Source: Syntrophaceae bacterium
GTDB taxonomy: Bacteria; Desulfobacterota; Syntrophia; Syntrophales; PHBD01
Direction: 5' to 3'
DNA length: 64,000 nucleotides
Assembly (NCBI GenBank): GCA_013177825.1
Contig: JABLXX010000004.1
Span: forward strand, 101,990 to 165,989
The notes under the pieces are model-generated. The model was not told where the DNA came from. It saw only the letters and a list, made by a program, of their open reading frames with translations, and made no database searches. How positions within the stretch are numbered: the first letter of the stretch is position 1; the number at the start of each line of letters is the position of its first letter. Shown in pieces: positions 1 to 64,000 of the stretch. Made by a program: the position numbers and the translations under genes.

Positions 1-122
1 TAAAGGCGTTCAGCATCGTGACGCAGCTTCAAAATGGAGAATACAAAAGGCTTTATCCCGCCGAGCTGGCGGATCCGAAAGCAAAGGCCGTGTTCCCCAT
101 GAAACCCTGGGACAAGAGGTAA
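1..122 (+). CDS. 3' end of a CDS cut by the window edge; probably the periplasmic solute-binding protein of the adjacent Liv-type ABC transporter
   Basis: Frame 3 is open from the window edge to TAA 120-122 (...TQLQNGEYKRLYPAELADPKAKAVFPMKPWDKR*). It lies directly upstream of livHMGF-like genes. Function is positional inference only. Confidence 0.4.
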   Translation, partial: KAFSIVTQLQNGEYKRLYPAELADPKAKAVFPMKPWDKR

Positions 123-131
123 GAAGGTGAC

Positions 132-163
132 CCGGGGGGGCGACCGGCCGGTTACCCCCCCGG
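132..163 (+). other. GC-rich intercistronic hairpin (9-bp stem CCGGGGGGG/CCCCCCCGG, 14-nt loop) without U-tract
   Basis: Perfect inverted repeat read at 132-140 and 155-163, between the truncated CDS and livH. There is no T-run, so it is more likely an mRNA stability or processing element than a terminator. Confidence 0.35.
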
Positions 164-274
164 CACATATCCGATATCCGGTTTGCTCACTTCGACAACG
201 GATCGAGTGAACTTTGTACGGGAGCCTTTGGGAGCCCGATACACCGCTCCCAAAGGCTCCTGTTTGTGTATTCA

Positions 275-1135
275 ATGGAAACGGTTCTCCAGGTACTCAT
301 TGATGGGATTTTAAGCGGGCTCCTGTACGCACTGGTGGCCGCCGGTCTATGCCTCATCTGGGGCGTCATGGACGTCATCAATTTCGCCCACGGCGAGTTC
401 CTGATGGTGGCCATGTATGTCAGCTACTGGCTGGGGTTCATGGCCGGCGTTGATCCCCTGGTGTCTGTTCTTGCCGCCGGCGCGTTCGTGTTTCTCCTCG
501 GGGTGCTGACTTACCAGCTGATCGTCAAATACACCGTCGGCAAACCACCGCTCGCGGCGCTCCTGGCCACCTTCGGGCTGGCCATGCTCATCAAGAACTT
601 CTGCCTGAACCGCTTCTCGCCGAACTTCCGCATCCTCTCCGATACGTGGCTGGGCGACAAGACCTATCACCTGGGAGAGCTGATCATCCCCATCCCCCAA
701 CTGGTGACAGGTGTCATTGCGCTGCTCGTCATAGGGCTCATCTACGCACTGATCAACTCCACCCGGTTCGGCTGGGCCGTCCAGGCGACCGCCATGGACA
801 AGGAAGCGGCCGAGCTGATGGGCATCAACACGGAGCGCATCTACCTCCTGATCTTCGGTATCGGTGGGGCGTGTGTGGGCATTGCCGGCGGCATCATGCC
901 GACGTATCTTGCCGTGCATCCCGAGGTGGGCTCGCTTTTCGGGCTCATTGCCTTCATCTGCGTGGCGATGGGGGGGTTCGGGAGCATCCCGGGGGCGCTG
1001 TTCGCGGGCCTGCTCGTGGGGGTTGTGGAGTCGTTCGCGGGGTTTTACATCGCGCCCGTTTTCAAATACGTGGCCGTGTTCGGCCTGTACCTTGCGGTTG
1101 TAGCCTTCAGAAGGAAGGGGCTTTTCGGTTGGTAA
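275..1135 (+). CDS. livH: branched-chain amino acid ABC transporter permease (LivH family)
   Basis: Part of ORF 266..1135. The first ATG at 275 gives METVLQVLIDGILSGLLYALVAAGL..., a multi-TM hydrophobic protein of LivH length and N-terminus. It is followed by livM, livG and livF. Confidence 0.85.
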   Translation: METVLQVLIDGILSGLLYALVAAGLCLIWGVMDVINFAHGEFLMVAMYVSYWLGFMAGVDPLVSVLAAGAFVFLLGVLTYQLIVKYTVGKPPLAALLATFGLAMLIKNFCLNRFSPNFRILSDTWLGDKTYHLGELIIPIPQLVTGVIALLVIGLIYALINSTRFGWAVQATAMDKEAAELMGINTERIYLLIFGIGGACVGIAGGIMPTYLAVHPEVGSLFGLIAFICVAMGGFGSIPGALFAGLLVGVVESFAGFYIAPVFKYVAVFGLYLAVVAFRRKGLFGW

Positions 1136-2151
1136 ATCCGACGAAAAACAGAATCTTCGGCAAGGATGCCGCCTGGCTGCTGTTCCTGGCGGTCGTGGCC
1201 GTCCTGCCCCTTGTGCCGGGTTTTGCGGATAATTCCTTCCGCATGCACGTCTTCATTCTGATCCTGTTGTACGCCAGCATGGCTCAGGCCTGGAACATTC
1301 TCGGCGGTTACTGCGGCCAGGTGTCATTCGGCCATTCGGTGTTTTTCGGGATCGGCGCCTATGGGGCAGCAATGGCCCTGGTGACGTACGGGATGGCGCC
1401 CTGGCCCGGCATCCTGATCGGCATGGCGGCGGCCGGCTTGGTGGCGGTGGTCATCAGTTATCCGTGCTTCAAGCTGAGCGGCCATTATTTCGCCATTGCC
1501 ACCTTCGCCATCGTGGAAATTTTTTTCCGCATGTTCCAGGTATGGGACTGGATCGGTGGGGCCATCGGGCTGGACTATCCCGTGATCGAAGAGGGGCTCT
1601 GGAACCTGGTCTGGTATTCGAAGACCGGGTATTATTACTTCGCCCTGATCCTGTTTGTGGTTGTCTTCGGAGTCGTGCGCTGGCTGGAAGGGCACCGGTT
1701 CGGGTATTACATGAAGGCCGTGCGGGAAGGGCAGGAGACGGCCGAATCGCTGGGCGTCAACAGCGCCATGGTGAAACTCACGGCAATGGCCATCTCGGCG
1801 GTCCTGACGGCCCTTTGCGGTGTTTTCTTCGTGCAGTACAACCTGCGGGTGGACCCGTCCATGGTCATATCCCTTGACATGGCGATGAAGTTTGTCCTCA
1901 TCACCATCCTGGGCGGGGCCGGCACCCTCCTGGGACCCCTGGCCGGTGCGGCAGTCCTCATCCCGCTGCAGGAGTACACCCGGGCGTTCTGGGGCGGACT
2001 GGGCGGCGGCATCGACCTGATCATCTTCGGATTGATCATCATCCTCATGGTCATCAAGCAACCCGCCGGGATCGTAGGGATTTTCCAGGGGATCCGGCAG
2101 CGGATTGCGAAAGCCCGCGGCAAGGGAGGTGCGGAAATTGGCACTCCTTGA
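1129..2151 (+). CDS. livM: branched-chain amino acid ABC transporter permease (LivM family)
   Basis: In-frame 3' part of ORF 646..2151. TTG 1129 sits 8 nt after AAGGAAGGGG (1111-1120) and overlaps the livH stop. Hydrophobic protein with ...AWNILGGYCGQVSFGH.... Start is uncertain (next ATG at 1243). Confidence 0.8.
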   Translation: MVNPTKNRIFGKDAAWLLFLAVVAVLPLVPGFADNSFRMHVFILILLYASMAQAWNILGGYCGQVSFGHSVFFGIGAYGAAMALVTYGMAPWPGILIGMAAAGLVAVVISYPCFKLSGHYFAIATFAIVEIFFRMFQVWDWIGGAIGLDYPVIEEGLWNLVWYSKTGYYYFALILFVVVFGVVRWLEGHRFGYYMKAVREGQETAESLGVNSAMVKLTAMAISAVLTALCGVFFVQYNLRVDPSMVISLDMAMKFVLITILGGAGTLLGPLAGAAVLIPLQEYTRAFWGGLGGGIDLIIFGLIIILMVIKQPAGIVGIFQGIRQRIAKARGKGGAEIGTP

Positions 2152-2893
2152 ACTGAATGAAGTGACTATGAAGTTCGGCGAGCTCGTCGCCAACGACCGG
2201 GTCAGCTTTACCGTGGAAGCCGGTTCGATTGTCGGGCTTATCGGCCCCAATGGCGCGGGGAAAACGACCCTGTTCAATTGTATTTCTGGGCTCTACAAGC
2301 CGTTCAGCGGACGCATTTCCTTCGACGGCAAGGATATAACCGGGCTCACGCCTTATCAAATCGCCCGCAAAGGGGCGGTGCGTACCTTCCAGGTTGTGCG
2401 GCCCCTCAAGGAAATGACGGTTTTCGACAATGTGCTGGTCGGCGCTTTCCTGAAATGCCATGACAACAAAACGGCATTCGAAAAGGCTGCGGAATGCATC
2501 AGGCTGTGCGAGCTTACCCCTTTCCAGGACAAGCTGGCCGGGGGGTTGCCCATCGCCGGGAAGAAGCGCCTGGAAATGGCGAGGGCGCTGGCTGCGGGTC
2601 CCAAGCTGCTCATGCTCGACGAAGTGATGGCGGGCCTCACGTCGACGGAAGTGAAGGCGGCCGTGGAAGTCATCTTGCGCCTGAAAGACAGCGGCCTGAC
2701 CATGATGATCGTGGAACACGTCATGGAGGCCATTATGCCGATCGCCGACAAGGTCGTGGTGCTCGACAGCGGCCTCAAGATCGCCGAAGACGCGCCCGAA
2801 CGCATCGTCAACGATGACAAGGTCATCGAGGCCTATCTCGGGGCGAAATACGCCCAGCGCTTCAAGGAACAGAGGAGTGGAGCCGGTGGCTGA
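2138..2893 (+). CDS. livG: branched-chain amino acid ABC transporter ATP-binding protein (LivG family)
   Basis: ORF 2105..2893. TTG 2138 lies 8 nt after AGGGAGG and overlaps the livM end. Walker A GPNGAGKTT, Walker B LLMLDEVMAG. Start codon choice is uncertain. Confidence 0.85.
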   Translation: MALLELNEVTMKFGELVANDRVSFTVEAGSIVGLIGPNGAGKTTLFNCISGLYKPFSGRISFDGKDITGLTPYQIARKGAVRTFQVVRPLKEMTVFDNVLVGAFLKCHDNKTAFEKAAECIRLCELTPFQDKLAGGLPIAGKKRLEMARALAAGPKLLMLDEVMAGLTSTEVKAAVEVILRLKDSGLTMMIVEHVMEAIMPIADKVVVLDSGLKIAEDAPERIVNDDKVIEAYLGAKYAQRFKEQRSGAGG

Positions 2894-3602
2894 GCCCATC
2901 CTGAAAGTTTCCAGCCTGTATGCGGGCTATGACGGCATCCCCGTCGTCTTTGACGCCTCCCTGGAGGTCATGCCGGGGGAACTGGTCGCGATCGTCGGCG
3001 CGAACGGGGCGGGGAAGTCCACGATCATGCGGACAATCTGCGGTCTCATGCACCCTCTCGAAGGAAGTGTACTCTTCGAGGGTGCCGATATCTCCCGGCT
3101 CCCGGCGAACCGCACCGTTAAGCTCGGCATCAGTTACGTCCCCGAAGGCCGCCGGATTTTCGCCAAGCTCTCGGTTGAGCAAAACCTCGCCCTGGGGGCG
3201 TATGCCGAAGACTCCAAGACGGAGGTCAAGCGCCGCGTGGAGGAGATATTGCAGATATTCCCCGTGCTCAGGGAACGCGCCAGGCAAATCGGCGAAACAC
3301 TGAGCGGCGGCGAGCAGCAGACGCTGGCCATCGCACGCGGCCTCATGTCGCGCCCCAAGCTGCTCATGCTTGACGAGATGTCGCTGGGCCTCATGCCCAC
3401 CATGGTGGAGAAAATGATGGAGACCGTCATTGGCATCAACAAAGCCGGGACCACGATCCTGCTTGTCGAACAGATGGTCCAGGAGACGCTCGAAATCGCC
3501 CACCGCGGCTACGTCATCCAGAGCGGGAATATCGTCCAGTCGGGCACGGGACGCGAACTGCTCGATTCTCCCGATGTCCGCAAGGCATACCTCGGAATGT
3601 AA
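2886..3602 (+). CDS. livF: branched-chain amino acid ABC transporter ATP-binding protein (LivF family)
   Basis: In-frame part of ORF 2814..3602. GTG 2886 follows AGGAGTGGAG and overlaps the livG stop by 8 nt. Walker A GANGAGKST, signature LSGGEQQ, Walker B LLMLDE. Confidence 0.9.
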   Translation: MAEPILKVSSLYAGYDGIPVVFDASLEVMPGELVAIVGANGAGKSTIMRTICGLMHPLEGSVLFEGADISRLPANRTVKLGISYVPEGRRIFAKLSVEQNLALGAYAEDSKTEVKRRVEEILQIFPVLRERARQIGETLSGGEQQTLAIARGLMSRPKLLMLDEMSLGLMPTMVEKMMETVIGINKAGTTILLVEQMVQETLEIAHRGYVIQSGNIVQSGTGRELLDSPDVRKAYLGM

Positions 3603-3650
3603 GCCCTCAACTCCTTTATTAATGAATGTTTAAGCAGGAGGTGGCTTAAG

Positions 3651-4253
3651 ATGAAAAAGCGATTATTTATTGTATTTGGAATTGTATTATTGGTTGCTTA
3701 TCTGTTTGCGAACGCTGCCGCAGCAGAAGCGCAACGCGCCGTTAAGGTAAAAGAAAAGCAAATAATATTAAAAGGTTTAAGTATTGGAATGGATATCAAT
3801 GAAGCACGGAAGATATGTGTAAATTTAATAGGCAAAAACTGGACTGTCAGTCAAGTCGAAGACTCTAATGCTTTGATGTCGCATGATAGGGAGTTTTTCA
3901 AAAAAAACAAGATGCGCATGTTTGGTAAGCAAGGCTTTCTTATGAAAAATAAAGATGGCAATCTGACCGGGTACGGGTTCATCATCGACGATGACGGAAA
4001 CGGCAAGGTTACCGAGATTTTTTTAAGCGGGGAATTAACGGATTACATCTTTCTTACAAATGATGTTCACGCGGATTATTTTGTCGAGGAATTCAAGAAA
4101 AATTTTGGACTGCCGAATCTTCCATGGATCTTTCGCGGATGGCAATACTCAAGTCCACTGGGATATGAGTTAACGATCATGACCGATAAATCAATTGATT
4201 TGAAGAGAAACAAGCCGAATATACCTCGCAGACCGAAAATAAAATTCGATTAA
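3651..4253 (+). CDS. hypothetical exported protein (signal peptide, no recognisable family)
   Basis: ORF 3651..4253 with RBS GCAGGAGG upstream. N-terminus MKKRLFIVFGIVLLVAYLFANAAAA is signal-peptide-like. Low-GC codon usage. Confidence 0.6.
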   Translation: MKKRLFIVFGIVLLVAYLFANAAAAEAQRAVKVKEKQIILKGLSIGMDINEARKICVNLIGKNWTVSQVEDSNALMSHDREFFKKNKMRMFGKQGFLMKNKDGNLTGYGFIIDDDGNGKVTEIFLSGELTDYIFLTNDVHADYFVEEFKKNFGLPNLPWIFRGWQYSSPLGYELTIMTDKSIDLKRNKPNIPRRPKIKFD

Positions 4254-4776
4254 GATGGGCCTTGGCGGAAGGAGGGCAACTCTGACCGCAAGGATGTGCT
4301 TGCACTTGAAGGTGACCTTCTCACCGAAAACGAACAGCATGACTGGACCAGTTTTTAGGAGACCCTCAAAGTGGTTTAAAGTAACATGAAAGGTTGTGCG
4401 AAAGAAGGTGATTGTAATTTCACTTCTATTGGTGGTCTATTTCAATTACTTGGGATGACAGAATACGAATCTCGTGGAGTTTACAGAAAGAAAGATTGAG
4501 AATGGATCCATTATGTATTCAGGGATCCTGCTATTAATAACCTGAAATCTGCAGGCTCCTGCGTTTTCCAGATCCATACCCTTTCATCAACACATACTCC
4601 CTCTCAAAAACACGTTCCTTACGGATCCTCCCCCTATACAACCACCACTTGAGATCTCTTCCCCTGAAGGACTGGAGAAGGCTAGGGAAAGATTCTAAAA
4701 TTTTGTTCACCTCTTGACATCTCCACCAAACTCATTCAGGCTCTTTCCCATACCGTTGCACATAGAGGTCTCCCCC

Positions 4777-5400
4777 ATGAAAAAGAAATACTCCACCTAT
4801 CAGGACGATACCGAAATCAAAAGAATGATTTATAATCTTGTTGGGAGGATAAAGATTTCAGGTGATTGGTTAGTAAAGGTCGTCAAGATAAAATATTTAT
4901 TGGCAACATTGGTTTTGTTATTAACCGGGTGTGTTGGAATACCCGAAAATGTAAAGCCCGTTGATAATTTCAGATTGGAGAGATATCTCGGGACCTGGTA
5001 TGAAATTGCCAGGTTGGATCATCCATTTGAACGAGGTTTGACGCGAGTAACGGCTAATTATAGTATGCGAGATGATGGAGGTGTGAGAGTTATAAATCGC
5101 GGATATTCTGAGAGAGAAAATAAATGGAAAGAAGTTTTGGGGAAGGGCTATTTCGTTAAAGGATCAGACCAAGGTTATCTGAAAGTATCTTTCTTCGGCC
5201 CCTTTTATGGTTCGTATATTGTTTTTGAACTTGACCATGACAATTATCAATATTCGCTTGTGTGTGGTCCTGATAAATCCTATTTATGGATTTTGGCCAG
5301 AAATTCGAAGATTAATGAAGATGTACGAGAAAGGCTGATCGCAAAAGCAGCAGCTTTGGGTTTTGAGACTGGCAAATTAATATATGTCGCTCACGAATAA
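4777..5400 (+). CDS. blc: outer-membrane lipocalin lipoprotein (Blc family)
   Basis: In-frame part of ORF 4714..5400. Lipobox LLLTGC and lipocalin motif ERYLGTWYEIARLDHPFERG. Start is uncertain (ATG 4777 or the later ATG giving MIYNLVG...). Confidence 0.8.
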   Translation: MKKKYSTYQDDTEIKRMIYNLVGRIKISGDWLVKVVKIKYLLATLVLLLTGCVGIPENVKPVDNFRLERYLGTWYEIARLDHPFERGLTRVTANYSMRDDGGVRVINRGYSERENKWKEVLGKGYFVKGSDQGYLKVSFFGPFYGSYIVFELDHDNYQYSLVCGPDKSYLWILARNSKINEDVRERLIAKAAALGFETGKLIYVAHE

Positions 5401-5607
5401 TGATCCGTTTTGGCGAAAGTCCCCGATGACGGATCCGTGGAGGTCAAAAGGCGGGGTGCACGGGAAAACGAGTCCTTTGCTGATCTGGGGGATGATGGAG
5501 GGATTTGCGATCAGGAGGGTGACTGCTCACATAAGCCATTTTCCCCCTTGGTAAACAGGTGTTTGACAGAAGAAAATTATCAATAATCCCTCTGAAGGAG
5601 TAATAAT

Positions 5608-6042
5608 ATGTCTTATCAACAAGAAGAAGTGTCTGTTCGACTGATAAACCAGAAAGTTCAATTTTCAGGGGTATCGAATGCGAATCCCGAGCAGCCAATC
5701 CAGTTTGATTATAACCCTCCAATCGGGGACGGGATGGGTTATAACGGACTTGAATTACTCCTCATGAGCTTTACCGGGTGTAGCGCCACAGCCATCGTTT
5801 ATTTATTGAGAAAAATGAAAAAGACCGTATTTGGATTAGAAGTAAATGCAAGAGGCATAAGGAAAGAGCAGCAGCCAATCAAATTTACAAAGATTTTTAT
5901 TGAATACATAGTTAATTCCAAAGATGTCAGCGATACAGACATTCAAAAGGCGATCCAACTTGCCGAACAATCAGCGTGTCCTGTATGGCAGATGATAAAG
6001 AACAATGTTGAAATTGTTCCGGGATACAAAATCATTGACTAG
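5608..6042 (+). CDS. OsmC/Ohr-family peroxiredoxin-like protein
   Basis: ORF 5608..6042, RBS GAAGGAG upstream. 144 aa with two conserved-looking Cys contexts (FTGCSATAIV and QSACPVWQM) typical of OsmC-fold proteins. Confidence 0.7.
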   Translation: MSYQQEEVSVRLINQKVQFSGVSNANPEQPIQFDYNPPIGDGMGYNGLELLLMSFTGCSATAIVYLLRKMKKTVFGLEVNARGIRKEQQPIKFTKIFIEYIVNSKDVSDTDIQKAIQLAEQSACPVWQMIKNNVEIVPGYKIID

Positions 6043-6260
6043 GAGAATACCAAGAAGAGTTTGACAATTGAAATAAATTGCCAAGAAGGGGAATCTTCTG
6101 TGAACTCCACAAAATACCCAGTGGTGGAGATTATATTGTATTGATTTTTGATGGAATTTAATCTTTCCAATTTTTGATGAAATGTCATAGGAAGAACAAA
6201 CATCGGAATACCCAAGCACATGATATTGATTGTTAGGCTATAACAAAAGGAGATGAATGC

Positions 6261-6641
6261 ATGATCAAACTTGTTTTTTGTGCAAAGCGCCATCCGAATA
6301 TGTCACGGGTTGAATTTCACGACTATTGGTTAAATCATCACGGCCCATTATTTAAGAAGTTTGCTGATACATACAGGGCCGTACGTTATGTGCAGAGCCA
6401 CACCATTGATTCGCCATTAAACGAGAATATCATGAAATCCAGGGGGACAATGGAAGCGTATGATGGTGTTGGTGAGATATGGTGGCAGTCGGAAGAAGAT
6501 TTCCTCGCAGCCATCAATTCACCGGAAGGTCAAAAACTGCGCGTAATGTTTGTTGAAGATGAATCAAAATTCGTTGATCTGAAGGCATCCTCTGTTTTTT
6601 TTACGGTTGAGCACGTTCTCATTGACGGAAAGGTATCGTAA
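6261..6641 (+). CDS. EthD-domain protein
   Basis: ORF 6261..6641, RBS AAAGGAGA upstream. N-terminus MIKLVFCAKRHPNMSRVEFHDYWLNHHGPL matches my memory of EthD-family small dimeric alpha/beta-barrel proteins. Confidence 0.6.
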   Translation: MIKLVFCAKRHPNMSRVEFHDYWLNHHGPLFKKFADTYRAVRYVQSHTIDSPLNENIMKSRGTMEAYDGVGEIWWQSEEDFLAAINSPEGQKLRVMFVEDESKFVDLKASSVFFTVEHVLIDGKVS

Positions 6642-6676
6642 TCAAGGAGAGTGTCAGACAATAGGGTAGCAATTAA

Positions 6677-6716
6677 GAAAAAGGGGGTCACAGAATGTAA
6701 TCTGTGACCCCTTTTG
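6677..6716. terminator. bidirectional rho-independent terminator
   Basis: AAAAA GGGGTCACAGA atgtaa TCTGTGACCCC TTTT. An 11-bp perfect stem (6684-6694 / 6701-6711) is flanked by an A-run and a T-run. It can terminate both the EthD gene (+) and tRNA-Phe (-). Confidence 0.75.
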
Positions 6717-6722
6717 GTGTCA

Positions 6723-6798
6723 TGGTGGGCCAGGGCAGAATTGAACTGCCGACACCCGGATTTTCAGTCCGGTGCTCTACCGACTGAGCTACCGGCCC
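6723..6798 (-). tRNA. tRNA-Phe (anticodon GAA), CCA encoded
   Basis: The reverse complement GGGCCGGTAGCTCAGTCGGTAGAGCACCGGACTGAAAATCCGGGTGTCGGCAGTTCAATTCTGCCCTGGCCCACCA folds as a 76-nt cloverleaf. Acceptor 7 bp (one G-U), D arm GCTC/GAGC, anticodon stem CCGGA/TCCGG with loop CTGAAAA, T arm GGCAG-TTCAATT-CTGCC. Confidence 0.95.
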
Positions 6799-6835
6799 GT
6801 TTTTGCATCGGTTGCTCCCCCGATTGGGGATGCGT

Positions 6836-6864
6836 TTTGTAGTAAATCTCCTTTTCCTTGTCAA
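6836..6864 (-). promoter_or_regulatory. putative sigma70-type promoter for tRNA-Phe
   Basis: Minus strand reads TTGACA (6864-6859), a 17-nt spacer, then TACAAA (6841-6836), about 37 nt upstream of the mature tRNA 5' end. Confidence 0.4.
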
Positions 6865-6871
6865 GCCCTTT

Positions 6872-7375
6872 TTATCCCGCTTCCGGGCCGAAAGGCAGAA
6901 CCATCTGTGGGCTCTCCCTGTGCTCGCCGATCACGATCGTTCCGGCGATCTTGTCGTGCCAGCCCTGCTTCTGGGGATCCACAGCCACCCAGAGGAATCC
7001 CAACAGGAATATGGATGACAGGTGATAGCCCACCCAGCGGAGAAAGGCGAGGCCCGGCGTCATGGGCACGCCGTCCAGCCGGACCACCCGGATCCGGAAG
7101 AGCATCTTGCCGGGGGTCTGCCCGGCGACGCCGTGGAAAAACGTGAAGTAGAAGCAGTTCAGGCACACGAGGGCCAGTCCGTAGAGGACCATGAATGAGG
7201 ATACGGATTCGAAGATGTCCTCCGGCCAGGGGAGCCCCCCCTGAATCCAGGAAAGATTGAGGGCCGCCACCCCTGTGATGAAGAGGAACACGGCGATGGT
7301 GGTGAGGATGAACCAGTCGATGGACATGGCGAACGCCCGCTTCCAGAAGCCGACGTAGGGAATGAGGGAATTCAA
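6872..7375 (-). CDS. RDD-family membrane protein
   Basis: ORF 6872..7375. 167 aa starting MNSLIPYVGFWKRAFAMSIDWFILTTIAV, with 3 predicted TM segments and a WHDKIAGT motif typical of RDD proteins. Confidence 0.7.
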   Translation of the reverse strand: MNSLIPYVGFWKRAFAMSIDWFILTTIAVFLFITGVAALNLSWIQGGLPWPEDIFESVSSFMVLYGLALVCLNCFYFTFFHGVAGQTPGKMLFRIRVVRLDGVPMTPGLAFLRWVGYHLSSIFLLGFLWVAVDPQKQGWHDKIAGTIVIGEHRESPQMVLPFGPEAG

Positions 7376-8157
7376 GATCCTTCCTCCGGAGTTTCTTCTT
7401 CCGCGGCCCTGCCGAGTCCGCCGATCTCGTACTGCAGCATGGCCGCGACGGCCGGGGCGGCCGTCTCTACCTTGAGAACGTTCCTCCCCAGGCTGACGGA
7501 ACGGAACCCCGCCTCCCGGGCCAGGCGGACCTCATCGGCGGTGAGCCCGCCCTCGGGTCCGACGATCAGGCAGTATGCCGCGGCGGTTTTCCGGAGGCTG
7601 CTGATGGTCTCCCGGAACCCCGCCTCCCGCTCCTCCTCCCAGAAGATCAGGCGGCAGGCGTCGTAGGGCAGCGAGGTCCGGACCATCTCCTCGAAAGAGA
7701 GAATGGAATCGACCTCCGGGATGTGGGCCCGCCCCGTCTGGCGGGCCGATTCCTCCGCAATCCGCTGCCACCGGGCGACCCGCGCCGCGCCTTTGTCGGC
7801 GGACAGCCGGGGGACGCTGCGGGCCGAGCGGTAGGGGATGATCCGGCTGACGCCCAGCTCCACGACCTGCCGGATGATGGCGTCCATCTTGTCCCCCTTC
7901 GGGATGGACTGGGCGAGGATGATCGGAACGAATGGATGTTTCCGTGCGGTGCGGTTCAGGATCGTGAGCGTGGCCGAGCTGCCCGAGAAGAAAGAGACGA
8001 CGGCCTCGCACTCGGTGCCGCGGCCGTCGCTGAGAACGATTCCCTCCCCCTCCTTGAGGCGGAGGACATTCTTCAGGTAGTGGCTCTGGGATTCGTCGAT
8101 GATCCGGGCTTCCCCCGGCTCCGGCAGGGAATCCAGAAAGATGCGCGGTCGGGTCAC
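7372..8157 (-). CDS. rsmE: 16S rRNA (uracil1498-N3)-methyltransferase (RsmE family)
   Basis: 3' part of ORF 7372..8775. GTG at 8157 overlaps the prmA stop (GTGA) and gives VTRPRIFLDS.... C-terminal SPOUT motifs IVGPEGGLTADEV and LGRNVLKVETAA. The upstream 200 codons of the ORF are Pro/Arg/Gly-rich read-through. Confidence 0.8.
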   Translation of the reverse strand: MTRPRIFLDSLPEPGEARIIDESQSHYLKNVLRLKEGEGIVLSDGRGTECEAVVSFFSGSSATLTILNRTARKHPFVPIILAQSIPKGDKMDAIIRQVVELGVSRIIPYRSARSVPRLSADKGAARVARWQRIAEESARQTGRAHIPEVDSILSFEEMVRTSLPYDACRLIFWEEEREAGFRETISSLRKTAAAYCLIVGPEGGLTADEVRLAREAGFRSVSLGRNVLKVETAAPAVAAMLQYEIGGLGRAAEEETPEEGS

Positions 8158-9116
8158 GCGCCGCCCCCTCCCTTTTTCAGGGCGAAGCAGATCCATTCCT
8201 TTTCCGTCACGAGCCGCTGGACCGTGAGCCGGTCGGTGATGAAGTGCTCCTCGATGGTGCCCCGCTGCTGTTCCAGGATGCCCGACAGGATGAGCCAGCC
8301 ACCGTCTTCCAGGAGGGACGTCAGGTGGGAGCGCAGCTTGAGGAGGAGCTTGGCGGTCAGGTTGGCCACGATCAGGTTGAAGGAGTCCCGGATGGTGGAG
8401 ACGTCCCGGTTGACGACGGCCACCCGCTCGGAGACCTGGTTGATGGCTACGTTCTCCCGGGCGATCTCGACGGCCTTCCGGTCGACGTCGACGCAGAGGA
8501 CCTTCTCGGCGCCGATCTTGGCCGCGGTGATTCCCAGGATGCCCGTTCCCGTTCCCACGTCCAGGACGTGCCAGGTCATTTCGTGGCGGCCGTGCAGCAT
8601 CAGGTCCTCGATGGCCTCCAGGCACATGCGGGTGGACGGGTGCTGGCCCGTGCCGAAGGCCATGCCCGGATCGATGTCGATGACGATGTCCCGGCCCGAA
8701 GAGGCATAGCGCTCCCAGGTGGGCTTGACGACGATGCTGCGGCTCACCCGGAGGGGCTTGAAATACTTTTTCCACTCCTCCCCCCAGTCGGGGTTCTCGA
8801 TGATCTCCCGGTTCACGCGGACGGCAGGGAGTTCGGGAAACAGCTCCGTTAGGTTTTCCAGGTAGGCCGTCAGCGAGGCGATGCGGTTTTCCGACCGCAC
8901 GTCCAGCGGGAGAAAGGCATAGATGGTCTCTTCGGAAGAGAGGCTGGGGAAATCCTCGTTTTCATCCTGCGTCACGGGGGCTTCCTGATAGACTCCCTGG
9001 ACGCCAAGCTCGGTCATGAAGTTCGACAGGGCGTCCGACAGCTCCGGCGGGCTCTGGAGCGACACCTTCAGCCAGCGTTCGTGCTTTTTTTCCCCCTTGG
9101 ACGATTGTTCCGGCAT
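8154..9116 (-). CDS. prmA: ribosomal protein L11 methyltransferase
   Basis: ORF 8154..9173. ATG at 9116 is preceded by GGGAGAGG. Motifs IDPGMAFGTGQHPSTRMCLE and the SAM site VLDVGTGTGILGI. Confidence 0.85.
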   Translation of the reverse strand: MPEQSSKGEKKHERWLKVSLQSPPELSDALSNFMTELGVQGVYQEAPVTQDENEDFPSLSSEETIYAFLPLDVRSENRIASLTAYLENLTELFPELPAVRVNREIIENPDWGEEWKKYFKPLRVSRSIVVKPTWERYASSGRDIVIDIDPGMAFGTGQHPSTRMCLEAIEDLMLHGRHEMTWHVLDVGTGTGILGITAAKIGAEKVLCVDVDRKAVEIARENVAINQVSERVAVVNRDVSTIRDSFNLIVANLTAKLLLKLRSHLTSLLEDGGWLILSGILEQQRGTIEEHFITDRLTVQRLVTEKEWICFALKKGGGGA

Positions 9117-9274
9117 GGCCTCTCCCTTTCGTGAAGTGAGTCTCCTCATAACCTGTTTCCCATGACATTTCAAGCAGCTTGAATTTTCAAACCCGGCATG
9201 GTAGCGTCTCGACGCGGTTTTTCACCGTCCATGCCGGAGCCCTTCGGGCGCTCCGGCCCTCAGAGGGGTGTTTC

Positions 9275-9922
9275 ATGGCTTACTATCCCGTCAATCTGGA
9301 CATCGCCGGAAGAAGGTGCGTCGTTGTCGGGGGCGGCCAGGTGGCGGAGCGCAAGGTCGAGCGCCTGGTGGAATGCGGCGCCCGGGTCGCCGTCCTCTCC
9401 CGTCGGCTGACGGACCGGCTGGCGGAGATGGCCCGCGCCGGAACCGTGGAGCATATCGATTCCGAGTACGAACCGGAGAAGTTGGGGGAGGCCATGCTGG
9501 TCATCGGGGCGACGGACCGGGAAGACGTCAACGACGCCGTCAGCCGGGAATGCCGCCGCCGGGGCATCCTGGTGAACATCGTGGACGACCCGGAGCGATG
9601 CGACTTCATCCTGCCGTCGATCCTCCAGCGGGGCGACCTGATGGTGGCCGTTTCCACCGGCGGGAGGAGCCCCGCCCTGGCGAAGCGGATCCGGGAGGAC
9701 CTGGAGGAGTGCTTCGGACCGGAATACGCCGTCCTCCTGGAGATCATGGCGGAGCTCCGGCGGAAGGTGACCGCCCGGGGGCGGTCTGCCGACGAGAACA
9801 AGGTCCTTTTCGAATCCGTCGTCCATTCCGAGGTGCTGGACCGGATCCGGACCGGCGACTGGGAGGGTGTCCGGACCCTGGTCCGGGAACTGACGGGGGA
9901 AGAGATCGACGCGAGGCCCTGA
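9275..9922 (+). CDS. sirC: precorrin-2 dehydrogenase / sirohydrochlorin ferrochelatase (siroheme synthase N-terminal-domain type)
   Basis: In-frame part of ORF 9179..9922, ATG 9275. MAYYPVNLDIAGRRCVVVGGGQVAERKVERL is the Rossmann start typical of the CysG-N/Met8/SirC family. It sits at the head of the haem cluster. Confidence 0.75.
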   Translation: MAYYPVNLDIAGRRCVVVGGGQVAERKVERLVECGARVAVLSRRLTDRLAEMARAGTVEHIDSEYEPEKLGEAMLVIGATDREDVNDAVSRECRRRGILVNIVDDPERCDFILPSILQRGDLMVAVSTGGRSPALAKRIREDLEECFGPEYAVLLEIMAELRRKVTARGRSADENKVLFESVVHSEVLDRIRTGDWEGVRTLVRELTGEEIDARP

Positions 9923-9926
9923 ATTC

Positions 9927-10742
9927 ATGGATATCCTGGTCTTCAAGGCGGCGCTGGCCGCCTATCTTTTCAGCGCCCTGGGCTACATCGCCTCGCTCCT
10001 GGTGCGGCGCGTCCATGTCGCCCGGATCGCGACCTGGCTGCTCGGGGCGGCCTTCGTCATCCATGCGGGCGCCCTGGTCCTGCGGTTCATGGCCATCGGG
10101 CGCGCGCCGGTGGTGGGCCTGCACGACATGCACTCCCTGATCGCCTGGATCATGACGGGCGTGTACCTGGCCTTCCAGTTCAAGACGAAAACCAGGGTCC
10201 TGGGGGTCTTCGTGGCCCCGGTGGCCTTTCTCGTGATGGTCACCGCTTCTGCCGGCCTCGGCGGGACGGTCACGGCGTCACCCAAGCTGGAACATTCCCT
10301 GGTCACGATCCACGTGATCCTGTCGCTGGCGGGGGAGGCCCTCTTCGTCCTGGCCGCCCTGGCGGGCATGATGTACCTGATCCAGGACAAGCGGATCAAA
10401 GAGAAGAAGATCAGCCGCTTCAGCCGCTTCCTCCCGCCGCTGACGGATCTCGACCGGATCAACGAACTCTGCCTCCTGTGGGGATTTCCCCTGCTCACCC
10501 TCGGCGTCCTGACGGGGTCCATCTGGGCTCGCGTTGTCTGGGGCAGCGCCTGGCAGTGGGACGCGAAGATGATCTGGACGCTCCTGGCGTGGGTCATTTT
10601 TGCGCTCCTTCTCCACCAGCGCCTGGCCATTGGCTGGCGGGGCCGCAAGGCGGCCCTCTACTCCGTGGCGGCCCTCCTGGTCCTGCTTCTGACCTTTGTG
10701 ATGGAGAAGAGCTTCTTCACCACGGTCCATCGTTTCCTGTGA
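9927..10742 (+). CDS. cytochrome c assembly protein family membrane protein (CcsA/HemX-like) preceding hemA
   Basis: ORF 9927..10742. 271 aa polytopic membrane protein with a Trp-rich segment (WARVVWGSAWQWDAKMIW). It occupies the position hemX takes immediately before hemA in other bacteria. Confidence 0.7.
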   Translation: MDILVFKAALAAYLFSALGYIASLLVRRVHVARIATWLLGAAFVIHAGALVLRFMAIGRAPVVGLHDMHSLIAWIMTGVYLAFQFKTKTRVLGVFVAPVAFLVMVTASAGLGGTVTASPKLEHSLVTIHVILSLAGEALFVLAALAGMMYLIQDKRIKEKKISRFSRFLPPLTDLDRINELCLLWGFPLLTLGVLTGSIWARVVWGSAWQWDAKMIWTLLAWVIFALLLHQRLAIGWRGRKAALYSVAALLVLLLTFVMEKSFFTTVHRFL

Positions 10743-10746
10743 CGCC

Positions 10747-12015
10747 ATGAGCCTGATTCTCGTCGGCATGAACCACAAAACGGCCCCCCTGGAGATCCGG
10801 GAGCGCCTGAGCATCACCTGCGAGGACGGGAGCGATCCCCTGGCGGAGGTCCTGAATACGCCCGGTGTCGAGGAGGCCCTGTTCCTCTCCACCTGCAACC
10901 GGGTGGAGATCCTGGCCCGCGCCGGGAGCCGGGAGGCCGCCGAAGGGCTGTACGGATTCATCTTCCGCTGCGGGAACCTGGAACGCCAGGAGATGGACCG
11001 CTGCCTCTACACGCATTACGACCGGGAGGCGGTGCGCCACCTCTTCCGGGTGACCTCGAGCCTCGATTCCCTCGTCATGGGGGAGCCGCAGATCCTGGGG
11101 CAGGTGAAGGATGCCTACCGCCTGTCGGTGGAGCGGAAGGCCACGGGCGCCGTCCTGAACAAACTCCTGCACCACGCCTTCCGGACGGCCAAGCGGATCC
11201 GCACCGAGACGGGCATCGCCGCCAACGCCGTGTCGGTGAGCTTCGCGGCGGTGGAACTGGCGAAGAAGATCTTCGGGAGCCTCCGGGGAAAGACAATCCT
11301 CCTCATCGGAGCCGGCGAGATGTCGGAGCTGGCGGCGAGACACCTGATGGGCCAGGGGGCCCCGCGGATCCTTGTTGTCAACCGGACCCATGCGCGGGCC
11401 GTCGGCATGGCGGAGGAGTTCCGGGGCGAGGCGGTTCCCTTCGACGAGCTGGCCCGGGCGCTCCAGGAGGCGGACATCGTCATCAGCTCCACCGGCGCGG
11501 CCGGCTGGGTCGTCACGGCCCCGATGGTGGCGTCGGCCCTGCGGCGCCGGAAGAACCGGCTCCTGTTCCTCATCGACATCGCCGTCCCCCGGGACATCGA
11601 TCCCGCCGCGGGTGACATTGACAATGTCTACCTGTACAACATCGATCACCTACAGGAAGTGGTCGACGAGAACGTCCGGGGCCGCCTGGCGGAGGCGAGG
11701 AAGGCCGAGGACATTGTCGCCGAGGAACTGGACCGGTACGAGGGGTGGTACCAGACCCTGGAGGTCGTGCCGACGATCGTCTCCCTCCGGGACAAGGTGG
11801 ACGGCATCGTCCGGGGCGAGATGGAGCGGGTCTCCTCGTGGCTCGAAGGACTGAGCGACGCGGACCGGGAGCGGGTGCAGATCCTGGCTTCCTCGATTGT
11901 GAACAAGATTCTCCACGACCCCATCACGGGGCTCAAGGAGGAGAGCCAGGAAAACGGCGCCGCGGCCTACGCGGAGGCCCTGCGCCGCCTGTTCCGCCTG
12001 GACGGGGAGAAATGA
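10747..12015 (+). CDS. hemA: glutamyl-tRNA reductase
   Basis: ORF 10747..12015. MNHKTAPLEIRE, active-site context LSTCNRVE, NADPH site LIGAGEMSEL. Confidence 0.95.
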   Translation: MSLILVGMNHKTAPLEIRERLSITCEDGSDPLAEVLNTPGVEEALFLSTCNRVEILARAGSREAAEGLYGFIFRCGNLERQEMDRCLYTHYDREAVRHLFRVTSSLDSLVMGEPQILGQVKDAYRLSVERKATGAVLNKLLHHAFRTAKRIRTETGIAANAVSVSFAAVELAKKIFGSLRGKTILLIGAGEMSELAARHLMGQGAPRILVVNRTHARAVGMAEEFRGEAVPFDELARALQEADIVISSTGAAGWVVTAPMVASALRRRKNRLLFLIDIAVPRDIDPAAGDIDNVYLYNIDHLQEVVDENVRGRLAEARKAEDIVAEELDRYEGWYQTLEVVPTIVSLRDKVDGIVRGEMERVSSWLEGLSDADRERVQILASSIVNKILHDPITGLKEESQENGAAAYAEALRRLFRLDGEK

Positions 12016-12073
12016 AGGCAGGCATCGAAAACGGGAATCGGACGCGGTCCGCCCCGGGCGGACGGCAGATATA

Positions 12074-13018
12074 ATGGAGGATGTTCTGGAAACGAACGTT
12101 TTGAGAATCGGGACCCGGGGCAGCGCCCTGGCCCTGAAGCAGAGCGGCTGGGTGGCCGACCGGATCCGGGAGCGACATCCGGGCCTGACCGTGGAGTTGG
12201 TCGTCATCAAGACGAAGGGCGACATCATGCAGGACGTGGCCCTGGTCAAGATCGGCGGGAAGGGGGTCTTCGTCAAGGAGATCGAGGAGTCCCTGCTCCG
12301 GGGAGAGGTGGACCTGGCCGTCCACAGCATGAAGGACATGCCGGCGGAGCTGCCGGAGGGCCTCACGATCTCCGTGACGCCGAAGCGGGAAGACCCGCGG
12401 GACGTTCTGATTTCCAAGGGGAACGTCAAGTTCGAGCGCCTCCGCCGGGGAAGCCGCATCGGCACGGGATCGCTCCGCCGCCGGTGCCAGCTCGTCAGCA
12501 TCTACCCGGACCTGGAGATCGTTCCCCTCCGGGGGAACCTGGACACGCGGATCCGGAAGGTCGAGACGGAGGACCTGGACGGGATCATCGTCGCGGCGGC
12601 GGGGATCCGCCGGATGGGCTGGATGAGCCGGGTGACCCAGTTCCTGCCGGAGGAGGTCATCCTGCCGGCGGCGGGCCAGGGCGTTCTCGCCCTCGAGACC
12701 CGGCAGGGCGACGGGAAGACGGGCGAGGCCCTGGCCTTCCTGAACGACCCGGTCACGTGGGGCGAGGCGGGGGCCGAGCGGGCTTTTCTCCAGCGCCTCG
12801 GCGGCGGATGCCAGGTCCCCGTGGCGGCCCACGCGAAGCAGAAAGGCGGCGACATCGTCATCCAGGGACTCATCAGCAACCTGGACGGCCGGCTGGTTGT
12901 GCGGGACGAGGTACGCAAACCCTTCGGGGAGTTCGAGGCGGCGGGCACCCAGCTTGCCGATAACCTCCTCTCCCGGGGCGGCCGGGCGATCCTGGAGATG
13001 GTCTACCGCCAGTGCTGA
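12074..13018 (+). CDS. hemC: porphobilinogen deaminase (hydroxymethylbilane synthase)
   Basis: ORF 12074..13018. LRIGTRGSALALKQ, HSMKDMP, RGNLDTRIRK. Confidence 0.95.
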   Translation: MEDVLETNVLRIGTRGSALALKQSGWVADRIRERHPGLTVELVVIKTKGDIMQDVALVKIGGKGVFVKEIEESLLRGEVDLAVHSMKDMPAELPEGLTISVTPKREDPRDVLISKGNVKFERLRRGSRIGTGSLRRRCQLVSIYPDLEIVPLRGNLDTRIRKVETEDLDGIIVAAAGIRRMGWMSRVTQFLPEEVILPAAGQGVLALETRQGDGKTGEALAFLNDPVTWGEAGAERAFLQRLGGGCQVPVAAHAKQKGGDIVIQGLISNLDGRLVVRDEVRKPFGEFEAAGTQLADNLLSRGGRAILEMVYRQC

Positions 13019-13051
13019 GAGCCGCATAAAAAAAGAAAAGGAAGGTATCGG

Positions 13052-14569
13052 ATGGCGGAGAAGGGAATCGTCTACATCGTCGGCGCGGGGCCGGGGGACG
13101 CGGGGCTGATCACGCTAAAGGGCGTCCGGTGCATCGCCCGGGCCGACGTCATCGTCTACGACCACCTGGTCAACGAGGAGATCCTCGTCCATGCGAAGCC
13201 CGGCGCGAGGATGATCTACGCCGGAAAGGAGGGGGGCGACCACACCCTTGTCCAGGATGAGATCAACCGGATCCTCGTGGAGGAGGCCCTGCAGGGCCGC
13301 GTGGTGGCCCGGGTCAAGGGCGGTGATCCCTATATTTTCGGCCGCGGCGGGGAAGAGGCGCTGGTCGTGGCGGCGGCGGGGCTGCCCTTCGAGGTCGTCC
13401 CGGGGGTGTCCTCGGCGGTGGCCGTACCGGCCTACGCGGGCATCTCGCTGACCCAGCGGGGATACACGTCCACGCTGGCCTTCGTGACGGGCCACGAGGA
13501 CCCCACGAAGGGCCAGAGCGACATCGACTGGAAGGCCCTGGCGGGTATCGGGACATTGGTCTTCCTGATGGGCGTAAAAAATCTCCACCGGATCGTCGCG
13601 AGCCTCGTCGAGAACGGGAAAAGGCCGGAGACCCCGGCCGCCCTGATCCGCTGGGGGACGACGCCGGACCAGCGGACCCTGGCGGGAACCCTGGGAACCA
13701 TCGTCGAGCTGGCCCAGGAGCGGAAGTTCAAGCCGCCGGCGATTTTCGTCGTCGGCGAGGTGGTCTCCCTGCGGGAGAAGCTCTCGTGGTTCGAGAAGCG
13801 GCCCCTCTTCGGCCGGGGCGTCATCATCACCCGGCCGGAAGCCCAGGCGGAATCCTTCGCCGCCCTCCTGGAGGAGCGGGGCGCCCGGGTCGTTCATTTC
13901 CCCGTCATCCGCATCGCGGAGCCGGAGGATTGGTCGGGCCTGGACCGGGCTCTGGATAACCTGTCCGCCTACGCCTGGATCGTCTTCACCAGCGCCAACG
14001 GCGTCCGGCATTTTTTCGAGCGCCTCCGCGAACGGGGCGGCGACGTGCGGGACCTCCGGGGAATCCGGATCGCCACCATCGGCCCCGCCTCGGCGGCGGC
14101 CGTCGAGGGCCGGGGGATCCGCGTGGACATCGTCCCGGAAGAGTATATCTCGGAGGGCGTGGTGAAGGCGTTCGAAAGGGTGGACCTGAAGGGCGCCCGG
14201 GTCCTCCTGCCCCGGGCGGCGGAGGCCCGGGATGTGATCCCCGACGGGCTCACCGCCATGGGGTCGACGGTGGACGTCGTCACGGCCTACCGGACGGTCC
14301 GCTCGGAGAAGACCCGGGAAGAGCTGGAGGCGGTCTTCGCGGAGGACAAGGCCGACGTCGTCACCTTTACAAGCCCCTCTACGGTCAGGCACTTCCTGGA
14401 CATTTTGGGCGGAGTGGAGGCCCTGCCTCCCGGCCTCAAAATCGCCTGCATCGGCCCCATCACCGCCGCCGCGGCCCGGAAAGCCGGCTTGGCCATCCAC
14501 ATCCACCAGCAGGAGTACACGATCCCCGGCATGGTGGCAGCAATAGAATCTTTCTTCTCAAAGCATTAA
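13052..14569 (+). CDS. cobA/hemD: fused uroporphyrinogen-III C-methyltransferase / uroporphyrinogen-III synthase
   Basis: ORF 13052..14569, 505 aa. The N-terminal SUMT half has VYIVGAGPGDAGLITLKG and KGGDPYIFGRGGEE. The C-terminal ~250 aa is HemD-like (ITRPEAQAESFAALLEERGA...). Confidence 0.9.
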   Translation: MAEKGIVYIVGAGPGDAGLITLKGVRCIARADVIVYDHLVNEEILVHAKPGARMIYAGKEGGDHTLVQDEINRILVEEALQGRVVARVKGGDPYIFGRGGEEALVVAAAGLPFEVVPGVSSAVAVPAYAGISLTQRGYTSTLAFVTGHEDPTKGQSDIDWKALAGIGTLVFLMGVKNLHRIVASLVENGKRPETPAALIRWGTTPDQRTLAGTLGTIVELAQERKFKPPAIFVVGEVVSLREKLSWFEKRPLFGRGVIITRPEAQAESFAALLEERGARVVHFPVIRIAEPEDWSGLDRALDNLSAYAWIVFTSANGVRHFFERLRERGGDVRDLRGIRIATIGPASAAAVEGRGIRVDIVPEEYISEGVVKAFERVDLKGARVLLPRAAEARDVIPDGLTAMGSTVDVVTAYRTVRSEKTREELEAVFAEDKADVVTFTSPSTVRHFLDILGGVEALPPGLKIACIGPITAAAARKAGLAIHIHQQEYTIPGMVAAIESFFSKH

Positions 14570-14573
14570 AAGG

Positions 14574-14610
14574 AAAAGGTGCCAGACACCTTTTCCCATT
14601 TTTTCTTTTC
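14574..14610 (+). terminator. probable rho-independent terminator after cobA/hemD
   Basis: AAAAGGTG ccaga CACCTTTT (8-bp stem 14574-14581 / 14587-14594) followed by the T-rich CCCATTTTTTCTTTTC. Confidence 0.5.
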
Positions 14611-14693
14611 TACCGGGAACTTTTTCCTTCTTCCTCCTGTCCAATCCTCCAAAAGGCAGCACCAAAATCCCAGGATGGAAGAAGGAGGAAGTC

Positions 14694-15488
14694 ATGAAAA
14701 CTCTGTTTGCGATCTTTGCAGCGCTGTTGGTTCTGGCTGGGGGCCCCGCCTGGGCCTCCATCGGCGACTCGGTGGACGTGAGCATCGTTACCGACGACGG
14801 TCGCACCCTGCCCCTCCACATGCAGAAAAACCGGTATGGGCTGAAGAAGGTTTATGCCGAGGCCGTCCGGGGCGATCACTACCGGATCGTCGTCCACAAC
14901 CGGCTGGACCGGCGGGTCGGCGTCGTCGTCGCCGTCGACGGCCGGAACATCATCTCCGGACAGAAATCGTGGCTGAAGAACACGGAGCGGATGTACATCC
15001 TCGAGCCCTACGCCACCAACGAGTACAGCGGCTGGCGGACCGGACAGGACCGGGTGAACCGCTTCTTCTTCACCGACGTGGCCGATTCCTATGCGGCCGC
15101 CTTCGGCGACACCTCCGCCATGGGTGTAATCGCCGTTGCGGTTTATCCTGAAGTCCGGCGCTACGAGCCGCCGATGGACTTCTCCATGTCGGCGCCCATG
15201 GGCAAGGCCAAGGGCGATACGGCCCGCCGGCAGGCGGCTCCCTCTGTGCAGCGGGAAGAATCGAAGAGCGCAGGCACCGGGTACGGCCGCGAAGAGTACT
15301 CGCCCTCGCGGCAGGTGCGCTTCGACCCGGAGGCAAGGGCTGTCGAGACGATCCTGGTGAAGTACGAGTGGCGGGAGACCCTCTGCCGGAAACACGTCAT
15401 CTCCTGCGGCCACGGGTACCGGGAACACGGAAACCGCCTGTGGGACGGCTACGGCTTCGCCCCGCCCCCTCCGGGGCGCCACAGATAG
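14694..15488 (+). CDS. hypothetical exported protein embedded in the haem cluster
   Basis: ORF 14694..15488 with RBS GAAGGAGG. Signal peptide MKTLFAIFAALLVLAGGPAWA. No family motif recognised. Confidence 0.6.
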   Translation: MKTLFAIFAALLVLAGGPAWASIGDSVDVSIVTDDGRTLPLHMQKNRYGLKKVYAEAVRGDHYRIVVHNRLDRRVGVVVAVDGRNIISGQKSWLKNTERMYILEPYATNEYSGWRTGQDRVNRFFFTDVADSYAAAFGDTSAMGVIAVAVYPEVRRYEPPMDFSMSAPMGKAKGDTARRQAAPSVQREESKSAGTGYGREEYSPSRQVRFDPEARAVETILVKYEWRETLCRKHVISCGHGYREHGNRLWDGYGFAPPPPGRHR

Positions 15489-15525
15489 CAGGGCTCTGCC
15501 TATTCCTCCCGGGCGCCGGCTCGAA

Positions 15526-15563
15526 GACGGAGAAGGGGATTGCCGACAGTCCGTTTCTCCGTC
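15526..15563 (+). other. hairpin (9-bp perfect stem GACGGAGAA/TTCTCCGTC, 20-nt loop) downstream of the exported-protein gene
   Basis: Inverted repeat read at 15526-15534 and 15555-15563. There is no clear U-tract. Confidence 0.3.
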
Positions 15564-15673
15564 TCACTTTCCGGTTTCACTGATCGTGATTATCTCGGAT
15601 CGAAGTCCTCGGGGTTGATTTCCCGCCGGGGTTCCGGTAGGTAGATGTTTCCCTTTCGGGACGGGAAGGCGAT

Positions 15674-16855
15674 ATGATCGGAATTTCAAAACTCTACTGC
15701 GGCGCCGTGGAGGCCGCCGACGTCCTCCGCTACAACCGGGAGTCAAAGCGCCTGCCGTCGCACCTGCTCCAGTTCTCCGCCGACAAGCGGCCGGTGGTGG
15801 TCTGGAACATGACCCGGCGCTGCAACCTGAAGTGCATTCACTGCTATTCCAGCTCGCGCAACATCCCCTACCGGGACGAAATGACGACGGAGGAGGGGAA
15901 GGCCCTGATCGCCGACCTGGCGTCCTTCGGCTCCCCGGTGATCCTCTTCTCCGGCGGCGAGCCCCTGATCCGCAAGGATCTGCCGGAGTTGGCGCAGTTC
16001 GCCGTGGACCGGGGCATGCGGGCCGTCATCTCCACGAACGGCACCCTGCTCACGCCGGATCGCATCCGTGTTTTCCGGGAAATCGGCCTGTCCTACATCG
16101 GAGTGAGCCTGGACGGCCTGAAGGAGACCCACGACTTCTTCCGGGGAGTGCCGGGGACCTTCGAGCGGACGATCCGGGGCATCCGGGCCTGCCGCGATGC
16201 GGGAATCAAGGTGGGCGTCCGGTTCACTGTCAACCGCCACAACGTGAAGGACGTCCCCGCGATCTTCGACCTGCTCGAAGAGGAGAACATTCCCCGCTGC
16301 TGCTTCTATCACCTCGTCTATTCCGGCCGCGGCTCGGCCCTCGTGGAGGAGGATCTCTCCCACGACGAAACGCGGCGGCTTCTGGACCTGATCATGGACC
16401 GGACGCGGGACCTCTTCGAGAAGGGCCTCGAGAAGGAGATCCTCACGGTGGACAACCACGCCGACGGCCCTTACATCTACCTGCGCCTTCTCCGGGAAGA
16501 CCCGGCCCGGGCGGCGGAGGTCCTGGAACTCCTGAAAATGAACGAGGGAAACAGCTCCGGCAACGGCATCGGCTGCGTGAGTTGGGACGGCGCCGTCCAC
16601 GCGGACCAGTTCTGGCGAGGCGTCTCCTTCGGGAACGTCCGCGAGCGGCCCTTCAGCGCCATCTGGACGGACACGTCCAACGAGCTGATGGCGAAGCTCA
16701 AGGACAAGAAGCCCCACGTCAAGGGCCGCTGCGCAACCTGCCGATGGCTCGGCGTGTGCGGCGGGAATTTCCGGGCCCGGGCGGAGGCCGTCGCGGGCGA
16801 CATCTGGGCGCCCGATCCGGCGTGCTACCTGACGGACCGGGAAATCGCACAATAA
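15674..16855 (+). CDS. ahbD: radical SAM/SPASM haem synthase of the alternative haem pathway (AhbD/NirJ2-like)
   Basis: ORF 15674..16855. CNLKCIHCY radical-SAM motif and a C-terminal Cys-rich SPASM region ([18 protein letters not shown]...DPACY). The AhbD versus AhbC call rests on synteny (rSAM-hemB-rSAM as I recall for Desulfovibrio ahbD-hemB-ahbC). Confidence 0.65.
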
Positions 16856-16866
16856 AGGAGGCGACG

Positions 16867-17841
16867 ATGCAGTTCCCCCTGTACAGGCCGAGGAGGCTGA
16901 GAAAAAGCGAGAATCTCCGGCGCATGATCCGGGAGACGAGGCTTTCCGTGGACGATTTCGTGTATCCGCTCTTCGCCGTCCCGGGAAAGAGCGTCAAGAA
17001 GCCCATTCATTCCATGCCGGGAAACTTCCAGATGTCCGCGGAGTACCTTGTTCAGGAGGCGAAGGCGGCGAAAGATTTGGGAATCCCGGCGGTCCTCCTC
17101 TTCGGCATCCCCGATAAAAAGGACGAGCTGGCCACGGGGGCCTTCGCGAAGGATGGCGTCGTCCAGCGGGCTGTCCGCGAGATCAAGAGCCGCGTTCCCG
17201 ACCTCCTCGTCATTACGGACGTTTGTCTCTGCGAGTACACGAGCCACGGCCACTGCGGCATGCTGGAGAAAGGCGCCGTGGACAACGACTCGACGCTGGA
17301 GGTCCTGGCGGAGACGGCGGTGTCCCACGCCCGGGCCGGGGCGGACATGGTGGCACCCTCGGCCATGATGGACGGCCAGGTGGGGGCCATCCGGGAAGGG
17401 CTCGACGAGGCGGGCTTCGACGATCTTCCGATCATGGCCTATTCGGCCAAGTACGCCTCCTGCTTTTATGGGCCGTTCCGGGAGGCCGCGGAGAGTGCTC
17501 CGCAGTTCGGCGATCGGAAGGCCTACCAGATGGACCCCGCCAACGGGGACGAAGCCATCCGCGAGATCACCCTGGACGTGGAGGAGGGGGCCGACATCAT
17601 CATGGTCAAGCCCGCCCTGGCCTACCTGGACGTGATCCGCCGGGCCCGGGAGGAGTTCGACCTGCCCATCGCCGCCTACAACGTAAGCGGCGAGTTCGCC
17701 ATGGTCAAGGCCGCCGCCCAGATGGGCTGGCTCGACGGCGAGCGGGCCATGATGGAGTGCCTGACCTCGATCCGGCGGGCCGGGGCGGACATCATCATCA
17801 CTTATTTCGCCCCCGAGGCGGCGAAGGTCCTTGCCCGCTGA
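16867..17841 (+). CDS. hemB: porphobilinogen synthase (delta-aminolevulinate dehydratase)
   Basis: 3' part of ORF 15832..17841, ATG 16867 after [28 protein letters not shown], Cys-rich metal site [14 protein letters not shown], active-site Lys context [12 protein letters not shown]. Confidence 0.95.
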
Positions 17842-17856
17842 TTTTGCGGATAGCGA

Positions 17857-18972
17857 ATGGCTGACACTGGAAAAGAAAGGCGCCTGCCCGTCCTGGAGGA
17901 TACGCTCCGCATGGTGGCCTGGGAGGTCACCCGGCGCTGCAACCTCGCCTGCGTCCACTGCCGGGCCTCCTCCGAGCGGGGCCCTTACCCGGGCGAGTTG
18001 ACCACGGATGAAGGCCTGCGCCTCCTGGACGACATTGCCGCCTTCAGCCGGCCCGTCATCATCCTAACGGGAGGCGAGCCCCTGCTTCGGGAGGACGTCT
18101 ACGACCTGGCCGCTTACGGGACGAAAAAGGGCCTGCGGATGGTCCTGGCCACCAACGGCACCCTCGTAACGGAGACCGTTGCTCGGCGGATGATTGAAGC
18201 GGGCATCCAGAGGGTCAGCATCAGCATCGACGGGGCCGACGCGGCGAGCCACGACGCTTTCCGGTGTGTCTCCGGAGCCTTCGAGGGCGCCATGGCCGGC
18301 ATCGAGGCCATGAGGCGGGCGGGCCTGGAATTCCAGATCAACACGACGATCACCCGGGCGAACCTGGCCGCGATCGGCCGGATCCTCGACCTCGCCGTCA
18401 GGATCGGGGCGGCGGCCCACCACATCTTCCTCCTCGTCCCCACGGGCCGGGGGCGGGAGATGGCCGACCAGGCCATCTCGGCGGAGGAATACGAAGAGAC
18501 CCTGAAGTGGTTCGCCGGACAGGACCGCCGGTCGCCCATCCAGCTCAAGGCCACCTGCGCCCCCCACTATTTCCGGGTCGTGCGCCAGCAAAAGAAGCTG
18601 AAGGCGGGAGACAGTGACTCCGGGTCGGCCGGGGCGGGGGCATCGGGTCCCCAGGGCCATCCCTTCCACGCCATGACCCGGGGATGCCTGGGGGGGAGCG
18701 CCTTCTGCTTCATCTCCCACACCGGCCAGGTGCAGCCCTGCGGCTACCTGGAGGTGGACTGCGGCCGCGTACGGGAGCGGGGGTTCGAGGCGGTGTGGAA
18801 GGAATCGGCTGTTTTCAAGGACCTGCGGGACCTGAACCGCTACGGCGGCAAGTGCGGCCGCTGCGAGTTCATCCGGGTTTGCGGCGGCTGCCGCGCCCGC
18901 GCCTACGAGGCGACGGGGGATTACCTGGCGGAGGAGCCTCTCTGCATTTACGAGCCGGGGGGCAGTCGATAG
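17857..18972 (+). CDS. ahbC: radical SAM/SPASM Fe-coproporphyrin III synthase of the alternative haem pathway (AhbC/NirJ1-like)
   Basis: ORF 17857..18972. CNLACVHCR motif, GGEPLLRED, C-terminal CGRCEFIRVCGGCRARA. Paralogous to the gene at 15674. The C versus D assignment is by synteny only. Confidence 0.65.
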   Translation: MADTGKERRLPVLEDTLRMVAWEVTRRCNLACVHCRASSERGPYPGELTTDEGLRLLDDIAAFSRPVIILTGGEPLLREDVYDLAAYGTKKGLRMVLATNGTLVTETVARRMIEAGIQRVSISIDGADAASHDAFRCVSGAFEGAMAGIEAMRRAGLEFQINTTITRANLAAIGRILDLAVRIGAAAHHIFLLVPTGRGREMADQAISAEEYEETLKWFAGQDRRSPIQLKATCAPHYFRVVRQQKKLKAGDSDSGSAGAGASGPQGHPFHAMTRGCLGGSAFCFISHTGQVQPCGYLEVDCGRVRERGFEAVWKESAVFKDLRDLNRYGGKCGRCEFIRVCGGCRARAYEATGDYLAEEPLCIYEPGGSR

Positions 18973-19058
18973 AGGGCGGGCCGGGAGCATGCCCGGACCG
19001 GGGGAAGAGGAACAACGGGGCGCAGGGAATGCGCCGACTGGGAGAACGGAGCGAGACA

Positions 19059-19457
19059 ATGAAGAGAGTGTGGCTGACGGCGGTGTTGATCCTCACCTTT
19101 CTGGCCGGAACGGCCCTGGCCGCGGGGCCTTCCTTTCAGGACATGGACACGGACAAGGACGGAAAGCTGTCCCGCCAGGAGGTGGATGCCGCGGCGGAAA
19201 AGGTGTTCAAGGAGGCCGACAAGGACCGGGACGGCTACCTGAGCGAGCAGGAGTTCAAGGCCATCCAGGGGGCGCGGTCGAAGTTCAAGGACCTGGACAG
19301 GAACAAGGACGGCAAGCTGTCCATGGACGAGCTCAGGAAGTCGGCGGACAAAAGATTCCAGTACCTGGACCGGAACCGGGACGGCTCCATTGACGCGCCG
19401 GAAAGCAAGATCCGCCGGGCGCCTGAAGTGAGCCCTCTGTTCAGAGTTTATTTCTGA
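19059..19457 (+). CDS. exported protein with four EF-hand calcium-binding loops
   Basis: 3' part of ORF 18684..19457, ATG 19059. Signal peptide MKRVWLTAVLILTFLAGTALA. Loops DTDKDGKLSRQE, DKDRDGYLSEQE, DRNKDGKLSMDE, DRNRDGSIDAPE. Confidence 0.75.
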   Translation: MKRVWLTAVLILTFLAGTALAAGPSFQDMDTDKDGKLSRQEVDAAAEKVFKEADKDRDGYLSEQEFKAIQGARSKFKDLDRNKDGKLSMDELRKSADKRFQYLDRNRDGSIDAPESKIRRAPEVSPLFRVYF

Positions 19458-19468
19458 ACGTTGTTGCG

Positions 19469-19505
19469 ACGGGCGGAGACCGGCCGGAACGGCCGAGCCG
19501 CCCGT
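19469..19505 (+). other. hairpin (8-bp stem ACGGGCGG/CCGCCCGT) between the EF-hand gene and the ahbA/B-type gene
   Basis: Inverted repeat read at 19469-19476 and 19498-19505, followed only by TTT. Possible weak terminator or attenuator. Confidence 0.3.
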
Positions 19506-19517
19506 TTACGGTGAGTG

Positions 19518-19964
19518 ATGATGGACGGCAAGGACCGGGAGATTCTGAACATCCTCCAGAAGGAGTTTCCCCTGGAGGCGGCGCCCTTCAGGGCGGTCGG
19601 GGAGGCCGTGGGCCTCCCGGAGGGCGAGGTCCTGCGCCGGGTCCGCGCGCTCCGGGAGAAGGGGGTGATCCGCCGCATCGGGGCCTCCTTCAACCCCCGG
19701 AAACTGGGGTTCGTCAGCACCCTCTGCGCCGCCCGGGTCCCCGATGAGATGGCCGGCTCCTTCGTGAAGACCGTAAACGCCTATCCCGGCGTCACCCACC
19801 ATTACCGCCGGGATCACGAGTACAACTGCTGGTTCACCTTCATCGCCCCGTCCGAGGAGGCCCTGGAATCTTCGCTCGCGGAGATCCGGGAGAAAACGGG
19901 GATCGAGATCCTGAGCCTCCGCGCGGTCAAAACCTACAAGATCGACGCCACCTTCGAGCTGTAA
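19518..19964 (+). CDS. siroheme decarboxylase subunit (AhbA/AhbB, NirD/L/G/H Lrp-AsnC-like family)
   Basis: ORF 19515..19964 (GTG then ATG ATG). DREILNILQKEFPLEAAPFRAVGEAVGLPEGEVLRRVRALREKGVIRRIGA, then YPGVTHHYRR. Typical of AhbA/B-type proteins. A versus B cannot be decided by eye. Confidence 0.75.
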   Translation: MMDGKDREILNILQKEFPLEAAPFRAVGEAVGLPEGEVLRRVRALREKGVIRRIGASFNPRKLGFVSTLCAARVPDEMAGSFVKTVNAYPGVTHHYRRDHEYNCWFTFIAPSEEALESSLAEIREKTGIEILSLRAVKTYKIDATFEL

Positions 19965-19973
19965 TGCCGGCCG

Positions 19974-20963
19974 TTACGCCAGCGCCCGCCGGCACAGCTC
20001 CGTCACGAAGAGGGGTTCCAGGCCCTCGTCGCGGGCGACCTTCCGCAGATTCAGGAAGCACATGGGGCAGAGGAAGACCATGGCCTGGGCGGCCGCGTCC
20101 TTTGCATCCCTGATGTTCCAGCCTTTCACCTCCGCCGCGCGATCCCGGTCGCGGGCCATCAGGGGCGCGCCGCAGCAGAGGGCATTGATCCGCTCGTACT
20201 TCCGCGGCGGGCGCTCCACGCCGAGGAGCTCAAAGATCCGGTCGAGGTAGTAGTCCTTGCCCGGGGTGTAGCGGGATGCGCAGGGAGCCTGGTAGGCCAC
20301 GCGGAGCGGGATCTTTTTCAGCTGGTCCTTCCGCTTGAGCAACTCCCGGTAGAGGTACTCGAAGATATGGACCGGGTGGAATGGGACCTTCAGACCGTAC
20401 TCCGGTGCAAGGGACGTCAGCAGCGTGTAGCAGTCGTCGTGGAAACAGACGACTTCTTCCGAGTTGAGGGCCGCGAGATTGTCGATGAACCGCTGGGCCT
20501 CCTTCGCGACGGGGCTCGGCCGGCCCAGGTGGATGTAGCCGACGGTGCAGAAGTAGTCGGCCCCCTCGACGACCGTCAGTCCCTCGAACAGCGGGTTCTC
20601 CAGGAGGTCCCGCACCATGTCGCCGACGATGCAGATGTTCATCACCGGCTTTCCCGGGTCGCCCTTCTTCACGACGGTGGGCAGGCCGGACAGGCCGGCG
20701 AAGTTCTTGAAGGCCTGCTCGGGGATTCCGAGGGCTCCCGACGCTTCCTGACGCTCGTTCAGGAGATCGAAGGGATTGGCCTGGGTCGGGCAGACCATGT
20801 TGCAGGAGGCGCAGGTGACACATGCCCCCACGATGGGCGGCGTTCCCCCCGCCACGAGGTCCCGCATCTCCGTTTGGGCGCGCTCCAGATCGTAGTTGAC
20901 ATAGGGACAGAATTCCAGACATCGGCCGCAAAAATCACACCGCTCCGCATGAAACATGACCAT
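19974..20963 (-). CDS. (Fe-S)-binding protein with 2x[4Fe-4S] ferredoxin and CCG domains (HdrD/GlpC/LutA-like)
   Basis: ORF 19974..20963. CDFCGRCLEFCP and CVTCASCNMVCP motifs, plus CCG-type motifs (QAPCASRY, ALCCGAPL, LCPMC). Confidence 0.75.
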   Translation of the reverse strand: MVMFHAERCDFCGRCLEFCPYVNYDLERAQTEMRDLVAGGTPPIVGACVTCASCNMVCPTQANPFDLLNERQEASGALGIPEQAFKNFAGLSGLPTVVKKGDPGKPVMNICIVGDMVRDLLENPLFEGLTVVEGADYFCTVGYIHLGRPSPVAKEAQRFIDNLAALNSEEVVCFHDDCYTLLTSLAPEYGLKVPFHPVHIFEYLYRELLKRKDQLKKIPLRVAYQAPCASRYTPGKDYYLDRIFELLGVERPPRKYERINALCCGAPLMARDRDRAAEVKGWNIRDAKDAAAQAMVFLCPMCFLNLRKVARDEGLEPLFVTELCRRALA

Positions 20964-20972
20964 CCTCCTTAT

Positions 20973-21467
20973 TCACTCCCGTGACCGGCTCTCACCCCGG
21001 TCCTGAATTTTCTTCCGGATCGCCTCCACCGCGCTGTCTTTCATCTTGACGAGTTCGCGCCGCTGCTTCGCCGTGAGCTCCTTCACGGCATTGAACTGGA
21101 TCTCCGTTTCGATCTTCGCGAAGGCCGCCATGGTCGAGAGGACCTTTTCCGTCTGCTTCAGGATGCCCTTCTCGTCCAGCTCGTCCGCCGCCAGAAGCTG
21201 ATCCAGGTTGTCCCGCTCCTGGCGGAAGGTTTTCTTCAGCTCGGCGCTCTTTTTGACGTCGCCTCTGGTCTGTTTCCGGATGCGGCTGATCTGCTCCTCT
21301 GAGATCCCTAACATCTGGACGACCTTCGGGCGTTCCCACCAGTGCCGGTCGGAATCGTCGTCGCTTCGGGCGGGGGCGGCGGAAACGACGGGGTTTGCGA
21401 TCAGGAGGAGCAGTAGTGCCGCCATCAAACCAGGGAGGATTCCCCTTCGATGAATGCCGCTGTGCAT
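20973..21467 (-). CDS. periplasmic Spy/CpxP-family (LTXXQ) protein
   Basis: 3' part of ORF 20973..22199. ATG 21467 is preceded by AAAGGAGGAGAA. Signal peptide, then a helical Lys/Glu-rich protein with LTAKQ and GISEEQ motifs. 164 aa. Confidence 0.6.
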   Translation of the reverse strand: MHSGIHRRGILPGLMAALLLLLIANPVVSAAPARSDDDSDRHWWERPKVVQMLGISEEQISRIRKQTRGDVKKSAELKKTFRQERDNLDQLLAADELDEKGILKQTEKVLSTMAAFAKIETEIQFNAVKELTAKQRRELVKMKDSAVEAIRKKIQDRGESRSRE

Positions 21468-21496
21468 GGTTCTCCTCCTTTCCGTCGGCTTCGGTA

Positions 21497-22414
21497 TCAG
21501 CGCCTGTATTTCTCGTCCAGTTGGGCGTTGATCGCCCTCATGATGACCGCGGTGGCTCCCTCGAACTGTTCCCTGAATTTCTGCTGTGAATCCCGGGACA
21601 GGAGCCGGAATTTCTCGGGGATTCGAAATTCCTTCAACTGGTTGTCCAGCGTGATGGGCTCTCCGATGCGGTAGGTGATCCAGCCGCTCTGTGCGACGGG
21701 ACTGCTGCCGGGATAAACGGCGTCGGAATTGTTGCAGCCCACCGGTATGATCGTCTTCCCCGTGTGCAGGGCCACCTGGGCGATGCCCGTCCGCCCCTCT
21801 CCGAGTTGGGATCCCCGGGTGCCCTCGGGAAAAATGATGACGCTCAACCCCTTCTCGAAGAGAGCGTAAAGGCTCAGGTCCGCCACCTTCTCCATGATCT
21901 TCTCGTACAGGTCGCGGATGAAATCCACGAAGGTATCTCCCATCAGGCCGGCGACTTCCGCCAGGCCTTTCCGGTAGGCTTCCGGGTCGTCGCATTTCCG
22001 GTCGACGACGTCGCGTATCTTTCGGTATTCTTCCCGGTCGATCATCTTCCCGAACCGCTTCTTGTATAATTCCTCGATGAGGTAACCCATGGACGGTACC
22101 GGGATCAGGTTGCAGAGATCCAGGCCCTTGGCGAGCAGGTCGTTCCGGTAGTACTTGCCCTTCACCCAGACCGTCGTGAACGGGAATTTCAACCGCCAAA
22201 GCTTGTACTGAAACGGCCAGTAGTTGAACCGGTCCGTGTGGTTCATTGCGTAGATGACGTTTTCGTTCCGGGGGATCCGCTCGGCGTTTTCCAGGCGGAT
22301 GTCCACATGCCGGAATATTTCGTAGTTCGGTCTCAGGAAGAACGTGCCCAGGAACCGCTGGACCTTTGGGTCCGATACAAGATGGATGTTATTGAGGTAT
22401 TCGAGATCCACCAT
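21497..22414 (-). CDS. lysophospholipid/glycerolipid acyltransferase (PlsC/LPLAT family)
   Basis: 3' part of ORF 21497..22702. ATG 22414 after GGAGGGAACGG. NHTDRFN (HX4D) and FPEGTRG motifs. Confidence 0.75.
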   Translation of the reverse strand: MVDLEYLNNIHLVSDPKVQRFLGTFFLRPNYEIFRHVDIRLENAERIPRNENVIYAMNHTDRFNYWPFQYKLWRLKFPFTTVWVKGKYYRNDLLAKGLDLCNLIPVPSMGYLIEELYKKRFGKMIDREEYRKIRDVVDRKCDDPEAYRKGLAEVAGLMGDTFVDFIRDLYEKIMEKVADLSLYALFEKGLSVIIFPEGTRGSQLGEGRTGIAQVALHTGKTIIPVGCNNSDAVYPGSSPVAQSGWITYRIGEPITLDNQLKEFRIPEKFRLLSRDSQQKFREQFEGATAVIMRAINAQLDEKYRR

Positions 22415-22445
22415 CGCTTCCGTTCCCTCCTTTTTGCAGCCTCGT

Positions 22446-23192
22446 TCAGGATGATATTTCCCCCACCAGGATCCGCCGGATCCGATCCAGCTCCTGGGGC
22501 GTGTCCACTTCGATGGAGTCGTGTTCCGTGACCACGACCCGGATGCGGTAGCCGTGCTCCAGGGCCCGGAGCTGCTCCAGGGATTCGAGATGCTCCAGGG
22601 TCCCCTCGGGGAGCTTCGTGAAGGTGTCGAGAAAGTGCTTCCGGTAGGCGTAGATGCCGTGGTGCTTGTAGTATTCCGCCGTTTTTCCCCGGTCCCGGAC
22701 ATAGGGAATGGTGGAGCGGGAGAAATAGAGGGCGTTTCCGTCCCGGTCGAAGACCGTCTTCACGGCGTTCGGGTGGGTGATTTCCTCGTCCCGCCGGATC
22801 CGGTAGATGAGGGTGGACATGGGCAGGGAGGGATCGCCCACGAGCGGTGCGACGACCTCGTCGATCTGGACCGGTTCGAAGACGGGCTGATCGCCCTGGA
22901 CGTTCACCACGATGTCGTCCTCCCGGAGGCCCAGGATCCCCGCTGCTTCGGCGATCCGGTCCGAGCCGGAGCGGTGCGTGTCCGCCGTCATGACGGCCCG
23001 TCCTCCGAAGGCCTCCACAGCCGCGAAAATGCGCGGATCATCCGTGGCGACGGCAGCCAGGTCGGCCGTTCCGGACATGAGGACGCGCTCGTAGACGTGC
23101 TGGATCATGGGCTTTCCCGCCAGGTCCGCCAGGGGCTTGCCCGGGAACCGCGTCGATTCGTACCGAGACGGGATGATGACGGCGATCGTCAT
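22446..23192 (-). CDS. kdsB: 3-deoxy-manno-octulosonate cytidylyltransferase (CMP-Kdo synthetase)
   Basis: 3' part of ORF 22446..24140, ATG 23192. MTIAVIIPSRYESTRFPGKPLADLAGKPMIQHVYER, NVQGDQP. 248 aa. Confidence 0.9.
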   Translation of the reverse strand: MTIAVIIPSRYESTRFPGKPLADLAGKPMIQHVYERVLMSGTADLAAVATDDPRIFAAVEAFGGRAVMTADTHRSGSDRIAEAAGILGLREDDIVVNVQGDQPVFEPVQIDEVVAPLVGDPSLPMSTLIYRIRRDEEITHPNAVKTVFDRDGNALYFSRSTIPYVRDRGKTAEYYKHHGIYAYRKHFLDTFTKLPEGTLEHLESLEQLRALEHGYRIRVVVTEHDSIEVDTPQELDRIRRILVGEISS

Positions 23193-23194
23193 GG

Positions 23195-24187
23195 TCACTG
23201 AATGGCGCAGCACTGGCCCAGATAGGGGTCGCGCTGCGAGAGATGGTTTGCGACGTAATCCTGCACGGCTTCCTCCAGGGGGGCGGACGGGACGGGACAG
23301 CCCGTAGAGGCGAGGCGGTCCGTTTTCGCTTCCGTGAAGTACTGGTACTGCTCGTCCAGCCCCGGCGGCATGTCGATGTAGTCGATGACTGCGGGCCGGT
23401 CCATGGCCCGGAAGACCGCCGCCATCAGGTCGTTCCAGGTCCGGGCCTTTCCGCTTCCCAGGTTGAAGATCCCGTTGGCCTCCGGGTGGTTCAGGAGCCA
23501 CCACATCGCCTCCGCGCAGTCCTTCACGTAGACGAAGTCCCGCATCTGCCCGCCGTCGGCGTACTCGGGGCGGTACGACTTGAACAGCCGGACCTTCCCG
23601 GTGGCGCGGATCTGGTGGAAGGCCTTGAAGACAACGCTCGTCATGTCGCCCTTGTGGTACTCGTTGGGGCCGAAGACGTTGAAGAACTTGAGGCCCGCCA
23701 TGTGCCGGTCGGCGCCGCGCCGGAGCGCCCAGAGGTCGAAGACCTGCTTCGAGTAGCCGTACATGTTGATGGGCTTGAGAAGCGCCGACGTCGCGTCGTC
23801 GTCGGAGAAGCCCAGGGAGCCGTCGCCGTAGGTGGCCGCGGAGCTGGCGTAGAGGAAGCGGATGCCGTTCCGGATCGCCCAGTCGGCCAGTCGGCAGGAA
23901 TAGAGGTAGTTGTTCGTCCAGAGGTAGTCGGCGTCCTTCTCCGTCGTGGACGAGCAGGCGCCCATGTGGACCACGGCCCGGACGGTGAAGGGCACCTGGT
24001 CGGCGTAGACCATCTTGAGGAAGTCGTCCTTGTGGATGTATTCGACGAACCGCCGGTTCACGAGGTTCTTCCACTTGTCGGAGGTCCCCAGGCGGTCGAC
24101 GACGACGATGTCCTCGATGCCTTCGCTGTTGAGCTTCCACACGAAGGCGCTGCCGATGAAGCCGGCGCCGCCGGTGACGACGATCAT
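23195..24187 (-). CDS. hldD: ADP-L-glycero-D-manno-heptose 6-epimerase
   Basis: 3' part of ORF 23195..24475. ATG 24187 after GGAAGGAAG (alternative ATG 24208). MIVVTGGAGFIGS, catalytic YGYSK, about 330 aa. Adjacent to kdsB. Confidence 0.85.
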   Translation of the reverse strand: MIVVTGGAGFIGSAFVWKLNSEGIEDIVVVDRLGTSDKWKNLVNRRFVEYIHKDDFLKMVYADQVPFTVRAVVHMGACSSTTEKDADYLWTNNYLYSCRLADWAIRNGIRFLYASSAATYGDGSLGFSDDDATSALLKPINMYGYSKQVFDLWALRRGADRHMAGLKFFNVFGPNEYHKGDMTSVVFKAFHQIRATGKVRLFKSYRPEYADGGQMRDFVYVKDCAEAMWWLLNHPEANGIFNLGSGKARTWNDLMAAVFRAMDRPAVIDYIDMPPGLDEQYQYFTEAKTDRLASTGCPVPSAPLEEAVQDYVANHLSQRDPYLGQCCAIQ

Positions 24188-24240
24188 GCCTGCATCTTCC
24201 TTCCGCATGGTTGAAAGGCCTCTCGCGCTTCCCGGCCCCG

Positions 24241-25443
24241 CTACAGGGCCTCGGCCGCCTTCTTCACCGCCGCCCGGATCTGCTCCAGGCGCCCCTCGGG
24301 CATCCGGATCGGGAGGCCCAGGAAGAGGGTCCGCCCCAGGAGGTCGTGGGCCTGCGGGTACTGGCGGATGCTGTAGTCCACCTTCCCCCGGTAGATGGGA
24401 TTCGTGAAGGGGAAGCTCTTCGGGTTGGCCGTGGACCAGGCGATCAGGTGCTCCCAGTTGGCCAGGTAGTGCCACTTGTTCTTCTTGAAACAGACCGTGT
24501 CGACGCCGCCCGCGCCGAGGGCCGCCTGGAAGGCCTCCGCCTGTGCCTCCGTGGGGAAGTTGAAGGCCAGGTGCGTCGCCGTGTCGCCATCCGGGTCCGG
24601 GATCGCCCGGAAGCCGATCACGGGGATGCCCGACAGCATTTCCTTCACGGCGGCCTTGTTCTTCTTCTGCTCCGCGATGATGAAGTCGAGCTTCCGGAGC
24701 TGGGCGAGGCCCAGGGCTCCCTGCAGTTCGTTCATCCGGAAGTTGAACCCGAGGATGGTGCGGCCTTCCATGGCCCGGCTGACGTTCGGGTTGTGGTCGT
24801 GACCGTGGTCGTGGTACCAGTCGGCCCGGTCGTAGAGGTCCTTCCTGTCCGTCAGGACCATCCCGCCCTCGCCGGTGGTCAGGGTCTTGTAATAATCAAA
24901 GCTGAACGTGCCCATCTCCCCGAAGGTGCCGAGCTTTCTTCCCTTGTAGCTTCCGCCGACGGATTGGGCGTTGTCCTCCAGGACCATGAGCTGGGAGCTG
25001 CGGCAGGTCTCCATAATCCGGCCGATGTCCGCCGGGGCGCCGCACATGTGGACGGGAATGACGGCCTTCGTGTAGGGCGTCATCTTCCGGATGATGTCGT
25101 CGGGGTCCATGTTCAGGGACGCGTCGATGTCCGCCGCGACGGGGATGGCCCCCACCTCGAGGACGGCCTCGTACGTTGCGATAAAGGTAAATGCCGGAAC
25201 GATGACCTCATCGCCGGGGCCCACGCCCATGGCGGAGAGAGCCACCGAGAGGGCCGTCGACCCGGACGTGACGCCCAGGGCGTGGGCGGCTCCGTGATAG
25301 CGCTTGAACTCCTCCTCGAACTGGCGGACCTTGAAGACGCCCTTCCGCTCCTTATCGAATCCGTAACGCGCGAAGACGCCCGTTTCCAGGACGTCCAGAA
25401 CTTCCTTTTTCTCCTCGCTGCCGATCAGTTCCATTCCGGACAT
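24241..25443 (-). CDS. DegT/DnrJ/EryC1-type PLP-dependent sugar aminotransferase (KdnA-like candidate)
   Basis: ORF 24241..25443, 400 aa. PLP-lysine context SFDYYKTLTTGEGG. Small-domain pattern typical of sugar aminotransferases. Confidence 0.8.
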   Translation of the reverse strand: MSGMELIGSEEKKEVLDVLETGVFARYGFDKERKGVFKVRQFEEEFKRYHGAAHALGVTSGSTALSVALSAMGVGPGDEVIVPAFTFIATYEAVLEVGAIPVAADIDASLNMDPDDIIRKMTPYTKAVIPVHMCGAPADIGRIMETCRSSQLMVLEDNAQSVGGSYKGRKLGTFGEMGTFSFDYYKTLTTGEGGMVLTDRKDLYDRADWYHDHGHDHNPNVSRAMEGRTILGFNFRMNELQGALGLAQLRKLDFIIAEQKKNKAAVKEMLSGIPVIGFRAIPDPDGDTATHLAFNFPTEAQAEAFQAALGAGGVDTVCFKKNKWHYLANWEHLIAWSTANPKSFPFTNPIYRGKVDYSIRQYPQAHDLLGRTLFLGLPIRMPEGRLEQIRAAVKKAAEAL

Positions 25444-25488
25444 GGCTTTTTCTCCATCCTTGTCGTTTTTGATCGTGGGAAGGGACGC

Positions 25489-26646
25489 TCAGAGAGCATC
25501 CCGGTAAATGTCGATGGCGTCCTCCCGGGTGACTTTCCGGGGGTTGTTGGCCAGCGGGCGCGCCACGGTGAGGGCGACGTCCGCCAGGGCCGGCAGATCC
25601 TTCTCGGCGATGCCGAATTCCTCCAGGGTCATTGCCAGGCCGCAGTCCTCGATGAGGAGCTCTACCGCGTCCAGGGCGAGCGTGGCGGCGTCCCGCATCG
25701 AGACGCCTTCCACCTCCTGCCCCATGACCTCGGCGAGGACGGCGAACTTCTCGATGGCGCCGGGAAGGTTGTAGGCCATCACCGCGGGAAGCATCAGGGT
25801 GTTGGCCATCCCGTGGGGGATGCCCCAGGCGCCGCCGAGGGGGTACGAGAGGGAGTGGACCGCCGTGACGCCCGCATTCGCCAGGCCAAGGCCCGCGTAA
25901 AGGCTTCCCAGGAGCATGCGTTCCCGGGCCTCCAGGTCGCTTCCGTTGTGAACGCAGGTCCGCAGGTTCTCGGCGATGAGGCCAACGGCCTCCAGGGAAA
26001 TCGTTTCGCTCATGGGTGATGCGTTGATGGAGGTGTACGACTCGATGGCGTGGCAGAGGGCGTCGATTCCCGTGGAGGCGGTGGCCTGCGCGGGGAGGCT
26101 CAGGGTCAGTTCCGGGTCCAGGAGGGCGACTTCGGGGTACAGGTAGGGGCTGTTCATGCCCTCTTTCTTCTTCAGGTTCTTTCGGACGAAGACGGCCGTG
26201 AAGGTGACCTCGCTGCCGGTGCCGGCGGTAGTGGGGACCATGATGGTCGGGAGGCCCGGACCGGGGACCTTGTTCAGTCCCAGGTAATCGACGGCCTTGC
26301 CCTTGTTGCCGGCCAGGGCGGCCACGGCCTTGGCCACGTCCATGGAGCTGCCGCCGCCGATCCCCACGACGAGATCGCACTTGCCCTTCAGGGCGGCCTT
26401 GGCGCCCTCGTCGGCCCTCTCCAGGGCCGGTTCCGGCTCCACGCCGTCAAACAGCGAATAGCGCAGGCCGCTCTTGTCGAGCAGGTCCTTCACGGTTTTC
26501 CGGAAGCCTGCCTCGGCCAGGGCGTGATCGAGAACGATCAGGGGGCGTGCCCCCCCCAGTTCCCGGATGTGGTCGGCCAGGCTGCGGAAGGAGCCCGTGC
26601 CGAAAACGATTTTTTTTGCCCCCGTATAGGTGAACGGTCGGATCAT
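25489..26646 (-). CDS. iron-containing (group III) alcohol dehydrogenase family oxidoreductase (KdnB-like candidate)
   Basis: ORF 25489..26646, 385 aa. GGGSSMDVAKAV nucleotide motif and His-rich metal site (HAIESY, HSLSYPLGG...HG). Confidence 0.8.
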   Translation of the reverse strand: MIRPFTYTGAKKIVFGTGSFRSLADHIRELGGARPLIVLDHALAEAGFRKTVKDLLDKSGLRYSLFDGVEPEPALERADEGAKAALKGKCDLVVGIGGGSSMDVAKAVAALAGNKGKAVDYLGLNKVPGPGLPTIMVPTTAGTGSEVTFTAVFVRKNLKKKEGMNSPYLYPEVALLDPELTLSLPAQATASTGIDALCHAIESYTSINASPMSETISLEAVGLIAENLRTCVHNGSDLEARERMLLGSLYAGLGLANAGVTAVHSLSYPLGGAWGIPHGMANTLMLPAVMAYNLPGAIEKFAVLAEVMGQEVEGVSMRDAATLALDAVELLIEDCGLAMTLEEFGIAEKDLPALADVALTVARPLANNPRKVTREDAIDIYRDAL

Positions 26647-26809
26647 CGTTTTTTCCCTCCTGTTCCGCCGCCGAAGCGGCCAAGGTGTTGAAACAAGGGA
26701 TGCTTATACATGATGAGGGACTCGATGGAAAGGGAAAAAACGGGACCGCCGGTTCGGGCAAACCCCGGTTTGCTTTGCCTTTTCCGGGAGGTGTGATAGG
26801 TAGGGACCC

Positions 26810-27982
26810 ATGAATCCCTGGAAAACGTCGCGCCGCATCGTCCTCACCTGCGCCCGGGGCATGGTTCCCTTCCTTCTCACGGAAGTGGCCGGGCTGGGAT
26901 TCCCCGTCCGCACCGAGACGGAGACGGCCGTGGAAACAGAGGGGTCTCTCACGGATTCCCTGCGCCTGAACCTCCGCCTCCGGACGGCCCACCGGGTCCT
27001 CTACCACCTTGCGACCCTGGAGGCCGACGGTCCCGGGAGCCTCTACGGGGGGATCACCGACCTCCCGTGGGAAGAATACATCCGCGAGGACGGCTACCTG
27101 ACGGTGACCTGCACGGTGAATCACCCCACCATCAACGACTCCCGCTTCGTGAACATGAAGGCGAAGGACGCCATCGTGGACCGCATGACGGCCCGCCGCG
27201 GCCGCCGTCCGGATTCCGGGCCGGAGCGGACCGGGGCGGTCGTTCACGTTCACTGGCAGGGAAACCGCGCGGAGATCTTTCTCCACACCTCCGGAGAGCC
27301 GCTGTCCCGCCGGGGGTACCGCCGGATCCCCATGGCGGCACCCATGCAGGAGACCCTTGCGGCAGGAGTCCTGATGGCGGCCGGCTGGAAGGGGGAAGGG
27401 AACCTCGTCAACCCCATGTGCGGGAGCGGCACGCTGGCCGTCGAGGGAGCCCTGATGGCCCTGAACCGGGCCCCGGGACTGCATCGTGAGCATTTCGGGT
27501 TCATGTCCGTCCGGGGTTTCCCGGAAAAGGAATGGGACGTCCTCCTCCGCCAGGCCCGGAAAGAAGGCCGGAGAAGTATTCCCGGCCGCATCGTCGCCAC
27601 CGACATCGAGCGGGAGGCCGTGGCGGCGGCCCGGAAGAATGCCCGGCGGGCCGGGGTGGAGGAGCACATCTCCTTCTCCGCCGGCGACTTCATGAGAACG
27701 GAGGTCCCCCCCGGGGACGGACTCGTGATTTTCAACCCCCCCTACGGAGAGCGCCTGGGGGACCAGGCTGTTCTCGGGGAGCTGTACGGACGCCTCGGCG
27801 ACTTCCTGAAGAAATCCTGCCAGGGATACACCGGCGCCGTTTTCACCGGCAACCTGGCCCTGGCCAAGCGGATCGGCCTCCGCACCAGCCGGAGAATCCC
27901 CTTCTACAACGGGGATATCGAGTGCCGCCTCCTCCTCTACGACCTCTATGGCGGCAGCCGCAAGGGAGACCGCGGGGTTTGA
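26810..27982 (+). CDS. THUMP-domain SAM-dependent RNA methyltransferase (RlmL/UPF0020-like)
   Basis: ORF 26810..27982. N-terminal THUMP-like region, SAM motif VNPMCGSGTLAVE and catalytic IFNPPYGERLG. Confidence 0.75.
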   Translation: MNPWKTSRRIVLTCARGMVPFLLTEVAGLGFPVRTETETAVETEGSLTDSLRLNLRLRTAHRVLYHLATLEADGPGSLYGGITDLPWEEYIREDGYLTVTCTVNHPTINDSRFVNMKAKDAIVDRMTARRGRRPDSGPERTGAVVHVHWQGNRAEIFLHTSGEPLSRRGYRRIPMAAPMQETLAAGVLMAAGWKGEGNLVNPMCGSGTLAVEGALMALNRAPGLHREHFGFMSVRGFPEKEWDVLLRQARKEGRRSIPGRIVATDIEREAVAAARKNARRAGVEEHISFSAGDFMRTEVPPGDGLVIFNPPYGERLGDQAVLGELYGRLGDFLKKSCQGYTGAVFTGNLALAKRIGLRTSRRIPFYNGDIECRLLLYDLYGGSRKGDRGV

Positions 27983-28037
27983 ATTTTCCTCCTCCGTAGG
28001 GTAAGAAGAAGTTCATCGTTTCGGTGAGGAGAATCTC

Positions 28038-28844
28038 ATGGGCGACATGACAAAACATCCCATCGGCGTGTTCGACTCCGGCGTGGGAGGGCTCACGGTA
28101 GTGCGGGCGCTCATGGAGCGGCTCCCCTTCGAGGGCATCGTCTATTTCGGAGATACCGCCCGGGTTCCCTACGGCGTCAAGTCCGTCGAGACGGTGACCC
28201 AGTACGCCATCGAGATCACGGACTTCCTGCTGAAGAAGGGAGTCAAACTCCTCGTCATCGCCTGCAACACCGTCGCCGCCGTGGCCGGTGACGCCGTGCG
28301 GAGCCGCTCGCCCGTGCCGGTCCTGGACGTCATCGACGCCGGCGCCCGTTCCGCCGTCCGGGAGACACGCTCCCACCATGTCGGCGTCATCGGGACCCCC
28401 GCCACGATCAACAGCAACGCCTATGCCCGGGCCATTCATGCCCTCGATCCGGCGACCCGCATCTTTTCCCAGGCCTGTCCGCTTTTCGTGCCCCTCGTGG
28501 AGGAAGGGTGGCTCGATCACACAGTGACGCGGATCACGGCCAACGAATACCTGAAGCCCGTCCTGGCGGAGCACCTGGACACCCTGGTCCTGGGGTGCAC
28601 CCATTATCCCCTGCTGAAACCACTCCTCGGAGAGATCGCCGGTCCCGATGTTCACCTGGTGGATTCGGGGGAGGCGATGGCGGATGCCACGGCGGACCTC
28701 CTGACGGAGCTTCACCTGGGAAACCCGAGCCGGGAGAAGCCCTCCTATTCCTGCTATGTCAGCGACGTTCCTTTCCGGTTCCAGACCATGGCCGAGCGGT
28801 TTCTCGGCAGGACGATCGGCCACGTCGAGCTGGTGAAACTCTGA
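28038..28844 (+). CDS. murI: glutamate racemase
   Basis: ORF 28038..28844. IGVFDSGVGGLTV, the two catalytic Cys contexts IACNTVAA and LGCTHYPLL. Confidence 0.9.
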   Translation: MGDMTKHPIGVFDSGVGGLTVVRALMERLPFEGIVYFGDTARVPYGVKSVETVTQYAIEITDFLLKKGVKLLVIACNTVAAVAGDAVRSRSPVPVLDVIDAGARSAVRETRSHHVGVIGTPATINSNAYARAIHALDPATRIFSQACPLFVPLVEEGWLDHTVTRITANEYLKPVLAEHLDTLVLGCTHYPLLKPLLGEIAGPDVHLVDSGEAMADATADLLTELHLGNPSREKPSYSCYVSDVPFRFQTMAERFLGRTIGHVELVKL

Positions 28845-30080
28845 ATGATGGAACGGGTCGTTGTCACCGGACTGGGAACCCTCAACGCAACCGCCAAGAG
28901 CGCCCCTGTCTTCGCGCAGGCCCTGCGGGAGGGCCGCTGCGGGATCGGGCCGTTTTCGGTCTTCGATCCCTCGACGTTCCGGACACAGATCGCCGCGGAA
29001 GTGAAGGATTTCAATCCCCGCGACCACATCCCCCGGCCGTACCCGATCAAGCGCATGTCCCGGGCGGACCTTCTCGGATTCGCCGCGACCCTGGAGGCCC
29101 TGCAGGACGCCGGGCTAGCCCCGCTTTCGCCGGTACTGGCGGAGGAGACGGGCGTCGTCATCGGCGGAGGCGGGGGGGGGCTCCTGGAGGGGGAGCGGTT
29201 CTACGGCGAATACCTGCGCACGGAGGGCAGGCTGGCCCGCTTCTCTGCCCTGTCGGCGGTCTACTGCGCCTCATCGGCGGACCGGATCGCGAGCCTCCTG
29301 GGGCTCCGGGGACCCAAGACCACCTTCATGACGGCCTGCTCTTCCGGGGCCACCGCCGTCGGCTACGCCCGGGACCTGATCCGGAGCGGAGCAGCCCCGG
29401 TCGTCATCGCCGGCGGGACCGAGCCCCTCTGCCGCATCACCTACGCCGCTTTCAACGCTCTCCAGGCGGTGGACCCGGAACCCTGCAAGCCCTTCGCCGG
29501 AAACCGGGCGGGTCTTTCCCTGGGAGAGGCGGCGGGGATCCTGGTTCTCGAGTCCCTCGGACACGCCCGGGCCCGGGGGGCCCGGATCTATGCCGAGGTG
29601 CTGGGCTACGGCGTCACCTGCGACGCGCACCACATGACGGCCCCCGACCCGGAGGCCTCCGGGGCGGTCCGGTCGATGCGGGAGGCCCTGCGCGACGCCG
29701 GCGTTTCCGCGGAGCGGGTCGATTACGTCAACGCCCACGGCACCGCCACGCCGGCCAACGATGTCATGGAGAGCCGGGCCATCCGGCACGTCTTCGGCGA
29801 CCGGGCCGGGCGAATCCCCGTCAGCTCCACGAAGTCCATGACGGGCCATACCCTGGGCGCCTCGGGAGCCCTCGAGGCGGTCGCGTCCGTCCTGGCGATC
29901 CGCCACCGGTTCATCCCGCCGACGATCCACTGCACCGTGCCGGATCCCGAATGCGATCTCGACTATGTCACCGAGGGGGCGCGGGAAACGGACCTGGCGG
30001 TGATTCTGTCCAATTCCTTCGCCTTCGGGGGGAACAACACCTCGCTCGTCATCGGGCGGTTCGAAGGAGGGAACGGGTAG
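28845..30080 (+). CDS. beta-ketoacyl synthase (FabF/KAS II-like) with intact Cys-His-His triad
   Basis: ORF 28845..30080. The ATG abuts the murI TGA. Active-site contexts TACSSGATA (Cys), NAHGTATPAND (His), SMTGHTLGASG (His). Confidence 0.85.
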   Translation: MMERVVVTGLGTLNATAKSAPVFAQALREGRCGIGPFSVFDPSTFRTQIAAEVKDFNPRDHIPRPYPIKRMSRADLLGFAATLEALQDAGLAPLSPVLAEETGVVIGGGGGGLLEGERFYGEYLRTEGRLARFSALSAVYCASSADRIASLLGLRGPKTTFMTACSSGATAVGYARDLIRSGAAPVVIAGGTEPLCRITYAAFNALQAVDPEPCKPFAGNRAGLSLGEAAGILVLESLGHARARGARIYAEVLGYGVTCDAHHMTAPDPEASGAVRSMREALRDAGVSAERVDYVNAHGTATPANDVMESRAIRHVFGDRAGRIPVSSTKSMTGHTLGASGALEAVASVLAIRHRFIPPTIHCTVPDPECDLDYVTEGARETDLAVILSNSFAFGGNNTSLVIGRFEGGNG

Positions 30081-30081
30081 C

Positions 30082-31317
30082 ATGGACCGGCGCGTCGCGA
30101 TCACCGGCATCGGCATCGTCTCCCCCCTCAGCTCCGGCCGCGAGGCCTTCGGGAAGGCCCTTTTTGCCGGGGAAAGCGGGATCGCCCCCGTGACCGCATT
30201 TCCCGTGGAGGCGCTTTCCTGCCGGCTGGCGGCGGAAATCCGCGATTTCCAGGCGAGGGACTTCATCTCCGTCAAAAACCTCCGGCGCATGGACCGCCTC
30301 TCCGCCGTGGCGACGGCGGCGGCCCGGATGGCCTTGGACGACGCGGGGCTCGCCGTAACGCCGGCCAACCGGGACCGCACGGGCATGATCCTGGGGACGG
30401 CCTGGGGCGGCACCGACGTGACGGTCTCCTTTGCCCGGGTCCTGGTGACGGAGGGACCCGGATCCGCCAACCCGATCCTCGTGCCCAACGTGGTCATGAA
30501 CGCCCCGGCGGGGCATGCCTCCATCGAGCTGGGGTTCCGGGGGATCAATACGACGGTCAACCACTACGCCGTCTCGGCGGAGTCGGCCCTGGCCTACGGC
30601 GCTCAGGAGATCCGGCGGGGCGCCGCGGACGTCCTTCTGGCCGGCGGGGCCGACGTCCTGGCCCCTTTCTACTTCGAGTCCCTGACGCGCTTCAAGGCGC
30701 TGTCGCCCCTCCAGGGCGGGGGCTCCGAAGGCGCCCGCCCCTTCGACCTCCGGCGGAACGGGCCGGTGGCAGGGGAGGGCTGCGGGATCCTCTGCCTGGA
30801 GCCGCTGGATGCGGCCCGGGAGCGGGGCGCAACCGTCCATGCGGAGATCGTGGGGCAGGGCATGGCCTCTTCGCCGGCGCCCATGACCGGCTGGCCGGAG
30901 GACCCGCGGGGCCTTGTCCTGGCGGTCCGCCGGGCGCTCCGGTCCGCCGGTTGCGGGCCGGAGGACGTGGACGCCGTCTTCGCCGCCGCCAGCGGCGGCC
31001 TTCAGCCGGACCTCCTGGAGGCGGAAGGGCTGGAGCAGGTGTTCGGGCCAGGTGGAAAGATGCCGCTCGTGACGGCCCTGAAGGGCGCCCTCGGGGAGAG
31101 CTTCACCTCCGGGGGGATGCGGGCGGCGGCCTTGGCCCTGGCGCTCCGGGACGGCGCCGTGCCCCCCACCCTGGGACTGGAAGACCCGGTCCGGCCACTG
31201 AATATCGTGACGGGGCCGTCCGTCCGGGCGAATGTGCAAAGAGGACTCCTGAACGGGATCTCCCACGGGGGGAGCTACGTCTCCCTTCTGTTTTCCAATA
31301 TCGGGGAAGAATCATGA
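30082..31317 (+). CDS. ketosynthase-fold protein lacking the catalytic triad (chain-length-factor/KS-beta-like partner)
   Basis: ORF 30082..31317, 1 nt after the KS stop. Aligned by eye to the upstream KS: ACSSG becomes AVSAE, AHGTAT becomes AAASGG, TGHTLG becomes KGALGE. Cys, His and His are all replaced. Confidence 0.75.
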   Translation: MDRRVAITGIGIVSPLSSGREAFGKALFAGESGIAPVTAFPVEALSCRLAAEIRDFQARDFISVKNLRRMDRLSAVATAAARMALDDAGLAVTPANRDRTGMILGTAWGGTDVTVSFARVLVTEGPGSANPILVPNVVMNAPAGHASIELGFRGINTTVNHYAVSAESALAYGAQEIRRGAADVLLAGGADVLAPFYFESLTRFKALSPLQGGGSEGARPFDLRRNGPVAGEGCGILCLEPLDAARERGATVHAEIVGQGMASSPAPMTGWPEDPRGLVLAVRRALRSAGCGPEDVDAVFAAASGGLQPDLLEAEGLEQVFGPGGKMPLVTALKGALGESFTSGGMRAAALALALRDGAVPPTLGLEDPVRPLNIVTGPSVRANVQRGLLNGISHGGSYVSLLFSNIGEES

Positions 31318-32837
31318 ACATCGGAGAATGGATTGAAAAGAGGGCCTTTACCCACCCGGACCGGGAATTCCTGAAGGACGGTGAGCGGGCCTTCAGCAAC
31401 CGGGCCTTCAACGAGCGGGTCAACCGGACGGCCCGGGCGCTCCAGAACCTGGACATCGTGAAGGGCGAGCGCCTGGCGCTCATCATGGGCAACACGAGCG
31501 AATTCCTGGAGATCTTCTTCGCCTGCGCCAAGACGGGGGCCATCCTGGTGCCTGTGAACTACAGACTGGCGGGGCCGGAGATCGAATACATCCTCCGCGA
31601 CTCGGCCCCCCGGGGGCTCGTCTACGCCGTCGAGTTTGCCGAAAAGGCGGCTCCCCTCAAGGAGCCGGGCCTGGGGATCCGCCACTGGATCCGCCACGGC
31701 GGAGAGCCCCTTCCCGGGGAATCGCTCCTGTCGGACCTGACGGCGGCCGAGTCGGATGGCGAGCCAAGGCCGATGGAGGAAGTGACGGGCGAGGACCCCC
31801 TCTTCATTATGTACACCTCCGGAACGACGGGCGATCCGAAAGGGGCCGTCCTGACCCATGGGAACATCCTCTTCGGGGCCGTCCATTCCCTCATCGGCTA
31901 CGGCGTCAACCGGACCTACCGGTCCCTCGTCGTGGCGCCCCTCTTCCACATCGGCGCCCTGGCGGCGTCGGTCACGCCGGTCATCTACGCCGGCGGCTCC
32001 GTCGTCCTGTCGGGGTTCTTCAACGCCTCGGAAGTCCTCCTGACCATTGTCCGGGAGCGGATCAACTACATGTTCGCCGTCCCCGTCATGTTCCAGATCA
32101 TGGCGGACACGCCCGAGTGGGCCGGGGCGGACCTGTCCCACGTCCACTTCTTCATTTCCGGGGGGGCGCCGATCCCCCTCCCGGTCATCCGGAAGTACCA
32201 GGACGAGAAGGGGATCGGCTTCGTCCAGGGCTACGCCCTCACGGAGACGGGGCGGCTCACGTCGCTGGACCTGGAGGACGCCGTCCGGAAGGCCGGGTCC
32301 GTGGGCAAGGAGGTCTTCCACGTGCGGCTCCGCATCGTCGACGAGGAAGACCGGGACGTCGCCCCCGGGGAGCCCGGGGAGATCGTCGTGAAAGGTCCCA
32401 ATGTCTTCTCCGGCTACTGGCGGAAGCCGAAGGAAACTGCGGAGGCCAAGAAAGGCGGCTGGTTCCGGACGGGCGACATGGGGCGGCGGGACGAGGACGG
32501 ATTTCTCTACATCATCGGCCGCAAGGTGGAGATGATCATCTCCTCCGGGGAGAACATCTACCCCGCCGAGGTGGAGCGGGCGATCCAGTCCCTCCCGGCG
32601 GTGAAGGAAGCGGCGGCCGTGGGCATGCCGGACCCGAAGCGGGGAGAGGTGGTGGCGGCCTTCGTGCTGCTCAGGGAGGGCGAGGCTGTGACGGAGGAGG
32701 ACATCCTGGCAGGGCTCCAGGGGAAGATCGCCCCCTTCAAGATGCCGAAGCGGATTTTCTTCGTCGACTCCTTCCCGAGGAATCCCGGCGGCAAGATCCT
32801 CAAGCGCATCCTCCAGAAGCGCCTGCGGGAGGGATGA
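31314..32837 (+). CDS. acyl-CoA synthetase / acyl-adenylate-forming ligase (AMP-binding family)
   Basis: 3' part of ORF 30951..32837. ATG 31314 overlaps the upstream stop (ATGA). AMP motif MYTSGTTGDPKGA, TGDMGRRDEDGFLYIIGR, C-terminal PRNPGGKILKR. Confidence 0.85.
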   Translation: MNIGEWIEKRAFTHPDREFLKDGERAFSNRAFNERVNRTARALQNLDIVKGERLALIMGNTSEFLEIFFACAKTGAILVPVNYRLAGPEIEYILRDSAPRGLVYAVEFAEKAAPLKEPGLGIRHWIRHGGEPLPGESLLSDLTAAESDGEPRPMEEVTGEDPLFIMYTSGTTGDPKGAVLTHGNILFGAVHSLIGYGVNRTYRSLVVAPLFHIGALAASVTPVIYAGGSVVLSGFFNASEVLLTIVRERINYMFAVPVMFQIMADTPEWAGADLSHVHFFISGGAPIPLPVIRKYQDEKGIGFVQGYALTETGRLTSLDLEDAVRKAGSVGKEVFHVRLRIVDEEDRDVAPGEPGEIVVKGPNVFSGYWRKPKETAEAKKGGWFRTGDMGRRDEDGFLYIIGRKVEMIISSGENIYPAEVERAIQSLPAVKEAAAVGMPDPKRGEVVAAFVLLREGEAVTEEDILAGLQGKIAPFKMPKRIFFVDSFPRNPGGKILKRILQKRLREG

Positions 32838-33979
32838 TGGAGATCCTGCCCTGGACCGGTGAGCACCGGGCCTTCCGCGAGGAATTCCGCGGGTTCCTCG
32901 CCAGAGAGGTCATTCCCTTCGTGGACCGGTGGGAGGCCGACGGCATCGTTCCCCGGTCGGCCTGGCTGGCCATGGGCGCAGCAGGGTTTCTCTGCACCGA
33001 CGTGCCCCGGGAGTACGGCGGCCGCGGCCTCGATTTCCTCCATTCCGTCATCGTCGTGGACGAGATGGCGAAGACCAACTGCTACGGTCTCTCCCCGCGG
33101 CTCCACAGCAACGTGGTCGTCCCCTACATCACGTCCTTCGCCTCCGAAGAGCTCAAGCACCGCTACCTGCCAGGCTGCATCCGGGGCGAGATCGTCACCG
33201 GCATCGCCATGACGGAGCCCCACGCCGGGAGCGACGTGGCGGCCATCCGGACAAGTGCCGTGGAGGACGGCGATTTCGTGGTCCTGAACGGCCAGAAGAC
33301 CTTCATCTCCAACGGAACCAACGGCGACCTCTTCGTGGTGGCCGCGAAGGACCCGGCGACGGAGGACCCCCACCGGGCCGTGGACATCTACCTGGTGGAG
33401 GGGAAGACCCCGGGCTTCGAAAGGGGGCGCCGCCTGAAGAAGGCGGGCTGGCACAGCCAGGACACGACGGAGATCTTCTTCCACGACTGCCGGGTGCCCC
33501 TGACCCACCGCCTCGGCGGGAAGGGCTCGGGGTTCAAGAACCTGATGCGGCACCTCCAGCCGGAGCGCCTTGTCGTGGCCATCGGCGCCGTCTCCGCGGC
33601 GGAGTGGGTCCTGGAGCACACGATTTCCCACGTGAAGAAGACGGACGTCTCGGGGACGGCCCTGTCGTCGTTCCAGCACGTCCGCTTCGAGATCGCCGAA
33701 ATGGCTACGGAGGTCCAAATCGGCCGGACCTTCGTGGACAAGCTCATCGCCGACCACATCGAGGGGAAGAACGTCGTCCGGGAGGTCTCCATGGCCAAGT
33801 GGTGGACCACCGAGACGGCCTGGCGGATCGCCGACCGGTGCCTCCAGCTCCACGGCCGCCTGGGCCTCGACGAGAGCGGCCCCCTCGCCCGGGCCTGGCG
33901 GGACCTCCGCGTCACCCGCATCCTCGCCGGCACCAATGAAATCATGAAAGGCATCATCGCCCGGATGACGGGGATATAA
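32834..33979 (+). CDS. acyl-CoA dehydrogenase
   Basis: 3' part of ORF 32117..33979. ATG 32834 overlaps the ligase stop (ATGA). TGIAMTEPHAGSDVAA, QKTFISNG, C-terminal RILAGTNEIMKGIIAR. Confidence 0.85.
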   Translation: MMEILPWTGEHRAFREEFRGFLAREVIPFVDRWEADGIVPRSAWLAMGAAGFLCTDVPREYGGRGLDFLHSVIVVDEMAKTNCYGLSPRLHSNVVVPYITSFASEELKHRYLPGCIRGEIVTGIAMTEPHAGSDVAAIRTSAVEDGDFVVLNGQKTFISNGTNGDLFVVAAKDPATEDPHRAVDIYLVEGKTPGFERGRRLKKAGWHSQDTTEIFFHDCRVPLTHRLGGKGSGFKNLMRHLQPERLVVAIGAVSAAEWVLEHTISHVKKTDVSGTALSSFQHVRFEIAEMATEVQIGRTFVDKLIADHIEGKNVVREVSMAKWWTTETAWRIADRCLQLHGRLGLDESGPLARAWRDLRVTRILAGTNEIMKGIIARMTGI

Positions 33980-33988
33980 TGAGAAAAT

Positions 33989-34033
33989 AGGTCGGATTTA
34001 TTTTCTATGTTGCAGTGCAAAATAATCTGACCT
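33989..34033. repeat. imperfect inverted repeat in the only AT-rich spacer of the locus
   Basis: AGGTCGGATTTATTTT (33989-34004), a 14-nt loop, then AAAATAATCTGACCT (34019-34033). It lies between the ACAD stop and the first radical-SAM gene. Confidence 0.5.
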
Positions 34034-34049
34034 ACTTTTCGAGGGAGCC

Positions 34050-35159
34050 ATGAACGTCCGGATCGTCAACCTTCACCCGGGGTGCGAGAACAACGCCCTG
34101 TTTCTTTCCCGGGCCCGGCGCTACTTCGAGTTGAACGGCCACCGGGCCGGTGGCGAGAGGGAGGCGGACCTGGTGTTTGTGGGGGCCTGCGTCGTGACCG
34201 ACTGGATGCGCCGGCGGTGCGAGGAAGCCATCGCCGGGGCGATGCACAGCCATCCGCTGGCTCATTTCGTTGTCTTCGGCTGCCTGGCGGCCTTTCCCGG
34301 GGAACTGCAGGCGTGCCTCGGCGGGGAGGCCGCCCGGATCCGGTTCATCCCGTACGGAGCGAGCGCCGAACTGGACGCCCTCGTCGGGGCGCGCGTTCCT
34401 TTCGAGACCGTCCACGTCTCCCGTCTTGAAGGGCACCGTCCCTACCAGCCCCGCATGGGGCCGGATGACCGCTACCTCCTGATCTCCCAAGGTTGTGTCA
34501 ACGACTGCAGCTACTGCAGCATCCGGCTGGCCAAGGGGCGGGTCCGTAGCCGGCCGGCGGAGGAGATCGAGGCGGATGCCCGCGAACTGTACGATCAGGG
34601 CGTCCGGACCGTGACCCTGCTCGCGGACGACTGCGGCTCCTACGGCCTCGACCGGGACGACGACCTTCCGGGGCTGCTTGGCCGGATCTGCAGGATCGCC
34701 CCGGACCTCCGGATCAAGCTCTACACGGTGTTCCCGGCCCTGTTCCTGCAATACGCCGACCGGCTGGCACCGTTTTTCGCCGCCGGGCGCATCCCCTACG
34801 TCTGCCTGCCCGCCCAATCCGCATCCCCGCGCATCCTGGACCTGATGAACCGCCGCTACGACCCCGGCCGCCTGGCGGATGCGGTTCTCCGGCTCCGTGC
34901 CCTCGATCCCGGCGTCTTCGTCTATTCCCACTTCATCTTTGCCTTCCCAACGGAGACCTGGGAGGAGCTTGCGGAAAGCGTCTCCTTCGCCGGACTCTTC
35001 GATCACTCCGTCTTCATCGGCTATGGTGGAAACCGGGTGACCCGGGCGGCGGCCCTGGCCTCCCGGTGCGACGACGCCGACCGGCAGGCAAAAGCGGATT
35101 ACCTGGGGCGACTGGTGGCGGAAGGAAAGCTCGCCTCGTTCGTGGTGCCCTATGCCTGA
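34050..35159 (+). CDS. radical SAM protein, methylthiotransferase-like (UPF0004 N-domain + rSAM core) without TRAM domain, paralogue A
   Basis: ORF 34050..35159, 369 aa, RBS GAGGGAG. N-terminal Cys at 12, 47 and 78 (MTTase spacing). Core GCVNDCSYCSIRLAKGRVRSR. The protein ends about 30 aa after the barrel. Confidence 0.75.
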   Translation: MNVRIVNLHPGCENNALFLSRARRYFELNGHRAGGEREADLVFVGACVVTDWMRRRCEEAIAGAMHSHPLAHFVVFGCLAAFPGELQACLGGEAARIRFIPYGASAELDALVGARVPFETVHVSRLEGHRPYQPRMGPDDRYLLISQGCVNDCSYCSIRLAKGRVRSRPAEEIEADARELYDQGVRTVTLLADDCGSYGLDRDDDLPGLLGRICRIAPDLRIKLYTVFPALFLQYADRLAPFFAAGRIPYVCLPAQSASPRILDLMNRRYDPGRLADAVLRLRALDPGVFVYSHFIFAFPTETWEELAESVSFAGLFDHSVFIGYGGNRVTRAAALASRCDDADRQAKADYLGRLVAEGKLASFVVPYA

Positions 35160-36318
35160 TCCCGCAGCGGCCCCGAAGCCCGGCATCTTCGTCTTCAACC
35201 CGAGCCGGCGCTGCGCCCCCGGCGCATACCTCTTTACCCAGGCGGTCCGCTTCTTCCTCCTGAACGGCCACCCCCTGGTGCGGGACGTCCGGGACGCCGG
35301 GATCATCCTCGTGAACTCCTGCTGCGTCACGGAGGGAAAGATCGGCACGTCCCTGGCGGCGCTCGAGACGGCCAGGAGTCACGGGAAGGGGAAGAGCGTG
35401 GTTCTCCTGGGCTGCCTGGCCGGCCTGCCGGACACCCCGTTCGATCCGGAGGGGGTGTTGTGCGTCGGGCCGAAGGACCTGGACCTTCTCGATACGCATT
35501 TTCCAAACCGGATCCCTGTCCGGGCGGCCGCGGCGAGCCGCCTGCCGCCGGAGTTCTTCCTGCCGGGACAGCACCTCGGTCCGCAGGACGCCTTCCTCTT
35601 CATCGGCCAGGGATGCGTGAACGCCTGTTCCTACTGCAACATCCGCCGCGCGAAGGGAGGCCTGTCGAGCGTGCCCGTGGAGTCGATCCTCTCCCGGGCC
35701 CGCAGCGGGCTCGAACGAGGCGTGCGGGAATTCGCCCTGCTGGCGGATGACTGCGCCAGCTACGGCCGGGACATCGGGAGCGACCTGGTCGATCTGATCG
35801 GGGGGCTCCTCGGGCTGGACGGCGGCTTGTCGCTCAAGCTGAGCTACGTGTTCCCATCCTTCGTGGAGGATCGCTTCGACGATCTGGCGCCGCTCTTTGC
35901 CACCGGGCGCATCCGCTACGCGAACATCCCGCTCCAGTCGGGCTCGCAGCGCATCCTGGACCTGATGAACCGGCGCTATCCCATCGGCCGGGTCGTGGAG
36001 CGCGTGCGACGGCTCCGGGAGATCGCGCCCCGGTCGCTCCTCTGTACCCATGTCCTCATCAATTTTCCCACGGAGACCCGGGAGGACTTCCGGGCGTCCC
36101 TGGCCCTGGCGGACGCCTTCCGCGACACGTACTTTCTCCACTATTCGGACAACCGGGGGACTCCCGCGGCCCGGCTGGAGCCGAAGGTCCCGCCGGAGGA
36201 GGCGCTGCGGCGGCTGGACGCCGCCTCGGACTTCGTGAACGCCCGGGGGCGGGGGGTGGTGATCCGGGATTTCGACTGCGATCTGCCCTATAACGTCAGC
36301 CGGGATCGGGGTGCCTGA
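35152..36318 (+). CDS. radical SAM protein, methylthiotransferase-like without TRAM domain, paralogue B
   Basis: ORF 35152..36318, 388 aa, with an 8-nt overlap on A. N-terminal Cys at 21, 57 and 88. Core GCVNACSYCNIRRAKGG. Shares LLADDCxSYG, ILDLMNRRY and FPTET with paralogue A. Confidence 0.75.
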   Translation: MPDPAAAPKPGIFVFNPSRRCAPGAYLFTQAVRFFLLNGHPLVRDVRDAGIILVNSCCVTEGKIGTSLAALETARSHGKGKSVVLLGCLAGLPDTPFDPEGVLCVGPKDLDLLDTHFPNRIPVRAAAASRLPPEFFLPGQHLGPQDAFLFIGQGCVNACSYCNIRRAKGGLSSVPVESILSRARSGLERGVREFALLADDCASYGRDIGSDLVDLIGGLLGLDGGLSLKLSYVFPSFVEDRFDDLAPLFATGRIRYANIPLQSGSQRILDLMNRRYPIGRVVERVRRLREIAPRSLLCTHVLINFPTETREDFRASLALADAFRDTYFLHYSDNRGTPAARLEPKVPPEEALRRLDAASDFVNARGRGVVIRDFDCDLPYNVSRDRGA

Positions 36319-37834
36319 CATGGCCCTGCCGCTCATCAAGGTCGTCCAACTCACCCTGACCAACCGGTGCCAGTTGAGCTGCCAACACTGCGGGGTGGCG
36401 GAGCTCAGAAACGTCATGCCCGGCGAGCTGACCCTGGAGCAGATCGACGATGTCTTCCGGGACCTCCGGCTGGCCGGCTGCCTGGTGGTGGATCTCTTCG
36501 GCGGCGAGCCGACGCTCAGGAAGGACCTGTTCGAGATCATCCGGCGCGGAAAGGCCTCCGGATTCATGATGTCCCTGGAGACGAACGGCTGGCTCCTGGA
36601 CGGGGCCTTCGTCCGGGAGCTGGAAGCGGCGGGCCTGAACCAGATCTACCTCAGCCTGGACGATTCCCGCCCGGAGGAGCATGACCGGCGGAGGGGAAGG
36701 GCGGGGAGCTTCGAGCGGGCCGTCCGGGCGTTGGAGCTGGGGGCGGCGACCTCCATGGCCGTGCATGTCTCCATCGTGCCGCAGACGGCCGAATTCTTCA
36801 CCGGCGGTGCCATGAACCGGTTCATGGCCTTCGTCCTGGCGAAGGGGGCCGAAAAGGTGCGGCTCCTCCTGCCCCGCTTTTCCGGCCGGTCGGCCCATCC
36901 AGACGGGACTCCCTTTGCGGCCCGCCGGGAGCGGGATCTCTTCGCCTGCATCGCCCCGGAGTACGCCCCCCACATTTACGTTCACACGCCGGGAACGCCG
37001 TTGGGAGAGACGAATAAGTGCACGGCCAAGAACATCTTCTGCCACATCATGAGCAACGGCTGGATCGCCCCCTGCCCGTACCTTCCCCTCGTCTTTGGCG
37101 ATGCGACCCGGGAATCAGTCGTAGAGGTGTTCGAGCGGATGCAGTCCCATCCGCTGGTTCGGCTGGGCGGCGACACCTGCCCGATGCGGAATCCCGACTA
37201 CATCGAGGAGCACATCCGGCCGATGGGCACGGGACGTCCCTTCTATCCCGTTGCCTCGAAAAACCAGGTGGATCTCGGCGCCCCCTGCCCGCCGGACTGC
37301 CGCGGCTGCGATGCCGCCGGAAGGCCGTCGCGCAGGCCCGCCGAGGCGGTGATCCGCGACCTTCAGGCCGTGGACCCGAACTACCGGAGCATCGAGTTCT
37401 ACGGCGGGGACGCGCTGCTCCGGGCCGATCTGATCGGCATCCTTGGCCGCGTTCCCCCGGGCATGGATATCCGCCTCTGGACCACGGGAAGCTGGCTGCC
37501 GGAGGATCCGGGGTTCCGGGAACAGTTACGTTCCTTTCCCGTCCGCGCCATCCGGGTGATGATGCCGCTTGGCGAGGCGGGGACACCGGGCGGCCTGGGA
37601 GACGCTCTCGGACGGATCCGGGCCGTGCAGGGGCTGGGCATCCCCATCCATCTGTACGCCCCGGCGGACGCCCCGGCGGAGGCGCACCGGATTGTGGCCG
37701 AAAACGCGGCCCGTCTGGGGGTGGAGCGGATCTATCTCTTCCGCCGGGATCCGGTGTCGCCCCTGTCGAACGCAGTCGCCTGTTTCGGCAGGGCCCTCGG
37801 CCGGGCAAGGCTTGCCTGGGCCGCCCGACCATAA
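36311..37834 (+). CDS. radical SAM protein with SPASM/twitch-like Cys cluster and a C-terminal second CxxxCxxC module
   Basis: ORF 36311..37834 (GTG 36311 overlaps B by 8 nt; alternative ATG 36320). CQLSCQHC plus GGEPTL. Auxiliary CTAKNIFCHIMSNGWIAPCPY...GDTCP. A second CPPDCRGC (nt 37286-37309) is followed by YGGDALL. Confidence 0.75.
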   Translation: MPDMALPLIKVVQLTLTNRCQLSCQHCGVAELRNVMPGELTLEQIDDVFRDLRLAGCLVVDLFGGEPTLRKDLFEIIRRGKASGFMMSLETNGWLLDGAFVRELEAAGLNQIYLSLDDSRPEEHDRRRGRAGSFERAVRALELGAATSMAVHVSIVPQTAEFFTGGAMNRFMAFVLAKGAEKVRLLLPRFSGRSAHPDGTPFAARRERDLFACIAPEYAPHIYVHTPGTPLGETNKCTAKNIFCHIMSNGWIAPCPYLPLVFGDATRESVVEVFERMQSHPLVRLGGDTCPMRNPDYIEEHIRPMGTGRPFYPVASKNQVDLGAPCPPDCRGCDAAGRPSRRPAEAVIRDLQAVDPNYRSIEFYGGDALLRADLIGILGRVPPGMDIRLWTTGSWLPEDPGFREQLRSFPVRAIRVMMPLGEAGTPGGLGDALGRIRAVQGLGIPIHLYAPADAPAEAHRIVAENAARLGVERIYLFRRDPVSPLSNAVACFGRALGRARLAWAARP

Positions 37835-37879
37835 AAAAAACAGGCCCGGTTCAATGCCTCTCCTGCAGGAGGAGGCGGA

Positions 37880-37975
37880 ATGGCGCGAATTCACGGGACG
37901 ATGCCCGATTATGCCGCAAGCCGGGGGAATTTTTCATTGTATTTTGGGAGATGGATAGGTATACGGCCATACTAA
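37880..37975 (+). CDS. candidate 31-codon micro-ORF (MARIHGTMPDYAASRGNFSLYFGRWIGIRPY) downstream of the radical-SAM trio
   Basis: Not on the ORF track (too short). ATG 37880 lies 4 nt after a strong AGGAGGAGG (37867-37875), stop TAA 37973-37975. Aromatic-rich, with locally low GC. Coding status is unproven. Confidence 0.3.
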   Translation: MARIHGTMPDYAASRGNFSLYFGRWIGIRPY

Positions 37976-38057
37976 TCGTCCAGGCACACCCGGTCTTCGC
38001 GGTGAGGAATCATCGGCGGAGACCGCAGGAATCCACGCGGGGAGGGAAGGTTCCGAA

Positions 38058-38234
38058 ATGCAGGAAATCTTGACGGCCGTCACCTACCTGTTGGTCTGGC
38101 TCCTCTGCGAGCGGGTCATCGGGATCGAGAGCGGACTGGTGAATCTGGTTGTCTCGCTGGGGGCGGCCGTGGGCGTTTACGTCTTCATCGCCGTCCGGGA
38201 CCACCGCAAGAAGAAAGAAAACGGAGAGCCCTAG
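38058..38234 (+). CDS. candidate 58-aa two-helix membrane micro-protein
   Basis: Not on the ORF track (<60 aa). ATG 38058 lies 7 nt after GGGGAGGGAAGG. MQEILTAVTYLLVWLLCERVIGIESGLVNLVVSLGAAVGVYVFIAVRDHRKKKENGEP has two hydrophobic helices and a basic tail. Codon usage matches the host. Confidence 0.45.
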   Translation: MQEILTAVTYLLVWLLCERVIGIESGLVNLVVSLGAAVGVYVFIAVRDHRKKKENGEP

Positions 38235-38334
38235 CGGACGCCGGTTTCGAATCCACGAAGACCAGTGCCGCCGCCGTCACCGCCGGTCTCATCCGCCGCT
38301 CGGCCGTTTCAGCGGCGAACGCAGGATGAAGGCC

Positions 38335-38363
38335 CGTCCCTGTGCCGGGACGCCGGATTTTTC
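38335..38363 (+). terminator. weak terminator-like hairpin with T5 run closing the plus-strand gene block
   Basis: CGTCCC tgtgcc GGGACG, then CCGGA TTTTT (T-run 38359-38363). The stem is short, so confidence is low. Confidence 0.35.
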
Positions 38364-38389
38364 CGCTGCCGCGGTTGCAGGCCCGTCCT

Positions 38390-39421
38390 TTATCCCCCCG
38401 TCACGAGTACCTTCGCTCCCCGGATTTTTCCTTCCTTCAGCTCCGACAGGGCGTGGTTCGCCTCCGCCAGCGGGTAGGCCTGCACCTCCGGCCGGATCGG
38501 GATCTCCGCCGCCATGGCCAGGAATTCCGCGATGTCCCGGCGGGCCACGTTGGCCGCGCTTTTGATCTCCTTCTCCATCCAGAGATGTTCGGGATACTGG
38601 AGGGCGAGGAGGACCTCCTTGTCGCCCTCCTCCTTGCGGATCGCGTTGATCACCAGGCGGCCCCCCGGTGCCAGGTTTTTCAAGGCCTCCACGACGGGCT
38701 TCCAGGCGGGGGTCGTGTCGATCACGGCGTCGAGCCGTTCCGGGGCCGTATCGGCCGTATCCCCCGCCCAGACGGCGCCCAGCTCCCGGGCGAAGGCCCG
38801 CTCCCGCTCGCTCCTCGCGAAGACGAAGACGGGGGTGTCGGGGTAGCGGTGCCGCACCAGCCGGAGAACCAGGTGGGCCGAGGCGCCGAATCCCGTGAGG
38901 CCGAGCCGTTGACCGTTCCGCAGGCCTGTCAGCCGGAGGGACCTCCAGCCGATGGCCCCGGCGCACAGGAGGGGAGCCGCCTCGACGTCGTTAAACGCCG
39001 GCGGCAGGGGATGGGCGAAAGCCTCCGGAACGGTTATGTATTCGGCGTACCCGCCATCGGTGTCCCGTCCCGTTGCCTCGAAGTCCGGGCAGAGATTCTC
39101 GTTTCCCTCCAGGCAGAATGGACAGCGGCCGCAGGCGCGGTAGATCCAGCCTACGCCGACCCGTTCTCCGACCGGAAACCGCTCCGCCCCGGATCCACGC
39201 CCGACGACGCGGCCCACCACCTGATGGCCGGGGATGACGGGGAAGCGGGGCGGTGGCGTCCGTCCCTCGATCTCGTCCAGCTCCGTGTGGCAGACACCGC
39301 AGGCGGAGACCCGGAGAAGGACCTCGCCTTCTCCCGGAACGGGCGTGGGAACCTCTGCAAACGCCAGGGGACTTCGATTTTCGGTGAAACGGGATATACC
39401 CTTCAGGAACATTGCCTTCAT
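38390..39421 (-). CDS. zinc-dependent alcohol dehydrogenase family (MDR) oxidoreductase
   Basis: ORF 38390..39430 (TTG); the first ATG at 39421 gives MKAMFLKG.... Zn motif ACGVCHTELDE, structural Zn Cys cluster CGRCPFCLEGNENLC, Rossmann LTGFGASAHL. Confidence 0.85.
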   Translation of the reverse strand: MKAMFLKGISRFTENRSPLAFAEVPTPVPGEGEVLLRVSACGVCHTELDEIEGRTPPPRFPVIPGHQVVGRVVGRGSGAERFPVGERVGVGWIYRACGRCPFCLEGNENLCPDFEATGRDTDGGYAEYITVPEAFAHPLPPAFNDVEAAPLLCAGAIGWRSLRLTGLRNGQRLGLTGFGASAHLVLRLVRHRYPDTPVFVFARSERERAFARELGAVWAGDTADTAPERLDAVIDTTPAWKPVVEALKNLAPGGRLVINAIRKEEGDKEVLLALQYPEHLWMEKEIKSAANVARRDIAEFLAMAAEIPIRPEVQAYPLAEANHALSELKEGKIRGAKVLVTGG

Positions 39422-39432
39422 GGGGAGCAACC

Positions 39433-40659
39433 CTACTTTCCCTTCTTCATGGCCAGCTTGAGGGCCGTGAGGAGACCCTTCTCCCGGATGGCCTTCGCGG
39501 CGATCCCCCCGGGGGTGATCTCGAAGAACTTCTCCCCGTAGCGGGCGAGCCTGTCCTCGTCCAGGACGATGCCGAGGCCCGGGGCCTCCGGCAGCGGAAC
39601 GGTGCCGTCGGCGGAGACCCGGATCGGTTCCGCCAGGATCCCGTCGCGGTACTCGGGGATCCAGGCGGGAGGTTCGTAAGGGTACTCGAGAGGGTGTTTC
39701 CGGGGGCCCGCGGCGTAAAGCTGGAGATTGACGAGGAAGCCGATGCCGTTCGTCCAGGTGTGAGGACTGAAGTCCAGGCCCTGGGCGGCGCAGGCGTCCA
39801 TGACCTTCTTCGAGTCGCCGATGCCGCCGCCCATGGTGGCGTCGGGCTGGTAGATGTCGAAGCTCCCCTTCTCCAGCATGATCTTGTACTCCTGCCAGCC
39901 GGCGTTTAGCTCCGCTCCGGCGATGGGAACGTCGGAGCGGCGGCGGAGCTCCGCCAGTTCATCCCAGGCGTACATGTCCAGGGGCTCCTCAAGCCAGGAG
40001 ACGCCCAGGTCTCTGCAGGCCCGGGCGAACTCGGTCGCCCGCTCGAGATCCCAGACCGGAGGCTTCTCGATGATCGTGACGGGCCATCCCTGGTTGGCGT
40101 CGACGCCGATCTCCATGGATTCTCCCACGGCCCGACGTACCGCCTCCACCTGGGCGACGTCCTCCGTGAGGGTGGCGCCGTGGACCCGGAGCTTCACCGT
40201 CCGGAATCCCATCTCCCGGAGGCGGAGCACCTCCTCGGTCCGCTGCGCCGGGGGGTGGACCTCGCCGGTGGAGGCGTAGACAGCGACAGGCCGGTTGTCC
40301 GTGCCGCCGAGAAGCGCCCAGGCGGGCTTTCTCTCCATCTTGCCCCGGATATCCCAGCAGGCCGCTTCGATCCAGTAGTTCCGCCAGCCCAGATAGCTGA
40401 TTTCACGGAGACGCCGGCGGACCAAGTCGATGTCCGTCGGGTCCAGGCCGATCAGATAGGGGCCGATGAGCCCGCCCAGGCCCTCCCGCTCCCGTTCGAA
40501 GGCCATGCCCGCCGCCAGGCCCTGGAGACCCCCGTCGGTGGTGAGGCGGATGAGGGTGAAGCGGTTCACCGTCTGGGGATAGCCGGGAATCCAGGACGGC
40601 CAGAACGGTTTGGGAAGGGGGACGGCGACGTGGAAAAGTTCGATGCGGTCGATTTTCAT
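39433..40659 (-). CDS. enolase-superfamily enzyme (mandelate racemase / muconate lactonizing enzyme family)
   Basis: ORF 39433..40659, 408 aa. MKIDRIELFHVAVPL, TVKLRV, metal ligand contexts GVDANQGW, LEEPL, IAGAE. Substrate unknown. Confidence 0.8.
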   Translation of the reverse strand: MKIDRIELFHVAVPLPKPFWPSWIPGYPQTVNRFTLIRLTTDGGLQGLAAGMAFEREREGLGGLIGPYLIGLDPTDIDLVRRRLREISYLGWRNYWIEAACWDIRGKMERKPAWALLGGTDNRPVAVYASTGEVHPPAQRTEEVLRLREMGFRTVKLRVHGATLTEDVAQVEAVRRAVGESMEIGVDANQGWPVTIIEKPPVWDLERATEFARACRDLGVSWLEEPLDMYAWDELAELRRRSDVPIAGAELNAGWQEYKIMLEKGSFDIYQPDATMGGGIGDSKKVMDACAAQGLDFSPHTWTNGIGFLVNLQLYAAGPRKHPLEYPYEPPAWIPEYRDGILAEPIRVSADGTVPLPEAPGLGIVLDEDRLARYGEKFFEITPGGIAAKAIREKGLLTALKLAMKKGK

Positions 40660-40753
40660 GGCAGCCTCCTTTTCTTCAGGAAAGAAAGCCCGTGATCCCG
40701 CCGTTCCGCGACCAGGCGGTCTTCGCCGCGGGCAGGGATCCGGGGCAAACCCG

Positions 40754-41659
40754 TCAGGCGAGGCGCCTGATCAGCCCCGCCAGTTCCTCCCGGTTGAATC
40801 GATAGGCGATCCGGCAGAAATGGCAGTTCACTTCCGCCTCTCCGGGATTGTCGAGGATCGCCTTGAGCTCGTCGGCCCCCAGGCTCAACAGGACCCGTTC
40901 GATCCGGCTGCGGCTGCAGGAGCACCGGAGGGTCAGGGGCTGGGTCTCCAGGATGCGGAACGGGATTTCGGAGAAGATGTCCCGGAGCAGGTCTTCCGGA
41001 GTCTTTCCTTCCTGGAGAAGCGCGGTTACGGGAAGCATCGCCTCCAGGCGGGAAGCGATGCGTTCCACCGACTCCGGATCCGGCGGGGGGAGTGACTGGA
41101 CCAGGAACCCCCCGGCGGCGGACACTCGGTCGTTGGATTCCACGTAAACGCCAAGGGCGATGGCGGAGGGGATCTGTTCCGATTCCAGGAGGTAATAGGC
41201 CAGGTCCTGAGCGATCTCCCCGGAACGGAGGCGAACGATGCCCTGGTAGGGTTCCTTCAGGCCGAGGTCTTTCAGGACCGTCAGGAAGCCGTTTTTCCCG
41301 AGCGCGCCGGACACGTCCAGCTTTCCATCCCGGTCCGGCACATCGGCCTCCGGGTTCTGGACATAGCCGCGGACGCTGCCGTCCCGTTCCGCCTCCACGA
41401 CGATCTTCCCCAGCGGGCCGTCGGCTTCGAACTTCAGGGCCAGTCCCTGGCCTTCCTTGAGAAGGGACGCCAGGAGCGCCCCGCCCGTGAGCGACCGGCC
41501 AAGAGCGGCGGCGGCCACGGGAGACGTCCCGTGACGGCGGGCGGACCGGGCGACAAGATCCGTGGTGACACAGGCCAGGGCCAGGACCCCGCCGTCGTCG
41601 GAGATGGCTCGGACGAGGTAATTTTCAGGGTGATGGTGTTTTTGAGGCGTTTCCGTCAT
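40754..41659 (-). CDS. hslO: redox-regulated chaperone Hsp33
   Basis: 3' part of ORF 40754..41761, ATG 41659. YLVRAISDDGGVLALACVTTDLV and the C-terminal zinc centre CSCSRSR...CHFC. Confidence 0.85.
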   Translation of the reverse strand: MTETPQKHHHPENYLVRAISDDGGVLALACVTTDLVARSARRHGTSPVAAAALGRSLTGGALLASLLKEGQGLALKFEADGPLGKIVVEAERDGSVRGYVQNPEADVPDRDGKLDVSGALGKNGFLTVLKDLGLKEPYQGIVRLRSGEIAQDLAYYLLESEQIPSAIALGVYVESNDRVSAAGGFLVQSLPPPDPESVERIASRLEAMLPVTALLQEGKTPEDLLRDIFSEIPFRILETQPLTLRCSCSRSRIERVLLSLGADELKAILDNPGEAEVNCHFCRIAYRFNREELAGLIRRLA

Positions 41660-42005
41660 GGTCCCTGCCGAGCGAACGGTGAGCGTTGAGGGCCTCTCCG
41701 GAGACCCCCGCGGGTGGTCGGCGCGCACTGGGGATGTAACAAAAAACCCTTTATGTTGCAAGTGGTTGTTCTTGTTCTGCGGGGTGTGTCATGGATTCCA
41801 TAGGGGGGTGAAATCGACTTGACAGGACGCCCTAATCGTGGTAGCGGCTCCACGGTCCAATCACGCCTCCCTCCAACGGGGGCGGTCGTAAGAGCGGTTT
41901 CATCGCAAGGTCCGCATATCTGCCCGATTCGCGTTCTGATCGATAATCCTGGGTGGAATGACGGGACGGACGAAAACATTCTGAGATATCCCGAGGTGGT
42001 GTCCA

Positions 42006-45000
42006 GTGGCTCAATCAAGCGAAAAAATCGGTGCGGTCATGGTAGTGGGGTCCGGAATCGCCGGCATTCAGGCGTCCCTGGATCTGGCAAACTCCGGCTT
42101 GAAAGTTTATCTGGTGGAAAAAGGCATCAGCATCGGCGGCGTCATGGCCCAGCTGGACAAGACCTTTCCCACCAACGACTGTTCTGCCTGTATCCTTTCC
42201 CCGAAGCTGGTGGAAGTGGGCCGCCATCCCAACGTGGAGATTCTCACCCGGCGGACCGTAGAATCCGTAGAGGGTGAGCCGGGCCGCTTCAAGGTCCGGA
42301 TGACGAAGGCGCCGCGGTTCGTCGACCTCTCCAAGTGCACCGGCTGCGGCGACTGTGCCAATGTCTGCCCCATCTCCGTTCCTTCCGACTTCAACGAAAA
42401 CTTGAGCGAGCGGAAGGCCACCTATCGGCATTTTCCCCAGGCCATTCCCAGCGGCTTCGCCATCGACAAGCTCGGCACCTCCCCCTGCAAGGCGAACTGC
42501 CCCACCCACATCAGCGTGCAGGGCTACGTCGCCCTCATCGCCACGGGGAAATTCAAGGAAGCCCTGAAGCTCATCAAAAAAGACAACCCGTTCCCCATCG
42601 TCTGCGGCCGGGTCTGCAACCATCCCTGCGAGACCGCCTGCATGCGAGGCAAAGTCGACGAGCCCATCGACATCATGCACCTGAAACGGTTCGTGGCCGA
42701 TCTCGACCTGAAGGACGAGACCCGCTACATCCCCGACAAGAAGGAGAGCAAGGGCAAGAAGGTGGCCGTCGTCGGCGCCGGCCCCGCCGGCCTGACCTGC
42801 GCCTACTACCTGGCCGCCGAAGGCTATGACGTCGAGGTCTTCGAATCCCTCCCCGTCGCCGGCGGCTGGCTGGCAGTGGGCATTCCCGAGTACCGGCTTC
42901 CCAAGGATGTCCTGAAGGCCGAGATCAAGGTCATCGAGGACCTGGGGGTCAAGATCCACCTGAACAGACCCGTGGGCAAGGACCTCCCCTTCGCCCAGCT
43001 CCAGAAGGACTTCGATGCCGTCTTCATCGGCTGCGGAACCGTCAACAGCAGCAAGCTGAACATCCCCGGGGAAGACATGCAGGGCGTCATCCATGGCGTC
43101 GATTACCTGAAGCGGGTGAACCTGGGCGAGAAAGTCTTCCTGGGCGACAAGGTCGCCGTCGTCGGCGGCGGGAACGTCGCCATGGACGCCGTCCGGACGG
43201 CCATCCGTACGGGCTCGAAAGACGTCTTCATACTCTACCGCCGGTCCCGGGCCGAAATGCCCGCCTCGCCGGAGGAGATCGAAGAGGCCCTGGAAGAGGG
43301 CATCAAGATGGAATTCCTCGTGGCCCCCAAGCGGGTCGTGGGGGAAGGCGGCAAGGTCACGGGCATCGAGTGCACCCGGATGGAACTTGGCGAGCCCGAC
43401 GCCAGCGGGCGCAGGCGGCCCATCGAGATCAAGGGCTCCGAGTTCATCGTCCCCTGCGACGCCTTGATTCCCGCCATCGGCCAGGAGGCGGACCTTGATT
43501 TCGTGCCTGCCGAGAGCGGCATCTCCATCAACAAATGGAAGAACTTCGACGTCGACGCGGTCACCTTCGCGACGAACGTCCCCGGCGTTTTCGCCGGTGG
43601 CGACGTGGTCACGGGACCCCAGACGGTCGTCAAGGCCGTCTTTGCCGGGAAGGAAGCGGCGGTGTCCATCGACCGGTATCTCCAAGGCGAGGACATGGCG
43701 GCGGGCCGGGCCAAGGACTGGACGAAGGATCTGGCCGACAAGGCCGACGTGAGCGCCGTTCCAAAGGCCCCCCGGGTCAAATATCCCCACATGAAGCCCG
43801 ACGAGCGGCGGACGACCTTCCAGGAAGTCGGCATCGGCTTCGGCGAGGAGGAGGCCGTCCGGGAAGCCCAGCGCTGCCTGGCCTGCGGCATCTGCTCCGA
43901 GTGCTACCAGTGTGTCGACGCCTGCATCGCCGGCGCCATCAAGCATGACGATACATTTGAGGAAGAGACCATCGAGGTCGGCGCCGTCATCGCCGCCCCG
44001 GGCTTCGAGACCTTCGACGCCTCCATCCGTGGGGAATACGGCTTCGGCACCTACGCGAACGTCGTGACGGCCATCCAGTTCGAGCGGATCCTTTCCGCCT
44101 CGGGTCCCTACTTCGGCCACGTCCAGCGCATCTCCGACGGCAAGGAGCCCAAGAAGATCGCCTTCATCCAGTGCGTGGGCTCCCGGGACACCTCCTGCGG
44201 TAACAGCTGGTGCTCCTCCGTGTGCTGCATGTACGCTACGAAGGAGGCCATCATCGGCAAGGAGCACGCCAAGGAACTGGAGCCGACGATCTTCTTCATG
44301 GACATCCGGGCCCATGGAAAGGATTTCGACCGGTTCGTCAACCGGGCAAAGAACGAATACGGGATCCGATACATCCGCTCCATGCCCTCCAGCGTGAAAG
44401 AGCTCCAGCAGTCCAAGAACCTGCTCCTCAAGTACGTCACCGAGGACGGCAAACTCGTCGAGGAAGAATTCGAGATGGTGGTCCTCTCGGTGGGTCTGAC
44501 ACCTCCCCCGGAGGCGGCGAAGCTTGCCAAGGCCCTCGGGATCGACCTCGAAGAGCACGGATTCTGCCGGACCGCCCTTGAGAATCCCGTCGAGACCAGC
44601 CGGAACGGTGTCTTTGTCTGCGGTGCCTTCGGCGGTCCCAAGGACATCCCCGAGACGGTCATGGAAGCATCGAGCGCCGCGGCATGCGCCGCCGGTCTCC
44701 TGTCGGAACGCCGCGGAACGATGATCACCGAGGAGGAATTGCCTCTGGAGACGGACATCCGCGGGGTCGGTCCCCGGACAGGCGTTTTCGTCTGCCACTG
44801 CGGCATCAACATCGGCGGCGTGGTCGATGTTCCGGGAGTCGTTGAGTACGCCAAGACCCTGCCCAACGTGGTCTTCGCCACGGATAACCTCTTCACCTGT
44901 TCCCAGGACACGGCTGTGAAGATGGGCGAGGTCATCAAGGAACAGAACCTGACGCGCGTCGTTGTCGCCTCCTGCTCCCCCCGGACCCACGAGGGTCTTT

Positions 45001-46430
45001 TCCAGGAGAACTGTGAGAAGGCGGGACTCAACCGCTACCTCTTCGAGATGGCAAACATCCGGGACCAGGATTCGTGGGTCCACATGCACGAGCCCGAGGC
45101 GGCCACCGAGAAGGCCAAGGACCTGGTCAGAATGTCCATCGCCAAAGCCCAGTTCCTGAAGCCCCTGAAGCCGGGACAGCTGGGCGTCAACAAGAACGTC
45201 CTCATCATCGGCGGAGGGCTCGCGGGCATTACGGCGGCCCTCTCCTTTGCGGACCAGGGATTCAAGTCCTACATCGTCGAGAAGAAGCCGTCCCTGGGCG
45301 GCAACTACGCGAGCCTCTACTACACCCTCGAGGGGCTGGACACGAAGAAGCACCTGGCCGGCCTGATCGACCGGGTGAAGAAGAGCGAGCTGATCCAGGT
45401 CTATACGGGGACGGAGATCAAGAAGATCGAGGGCTTCATCGGCAACTACAAAACCACCGTCGCCACCCGGGACGGAGAAGAACAGTTCGAGCACGGCGTG
45501 GTCGTCGTGGCCACCGGCGGCTATGAGCTGGAGACCAAGGAATACCTGTACGGCCAGTCTGACCGCGTGCTGACCCAGCGCGACCTGGAGAAGTTGATCG
45601 CGGAGAAGGATGCAAAGGCCGCGGCAGCCAAGAGCGTCACGATGATCCAGTGCGTGGGCTCCCGCATCCCCGAGCGGCCCTACTGCAGCCGCTACTGCTG
45701 CTCCGAGGCGATCAAGAACGCCCTGAAGCTCAAGGAAATGGACCCGGAGAAGGATGTCACGGTCATATACCGCGACATCCGGACCTTCGGTCTCAAGGAA
45801 GACTTCTACAAGAAGGCCAGGGAGCTGAATGTCAAGTTCGTCCGCTACGACGAGGACCGGAAACCCGAAGTGAGGGCCGAGGGGGACAAGCTGGTGATCC
45901 GGCTGCTCGATCCCATCCTCAACGAGACGGTGGAACTGAAGACGGATCTCCTGGCGCTCAGCGTCGGCACTGTTCCGAATCCGGAGAATGAAGAAATCGG
46001 CAAGATGCTGAAGGTGCCGACCAACCAGGACGGATTCTTCCTGGAGGCCCACGTGAAGCTCCGCCCGGTCGATTTTGCCACCGACGGCGTCTTCATGTGC
46101 GGCATGGCCCATGCGCCGAAACTGAGCGAGGATTCGATCGTTCAGGCAAACGCCGCGGTCTCCAGGGCCTGCACGATCCTGACGAAGGACTTCATCGAGG
46201 CCGAGGGCAAGACGGCCTATGTCAACAAAGAGCGGTGCGCCGCCTGTGGGCTCTGCGAGGTCAACTGTCCCTTCAGCGCCATCGCCGTGGATCTTGCCGA
46301 AGGATGCGCGGCGGTCAATACCGTCCTTTGCAAGGGCTGCGGGGTCTGCACGGCCTCCTGCCGCATGAACGCAGTAGACCTCAACGGTTTCAACAACGAA
46401 GAGGTGCTGGCGCAGATCGCCGCCCTGTAA
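42006..46430 (+). CDS. giant HdrA-type flavoprotein with inserted GltD/NfnB-like NAD(P)H module and duplicated HdrA core (HdrL-type)
   Basis: ORF 42006..46430 (GTG), 1474 aa. Domain order read by eye: (1) HdrA FAD start VMVVGSGIAGIQASLDLA. (2) GltD-like insert: CGRVCNHPCETAC, VAVVGAGPAGLTCAYYLA, VAVVGGGNVAMD, VFAGGDVV. (3) HdrA core: IQCVGSRD, CSSVCCMYATKEA, VFVCHCGINIGG. (4) Second repeat: VLIIGGGLAGITAAL, IQCVGSRIPERPYCSRYCCSEA. (5) C-terminal CAACGLCEVNCP and CKGCGVCTASC. Confidence 0.85.
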   Translation: MAQSSEKIGAVMVVGSGIAGIQASLDLANSGLKVYLVEKGISIGGVMAQLDKTFPTNDCSACILSPKLVEVGRHPNVEILTRRTVESVEGEPGRFKVRMTKAPRFVDLSKCTGCGDCANVCPISVPSDFNENLSERKATYRHFPQAIPSGFAIDKLGTSPCKANCPTHISVQGYVALIATGKFKEALKLIKKDNPFPIVCGRVCNHPCETACMRGKVDEPIDIMHLKRFVADLDLKDETRYIPDKKESKGKKVAVVGAGPAGLTCAYYLAAEGYDVEVFESLPVAGGWLAVGIPEYRLPKDVLKAEIKVIEDLGVKIHLNRPVGKDLPFAQLQKDFDAVFIGCGTVNSSKLNIPGEDMQGVIHGVDYLKRVNLGEKVFLGDKVAVVGGGNVAMDAVRTAIRTGSKDVFILYRRSRAEMPASPEEIEEALEEGIKMEFLVAPKRVVGEGGKVTGIECTRMELGEPDASGRRRPIEIKGSEFIVPCDALIPAIGQEADLDFVPAESGISINKWKNFDVDAVTFATNVPGVFAGGDVVTGPQTVVKAVFAGKEAAVSIDRYLQGEDMAAGRAKDWTKDLADKADVSAVPKAPRVKYPHMKPDERRTTFQEVGIGFGEEEAVREAQRCLACGICSECYQCVDACIAGAIKHDDTFEEETIEVGAVIAAPGFETFDASIRGEYGFGTYANVVTAIQFERILSASGPYFGHVQRISDGKEPKKIAFIQCVGSRDTSCGNSWCSSVCCMYATKEAIIGKEHAKELEPTIFFMDIRAHGKDFDRFVNRAKNEYGIRYIRSMPSSVKELQQSKNLLLKYVTEDGKLVEEEFEMVVLSVGLTPPPEAAKLAKALGIDLEEHGFCRTALENPVETSRNGVFVCGAFGGPKDIPETVMEASSAAACAAGLLSERRGTMITEEELPLETDIRGVGPRTGVFVCHCGINIGGVVDVPGVVEYAKTLPNVVFATDNLFTCSQDTAVKMGEVIKEQNLTRVVVASCSPRTHEGLFQENCEKAGLNRYLFEMANIRDQDSWVHMHEPEAATEKAKDLVRMSIAKAQFLKPLKPGQLGVNKNVLIIGGGLAGITAALSFADQGFKSYIVEKKPSLGGNYASLYYTLEGLDTKKHLAGLIDRVKKSELIQVYTGTEIKKIEGFIGNYKTTVATRDGEEQFEHGVVVVATGGYELETKEYLYGQSDRVLTQRDLEKLIAEKDAKAAAAKSVTMIQCVGSRIPERPYCSRYCCSEAIKNALKLKEMDPEKDVTVIYRDIRTFGLKEDFYKKARELNVKFVRYDEDRKPEVRAEGDKLVIRLLDPILNETVELKTDLLALSVGTVPNPENEEIGKMLKVPTNQDGFFLEAHVKLRPVDFATDGVFMCGMAHAPKLSEDSIVQANAAVSRACTILTKDFIEAEGKTAYVNKERCAACGLCEVNCPFSAIAVDLAEGCAAVNTVLCKGCGVCTASCRMNAVDLNGFNNEEVLAQIAAL

Positions 46431-46481
46431 CCGGCGGCGCGGATACGCGGTTGAATTAATCCCAACAGAAACGGAGCCGAT

Positions 46482-46919
46482 ATGTCTGGACAGCAAGCCA
46501 AGGAAAACTGGGAGCCGAAAATCGTGGCCATCGTCTGCAACTGGTGTACTTACGCCGGGGCGGATCTGGCCGGGATCAGCCGGATCCAGTATCCTCCGAA
46601 CGTTCGCATCATCCGCGTCCCCTGCACGGGACGGATCAACCCCTTCTACGTCGTGAAGGCCCTTCAGGAAGGGGCCGACGGCGTTCTGGTTTCCGGCTGC
46701 CACCCCGGTGAATGCCACTATCTGTCGGGCAATCTTTCGGCCCGCCGGAAATTTGCCACACTGAAACGTTTCCTCTCCTACATCGGCCTGGAGGGAGATC
46801 GGACCATTTTTACCTGGGTATCCGCCTCCGAAGGGGAACGGTTCGCCAAGGTCATCAAGGGGGTAACGGAGCGGGTGACCGCCCTCGGGCCGGCGAACAA
46901 GCTGGCGAAGAAGCTCTGA
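46482..46919 (+). CDS. mvhD: MvhD/FlxD-type [2Fe-2S] protein (methyl-viologen-reducing hydrogenase delta subunit family)
   Basis: ORF 46482..46919. IVAIVCNWCTYAGADLAG, RVPCTGRINP, VSGCHPGECHY. Confidence 0.85.
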   Translation: MSGQQAKENWEPKIVAIVCNWCTYAGADLAGISRIQYPPNVRIIRVPCTGRINPFYVVKALQEGADGVLVSGCHPGECHYLSGNLSARRKFATLKRFLSYIGLEGDRTIFTWVSASEGERFAKVIKGVTERVTALGPANKLAKKL

Positions 46920-47046
46920 GCCATTGTGAGCCGTCCCGGCGGATCGGGAGCACCCGGCGGGAGAGCCCGATCCGGAAACGCTTTCGCGGGGCGTAGGTTG
47001 CCAGACGAAATTTCGTATTCAACTCGAAGACGAGGACTCGAACAAA

Positions 47047-48054
47047 GTGGAAAACATTCAGAAAAAGCTGCGGGAAGAGGCAGGTAGACTCCTGGAGGAG
47101 AAGAAGGTGGATGTTATCGTCGGCTACGAGGCGGGAACACTGCCCGCAACGGCGACCCCCTGTTTCATCACCCTTCCGGAAGAAGCTCAGAAGCTGGTAT
47201 GGAATTCCTTCTGCACCCAGAACCTCGCCAAGTTCGTCCATGACCTGATCTCCCAGCACCGGAACGCGCAGAAGCGGGTCAAGCCGGAGGACCGGAAGAA
47301 GAAGGTGGTCGGCGTGGTGGCCCGGGGCTGTACGAGCCGGTCCATCGTCCTGTGTCTCCAGGAGAGACAGTACAATCGGGACGAGGTCGTGATCCTCGGC
47401 GTGCCCTGTACGGGATACGTGGAACGCAAAAAGCTCGCGGCGGCCCTCGGCGGCGAGGAGGTCCTCGAAGCAACCGTCGCCGGCGACTCGATCACCGTGA
47501 AAACGCCCGCCGGCGAAAAGAAACTGGCCCTGAAGGATGCCCTGGCGGACTGCTGCATCACCTGCCGCTTCAACAACCCGGTCATCTCGGACGTGATGCT
47601 GGGAGAGAACGCCGCGCCCATGGACGCCGATAGGGAATACGAGGAAGTGACGGCCTTCGAAAACCTGCCGATCGAGGAGCGCTGGGCCTACTTCGAGAAG
47701 GAGATGGCCAAGTGCATCCGTTGTTATGCTTGCCGTCAGGCCTGCCCGTCCTGCTACTGCGCCGTCTGCTTCATGGACCAGAGCCAGCCCCAGTGGGTCG
47801 GAATCGGCGAGGACGCCACCGACACCCAGGTCTTCCAGTTCATGCGCCTCTATCACATGGTGGGACGTTGTGTGGACTGCGGTTCCTGCGTGTCCGTCTG
47901 CCCCATGGGAGTGGATCTGAGAAAGTTCCTCAAGAAACTCGACAAGGACTGCCTCGAGATGTTCAACAACCGGGTCGGCTCCTCGATGGAAGACGTTCCG
48001 CCGCTGTCGACCTACAGCGAACACGACAAGGACGATTTTATTTTCAACCCGTAG
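47047..48054 (+). CDS. Hdr/Flx-associated iron-sulfur protein (FlxC-like candidate)
   Basis: ORF 47047..48054 (GTG), 335 aa. Cys motifs CIRCYACRQACPSCYC and CVDCGSCVSVCP. It sits between mvhD and hdrC. Confidence 0.6.
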   Translation: MENIQKKLREEAGRLLEEKKVDVIVGYEAGTLPATATPCFITLPEEAQKLVWNSFCTQNLAKFVHDLISQHRNAQKRVKPEDRKKKVVGVVARGCTSRSIVLCLQERQYNRDEVVILGVPCTGYVERKKLAAALGGEEVLEATVAGDSITVKTPAGEKKLALKDALADCCITCRFNNPVISDVMLGENAAPMDADREYEEVTAFENLPIEERWAYFEKEMAKCIRCYACRQACPSCYCAVCFMDQSQPQWVGIGEDATDTQVFQFMRLYHMVGRCVDCGSCVSVCPMGVDLRKFLKKLDKDCLEMFNNRVGSSMEDVPPLSTYSEHDKDDFIFNP

Positions 48055-48129
48055 AGAAATGGGAGAGGCGCCGGTCGGATCCTTCGGGGACGGCCGCTGA
48101 CCGAAGATTTCGAGACGAACGGAGAGGAC

Positions 48130-48657
48130 ATGAAGACATTTCTCGATGAAGTGAACGAAAAAATCCACGGGGTCCCCATCCAGCGATGCTATCACTGCCG
48201 GAAGTGCACCGCCGGCTGCCCCCTGGCCTCCGTCATGGAATACAACCCGAACAAGATCATCAAGATGATCCAGTTGGGCAAAAAGGCGGAAGTACTGGGA
48301 AGCTCCACCATCTGGCTTTGCGCGTCCTGCGAGACCTGCATTACCCGCTGCCCGAACGAGGTGGACATCGCCCGCATGATGGACGCACTCCGCGAGATGG
48401 CCATCACCTCCGGCGTCGGGGCCCGGGAAAAGAACGTTCTCCATTTCCACGAGGCCTTCCTGGCGAACATTCGCTCCAACGGCCGCATCAACGAGACGAT
48501 GATGACGGTCAACTACAAGCTCAAGTCGGGAGATCTCTTCTCCGATGCCGCAATGGGGATCAGCATGTTCATGAAGGGAAAGCTCGCCCTGATCTCTCCC
48601 AAGACGAAGGATATCCAGTCCGTGCGGGGCATCTTCGATAAGACGAAGAACGCCTGA
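48130..48657 (+). CDS. hdrC: heterodisulfide reductase subunit C-like protein
   Basis: ORF 48130..48657, 175 aa. CYHCRKCTAGCP and CASCETCITRCP. Confidence 0.8.
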   Translation: MKTFLDEVNEKIHGVPIQRCYHCRKCTAGCPLASVMEYNPNKIIKMIQLGKKAEVLGSSTIWLCASCETCITRCPNEVDIARMMDALREMAITSGVGAREKNVLHFHEAFLANIRSNGRINETMMTVNYKLKSGDLFSDAAMGISMFMKGKLALISPKTKDIQSVRGIFDKTKNA

Positions 48658-48686
48658 CGCAACAGTCCACCTGAAGGAGGCAAGCG

Positions 48687-49538
48687 TTGAAAGTTCAATA
48701 TTATCCGGGATGTTCCCTCCACGGGACGGCGAAGGAATATGACCAGTCCGTCAAGGCGGTCAGTCGGGCCCTCGGGATCGAGCTGAAGGAAGTGGAGGAC
48801 TGGTCCTGCTGCGGGGCGACATCGGCCCACGCCACCAATTTCAAGTTGTCCGTGGCCCTGCCCGCCCGGAATCTGGCGGCCGCCGAGAAATCGGATCTCA
48901 AGGAAGTCATGGTTCCCTGCGCCGCCTGCTTCAATCGCTTCAAGTCGGCCCAGCACCATCTTGCCGAAGATGCCGCCCTGAAGACGGAAGTGGAAAAGAT
49001 CCTGGGGCGGAAAGTCAAGGGAACGGTTTCCGTCCGCAATCCCATTGATATCTTCTGCAAAGACATCGGGCTGGATGTCCTGGAGGGCAAGGTTGCCCGG
49101 AAACTGACCGGCCTGAAACCCGTTTCCTATTACGGATGCCTCCTTCTGCGTCCGCCGGAAGTGTGCCAGTTCGACGATTACGAAAACCCTGTGCTTCTGG
49201 ACAAGCTGCTCAGGGCGATGGGTGCGGATGTTCGTCCCTGGTCCTACAAGACCGACTGCTGCGGCGGCAGCCTGACTATCAGCCGGACAGACATCGTGAT
49301 CAAGATGGTGGATAAACTGGTTGCCATGGCCCGGGAGGCGGGAGCCAACTGCGTCGTGACCGCCTGTCCGGTCTGCATGGCCAATCTGGACATGAGGGCC
49401 AGCGAGAATGTCCGCCTGCCCGTCTTCTATTTCACGGAACTGGTGGCTCTGGCCATGGGACTCCAGGGGCCCTCGTCCTGGTTCAAGCTCCACAACGTGG
49501 ACCCGACTCCCCTGGTGAGCGGGCTGGGCCTCCTGTAG
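48687..49538 (+). CDS. hdrB: heterodisulfide reductase subunit B-like protein (two CCG domains)
   Basis: ORF 48687..49538, TTG start 6 nt after GAAGGAGG. CCG motifs WSCCGA and TDCCGG, with PCAAC and ACPVC contexts. Confidence 0.8.
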   Translation: MKVQYYPGCSLHGTAKEYDQSVKAVSRALGIELKEVEDWSCCGATSAHATNFKLSVALPARNLAAAEKSDLKEVMVPCAACFNRFKSAQHHLAEDAALKTEVEKILGRKVKGTVSVRNPIDIFCKDIGLDVLEGKVARKLTGLKPVSYYGCLLLRPPEVCQFDDYENPVLLDKLLRAMGADVRPWSYKTDCCGGSLTISRTDIVIKMVDKLVAMAREAGANCVVTACPVCMANLDMRASENVRLPVFYFTELVALAMGLQGPSSWFKLHNVDPTPLVSGLGLL

Positions 49539-49614
49539 CGTATAAGACCCTTTCGGCCGGCCGCCGCGAACCGGCGGTGATAAACATCTTTCATACAGAA
49601 GAAAAAGGGACGTT

Positions 49615-50637
49615 ATGGAAAAACGGTTGATCAAGAAGGACGCCCTCGGGGGCATCATCAGGAAGATCGGTGAGGACGGACCCGTGTTCGCACCGGTGAA
49701 GGTGGAGGACAATGTCCTCTTCAAGCTGCTGGAAAAAGGGGAGGAGCCCCTCACGGCCTTTTCCAACAGCAAGAACGCACCGAAGAACTTCTTCTTTCCG
49801 CGGACGGAAGTGATGATGCGCTACACGCGGACCCCGAAGGGGACGGAATTCGCGAGCCTGGAAGCGGAAAGCGGACAGGCCGTCCTCTTCGGCGTACGCC
49901 CCTGTGACGCCCGGAGTTTTGTCCTCCTGGACATGCTCTTCGATCAGGAGAAGTACAAGGATCCATTCTGGATCGACAAGCGGAATAAAACGACGATCGT
50001 CGCTCTGGCCTGCAGTCGTCCGCCCTATACGACCTGCTTTTGTACGTCCGTAGGCGGGCACCCCGTTTCCTCCGAGGGGGCCGACGTCCTGCTGACCGAT
50101 CTGGGTGATCAGGTCCTGGCTGAGTTCATCACCGAAAAAGGAGCGAAACTCCTGAAGTATTTTGGCGATGCTCAGGCTGACGAGGGAGCCGCGAAAAAGA
50201 AAGAGGAAATCGCCGCCCAGGCGGAGCAGGCCATTTCGTCCAAAATCCCGGCGAAAGAAATCAAGCCGATCCTGGACGAGAACTTCGAGCACCCCTTCTG
50301 GAACACGATCCATCAGAAGTGTCTGGCCTGTGGAACCTGCACCTACCTGTGTCCGACGTGTCACTGCTTCGACATCAGCGATGAGATGAAGTACGGTGAC
50401 GGCCGGCGCTTGCGGAACTGGGACTCCTGCATGTATCCGCTGTTCACGAAGGAAACGTCGGGGCACAACCCGAGGATGACCCAGAAGGAGCGTTGGCGCC
50501 AGCGGACGATGCACAAGTTCAAGTATTACGTGGACAATTTCAACGCCATCGCCTGCGTGGGCTGCGGGCGCTGCGTGATGTACTGCCCTGTGAACATCGA
50601 CATCCGTAAAATTGTTCAGGACATTTCGACATTATAA
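49615..50637 (+). CDS. 4Fe-4S protein of the AsrA / FlxB type
   Basis: ORF 49615..50637, 340 aa. CLACGTCTYLCPTCHCFD and CVGCGRCVMYCP. Confidence 0.65.
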   Translation: MEKRLIKKDALGGIIRKIGEDGPVFAPVKVEDNVLFKLLEKGEEPLTAFSNSKNAPKNFFFPRTEVMMRYTRTPKGTEFASLEAESGQAVLFGVRPCDARSFVLLDMLFDQEKYKDPFWIDKRNKTTIVALACSRPPYTTCFCTSVGGHPVSSEGADVLLTDLGDQVLAEFITEKGAKLLKYFGDAQADEGAAKKKEEIAAQAEQAISSKIPAKEIKPILDENFEHPFWNTIHQKCLACGTCTYLCPTCHCFDISDEMKYGDGRRLRNWDSCMYPLFTKETSGHNPRMTQKERWRQRTMHKFKYYVDNFNAIACVGCGRCVMYCPVNIDIRKIVQDISTL

Positions 50638-50652
50638 TATCGGGAGAGCGCA

Positions 50653-51492
50653 ATGCAGAATCCATACGTACCCTACCCCGTGGAAGTGATCAAGATCGTC
50701 ACCGAGGTGGACACCAAGGACATCAAGACCTTCCGCTTCGCCTTCCTCAATAAGGAGGACGAGGAGAAGTTCCGGTACATCCCGGGCCAGTTCGGAGAAC
50801 TGTCCATCTTCGGCAAAGGCGAATCCCCCATCGGGATCGCGTCTTCTCCCACCCAGAAGGGATATGTGGAATTCACGGTCCAGAAGGCCGGCGTCGTCAC
50901 CACGGCCCTCCACGAAATGGAGGAAGGCACCCGGATGGGGCTCCGCGGGCCGCTCGGAAATTCCTGGCCCATCGAGTTCCTGGAGGGAAAGAATATCGTC
51001 ATCGTGGGTGGCGGCTTTGCCTTCACGACGCTGCGTTCCCTGATCAATTACATGATCCACGGGGACAACCGGAAGCGTTTCGGCAAGATCACCGTGGTTT
51101 ACGGCGCCCGCAATCCGGGACTCCTCATCTACAAGGATGAATTGGAGACATGGTCCAAACGGGACGATATCGATCTCAACGTAACCGTCGACAAGGGAGA
51201 TGCCGGCTGGAAAGGGCGGGAGGGCTTCGTGCCCACGGTCTGCAAGGAAGTGGCGCCCAGTTCTGAAAACGCCGTGACGGTCATCTGCGGTCCCCCGGTC
51301 ATGATCCGCTTCACCCTGCCGGTCTTCTTCGATCTCGGCTTCTCCAAGGAGAACATCATCACATCGCTGGAGATGCGGATGAAGTGCGGCATCGGAAAGT
51401 GCGGGCGCTGCAATGTCGGCAGCAAGTACGTCTGCAAGGACGGCCCCGTGTTTACCCTGGCGGAGCTGGACAAGCTGACGAAGGAATACTGA
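50653..51492 (+). CDS. FAD/NAD(P)H-binding ferredoxin-reductase-type subunit with C-terminal [2Fe-2S] (AsrB / HydG / FlxA type)
   Basis: ORF 50653..51492, 279 aa. RYIPGQFGELS flavin motif, IVIVGGGFAFTTL nucleotide motif, CGIGKCGRCNVG cluster. Confidence 0.7.
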   Translation: MQNPYVPYPVEVIKIVTEVDTKDIKTFRFAFLNKEDEEKFRYIPGQFGELSIFGKGESPIGIASSPTQKGYVEFTVQKAGVVTTALHEMEEGTRMGLRGPLGNSWPIEFLEGKNIVIVGGGFAFTTLRSLINYMIHGDNRKRFGKITVVYGARNPGLLIYKDELETWSKRDDIDLNVTVDKGDAGWKGREGFVPTVCKEVAPSSENAVTVICGPPVMIRFTLPVFFDLGFSKENIITSLEMRMKCGIGKCGRCNVGSKYVCKDGPVFTLAELDKLTKEY

Positions 51493-51552
51493 AGCGGCGG
51501 GCCTTTCGAAAATCGTCGGCTGAATTCTCAAGCCGCAATGGAAGTCGATTCC

Positions 51553-51576
51553 GGGGAGCTTCAGGCTCCCCTTTTT
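51553..51576 (+). terminator. rho-independent terminator/attenuator between the Flx-like genes and nfnA
   Basis: GGGGAGC ttcag GCTCCCC (7-bp GC stem 51553-51559 / 51565-51571) followed by TTTTT (51572-51576). It lies only about 20 nt before the nfnA start. Confidence 0.6.
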
Positions 51577-51596
51577 ATGTCAAGGGGGAAACAGCC

Positions 51597-52433
51597 TTGT
51601 ATGCAGTAGTGGCAGCAAAGCAGTTGTCCGAGGCGGTGTTCCGGATGGACATCCTGGCGCCGGAGATCGCCCGGAAGCGGAAGGCCGGCCAGTTCGTGAT
51701 CCTCAAGATCGACGAGAAGGGGGAGCGGATTCCGCTGACCATTGTCGATTCGGATCCGGTCCGGGGGACGATCACGATCATCTACCAGGTCGTGGGGAAA
51801 ACGACGGCGGCCATGTCCGCCCTGAAGGAGGGCGATGCCTTTCAGGACGTCCAGGGCCCCCTGGGAAATCCCACGGAGATTGAAGTCTTCGGCCACGCCG
51901 TCTGCGTTGGGGGAGGCGTCGGCGTGGGCGTTATTTATCCCATCACGAAGGCTCTCAAGGAGAAAGGGAACCGGGTGACCTCCATCATCGGTGCCCGGAC
52001 GAAGGACTTGATCATTCTTGAGAGCGAGATGCGGGCTGCCAGCGATGAACTCGTGGTCTGTACGGATGACGGCAGCTACGGGTTCAACGGATTTGTCAGC
52101 GCCGTCCTGCAGCAGATCATTGATCGCGGCGAGAAGATCGATCACGTCTTTGCCATCGGCCCGGTGCCCATGATGAGGGTGATCGCCAACCTCACACGGC
52201 CTTATGCGATTCCAACCACCGTCAGCCTCAATCCCATCATGGTGGATGCCACGGGAATGTGCGGAGCCTGCCGGGTGGAGGTCGGGGGCAAAACGAAATT
52301 CACGTGTGTCGACGGCCCGGAATTCGATGGGCACCAGGTGAACTTCGACCTTCTGGCAAGCCGCCTCCGGATGTACTGCGAAGAAGAAAAGCAGTCCTAC
52401 GAAAAACACAGGTGCGGGTGGAATGGAAACTGA
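51597..52433 (+). CDS. nfnA: NADH-dependent ferredoxin:NADP+ oxidoreductase small subunit (NfnA / SudB / PyrK-like)
   Basis: 3' part of ORF 51384..52433. TTG 51597 lies 7 nt after AAGGGGGAA. GQFVILKIDEKGERIPLT, DATGMCGACRVEVGGKTKFTCVDGPEF [2Fe-2S] motif. Confidence 0.75.
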   Translation: MYAVVAAKQLSEAVFRMDILAPEIARKRKAGQFVILKIDEKGERIPLTIVDSDPVRGTITIIYQVVGKTTAAMSALKEGDAFQDVQGPLGNPTEIEVFGHAVCVGGGVGVGVIYPITKALKEKGNRVTSIIGARTKDLIILESEMRAASDELVVCTDDGSYGFNGFVSAVLQQIIDRGEKIDHVFAIGPVPMMRVIANLTRPYAIPTTVSLNPIMVDATGMCGACRVEVGGKTKFTCVDGPEFDGHQVNFDLLASRLRMYCEEEKQSYEKHRCGWNGN

Positions 52434-53841
52434 ACCGAAGAAAGAAAAGAAAGAGAAGGTTCCCCGGCAGAAGATGCCGGAGCAGGCACCGCAGGAAAGA
52501 ATTGCCAATTTTAACGAGGTTCCTCTGGGCTATTCGCCCGAAACGGCGATCCTCGAGGCGAAGCGCTGCATCCAGTGCAAGAAGCCGGGGTGCATCGAAG
52601 GATGTCCGGTCGATGTGCGGATTCCCGAGTTCATCAAACGGATCGCCGAAGGAGATTTCCTGGGTGCCGCCCGCAAGCTGAAAGAGACGAACGGCCTGCC
52701 CGCCGTCTGTGGGAGGGTCTGTCCCCAGGAGGACCAGTGCGAGAAGTTCTGTATCCTGGGGAAAAAAGGCGAGCCGGTGGCCATTGGCCGTCTCGAACGG
52801 TTTGCCGCCGATTACGAGCGGGACACGAACCAGGTGGTTGTTCCGGAAAAGCCGGCTCCGAACGGCAAGAAGATCGCCGTCGTGGGAGCGGGCCCTTCCG
52901 GACTGACCATCGCCGGGGACCTGGTGAAGCTGGGCTACGAGGTGACTATTTTCGAGGCCCTCCATAAGGCGGGCGGCGTCCTGGTGTACGGAATTCCCGA
53001 GTTCCGGCTTCCCAAAGCCATCGTGGAGGCGGAAGTGGACTACCTCCGCGGATTGGGGGTCAAGATCGTCCTGAACGCCCTGGTCGGCCGGATCAAGACG
53101 GTGGACGAACTCTTCGAAGAAGGTTATGACGCCGTCTACCTCGCCGTCGGGGCCGGCGCCCCGGTTTTCATGAACATCCCCGGCGAGAATCTGAACGGCA
53201 TCTATTCGGCCAACGAGTACCTGACCCGCTCGAATCTCATGAAGGCTTACCGGTTTCCCGAGTACGACACGCCCATCGTCCGGGGGAAAAACGTGGCTGT
53301 CGTCGGCGGCGGCAACGTGGCCATGGATTCCGTAAGGACGGCCCTGCGCCTGGGGGCGGATAATGCTTATATCATCTATCGGCGAAGCGAGACGGAGATG
53401 CCCGCCCGGATCGAAGAAGTCCACCACGCCAGGGAAGAGGGCGTGCAGTTCAAGCTGCTTACCAACCCGGTGGAATATCTGGGCGACAAGGACGGCTGGG
53501 TGACGGGGATCCGTTGCCTGCGCATGGAATTGGGTGAACCGGACGCTTCGGGAAGAAGAAGCCCCGTTCCTGTTGTCGGCTCCGAGTTCGTCATCGACGT
53601 CGACACGGTGGTCGTTGCCGTGGGGACCATGGCCAATCCCATTGTGCCTTCCACGACCCCGGGTCTGGAAACGAACCGGTGGGGATACATCGTCACCAAG
53701 GGGGAGTCCGGAGAGACGACGCGGAAAGGCGTCTATGCCGGCGGCGACATCGTTACCGGTTCCGCCACGGTGATTCTGGCCATGGGGGCGGGCCGCAAGG
53801 CGGCCCAGGCGATCGATGCCTATCTGTCAGGGAAGAAGTAG
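52423..53841 (+). CDS. nfnB: NfnB / glutamate synthase small-chain-like NADPH flavoprotein (SudA-like)
   Basis: ORF 52423..53841, overlapping nfnA by 11 nt. RCIQCKKPGCIEGCP, CGRVCPQEDQCEKFC, IAVVGAGPSGLTIAGDL, VAVVGGGNVAMD, VYAGGDIVTG. Confidence 0.85.
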   Translation: METEPKKEKKEKVPRQKMPEQAPQERIANFNEVPLGYSPETAILEAKRCIQCKKPGCIEGCPVDVRIPEFIKRIAEGDFLGAARKLKETNGLPAVCGRVCPQEDQCEKFCILGKKGEPVAIGRLERFAADYERDTNQVVVPEKPAPNGKKIAVVGAGPSGLTIAGDLVKLGYEVTIFEALHKAGGVLVYGIPEFRLPKAIVEAEVDYLRGLGVKIVLNALVGRIKTVDELFEEGYDAVYLAVGAGAPVFMNIPGENLNGIYSANEYLTRSNLMKAYRFPEYDTPIVRGKNVAVVGGGNVAMDSVRTALRLGADNAYIIYRRSETEMPARIEEVHHAREEGVQFKLLTNPVEYLGDKDGWVTGIRCLRMELGEPDASGRRSPVPVVGSEFVIDVDTVVVAVGTMANPIVPSTTPGLETNRWGYIVTKGESGETTRKGVYAGGDIVTGSATVILAMGAGRKAAQAIDAYLSGKK

Positions 53842-53951
53842 AGCCGGCATTTGATACGGGCTGCTCTGCGAGAATGAACAGGGACGTCTGCCGGCACAGC
53901 GAATGATGAAAAGCATGCCCTGACAGAGGCGAAATACAGATGGATGTGGCA

Positions 53952-53986
53952 CAAAAAAAGCGTCTCGAAATGAGACGCTTTTTTTG
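53952..53986. terminator. bidirectional rho-independent terminator (convergent nfnB / atpB)
   Basis: AAAAAAA GCGTCTC gaaat GAGACGC TTTTTTT, a perfect stem with A- and T-runs on either side. Confidence 0.8.
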
Positions 53987-54019
53987 TCTATGGGATGATG
54001 CTTTTGCGTTCTTATCGGA

Positions 54020-54676
54020 TCAATGGTGCTCTTCCATGGCCCCGGCGATGTACATCATGGACAGAAGCATGAAGACAAGTGTCTGGATGAAGGAAATCAG
54101 CACTTTCAGAATGAGGATGGGCAGCGGAATCAGCAGCGGAACCAGGATCAGCAGGACGATGATCACGATGTGTCCGCCTTCGATGTTTCCGAAGAGCCGC
54201 ACGGAAAGGGACAGCGGGCGCGACAGGTGGCTGATGAGCTCGATGGGAAGCATCAGCGGGATGAGCCACCAGACCGGTCCGAGGAACTGCTTGAAATACT
54301 TGAGACCCTGCACCTGGACGCCCACAACGTGGGTCAGTACGAAAACGATGAGTGCCATGGCGATCGTCATGTTAAGGCTCGATGTTGGCGAGATAAATCC
54401 GGGAACAAGGCCGAGGAGGTTCGAAACGAGAATGAAGAGTCCCAGTGTCGCGATCAGGGGAAAGAACCGTTTGCCCTGCTCCCCCATTGTATCAACGAGC
54501 AGGGAATCGAGGGCTCCCACGATGACCTCCATGACGTTCTGAAAACGCCCCGGATAAACGGACAGTCCGCGCGTGGCCAGAAATCCGCAGAGGGCCAGAA
54601 GCACCATGATCAGCCATGTGTGCGCGACATGGTTGGCAACGCCGGGAATGTGGACAAAGAGAAATTCACCGTGCAT
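54020..54676 (-). CDS. atpB: F0F1 ATP synthase subunit a
   Basis: ORF 54020..54676, 218 aa. Polytopic, with the conserved [11 protein letters not shown] (essential Arg) segment. Confidence 0.9.
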
Positions 54677-54679
54677 GTT

Positions 54680-55075
54680 TTATAAAACCTCCTCAACGCG
54701 ATTTTTTTTTGAGAATACCAGAACTGCTGTCAGCACGATGTTCATGACCACCACGGAGAGACCGACAAGCAGGCCGATGATATCCACAAGGGACTGGCTG
54801 ATCAGGATGTACAGCACGACTGCCGTAACGGCCAGACGCAGGTAATATTTCAGCAGGAGGGCGGACTTCGCCTTTCCCGTAAGATTGGAAAATATCCCCC
54901 TCAGGTCCCGGTCCAGCCAGTGGAAATTGATGATGCTGATGAACCCGCCGAGAAGAATTCCGTAGGTAAACGAAGAAGACAGCAGCAAGGCGCTGACGAC
55001 CAGGCAAACGGCCAGAACGAGCCAGTTGGTGATTTCAAGTCTTGCCTGGAGAGGGTCTTTTTCGATGCGGTTCAC
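54680..55075 (-). CDS. atpI: ATP synthase subunit I (AtpI-like small membrane protein)
   Basis: ORF 54680..55075, 131 aa, four hydrophobic segments, immediately upstream of atpB. Confidence 0.65.
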   Translation of the reverse strand: MNRIEKDPLQARLEITNWLVLAVCLVVSALLLSSSFTYGILLGGFISIINFHWLDRDLRGIFSNLTGKAKSALLLKYYLRLAVTAVVLYILISQSLVDIIGLLVGLSVVVMNIVLTAVLVFSKKNRVEEVL

Positions 55076-55349
55076 TTTTTATGTACCGGATGATGGGTTC
55101 ATCATCCTGCGCGCTTTTCTGAATTACCAGGTAGATGTTCCGGAATCCGACGATTACCCCGATCGCCAGAAACAGGAACATGAAGTAATGATGCCCTGTT
55201 TCCAGTCTCCGGTCCAGCCAGGCTCCGAAATAGAGCCCTCCGAAAATGGTCAGCACCATGGCAATGCCGACGGTGCTTGCATAGGCCAACTGAATCAGGG
55301 ACTGTCTGTCTGATCTATCCCATTTCATCGCGCCCCCTATCATGGCCAC
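55035..55349 (-). CDS. atpZ: AtpZ/AtpR-type small membrane protein of ATP synthase operons
   Basis: ORF 55035..55349 (later in-frame ATG at 55328). Two TM helices with the GGLYFGAWLDRRL motif. Overlaps the atpI start by 41 nt. Confidence 0.6.
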   Translation of the reverse strand: MAMIGGAMKWDRSDRQSLIQLAYASTVGIAMVLTIFGGLYFGAWLDRRLETGHHYFMFLFLAIGVIVGFRNIYLVIQKSAQDDEPIIRYIKSEPHRKRPSPGKT

Positions 55350-55559
55350 CGGGGAATGTCAACGAAAAAAAGGTCGATGATTTAAGCTGTCATTTCAGTA
55401 GGATATGAGCGAAAAACAGGGGGCTGGAAAGCCCTTCCGCCGGTCGTTTCGCCTTGCCTGCATCACGGCGGTATGATATTGACGTTTTCCAGTCATGGTG
55501 TAACGAAAACAACCAACATTTTGGAGTAGGGAAAGACCCGCAGCGGGAGGTTATCCAGG

Positions 55560-55880
55560 ATGACTCTGCTCATTGGCGGCGCGATTGCGACCGTATTCGG
55601 TCTTATCGGCATCATGTTCTGGGGACATCAGTTTCTTGTCATCGTCCAGGGCGGGTTGCCGATTGCCCTGATCATGGGCGGAATTCTCGCCATGTACGTC
55701 GGATTTGACGACATCCAGGACAAGATCCGGGAAGACCGCCACAAACACGAGGAAAAACTGGACAAGGCCCGTGAAGAGATCGAACTGGCCAAGGCAAAGG
55801 CCGAACAGTACAAGGAAGAAGTAGAGCGGCTGCGCCGTGAGGTAAGCCACCAGAATCAATCCCGAACAAATAATACTTGA
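55560..55880 (+). CDS. hypothetical small membrane protein with C-terminal charged coiled-coil
   Basis: ORF 55560..55880, RBS GGGAGG. Two TM helices, then KIREDRHKHEEKLDKAREEIELAKAKAEQYKEEVERLRREV. Confidence 0.55.
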   Translation: MTLLIGGAIATVFGLIGIMFWGHQFLVIVQGGLPIALIMGGILAMYVGFDDIQDKIREDRHKHEEKLDKAREEIELAKAKAEQYKEEVERLRREVSHQNQSRTNNT

Positions 55881-56319
55881 CAGCGATACATCGATCCCAT
55901 AGGAGTGAAACCTCATTTTTTGTGATCGAGGAAACGGTCGTGATTCCGGACACCATGCCCCGAGCATCCATGAGTATTCTTCTCGTCCAGCCCTATATGT
56001 ATTGATGCCTGCTTCTCGCCGACCGGCGGGAAAGCAGGCTTCCTCCAGATTTTTTGTCCGTCCCTATCATCCCCGTCAGTAAAAAAGCCCTAAAGCGGGA
56101 AATTATGATTCTATGATGTTTTATGACATCCAGGCTCGATATTATTTCTGTTCTTCATGCTACGCCTACCGACGGCCTGTCTGGTCGTTCATCGGGCGGG
56201 CAGACAGGCCATTCATGAGTGGAGACGGCACCCATGGTATGGGTCCCGGGAATCCTGAAACTGCTGCATCCGGCTGACATGCCGGCAATTCATTCATCAT
56301 CATAAAAAGGAGAACAAAC

Positions 56320-57345
56320 ATGAAAAGAATCGTCTGGATCGCACTGGCAGTCCTGCTGCTGGGGGTAGGCTCCGGCATTCCCGCCGCTTGGGCGGGACCA
56401 ACCCAATTGACGTACAGCATCTTTTTCCCGCCGAACCACGGTCAGAAAAAGGCGGCCGACGCATGGGCCAAGGAAGTGGAGCGCCGTACGCAGGATCGGG
56501 TGAGAATCCAGATCTTCGCCGGGGGATCCCTCACCCAGGCGGATCAGTGCTACGACGGCGTCGTCAAGGGGATCTCCGATATGTGCATGTCCGCGTTCGC
56601 TTACACCCGTGGACGTTTCCCCGTCATGGAGGCCTTGGATCTTCCTCTCGGGTACCCGAACGGCCGGACCGCCACGAGGGCTGCCAACGATTTTTACCAG
56701 AAGATGAAACCCCGGGAACTGGATCAGGTGAAGGTTCTCTATCTGCATGCCCATGGTCCCGGACTTCTGCATACGGTGAAGCCGGTGCGGTCACTCGAAG
56801 ACCTGAAGGGAATGAAGATCCGTTCGACCGGTCTCAGCGCCAAGGTGATTACGGCTCTGGGGGCCGTTCCTGTGGCCATGCCCCAGGGATCGACCTATGA
56901 GTCCCTGCAGAAGGGTGTTGTGGAAGGGACGATCGGTCCCATTGAAGTCCTCAAGGGATGGAAGCAGGCAGAGGTGATTAAATATACGACGGATTGCCGC
57001 AATATCGGATATACAACGGCCATGTACGTTGTTATGAACCTCAAGAAGTGGAATTCTCTGCCGGCAGATGTCCGCAAGGCATTCGAGGATGTCAGCGCCG
57101 AATGGATCGATGTCCACGGCAAGGCCTGGGACGACCTTGATGCGGAAGGCAGGGCTTTCAGTCTCGGACTGGGTAACAAGATCATTCCGCTGTCGAAGGG
57201 GCAGAGCCTACGGTGGCGGAAAGCCGTCAATCCCGTGATCGACGAATACGTGAAAACGGTCAAAACGAACGGCGTGTCGGGAAAGAGTGTGGTCCAGGAA
57301 GCGGAACTCCTGATCAAGAAAGCGGGCCGTTCGGGGAAAAAATAG
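56320..57345 (+). CDS. dctP: TRAP transporter solute-binding protein (DctP family)
   Basis: ORF 56320..57345, RBS AAAGGAGAA. Signal peptide. Followed by Q and M subunits. Confidence 0.8.
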   Translation: MKRIVWIALAVLLLGVGSGIPAAWAGPTQLTYSIFFPPNHGQKKAADAWAKEVERRTQDRVRIQIFAGGSLTQADQCYDGVVKGISDMCMSAFAYTRGRFPVMEALDLPLGYPNGRTATRAANDFYQKMKPRELDQVKVLYLHAHGPGLLHTVKPVRSLEDLKGMKIRSTGLSAKVITALGAVPVAMPQGSTYESLQKGVVEGTIGPIEVLKGWKQAEVIKYTTDCRNIGYTTAMYVVMNLKKWNSLPADVRKAFEDVSAEWIDVHGKAWDDLDAEGRAFSLGLGNKIIPLSKGQSLRWRKAVNPVIDEYVKTVKTNGVSGKSVVQEAELLIKKAGRSGKK

Positions 57346-57381
57346 CGGAGCAGGCGGACCGGCACCACGGAGGGAAAAGGC

Positions 57382-57864
57382 ATGCCCTGGAGAAGGGGAT
57401 ATCTGAAGACGATCGGCTATGCGAACGGCATTGCCTGTGCGGGCATTGTGGCCATGATGCTCCTGACCTGCGCGGATGTGATCCTTCGCCTTGTCCGTTC
57501 TCCCATCCCCGGGACCTATGAGATCGTCGGCTTTCTGGGAACGGTCGTTGCGGCGTTCGCCATGGGTCAGACATCCATTGACAAGGGGCACATTGCCGTG
57601 GAGTTTTTTACTTCCATGCTGCCGGTCCGCTGGCAGTTGTACATCGAAGGCCTGGAGGCCTCGGTCGGCGCCGTTCTTTTCGGGCTTCTGGCCTGGCAAA
57701 GTGCTGTCTATGCCCGGGATCTGCAGGCCAGCGGCGAAGTGTCCCTGACCCTGGCCATGCCGATTTCACCGTTTGCCTGGGGAATCGCCGTCGGCTGCGC
57801 TCTTCTCGTCTGCGTGTTACTGGTCGATTTCGTTCGCTTTGCCAGAAGGGTGGTGTCGTCGTGA
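57382..57864 (+). CDS. dctQ: TRAP transporter small permease (DctQ family)
   Basis: ORF 57382..57864, 160 aa, four TM segments, overlapping the large permease start. Confidence 0.8.
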   Translation: MPWRRGYLKTIGYANGIACAGIVAMMLLTCADVILRLVRSPIPGTYEIVGFLGTVVAAFAMGQTSIDKGHIAVEFFTSMLPVRWQLYIEGLEASVGAVLFGLLAWQSAVYARDLQASGEVSLTLAMPISPFAWGIAVGCALLVCVLLVDFVRFARRVVSS

Positions 57865-59162
57865 CGCCGATCGCCACCGGCATCGCCGGATTCGTCCTGC
57901 TTGTTGTGTTGATGTTTCTCCGGATCCCCGTCGGGTTCACGATGGCCCTTGTGGGCTTCGTCGGCTTCGGAGTCCTGGTTTCCTGGGATGCGGCGCTGGG
58001 TCTCATGGCCCGGGACGTCTTTTCCGTCTTCAGTTCCTACAACCTGACGGTCATTCCCCTGTTCGTACTCATGGGCCAGGTGGCCTTTCACTCGGGAATC
58101 AGCGGGCGTCTGTTCAATGCCGCCCACCTGTTTCTCGGGCATTTGCGGGGTGGGCTGGCAATTGCCACCATCGGCGCCTGTGCCGCCTTTTCGGCCATTT
58201 GCGGTTCAACGAGCGCCACGGCGGCGACCATGGCATCCGTGGCCCTTCCGGAGATGAAGAAGCGCGGGTATGATCCGGCTCTGGCAACCGGCGTCGTGGC
58301 GGCGGGGGGAAGCCTGGGCATCCTGATCCCGCCCAGTACGATCTTCATCATCTACGGGGTGATGACGGAGCAGTCCATCGGGAAGCTCTTCATGGCAGGC
58401 GTTCTGCCGGGAATCCTCCTTTCGCTCCTTTTCGTGCTGGCGGTAGTGATCTGGGTCGCCTTGCGGCCGGATCTCTGCCAGAAGGACAACCGGGCTCCAT
58501 TTCGCGCGATGATCGCCTCGCTGGCCGGCGTGATTGAAACGCTGGTCCTGTTTTTCATGGTCATGGGCGGCCTGTTCGTCGGCATCTTCACACCCACGGA
58601 AGCGGCCGGCATCGGCTCCCTGGGAACGATCCTCATCGCCGTGGTCGGGAAAAACATCACATGGCGAAAATTTGTTCTGTCGTTACAGGAAACGGCCCGG
58701 ATTTCCTGCATGATTATGCTCATCGTGGCGGGGGCCACCGTCTTCGGCCATTTCCTGGCTGTGACGACCATTCCCTCGGAGGTCGGCGGCTGGGTGGCGG
58801 GCGTTGCTCTTCCTCCGCCCCTGATCATGGGCCTCATCATCCTGACCTATCTCCTGCTGGGGTGCCTGATGGATTCCCTGGCGATGATCATGCTCACCAT
58901 CCCCATCTTCTTTCCCGTGGTCATGACGCTCGGCTACGACCCGATCTGGTTTGGCGTCGTCATCGTTCTGATCACCGGCATGGGTGTCATCACACCGCCG
59001 GTCGGTATCAACGTCTATGTCGTGGCCGGTGTGGCCAAGGATGTGCCCCTGCAGGTCATCTTCAGGGGGGCGACGCGGTTTCTCCTGGCGCAACTGGTCA
59101 TGGCGATCCTGCTGATTCTGTTTCCCTCCATTGCCCTGTGGCTTCCAGGTTTAACACAGTGA
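57861..59162 (+). CDS. dctM: TRAP transporter large permease (DctM family)
   Basis: ORF 57861..59162 (GTG overlapping the dctQ stop), 433 aa polytopic protein. Confidence 0.85.
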   Translation: MTPIATGIAGFVLLVVLMFLRIPVGFTMALVGFVGFGVLVSWDAALGLMARDVFSVFSSYNLTVIPLFVLMGQVAFHSGISGRLFNAAHLFLGHLRGGLAIATIGACAAFSAICGSTSATAATMASVALPEMKKRGYDPALATGVVAAGGSLGILIPPSTIFIIYGVMTEQSIGKLFMAGVLPGILLSLLFVLAVVIWVALRPDLCQKDNRAPFRAMIASLAGVIETLVLFFMVMGGLFVGIFTPTEAAGIGSLGTILIAVVGKNITWRKFVLSLQETARISCMIMLIVAGATVFGHFLAVTTIPSEVGGWVAGVALPPPLIMGLIILTYLLLGCLMDSLAMIMLTIPIFFPVVMTLGYDPIWFGVVIVLITGMGVITPPVGINVYVVAGVAKDVPLQVIFRGATRFLLAQLVMAILLILFPSIALWLPGLTQ

Positions 59163-59165
59163 CCC

Positions 59166-59204
59166 AAAAAACGGGGGAGACCATTCGGACTCCCCCGTGT
59201 GTTT
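59166..59204. terminator. bidirectional terminator (convergent dctM / CoA-transferase)
   Basis: AAAAAA ACGGGGGAG accattcgga CTCCCCCGT GTGTGTTT. The 9-bp perfect stem is at 59171-59179 / 59190-59198. Confidence 0.65.
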
Positions 59205-59252
59205 CCCGGCTACCATCATTCCCATGGAGAGGATTTGTCTCTCCAAGCCGGA

Positions 59253-60584
59253 TCAGAAGGTCTTCTTCTTGATCAGGCCCCGCTCCCTGCCGGCTTTTTC
59301 CAGTTCCTCCCGGAATTTCGGATGGGCGATCTTGATAAGTTCCTCCGCCCGCTCCGGTTCCGACCGCCCATACAGGTCCGCCGCCCCGTATTCCGTGACA
59401 ACATAGCCCGCGTAATGCCGCGGTACGGTGACCCGTGCGCCCCAGGAAATGTAAGGAACGATTCTGGATACCGTGTCGTTCAGGGTCGTTGACGGTACCA
59501 GGTTGATGGCCCGGCCGCCCTTGGACCAGAAGGAGCCGATGACGAAGTCCAACTGGCCGCCCGACCCAGTCCGCATCAGGTTCCCTACGGACTCGGAGAC
59601 GATCTGGCCCGTGAGGTCCACCTCGATGGAGCCATTGATAGCCACGAGATTTTCTTCCTGGGCAAGGGTTGGAATGTAGTTCGCGTAGATCGTCGGCCGG
59701 AACTCTACCATGGGATTGTTTGCCAGGAAGTCGTAGAGTTCCTTGTCACCCATCGTGAAGGCCAGGATGATCTTGCCGGTGTTGACCTTCTTGTACTTGC
59801 CGGTGACGACTCCCTTTTCGACCAGCTTGTGGGTTCCTGCCGGGGCCATCTCCGTGTGGATTCCCATGTCCTTCAGTCCCGAGTGTTCCAGGAGCTTGCT
59901 GATCATGGCCGGAACAGCGCCGATGCCCACCTGGATGCAATCGCGGTCCCGGAGAAGCTTCACGACGTTTTCCGCCATCTTGATTTCCACATCGGAAGGC
60001 GGTGGTGTGGGAACGGCGATGATCGGATTGGGATTGTCCACAAAAGCGGTAAAGCGGCTCACATGGAAGCTTGTCTGCCCGTAGGTCCGGGGCATGTTCG
60101 GGTTCACTTCTCCGATGATCCAGTCGGACTGGTCCATGATCTGTTCGGTGTAGAACGTGTCCAGGCCCAGGTTTACGAAGCCATGCTCGTCCGGCGGGGT
60201 AACCTGGAGAATGATTCCTCCGCGGCGCGGATAAGTGCGCTGGCGATGGATGTTCTTGATGGAGATGTCCGAGCTCTGGGCGGGCCAAAAATTGGACCAT
60301 TCCGTTTTGGCGAGTTCCTGAAGGTGCGGCGTGCTGTAGAATCCGCAAACAAGCTTGAAGGTATCCCGGTATTCCGGCTTGAAGATTTTGTAGGGTCTGA
60401 GGACAAGAGCGAAACAGTACTCCACGTCCTTGAGTTCATCCTTCCGGTCTGCGATGGCGTCCATGATCAGCATGGACGGCTGACCCAGAAGCAAGGGGGT
60501 CCAAAAACGGTCGCCTGATTGAACGATTTTTGCCGCTTCCTGTGCCGACATCAACCTGCTGTTGTAGATATCCTTCCAGCTCAT
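59253..60584 (-). CDS. acetyl-CoA hydrolase/transferase family protein (4-hydroxybutyrate / succinyl-CoA:acetate CoA-transferase-like)
   Basis: 3' part of ORF 59253..60608. ATG 60584 after AAAGGAGGGA. MSWKDIYNSRLMSAQEAAKIVQSGD, SGGQLDFVIG motif. Confidence 0.8.
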   Translation of the reverse strand: MSWKDIYNSRLMSAQEAAKIVQSGDRFWTPLLLGQPSMLIMDAIADRKDELKDVEYCFALVLRPYKIFKPEYRDTFKLVCGFYSTPHLQELAKTEWSNFWPAQSSDISIKNIHRQRTYPRRGGIILQVTPPDEHGFVNLGLDTFYTEQIMDQSDWIIGEVNPNMPRTYGQTSFHVSRFTAFVDNPNPIIAVPTPPPSDVEIKMAENVVKLLRDRDCIQVGIGAVPAMISKLLEHSGLKDMGIHTEMAPAGTHKLVEKGVVTGKYKKVNTGKIILAFTMGDKELYDFLANNPMVEFRPTIYANYIPTLAQEENLVAINGSIEVDLTGQIVSESVGNLMRTGSGGQLDFVIGSFWSKGGRAINLVPSTTLNDTVSRIVPYISWGARVTVPRHYAGYVVTEYGAADLYGRSEPERAEELIKIAHPKFREELEKAGRERGLIKKKTF

Positions 60585-60910
60585 GCGATCCCTCCTTTGC
60601 GGTTTCAAATGATCCTGTATGGATTGGTCTACACTGACGGACTGGACGCTTTCCCCTGGCCGGGTGGCTTTTTCCGTGAGGATCCGCTGCCTTTCTCCAC
60701 CTCCTTCCCGAAGCGATTCATGTCTGGCGGTTTATAATGGATGGAAACTGTTTTCTGATGCGAGACGCAGAATGTGATTAATTGTCTTCATAGCACAGGT
60801 GGTTGCCGGCTGTCCAATTTCAGCCGGCGCGCCGTTCACACGGCGCTTCCCTTTCAGGCGGTTTTATAATAGGGGAAATGACATCTTTCCCATTCATCCG
60901 GAGGAGAACG

Positions 60911-63001
60911 ATGGACTTTTTCTTCAACCCCAAGGGAATTGCAGTTGTCGGCGCCACACCGAACCCGGCGAAGGGAGGCAACGCCATCCTGAAAAACCTC
61001 ATCACGGGCTTTCGGGGGGGCATCTGTCCCGTCAATCCGAAATACGGTGAAATCGAGGGAATCCGATGCGTCCCATCCCTTCGGAAAGTTCCAGATTCTG
61101 TGGACCTGGCGATTCTGTTCGTCCCGGCCCCGCAGGTTCTTACGGCCCTGGACGAATGCGCCGGGAAGGGGATCCGGGGCGCCATCATCGAGTCCGGAGG
61201 ATTCGCCGAAACGGGTCCGGAAGGCCGGGAACTGCAGAACAGGATGGTAGTCAGGGCGCACGAACTGGGGATTCGGATCTGGGGTCCCAACTGCATGGGG
61301 CTCGTCGATGCCGTCCGCAGGCATGTTTTTTCCTTTATGGATCCCAATGCTCTCCTGCGGGGACTTGTCCCGGGAGATGTTTCCCTGGTCGTGCAGAGCG
61401 GCCTCCTCTCGGCGGGGTTCCTGGTGGACCTCATGACCCACGGGGTCATGGGTATCAGCAAAGCCTGTTCCATCGGGAACAAAGCGGATGTGGATGAAAA
61501 CGATCTGCTGGAATATCTGGCTGGAGATCCGGATACAAAGGTGATCGGCATGTATCTGGAATCCTTTCGGGACGGCCGCCGATTCCTCGAGTTGTGCCGC
61601 ACATGTCCCAAGCCGGTCGTCGTGCTGAAAGGCGGGAGGAGCAGCCGGGGCGCGAAGGCCGCCATGAGCCATACCGCCTCCCTGGCGGGAAACCATGCCA
61701 TCATCGCCGGCGCCCTGGCCCAGGCCGGCGTCACGGAGGCCAGGGACTTCAAGCAGTGGATGGATCTCTGTCGTTCCATGGCTGTTGCTCCGCCGGCGGC
61801 ATCCGGGAAGGGGAGGATCGCGGTCCTTACTTTCAGTGGCGGCGCCGGGATCCTGGCAGCGGATTTCTTCGAAGACGTGGGACTGGAGGTGGCTGATCTG
61901 TCTGCGGAGACCACCTCCGCTCTGCAGGAAATCTTCCCATCCTGGATGCCTGTTGCCAATCCGGTGGATGTGTGGCCCGCCATGGAAAAGAACATGGGGA
62001 CCGGTGTGGACGTCTACAGCACGGCCCTGCGCTCCATCCTGGCCGATCCGGGTGTGGACGGCGTCCTGCTCCTGGCCTTTGTCGGCAACTTCCGTATCAC
62101 CATGGACCTGGAAGACCTGGCCGCCCAGTCCCGGAAGGCGGGGAAACCCGTCTTTCTGTGGCTCCTGGGAACCCGCGACAACGTCTCCGAGTTTCAGCAA
62201 CAGGCCCGCACCCTGGGCGTGCTCGCGTTTCAGGAGTTGTATCGCGCCGTGGAGTGCATCGAGGCCGTTTTACGGAGGCGGCCCGCTACGACCGCGATTG
62301 CCCGGAAGGTCCCCACCCCGGTAACGGCCGGTGTAACGCCGGAAATCGAGGCTCTGATGCGAGGCGCCCGGGGGACCCTGGACGAGGAGCTTTCCAAGCG
62401 GATTCTCCGCTCCCGGGGGATTCCAGCCGTAGAAGAGGCGCGTGTCGCGGACGAGGAAGCGTGCCTGAGGGAAGCGGAACGAATCGGTTATCCCGTGGTG
62501 CTCAAGGGACTGCAGCCCGGCCTGGTTCATAAGAGCGATGCCGGACTGGTGCATCTGAACGTTACCGATTCCCGGGGAGCCCGGGAGGCGTACGGCATGA
62601 TCCGGAAAGGCCTGACCGACGAAGGAGAGGTTCTGGTCCAGCGTCAGATCCGCGGGAACGGTGAGCTGATCGCCGGCCTGATCCGCGATCCCCAGTTCGG
62701 CCCCTGCGTGCTGTTCGGCCTCGGCGGGACCCTGACGGAAGTGCTTCGGGACACGGCCTTTGCCGTGGCTCCGCTCAGCGAAGAAGAAGCGCTGCAGCTC
62801 ATCGGGCGCATCCGGGGGCAGGCTCTCCTGAATGGACATCGCGGCGCTCCACCGGTGGACAGGGAACAGCTGGCGAAGGTTCTTATCGCTCTGGGAGAAC
62901 TGGGGATGTCCGTCCCGCGGATCCGGGAGATCGACATCAATCCGTTCCTGGTCACGGAGAACGGTCTATGCGCGGTGGATGCCACGATCATCCTGGATTG
63001 A
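60911..63001 (+). CDS. ADP-forming acyl-CoA (acetyl-CoA) synthetase, fused alpha/beta domains
   Basis: 3' part of ORF 60803..63001. ATG 60911 after GGAGGAG. CoA-binding start GIAVVGATPNPAKGG, SHTASLAG phospho-His loop context, C-terminal ATP-grasp (GYPVVLKG...). 696 aa. Confidence 0.8.
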   Translation: MDFFFNPKGIAVVGATPNPAKGGNAILKNLITGFRGGICPVNPKYGEIEGIRCVPSLRKVPDSVDLAILFVPAPQVLTALDECAGKGIRGAIIESGGFAETGPEGRELQNRMVVRAHELGIRIWGPNCMGLVDAVRRHVFSFMDPNALLRGLVPGDVSLVVQSGLLSAGFLVDLMTHGVMGISKACSIGNKADVDENDLLEYLAGDPDTKVIGMYLESFRDGRRFLELCRTCPKPVVVLKGGRSSRGAKAAMSHTASLAGNHAIIAGALAQAGVTEARDFKQWMDLCRSMAVAPPAASGKGRIAVLTFSGGAGILAADFFEDVGLEVADLSAETTSALQEIFPSWMPVANPVDVWPAMEKNMGTGVDVYSTALRSILADPGVDGVLLLAFVGNFRITMDLEDLAAQSRKAGKPVFLWLLGTRDNVSEFQQQARTLGVLAFQELYRAVECIEAVLRRRPATTAIARKVPTPVTAGVTPEIEALMRGARGTLDEELSKRILRSRGIPAVEEARVADEEACLREAERIGYPVVLKGLQPGLVHKSDAGLVHLNVTDSRGAREAYGMIRKGLTDEGEVLVQRQIRGNGELIAGLIRDPQFGPCVLFGLGGTLTEVLRDTAFAVAPLSEEEALQLIGRIRGQALLNGHRGAPPVDREQLAKVLIALGELGMSVPRIREIDINPFLVTENGLCAVDATIILD

Positions 63002-63066
63002 GGAAGCGAACCGGGAAGATCGGTGTCCGGGTGCAGCCGTTGCCGTGAAACGCCGATCTGGACGGT

Positions 63067-63714
63067 TCAATTGATCTTTTCGATGTCCTTGTCCTTGCCC
63101 AACACGACCAGGGCCTCGCCGTCCTTGATCACATAGCCGGCAGCGGGAACCATGGAAATCCGGTCTGTAAGGATGTCCCGCACCGCGATGACCTCGATGT
63201 GGTACTTGCCCCGGAGCTGCAACTCGCCGATGGATTTTCCGAGAAAGCTCGTTGGCGGCGCGATCTCGGAAATCATATAATCGTCGGACAAGGGGAGGTA
63301 ATCCAGCACGTTTGGCGAACGGAGCCCCTTGGCCAGTTTGGCGGCGACTTCTTTTTCGGGGATGATGACCTCGGTGGCACCCACGCGCTCCAGAATCAGC
63401 GCGTGGTCCTCGCTGGGCGCCTTCACGATGATCGTTTTCACGCCCATCTGTTTGAGGTGAAGGGTGATGAGGGTGCTGGCGGCCAGGTCTTCTCCGAAGG
63501 AAATGATAGCCAGATCCTCTTCCTGGATCCCGATCAGGTCCATGATTTCCTTGTCCGTTCCGTCGGCGAGGACGGCCTTGGTGGCGAAGTCGCGAATCCG
63601 CTGGATGGCTTCCCTGTTCTTGTCGACGGCAATGACTTCAAAGCCGTTTTCGAAGAGTTCCTTAGCGATATTGAAGCCGAAAATGCCCAACCCGATCACG
63701 ATGACCCGCTTCAT
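63067..63714 (-). CDS. ktrA: K+ uptake system NAD-binding regulatory subunit (KtrA/TrkA, RCK domain)
   Basis: ORF 63067..63714. MKRVIVIGLGIFGFNIAKEL Rossmann start, 215 aa. Confidence 0.85.
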   Translation of the reverse strand: MKRVIVIGLGIFGFNIAKELFENGFEVIAVDKNREAIQRIRDFATKAVLADGTDKEIMDLIGIQEEDLAIISFGEDLAASTLITLHLKQMGVKTIIVKAPSEDHALILERVGATEVIIPEKEVAAKLAKGLRSPNVLDYLPLSDDYMISEIAPPTSFLGKSIGELQLRGKYHIEVIAVRDILTDRISMVPAAGYVIKDGEALVVLGKDKDIEKIN

Positions 63715-63726
63715 CTCGACACCTCC

Positions 63727-64000
63727 TTATCCCACCATGACCGATTCTTCCGCATAGGTGATGCCCCGTTTGGTCTGGCTCCAGGAGAAGGCCAGCGTCA
63801 GGGGGCCCACTCGCCCTGCGAACATCATGATAACAATGGCCAGTTTCTGCAGATCGCTCAGTTTGGGCGTTATGCCCATGGACAGCCCGACGGTCCCGAA
63901 GGCGGAGACCGTCTCGAATATGTACTCGACGAAGAAATGGCGGGTCAGGGCGGGGTCATGTCCCGGATTGGATCCCACCAGCAGGAGAAAGGACGTGATG
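63727..64000 (-). CDS. ktrB: K+ transporter membrane subunit (KtrB/TrkH family), 3' part only (5' end beyond the window)
   Basis: The frame is open to the window edge. The C-terminal sequence ...FETVSAFGTVGLSMGITPKLS...MFAGRVGPLTLAF is typical of TrkH/KtrB. It lies upstream of and co-oriented with ktrA. Confidence 0.75.
   Translation of the reverse strand, partial: ITSFLLLVGSNPGHDPALTRHFFVEYIFETVSAFGTVGLSMGITPKLSDLQKLAIVIMMFAGRVGPLTLAFSWSQTKRGITYAEESVMVG

Follow-up and report, generated by a model that had tools for sequence, protein, structure and literature searches.

Organization of the locus

The window analyzed here, 64,000 nucleotides of contig JABLXX010000004.1 from a Syntrophaceae bacterium (assembly GCA_013177825.1), contains three consecutive radical-SAM genes, here called A, B, and C, that together occupy 3.8 kb (Table 1). 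Genes A and B encode proteins of 369 and 388 residues; these lengths and the positions of both frames, as given in an earlier note on this DNA, agree with the list of open reading frames. The stop of A and the start of B overlap by 8 nt (ATGCCTGA). That note described a tandem of radical-SAM paralogues. The two genes are indeed adjacent, yet they do not stand by themselves, as directly after B comes another radical-SAM gene that the note had missed, gene C (36320–37834), which encodes two radical-SAM domains. The likely start of C is the ATG at 36320, one base past the stop of B, which matches the N-termini of orthologues. With a gap of 1 nt, C is translationally coupled to B.

Table 1. Features of the A-B-C locus, numbered from the first position of the window
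Feature	Position	Strand	Description	Basis
Spacer between acyl-CoA dehydrogenase gene and A	33980–34049	+	70 nt, AT-rich	Direct sequence reading
Gene A	34050–35159	+	TRAM-less methylthiotransferase-like radical-SAM protein	TIGR00089, Pfam
Gene B	35152–36318	+	Paralogue of A	TIGR00089, AlphaFold2, Foldseek
Gene C, N-terminal part	36320–37255	+	Radical-SAM core and twitch/SPASM-like Cys set	Pfam, alignment, Foldseek
Gene C, C-terminal part	37256–37834	+	Second, shorter radical-SAM-like domain	Alignment, domain HMM, AlphaFold2

Upstream of A are five translationally coupled genes: murI, a KS gene, a gene for a Cys-less CLF-like KS, an acyl-CoA ligase gene, and an acyl-CoA dehydrogenase (ACAD) gene. 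A TATAAT-like hexamer can be read in the spacer between the last of these and A, as can a GAGGGAG ribosome-binding site, and the trio may therefore have a promoter of its own; a consensus promoter scan did not call this spacer. In three close relatives, a two-gene defence-like cassette (AAA_15 ATPase and DUF4276) lies between ACAD and A, showing that the trio is separable from the upstream genes. Downstream of C, a 58-aa membrane ORF (38058–38234) was rejected as a part of the module because it is kept in close relatives alone.

Genes A and B resemble methylthiotransferases and lack the TRAM domain

Over 336 residues, A and B share 40% identity (E 4e-55), and both translations contain the LLADDCxSYG, ILDLMNRRY, and FPTET motifs on which their paralogy had earlier been proposed. 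Each also contains the core motif GCVN(D/A)CSYC and matches the Pfam Radical_SAM model (71.1 bits for A, 66.3 for B). The radical-SAM cysteines are C149-x3-C153-x2-C156 in A (nt 34494–34517) and C155-x3-C159-x2-C162 in B (nt 35614–35637). Three N-terminal cysteines with the spacing of a UPF0004 auxiliary-cluster domain are present as well (C12, C47, and C78 in A; C21, C57, and C88 in B), with UPF0004 scores of 22.8 and 25.5 bits, respectively, just under the gathering score of 27. Alignments show that these residues are conserved, as the earlier reading required: all three are kept in 27 of 27 orthologues of A, while in B C21 is kept in 97 of 100 and both C57 and C88 in all 100; the CxxxCxxC motif is found in every orthologue of either protein. 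As the six cluster cysteines are kept in both paralogue lineages, A and B are probably both active. A further cysteine in the ADDC motif (C195 in A, C201 in B) is specific to this family, being kept in 26 of 27 orthologues of A and 99 of 100 of B, in contrast to the threonine of RimO and the valine of MiaB at this position. C58, C298, and C376 are specific to B-type proteins.

Both proteins match the NCBIfam model of the MiaB/RimO family, TIGR00089 (A: 153.8 bits, E 6e-45, profile positions 8–361 of 429; B: 180.9 bits, E 3.7e-53). Since these alignments stop at positions 361 (A) and 354 (B), it is the TRAM part that is missing. Pfam, used for the kind of domain scan that the earlier note had suggested, likewise returned Radical_SAM and sub-threshold UPF0004 in A and B, with no cryptic TRAM. 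In the AlphaFold2 model of B (pLDDT 94.6), the barrel is followed by a helix (348–365), a 3-residue strand, and a short helix, and by nothing that resembles a TRAM beta-barrel. The absence of TRAM proposed earlier is borne out. Foldseek searches with this model gave MtaB, MiaB, and RimO as the best matches, with TM scores of 0.73–0.74 normalized to the query and 0.63–0.66 normalized to the longer targets; the match spans the N-domain and the core, minus the TRAM barrel of the targets. The best PDB sequence matches of A were MiaB (7mjz) and RimO (4jc0).

Placement relative to the known enzymes was based on curated HMM cut-offs together with a whole-library ranking. A and B score below the curated cut-off of TIGR00089 (251 bits) and of all four equivalogs: A reaches 95–120 and B 126–152 bits, against cut-offs of 355 for MiaB, 357 for RimO, 357 for MtaB, and 315 for e-MtaB, which sets both outside these established clades. 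Among 1.84 billion library representatives, the best 150 matches were all non-canonical by length and match pattern; when the 10 longer proteins among those 150 were scanned, none contained TRAM or reached an equivalog cut-off. TRAM-less methylthiotransferase (MTTase)-like proteins also occur beyond this locus and make up a large uncharacterized clade. Clustering at 50% identity gives at least 150 clusters, and fusions to radical-SAM domains of B12 or SPASM type are frequent in the clade.

In comparison to MiaB, RimO, MtaB, and e-MtaB (TIGR00089; PDB 4jc0, 7mjv–7mjz, 9a6d), A and B share the flavodoxin-like N-terminal domain with its three-Cys auxiliary [4Fe-4S] cluster, the CxxxCxxC radical-SAM core, and the overall fold (TM about 0.73), at 24–30% identity over about 320–380 residues. 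They differ in having no TRAM domain, in the additional conserved ADDC cysteine, in forming a paralogue pair that is coupled to a radical-SAM protein (or, elsewhere, in radical-SAM/B12 fusions), and in their sporadic, MAG-restricted distribution. A search of the literature on TRAM-less MTTases, RiPP and natural-product methylthiolation, brGDGT genes, and DUF3467 found no description of this family.

Gene C contains two radical-SAM domains

The first domain of C matches Pfam Radical_SAM with 95 bits, its core beginning at residue 15 and containing the motif C20-x3-C24-x2-C27 (numbered from a GTG at 36311). Following this core, the alignment shows four invariant cysteines of twitch/SPASM-like type (C237, C244, C255, and C290). 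The Pfam SPASM model matches shorter homologues of this N-terminal part, with no match in C itself, and the best Foldseek matches of the same part are SkfB, BlsE, SuiB, and MoaA. A core with a putative C-terminal Cys-rich auxiliary extension may thus be common to the first 300 residues of C and the twitch/SPASM enzymes SkfB, SuiB, PqqE, MftC, AhbD/NirJ, BlsE, and MoaA, and it is in this group that the best HMM and fold matches of C are found; against its family models, C reaches at most 102 bits compared to cut-offs of 265–650.

Unlike these enzymes, C has a second, duplicated radical-SAM domain with a CxxxCxxC motif of its own. This motif (C326-x3-C330-x2-C333, nt 37286–37309) is invariant and is followed downstream by FYGG(D/E). 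An HMM of the second domain alone matches the N-terminal radical-SAM core of the same proteins with E values of 1e-5 to 1e-9, which argues for an internal duplication within C. In the AlphaFold2 model, strand-helix units alternate over residues 360–479.

Two other identities for C were considered and rejected. The tetraether synthase (Tes/GDGT-MAS) model NF045702 gave 78.9 bits compared to a cut-off of 450 and covered residues 12–142, that is, the core alone; the match of C to PDB 7tol is likewise to the core only. PADLOC returned matches of C to viperin models that reflect a generic radical-SAM core and nothing more, so do not indicate a defence system. An RRE/PqqD domain was not detected by Pfam in any of the three proteins.

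Distribution, gene order, and fusions of the trio

The conserved unit is the A-B-C trio, not the A-B pair. The trio was found in about 20 distantly related species, all known from MAGs only, whose neighbouring genes are otherwise variable; full-length C occurs in about 20 of 185,579 species representatives, scattered across unrelated phyla. The MAGs carrying the trio belong to Syntrophaceae, Syntrophales, Geobacteraceae, Desulfatiglandaceae, Methylomirabilis, Thermodesulfobacteriota, and Methanobacteriota, with unrelated flanking genes. The genes are ordered as A-B-C or as B-C-A, or else B-C is accompanied by an A gene that is read from the other strand. An Ignavibacteria contig has B-C and is truncated at B, and at locus L016 of one Geobacter MAG, C is accompanied by A with no B within 10 kb. 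Plasmid records yielded canonical miaB and rimO and generic SPASM maturases, with nothing else found.

Natural fusions join several of these parts. MTTase-like and C proteins are fused in P0202 (Nanoarchaeota MAG), L030 (Binatia MAG), P0244, and P0245; two MTTase-like proteins are fused in tandem in P0246 and P0248; and fusions to B12-radical-SAM domains are seen in P0279, P0282, and P0291. The tandem fusions lend indirect support to the earlier suggestion that A and B may form a heterodimer or act in two successive steps, and the fusions of B and C would predict an interface between these two proteins. Loci carry between one and three MTTase-like genes, as would be expected if one enzyme served each modified site.

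Neighbouring genes in other genomes

Accessory genes at other trio loci encode HxsC-like radical-SAM and B12-radical-SAM proteins, a Methyltransf_2 O-methyltransferase, DUF3467 fusions, and a LynF/TruF/PatF-like protein, and some of these loci also have an OEP/HlyD/M50/SecA-like export set. Larger clusters, L018 or L019 for example, include the HxsC-like and B12-radical-SAM proteins, the O-methyltransferase, and a 290-aa protein. Such neighbourhoods suggest a pathway that tailors a secreted product and do not point to translation. Neither the accessory nor the export genes are found in the present window or at several trio-only loci. DUF3467 domains are fused to different enzymes at related loci, and one may speculate that they have an RRE-like, leader-binding role. 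A 290-aa accessory family (A2) was considered as a PatF/LynF-type prenyltransferase and rejected, having a probability of 0.2 when compared by hhalign to the DUF5838 protein of locus L009 and no PDB match. The 1024-aa and DUF3467-X accessory proteins also lacked PDB matches. In a search for a precursor peptide, an all-against-all comparison of the short ORFs (18–130 aa) found up to 2.5 kb from 22 trio loci revealed nothing common to them except antisense artefacts and close relatives.

Linkage of the trio to the KS/CLF, ligase, and ACAD genes is seen in close relatives only, and a metagenome scan with the CLF-like KS returned just near-identical contigs and distant KS genes.

Possible functions of the module

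In methylthiolation, one SAM serves as methyl donor and is converted to SAH, a second is cleaved to 5'-deoxyadenosine, and the -SCH3 group is delivered to carbon. The substrates known for MTTases as of 2023 are tRNA A37 derivatives and Asp88 of ribosomal protein S12, with no others, and all three MTTase domains, and not TRAM alone, make contact with the substrate (PMC10702137). Judging by sequence and genomic context, we tentatively favour a reading of A-B-C as a tailoring module that is complete in itself, with A and B each placing a thio or methylthio group on either a small molecule or a peptide. Domain architecture, conserved cluster ligands, operon coupling, strict co-occurrence of the genes, and gene fusions are all observed, and from them the sulfur chemistry, the kind of substrate, and a complex are inferred. 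The three proteins have four radical-SAM domains and, by cysteine count, would contain about seven Fe-S clusters, two each in A and B and three in C. A and B keep the two-cluster MTTase architecture after loss of TRAM: the core cluster would cleave SAM to produce the 5'-deoxyadenosyl radical, and the N-terminal cluster would hold sulfur or methylated sulfur for delivery. Each enzyme may then add one thio or methylthio group at a carbon that is not activated, the substrate being a peptide or small metabolite and not RNA. A and B would physically cooperate with C, whose two radical-SAM domains could either bind the same molecule or subject it to additional C-H chemistry. A non-nucleic-acid substrate, as the earlier note had supposed, is plausible given the sporadic distribution of the trio together with the tailoring radical-SAM enzymes, O-methyltransferase, and exporters found elsewhere.

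The closest relatives of A and B by sequence and structure are nonetheless MiaB, MtaB, and RimO, and an rRNA methyltransferase gene, rlmL (26810–27982), lies 6 kb upstream. A and B might still modify RNA or a ribosomal protein, with a partner such as C replacing TRAM in substrate recognition, and the involvement of all three MTTase domains in substrate contact would allow for this (PMC10702137). We consider this very unlikely: five unrelated genes stand between rlmL and the trio, none of the three proteins has an RNA-binding domain by Pfam, the partners elsewhere are tailoring enzymes and exporters, and the scattered occurrence of full-length C is unlike that of a modification of the translation apparatus. 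A different concern is that A and B may have the MTTase scaffold without sulfur transfer, the N-terminal cluster being an electron conduit or radical-quenching site in a reaction such as C-C cross-linking, desaturation, epimerization, or methylation. Auxiliary clusters have many roles across the radical-SAM superfamily, the ADDC cysteine could be an H-atom donor or covalent catalytic residue, and A and B are as distant from true MTTases as from each other's clade (about 25–30% identity). Set against this are the strict conservation of a three-Cys ligation with one open iron site, which is the exact MTTase arrangement, and a fold match that extends over both the N-domain and the core; a scaffold without sulfur transfer is in our judgment unlikely, if the least so of the alternatives to a tailoring module.

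The upstream operon suggests that the trio could here modify a fatty-acyl or polyketide chain, for example by two sulfur insertions as in lipoate. The five coupled genes lie on the strand of A, 70 nt away, and Syntrophaceae relatives with identities as low as about 78% retain this arrangement; C also shows a weak resemblance to tetraether synthase in its radical-SAM core. There is a precedent in LipS1 and LipS2, a paralogous pair of radical-SAM proteins from Thermococcus kodakarensis that jointly make the lipoyl group by two sulfur insertions into an acyl chain (PMC9585515). Like A and B, these are a paralogous pair with auxiliary clusters, which by analogy would fit one sulfur insertion per enzyme on one substrate. 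They belong, however, to a biotin-synthase-like family, so that the likeness is in logic, not in sequence, and unlike A and B they have a known substrate (octanoyl-lysine) and no third, double-domain partner. Modification of an acyl chain seems quite unlikely, as its genomic linkage is confined to one family-level group, the trios of all other taxa having no KS, ligase, or ACAD neighbours, and the defence-like cassette separates ACAD from A in three relatives. In addition, no acyl carrier protein is present among the ORFs listed for 26,000–43,000, the Tes score is 79 bits compared to a cut-off of 450, and a 2026 review of lipid-modifying radical-SAM enzymes includes no enzyme of MTTase type.

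Implications

The rare and uncharacterized A-B-C module probably puts sulfur groups onto something other than RNA. A two-cluster scaffold without TRAM that is duplicated, wired to other radical-SAM domains, and transferred among anaerobes points to a third, non-translational use of MTTase chemistry. It is conceivable, though we regard it as doubtful, that A-B-C forms the heart of a multi-radical-SAM assembly line of a new kind, where thiolation or methylthiolation of a small-molecule or peptide scaffold is carried out by enzymes of MTTase type. If so, MTTase chemistry would be seen for the first time on a target other than tRNA and ribosomal protein S12, and the wider TRAM-less clade would be a place to seek orphan methylthiolation enzymes, such as the maker of 17(2)-methylthio-F430, for which a canonical archaeal MTTase has been excluded (PMC10702137). 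Knowing the product would annotate hundreds of metagenome genes now labelled "radical SAM protein" or misnamed "MiaB." Being compact, without obligatory neighbours, and available in natural fusion variants, the trio is a tractable target for heterologous expression.

Two TRAM-less methylthiotransferase-like genes

The earlier note read the adjacent, overlapping genes A and B as methylthiotransferase (MTTase)-like proteins with a Radical_SAM domain, a UPF0004-type N-terminal domain, and no TRAM domain, and searches with Pfam and TIGR00089 bear this reading out. In Pfam, the Radical_SAM domain scored 71.1 bits in A and 66.3 bits in B, the UPF0004 matches (22.8 and 25.5 bits, respectively) fell slightly below the gathering score of 27, and no TRAM domain was found in either protein. 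TIGR00089, the general MiaB/RimO model of NCBIfam, matched both (E 6e-45 for A and 3.7e-53 for B), with scores of 153.8 and 180.9 bits, below the curated cut-off of 251, and alignments that reach no further than positions 361 and 354 of the 429-position profile. Against the equivalog models for MiaB, RimO, MtaB, and archaeal-type MtaB, the two proteins scored 95–152 bits, where the cut-offs are 315–357. A and B share 40% identity over 336 residues, and among solved structures they are closest in sequence to RimO (4jc0) and MiaB (7mjz). Together, these matches show that the MTTase-like pair is real and well past chance.

Table. Features of the window.
Feature	Position	Strand	Product or content
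Low-GC stretch	3651-6641		41% GC (~65% elsewhere); small lipoprotein/lipocalin-like, OsmC-like, EthD-like proteins
tRNA	6726-6798	-	adjoins low-GC stretch
Tetrapyrrole gene cluster	13052-19964		fused uroporphyrinogen methyltransferase/synthase-like gene, hemB, AhbA/B-like regulator-type gene
AhbC/AhbD-type gene	15674-16855		radical-SAM/SPASM, in tetrapyrrole cluster
AhbC/AhbD-type gene	17857-18972		radical-SAM/SPASM, in tetrapyrrole cluster
Upstream genes	28038-33979	+	murI (glutamate racemase), FabF-like ketosynthase-type (KS) gene, Cys-less CLF-like KS, acyl-CoA ligase, acyl-CoA dehydrogenase (ACAD)
Spacer	33980-34049		70 nt
Gene A	34050-35159	+	369 aa
Gene B	35152-36318	+	388 aa
Gene C	36320 (probable ATG)		507 aa; directly 3' of B, one base past its stop
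Small ORF	38058-38234	+	58 aa; two predicted hydrophobic helices
HdrA-like and MvhD-like genes	42006-46430	+	1474-aa HdrA-like flavoprotein/ferredoxin fusion, then small MvhD-like gene

Conservation was assessed in alignments of 100 B-type and 10, then 27, A-type relatives. In both lineages (100 B-type and 27 A-type sequences) there is practically no variation in the three N-terminal cysteines or in the CxxxCxxC motif, so the N-terminal cysteines on which the earlier note had relied are indeed conserved in orthologues. Both lineages also keep the cysteine of a common ADDC-x-SYG motif, a position occupied by Thr in RimO and Val in MiaB, and each lineage has further conserved cysteines peculiar to it. 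The AlphaFold2 model of B, built from 44 sequences, is confident (pLDDT 94.6, pTM 0.91), and past the barrel it has nothing but one helix, a strand of three residues, and a further short helix. Foldseek matched it to MtaB, MiaB, and RimO with a TM of 0.73–0.74 normalised to B and 0.63–0.66 normalised to the longer targets, the lower values being as expected if the TRAM domain of these enzymes were the sole part unmatched by the model.

A full phmmer search of 1.84 billion cluster representatives, with B as the query, returned 583 proteins at E <= 1e-30. Judged by length and match pattern, the best 150 of these all appear non-canonical, being TRAM-less proteins of 350–400 aa, proteins of 400–470 aa in which an insertion separates the N-domain from the radical-SAM core, and multi-domain fusions; A and B are therefore part of a large uncharacterised branch and no one-off. 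Ten insertion proteins that were scanned are TRAM-less, stop at profile position ~355, and score below all equivalog cut-offs. The insertion proteins (P0280, P0310-P0381) form a second uncharacterised clade.

A third gene and a conserved unit

The pair proposed in the earlier note is real but incomplete, as gene C belongs to the same conserved unit. Residues 1–300 of C comprise a radical-SAM core and, after it, four invariant cysteines of the twitch/SPASM kind, and the closest folds are SkfB, BlsE, SuiB, and MoaA. Residues 316–507 carry a second invariant CxxxCxxC (C326, C330, C333) and a GG(D/E) motif. An HMM made from this region alone matches the radical-SAM core at the N-terminus of these same proteins; C is therefore an internally duplicated double radical-SAM protein, which brings the radical-SAM domains encoded by the trio to four (one each in A and B, two in C).

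All three genes were sought in contigs of the protein collection and of representative genomes, one for each species. A-B-C is the conserved unit, seen in the orders A-B-C, B-C-A, and B-C with A on the opposite strand, in MAGs of Syntrophaceae, Syntrophales, Geobacteraceae, Desulfatiglandaceae, Methylomirabilis, Thermodesulfobacteriota, Sandaracinaceae, and Methanobacteriota; an Ignavibacteria contig has B-C and is cut at B. Among 185,579 species representatives, full-length C was found in only ~20, and these include no cultured isolate. The window is ~93% identical at the protein level to Deltaproteobacteria bacterium HGW-Deltaproteobacteria-19; the genes flanking the trio are otherwise unrelated between loci. 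One locus (L005) has three MTTase-like genes, and a single one is found in L016, L032, and loci with a short form of C. A single polypeptide combines B-type and C domains in a Nanoarchaeota MAG (P0202), a Binatia MAG (L030), P0244, and P0245; P0246 and P0248 are tandem fusions of two MTTase-like domains; and P0279, P0282, P0324, P0326, and P0291 (1903 aa) link MTTase-like to B12-radical-SAM domains. The trio is genuine and clearly delimited, a hitherto undescribed variant of the methylthiotransferase type.

Accessory and export genes in other genomes

In a subset of loci the trio, or likewise a single MTTase-like gene with a 321-aa form of C, lies within a longer same-strand cluster of accessory genes. 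These encode an HxsC-like radical-SAM protein, a 290-aa family without Pfam or PDB match, a Methyltransf_2 O-methyltransferase, DUF3467 domains fused to varying partners, B12-radical-SAM enzymes, a LynF/TruF/PatF-like protein (two loci), and an outer-membrane factor, HlyD, M50-HlyD, and SecA-like set (five loci). Neighbours of this kind resemble a pathway that tailors a product for export; none of these accessory or export genes lies within the window.

The 290-aa family (alignment A2), also without a match in NCBIfam, has a C-terminal KSGYYG-x-F and always adjoins the HxsC-like gene (L009, L016, L018, L019, L020, L022, L028, L029, L033). In its clusters DUF3467 is fused to an O-methyltransferase or to an unknown ~290-aa domain, a pattern like that of leader-binding domains in RiPP clusters. 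The export-like set (outer-membrane efflux protein, HlyD, GAF-HlyD, M50-peptidase-HlyD fusion, truncated SecA-like ATPase) adjoins the radical-SAM clusters in varying orientations in L009, L016, L018, L022, and L023; an adjacent gene in L009 is called at 14,908 aa.

Upstream genes

The five genes upstream of A are translationally coupled in an operon-like manner (0–2 nt gaps). The second KS lacks the active-site Cys and is CLF-like; its best named match, the cispentacin AmcF subunit, is below cut-off. No acyl carrier protein is among the ORFs listed for the surrounding 26–43 kb. The operon is an unusual type-II-PKS-like set joined to a cell-wall gene. The AT-rich spacer before A contains a TATAAT-like hexamer and a good ribosome-binding site; a simple promoter scan called no promoter in it. 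At this position three close relatives (L001/L002/L013) have a two-gene insertion between ACAD and A, a 418-aa AAA_15/AAA_21 ATPase and a 207-aa DUF4276 protein, which looks like a mobile defence-type cassette in an intergenic hotspot.

Possible function

Beyond the observed architecture, conservation, coupling, and fusions of A-B-C, homology and context lead us to propose, at slightly short of even confidence, that A and B, as part of an A-B-C complex, transfer sulfur or methylthio groups, and that these go to a peptide or small molecule and not to RNA. LipS1/LipS2 offer a precedent for two paralogous radical-SAM enzymes dividing two sulfur insertions (PMC9585515). It seems unlikely that the MTTase scaffold has been turned to a non-sulfur role.

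An acyl or lipid substrate tied to the upstream operon appears rather improbable. In this genome the trio may be linked to acyl metabolism, but such a link is not a family-wide property; only in Syntrophaceae relatives is the arrangement retained next to the trio. Known MTTase substrates are limited to tRNA and ribosomal protein S12, according to a 2023 study that also reported that methylthio-F430 is not made by the canonical archaeal MTTase (PMC10702137). A residual RNA or ribosomal-protein role for A and B is the least probable of these readings. No published account of the family was found under TRAM-less MTTases, methylthiolation in RiPPs or natural products, lipid radical-SAM enzymes, or DUF3467.

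Other features of the window

The low-GC stretch is probably a small horizontally acquired islet. The two AhbC/AhbD-type genes are cross-matched by the N-terminal domain of C (26–38% identity), and in L007/L026 hemE-hemH-hemY lie 1.5 kb from the trio; this proximity to tetrapyrrole genes may be coincidence. The 58-aa ORF, called as a gene 220 nt past C, is conserved in close Syntrophaceae relatives only. An HdrA-like fusion with an MvhD-like gene is typical of syntrophic or sulfate-reducing Deltaproteobacteria; the pair in the window is syntenic in close relatives and is unrelated to the trio.

Follow-up and report, generated by a model that had tools for sequence, protein, structure and literature searches.

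A two-core radical-SAM protein from Syntrophaceae joins a twitch-type enzyme to a diverged HxsC-related core and is encoded next to MiaB-like genes

The gene at positions 36311..37834 of the + strand of the window (the whole analysed stretch of DNA from a Syntrophaceae bacterium, 64,000 nucleotides long) encodes a radical-SAM protein composed of three parts: a canonical radical-SAM core (core 1), a four-cysteine auxiliary domain of the twitch type, and a C-terminal module of about 190 amino acids (module 3), which is itself a core of the radical-SAM type. In the interpretation that we favor, with a probability of about 55%, this is a three-module and probably three-cluster enzyme, in which module 3 is of HxsC lineage and plays mainly an auxiliary role, and which would operate in a complex with MiaB-like enzymes as part of a peptide or small-protein maturation system. 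Of these points, the architecture, homology, conservation, synteny and fusions were observed, and cluster binding, the part played by module 3 and the nature of the substrate are inferred. The family of this two-core protein is uncurated, with no curated model of its own, and a search of the literature on tandem and dual radical-SAM domains, on RiPP systems combining methylthiotransferases (MTTases) with SPASM enzymes, and on DUF3467 revealed no description of it.

The 507-codon reading frame gives a stop-free translation. Homologues begin at the position of M4, and therefore the real start is probably the ATG at 36320 (MALPL...), 9 nt downstream of the GTG; the sequence around the start codon was also taken into account in this assignment. 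About 80 full-length homologues, each of roughly 510 amino acids and encoded by a single ORF, were found in independent sources (NCBI, JGI, ENA and Logan), and the labels of their MAGs include Syntrophaceae/Syntrophales, Geobacteraceae, Desulfatiglandaceae, Sandaracinaceae, Ignavibacteria, Binatia and others, together with one archaeon. Conservation counts given for the two-core protein refer to 75 full-length homologues, with identity down to 36%. One could suspect that a frameshift or an error in MAG assembly had joined two adjacent genes, or that the second motif appeared by chance, as the assembly is rich in GC, is divided into 25 contigs, and is of a kind in which long spurious ORFs are common. 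However, about 80 proteins from independent sources share this single-ORF architecture, it recurs in MAGs of several bacterial groups and of one archaeon, the motifs are invariant in homologues, and AlphaFold yields one compact protein (pLDDT 88 and pTM 0.90 for the full-length model). The number of independent homologues, the invariance of the motifs and their taxonomic spread refute an artefact, the chance of which is practically nil. The motifs quoted in an earlier note on this DNA (CQLSCQHC, GGEPTL, the auxiliary cysteines, CPPDCRGC and GGD) were all found in their places.

Core 1 (residues ~10-195; 36338..36895, + strand) belongs to the radical SAM superfamily, as PF04055 matches its residues 15-143 with 95.4 bits against a cut-off of 29.5 (E=5.6e-27). 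Its cysteine triad, C20-QLS-C24-QH-C27 (36368-36391, + strand), and the G64-GEPTL motif (36500-36517, + strand; GGEPTLR at 36500-36520) were read in the translation. Each of the three cysteines is kept in 74-75 of the 75 homologues, a gap being the sole exception, and GGEPTLR is invariant, as are ETNG, YLSLDD and HVSxVP. Foldseek and PDB matches of this core are BlsE, SkfB, MoaA, SuiB and GDGT-MAS. In the favored interpretation, module 1 is a fully canonical SAM-cleaving core.

The auxiliary domain (37019..37180, + strand) shows the pattern C237-TAKNIF-C244-x10-C255 ... GDT-C290, with C244-x5-G-x4-C255 as the characteristic pair, and all four cysteines are invariant in the alignment of homologues. 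A SPASM domain is defined by the seven-cysteine motif Cx9-15Gx4C ... CxxCx5Cx3C ... C, by two auxiliary clusters and by a score above the gathering threshold, and a twitch domain by a beta-hairpin bearing a Cx(n)Gx4C pair, with further cysteines that complete one [4Fe-4S] cluster. The score with PF13186 (SPASM) was 15.1 bits against 21.5, and the CxxCx5Cx3C motif was absent from residues 255-310 when the translation was scanned. Having only four cysteines, no CxxCx5Cx3C half and a Pfam score below threshold, the auxiliary domain is therefore twitch-like and not a full SPASM domain. Indeed, the AlphaFold model contains a beta-hairpin at residues 243-253 which, together with the four invariant cysteines, agrees with the twitch type, and the domain is predicted to hold one auxiliary [4Fe-4S] cluster. 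The N-terminal two thirds had previously been described as standard SPASM-type; the underlying motifs are all present, but the SPASM assignment has to be replaced by a twitch-like one.

Residues 1-305 find their best matches, in both sequence and fold, in the MoaA/NifB/PqqE/SkfB group of twitch/SPASM enzymes (BlsE 7VOB, SkfB 6EFN, MoaA 1TV7, SuiB 5V1Q, GDGT-MAS 7TOL), with which they have in common CxxxCxxC, GGEP, TNG, SxDD and a C-terminal Cys-rich hairpin for an auxiliary cluster. The nearest curated models are AhbD TIGR04545 (101.8 bits against a cut-off of 500) and GeoRSP TIGR04303. The structures of this group and the curated models align to residues 1-305 only, and module 3 was unmatched in those comparisons. 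Membership in the AhbD, NirJ, PqqE, MftC or Tes/GDGT-MAS families was rejected, all curated scores being far below the cut-offs; for Tes/GDGT-MAS (NF045702), the score was 78.9 bits against 450, over residues 12-142 only.

Single-sequence scans of the C-terminus of the window's protein were too weak to be useful (Pfam below threshold, nothing in NCBIfam), and family profiles were used instead; similarly, the whole-protein Foldseek search was dominated by core 1 and uninformative on the extension, so the latter was modelled alone. These approaches (hhalign, profile matches in the PDB, AlphaFold and Foldseek) identified module 3 (residues ~316-507; 37256..37831, + strand) as a second radical-SAM-type core. 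In BLASTP, residues 1-194 and 310-507 align with E=1e-7, triad with triad and GGEP with GGDA, which confirms the earlier impression that the GGDALL segment mirrors the first module. The C-terminal and N-terminal profiles align in hhalign over 153 columns (97.3% probability, E=2.4e-11), and the C-terminal profile alone retrieved from PDB sequences the radical-SAM cores of EpeE/YydG (E=9e-7), BlsE and GDGT-MAS. A beta/alpha repeat spans residues 319-479 of the full-length AlphaFold model, and module 3 modelled alone (pLDDT 85) matches the cores of SuiB, NifB, QueE, LipA and MiaB in Foldseek. When a partial TIM-barrel with a CxxxCxxC loop after beta1 is taken as the definition of the radical-SAM fold, module 3 possesses this fold according to hhalign (97-99%), Foldseek and the presence of the triad in 75/75 homologues. 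Profile comparison and structure prediction thus agree that the extension is a real radical-SAM-type core and not an unrelated fold, as the earlier note had proposed. It had also been called a duplicated, truncated half-barrel, and neither part of this description was upheld. The alignment covers residues 12-183 of core 1, that is nearly the whole core. Moreover, the closer match of module 3 is not the N-terminal core of its own protein but cores of the HxsC/HxsC4 type (hhalign 99.2%, E=1.6e-19).

Several further results bear on the origin of module 3. A representative search beyond the two-core family found HxsC/HxsC4-type proteins, and module 3 of two deep members (P0088 and L025) matches TIGR03977 at about 2e-17. 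With an HxsC-like HMM, deep-branching members score 93-117 bits in their C-modules, whereas their N-modules reach 43-72 bits, and those of P0134 no more than 1.8-3 bits. The C-modules group in one clade of the tree (96/88) and the N-modules in another (100/99); these two clades are not sisters, and their internal branching orders agree. On account of the HMM scores, the hhalign comparison and the non-sister clades, internal duplication was rejected; these sequence relationships fit better with two distinct radical-SAM lineages having been joined in an ancient fusion. In this scenario, the family's ancestor would have acquired module 3, a barrel of HxsC/HxsC4 lineage, by fusion, and the module would have co-evolved with core 1 since that time.

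HxsC/HxsC4 proteins (TIGR03977, NF038332) are the nearest relatives of module 3 outside the two-core family, although TIGR03977 itself does not match the window's module 3 and gives deep members about 62 bits against 267.9. HxsC-type cores often occur in fusion proteins that carry between two and four cores. Unlike HxsC, module 3 of the window has no C-terminal CxxC region for a second cluster and keeps a single cysteine there. In the HXS anti-phage system, two separate radical-SAM enzymes, HxsB and HxsC, act on one substrate and mature the His-Xaa-Ser repeat effector HxsA (PMC13128918). The two-core system would likewise direct two radical-SAM cores to one protein substrate; its partners, in contrast to HXS, are MiaB-like enzymes. 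In the general survey of recurrent neighbors and of the accessory locus, neither HxsA nor HxsD was noticed. An assignment to anti-phage defence was rejected, as the PADLOC similarity is generic, at the level of viperin-like radical-SAM only.

The second CxxxCxxC of the protein, C326-PPD-C330-RG-C333 (37286..37309, + strand), was read in the DNA, and all three of its cysteines occur in 75/75 homologues, with a spacing unchanged across the family, including fusions and archaeal members. The GGD motif, G365 G366 D367 (37403..37411, + strand), lies within IEFYGGDALLRADL and is the counterpart of GGE in core 1, with which it aligns in BLASTP and hhalign, and also in the EpeE alignment. Both glycines are kept in 75/75 sequences, and residue 367 is D in 72 and E in 2 of them. 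The earlier note had made its proposal depend on such conservation in orthologues, and in this respect it was right. It missed a fourth invariant cysteine of the extension, C491, which together with F492 and G493 in the C-terminal tail (N-x-V-A-C-F-G; 37781..37789, + strand) is present in 75/75 homologues and is also kept by deep-branching members and fusions. The losses of the triad, of GG and of CFG coincide in one paralogue (L027a). C491 is a candidate for a fourth cluster ligand or for a reactive cysteine, the idea of a ligand coming from topology reasoning.

It might be argued that module 3 is a structural relic devoid of a cluster, which serves as a docking or substrate scaffold, and that its cysteines have some other use, for example to bind zinc, to form disulfides or to relay persulfide to the MiaB-like partners. 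Its overall conservation is low, short-form relatives function without it, and the MiaB-like partners have no TRAM substrate-binding domain, the function of which would have to be supplied from elsewhere. A weak hint of contact with the N-terminal part comes from the loop of the C491 tail, which forms beta-bridges in the full-length model only. Nevertheless, we find such a role very unlikely, because, in the radical-SAM fold, an exact CxxxCxxC spacing kept family-wide marks a [4Fe-4S] site, and because three cysteines and GG at 75/75 do not resemble a relic. According to the preferred reading, module 3 would still bind a [4Fe-4S] cluster, possibly capped by C491.

Another question is whether module 3 also handles SAM. 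In the window's clade it diverges far more than core 1: mean pairwise identity is 48% vs 73%, and columns conserved at >=90% amount to 18% vs 53%. Pfam Radical_SAM gives module 3 14.3 bits against a cut-off of 29.5, that of P0001 scores 23.5 bits with the HxsC-like HMM, and there is no NCBIfam match. As indicators of SAM contact we considered, besides the Pfam threshold, an aromatic residue before the third cysteine, GGE, a ribose motif (S/T-x-D/E after beta4) and a TNG-type motif. The window's clade retains GGD; the position before the third cysteine is occupied by G (36 of the 75 sequences) or D (33) and is never aromatic, (T/S)N(G/A)R has changed to (S/T)T(C/G), and FS(F/L/P) has become LPL, which means that the ribose motif is gone. 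Deep-branching relatives have near-canonical SAM motifs in module 3 (GGEP, TNG-like, FS), and a near-canonical second core was likewise found in a homologue from a Desulfobacter MAG (CNNHCSWC, GGEPS); that of L029 has W before the third cysteine. The deep relatives and the Desulfobacter homologue suggest that the ancestral module 3 probably bound SAM.

It is therefore possible, though in our opinion rather unlikely, that module 3 is a second competent site, so that the protein binds two SAM molecules, the second of which either gives rise to another 5'-deoxyadenosyl radical or donates a methyl group. Such an enzyme could perform C-H activation twice on the same substrate, coordinated with the insertion of sulfur by its MiaB-like partners. 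The barrel fold is retained, the cysteine triad is canonically spaced and, like GG(D/E), invariant, and near-canonical second cores exist in deep members and L029. The GG(D/E) motif contacts the amino group of SAM; a SAM binder should keep it invariant, whereas a plain auxiliary cluster has no need of it, and for that reason its conservation counts against a purely auxiliary module 3. Residues conserved at strand ends (W390, K415, H447, Y449, P451, E472 and R473) suggest a functional pocket, and HxsB/HxsC provide a precedent for two radical-SAM enzymes per substrate (PMC13128918). On the other hand, the ribose and TNG motifs are altered in the window's clade, G or D precedes the third cysteine in all family members checked, module 3 changes at a far higher rate than core 1 and stays below every curated radical-SAM threshold, and the invariant fourth cysteine could occupy the unique iron. 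Furthermore, one paralogue, L027b, keeps the triad with GG changed to GE, and this single sequence suggests that cluster binding, not SAM binding, is under constraint. Module 3 of the window's clade may still bind SAM through altered contacts; however, the evidence leans against a second SAM there, and SAM cleavage is doubtful. An auxiliary module 3, as in the preferred reading, would act mainly in electron relay or in holding a partner or substrate, and would provide no independent second site of SAM cleavage.

Directly upstream, on the same strand, lie two MiaB-like radical-SAM paralogues composed of UPF0004 and radical-SAM domains, A (34050..35159) and B (35152..36318). They share the UPF0004 auxiliary-cluster domain and the radical-SAM core with MiaB/RimO/MtaB methylthiotransferases, and TIGR00089 (MiaB/RimO) is their best match, but at 153.8 and 180.9 bits, respectively, against 251, and with no TRAM match; they differ from those enzymes in the lack of TRAM and in their dedicated partnership with the two-core protein. 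Enough flanking sequence was available for 16 distinct long-form loci, and every one of them has an adjacent MiaB-like gene, as do 3/3 short-form loci and L027; the neighbor is of type A in 13 of the 16 loci where it could be assigned; no MiaB-like gene was present within the flanking sequence examined in L017 and L029. Fusions of the two-core protein with MiaB-like B were found in P0083 (881 aa), P0126 (897 aa), P0125 (1260 aa) and L025 (1295 aa). As short-form relatives without module 3 also pair with MiaB-like genes, module 3 is unnecessary for this partnership.

Around the trio, other genomes recurrently contain genes for an HxsC4-like radical-SAM protein, a 288-aa protein, DUF3467, a B12-dependent radical-SAM protein, an O-methyltransferase and an M50/HlyD protein. 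These accessory genes are contiguous with the trio elsewhere and are located on contig 12 in the window's genome. The upstream KS, KS-like, acyl ligase and ACAD genes were rejected as a conserved unit, being confined to close Syntrophaceae relatives (L008, L010, L020). The downstream micro-ORFs were rejected as a universal precursor peptide, ORFs of 31 and 58 aa being conserved within Syntrophaceae relatives only.

In the light of this neighborhood, the two-core enzyme would act in a complex with MiaB-like enzymes that lack TRAM, either one or two of them, and would be part of a larger, undescribed multi-radical-SAM maturation system. Neighbors seen in other genomes, but not in the window itself, point to a peptide or small protein as its probable substrate. 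A bolder and distinctly unlikely version would make the two-core protein, with both cores active, the hub of a multi-radical-SAM machine of up to four or five cores (HxsC4-like, one or two TRAM-less MiaB-like, two-core and B12-dependent), welded in some lineages into one polypeptide of ~1,300 aa. Its two 5'-deoxyadenosyl radicals, together with sulfur derived from the clusters of the MiaB-like enzymes, would introduce a new sulfur-containing cross-link or a methylthio mark into a small protein or peptide, DUF3467 proteins being the recurrent substrate candidates; methylation of the product and its export by M50/HlyD would follow.

Two CxxxCxxC radical-SAM cores in one polypeptide are present in FbiC (the CofG+CofH fusion, F0 synthase) and in MJ0619, where both halves are complete canonical cores, each using SAM; they are not known to have a twitch domain between the cores or MiaB-like partners. 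The protein described here differs in that its second core is degenerate. Auxiliary clusters are a familiar feature of radical-SAM enzymes; the literature searched, however, contained no description of a conserved family in which a canonical core and a twitch domain are permanently fused to a second barrel of different lineage and obligately paired with TRAM-less MiaB-like enzymes. The family offers a natural series for the repurposing of a radical-SAM core, with the second core near-canonical in deep branches, degenerate in the window's clade, and completely lost from the short forms and from one paralogue. In addition, the family draws attention to a multi-enzyme system widespread in bacteria of anaerobic sediment and groundwater, and present in some archaea, the chemistry of which likely combines sulfur insertion with radical C-H activation.

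The stop-free ORF at 36311-37834 (+) encodes 507 aa, and its translation contains every motif quoted in the earlier note. CQLSCQHC (residues 20-27) and GGEPTL (residues 64-69) lie in the N-terminal radical-SAM core (core 1), and CTAKNIFC-x10-C (residues 237-255), together with GDTC bearing C290, in the auxiliary domain. CPPDCRGC (residues 326-333), read directly in the DNA at nt 37286-37309, and the GGD segment IEFYGGDALLRADL (residues 361-374) belong to the C-terminal extension. Since homologues begin at the counterpart of M4, translation more likely starts at the ATG at 36320. The Pfam Radical_SAM model matched residues 15-143 (E=5.6e-27), and SPASM stayed below threshold on residues 237-277 (15.1 bits vs a cut-off of 21.5). 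The CxxCx5Cx3C half of SPASM is not present in the auxiliary domain, which should therefore be described as a four-Cys twitch rather than a complete SPASM domain.

Read from its sequence and predicted fold, the extension genuinely constitutes a second radical-SAM core, and its putative cluster site is conserved. BLASTP of residues 1-194 against 310-507 gave E=1e-7, with the two triads matched to each other and GGEP to GGDA. When the N- and C-terminal halves of the family alignment were compared as profiles, the probability was 97.3% (E=2.4e-11) over 153 columns, spanning residues 318-474 vs 12-183. A profile built from the extension alone matched, among PDB sequences, the radical-SAM cores of EpeE/YydG (E=9.3e-7), BlsE and GDGT-MAS. 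AlphaFold2 with the family alignment produced a confident single-chain model (pLDDT 88.1, pTM 0.90), in which a regular beta/alpha repeat at residues 319-479 is followed by a long terminal strand; the extension modelled in isolation reached a pLDDT of 85.4, and its top Foldseek matches included the cores of SuiB, NifB, QueE, LipA/LIAS and MiaB, beside generic TIM barrels. Thus, of the truncated radical-SAM half-barrel suggested previously, the radical-SAM core stands, but not the half-barrel, since nearly the whole core is aligned.

A search of 5.8 billion proteins recovered some 80 full-length relatives, each roughly 510 aa long, from NCBI, JGI, ENA and Logan assemblies. In a scan of species-representative genomes full-length copies occurred in MAGs only: those from Syntrophaceae, close relatives of the window, are 89-93% identical, and others come from Syntrophales, Geobacter/Geobacteraceae, Desulfatiglandaceae, Ignavibacteria, Sandaracinaceae, Binatia and one Methanobacteriota archaeon. 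In an alignment of 75 sequences, C27 of core 1 is invariant and C20 and C24 are Cys in all 74 sequences covering those columns; C237, C244, C255 and C290 of the twitch domain are likewise invariant. The same holds for C326, C330, C333, G365 and G366 of the extension, and for C491 in N-x-V-A-C-F-G, which had been overlooked, while residue 367 is Asp in 72 sequences and Glu in 2. As the second triad and the GG pair are invariant, the loss of these residues in orthologues, which the earlier note named as one finding that would count against its reading, is not what the family displays.

As to the origin of the second core, internal tandem duplication, implied by the description of the extension as duplicated, was rejected in favour of fusion. 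When 1.84 billion representatives were searched with the extension profile, the matches outside the family were radical-SAM proteins of the HxsC/HxsC4 type, which in many cases are fused and contain two to four cores. The HxsC model TIGR03977 was matched (about 2e-17) by the extensions of deep-branching members, P0088 and the Binatia locus L025; no NCBIfam model matched the window's own extension. With an HMM built from seven stand-alone HxsC/HxsC4-like proteins (identity checked, all below curated cut-offs), deep-branching members scored 93-117 bits for the second core and 43-72 bits for the N-terminal core (1.8-3 in P0134). The corresponding values were 13-49 and 38-68 bits in the window's clade, and 23.5 and 50.5 bits in one of its members, P0001. 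In hhalign the extension profile matched the HxsC-like set (99.2%, E=1.6e-19) more strongly than its own N-terminal core. In a maximum-likelihood tree of cores, the C-modules (96/88) and the N-modules (100/99) each formed a clade, with no sister relationship between the two; the N clade branched from within HxsC/HxsC4-like sequences. The branching order inside one clade agrees with that inside the other, indicating that the fusion is as old as the family and that the modules have been co-evolving since.

Stand-alone HxsC-like proteins and deep members carry near-canonical motifs, CNN(N/H)C..C, GGE(P), (T/S)N(G/A)R.F and FS(L/F/P)...(H/F)D. The window's clade has instead C-x3-C-P-(G/D)-C, GGD, LW(S/T)T(C/G) and (I/V)K(V/L)xLP, and lacks the ribose-contact Ser/Asp positions; no aromatic residue precedes the third Cys of the second core in the family members checked. 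The second core also evolves much faster than the remaining protein: mean pairwise identity is 48%, with 18% of columns at least 90% conserved, compared with 73% and 53% for core 1 and 74% and 50% for the twitch. What is conserved clusters at the Cys triad, the GG pair, the strand ends (W390, K415, P445, H447, Y449, P451, G470, E472, R473 and Y475) and the tail N487...C491-F-G. The loop after the beta6-equivalent strand contains C491, which by this topology sits on the barrel's cluster face. Residues 490 and 493 form beta-bridges in the full-length model and not in that of the isolated extension, weakly hinting that the C491 tail touches the N-terminal part.

Relatives differ in the state of this core. 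Of two tandem paralogues in a Marinamargulisbacteria MAG (L027:4463-7413), one has lost triad, GG and CFG together, and the other keeps the triad with GE replacing GG. In a homologue of 28% identity from a Desulfobacter MAG (L029:5962-8793), which is fused with a B12-binding radical-SAM domain, the second core has a canonical appearance (CNNHCSWC, GGEPS). In the window's clade the second core is probably degenerate for SAM; judging from this pattern of conservation and loss, it would have bound SAM ancestrally and would now be retained chiefly for the putative cluster.

By sequence and fold, the N-terminal two-thirds are nearest to BlsE, SkfB, MoaA, SuiB and GDGT-MAS, and by curated HMM to AhbD and GeoRSP, with scores far below cut-offs throughout. 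The second core is nearest to HxsC/HxsC4, but it does not reach the cut-off of the HxsC model and lacks the cluster region with CxxC at the C terminus, both of which are defining for HxsC. Neither HxsA nor HxsD appeared among the recurrent flanking genes described below or in the accessory genes on contig 12. In the HXS anti-phage system, recent genetic work showed that HxsB and HxsC mature the His-Xaa-Ser effector HxsA (PMC13128918). PADLOC returned nothing specific. Two-core radical-SAM polypeptides are known in FbiC and MJ0619. Since two-core and larger fusions are common among HxsC-type proteins, the present architecture is a variant of a known multi-core arrangement; literature searches found no published description of this family.

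The two-core gene follows two TRAM-less MiaB-like radical-SAM genes, A (34050-35159, +) and B (35152-36318, +). In tblastn comparisons of the window's proteins with 40-odd related loci, such a gene adjoined the two-core gene at each of the 16 distinct long-form loci whose flanks were long enough, in L027, and in 3/3 loci of the short form, whose proteins (about 321 aa) stop just ahead of the second core; none was found within the sequence covered at L029 and the incomplete locus L017. The order A-B-dual is commonest, B-dual-A, dual-A and A-dual also occur, and deep members and short forms have one MiaB-like gene only. Fusions of MiaB-like and two-core proteins (P0083, 881 aa, from a Nanoarchaeota MAG; P0126, 897 aa) may include a further radical-SAM module (P0125, 1260 aa; L025, 1295 aa). 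The last, a single stop-free ORF of a Binatia MAG (L025:3625-7509) with four CxxxCxxC motifs, joins all the enzymes of the set in a single chain: radical-SAM and MiaB-like modules, a His/Asp-rich linker and the two-core protein.

Upstream, genes of the Asp/Glu-racemase family (Pfam Asp_Glu_race) and for KS, KS-like, acyl-ligase and ACAD proteins (28038-33979) were rejected as part of the conserved unit, being common only to the close Syntrophaceae relatives L008, L010 and L020. Just 3' of the two-core gene, an ORF for a predicted 58-aa membrane protein (38058-38234, +) is probably a real gene, given its 88-95% identity in five Syntrophaceae relatives. It is preceded by a 31-aa ORF (37880-37975, +), 58-90% identical in four of the five and sharing GNFSL.FG...GIRPY; in the fifth, L020, only a 13-residue fragment matches. 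Neither ORF was found in loci more distant than these relatives.

Clustering of flanking ORFs from 21 loci revealed recurrent neighbours: an HxsC4-like radical-SAM protein of about 300 aa (10 loci), a 288-aa protein without Pfam family (8), a cluster of DUF3467 and O-methyltransferase-like ORFs (8, at times with two DUF3467 copies per locus), a B12-radical-SAM protein (7), an internally duplicated 596-aa protein (4), SecA-like genes (4), M50-peptidase genes (4) and a LynF/TruF/PatF-like prenyltransferase (1). The prenyltransferase homologue (L005:9010-9846; NCBIfam E=5e-32, below cut-off) adjoins a short-form locus, and the 596-aa protein (L001:3714-5504), not assigned to a family, adjoins long-form loci. 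Giant genes, with called products of 9,253 and 14,908 aa, also lie beside radical-SAM clusters (L001/L002 flanks; L005:1-1641).

None of the recurrent accessory neighbours occurs within the 64-kb window. In the same genome they stand together on contig 12 at 139-149 kb (L063:7155-16848), where an HxsC4-like radical-SAM protein, the 288-aa protein (sharing 61% identity with the L001 copy), an O-methyltransferase, DUF3467 and an M50-peptidase/HlyD fusion are encoded. The A, B and two-core genes of the window thus look like half of a split system; with the contig 12 genes they would form one larger maturation and export system in two loci, the make-up of which resembles that of peptide or protein modification pathways.
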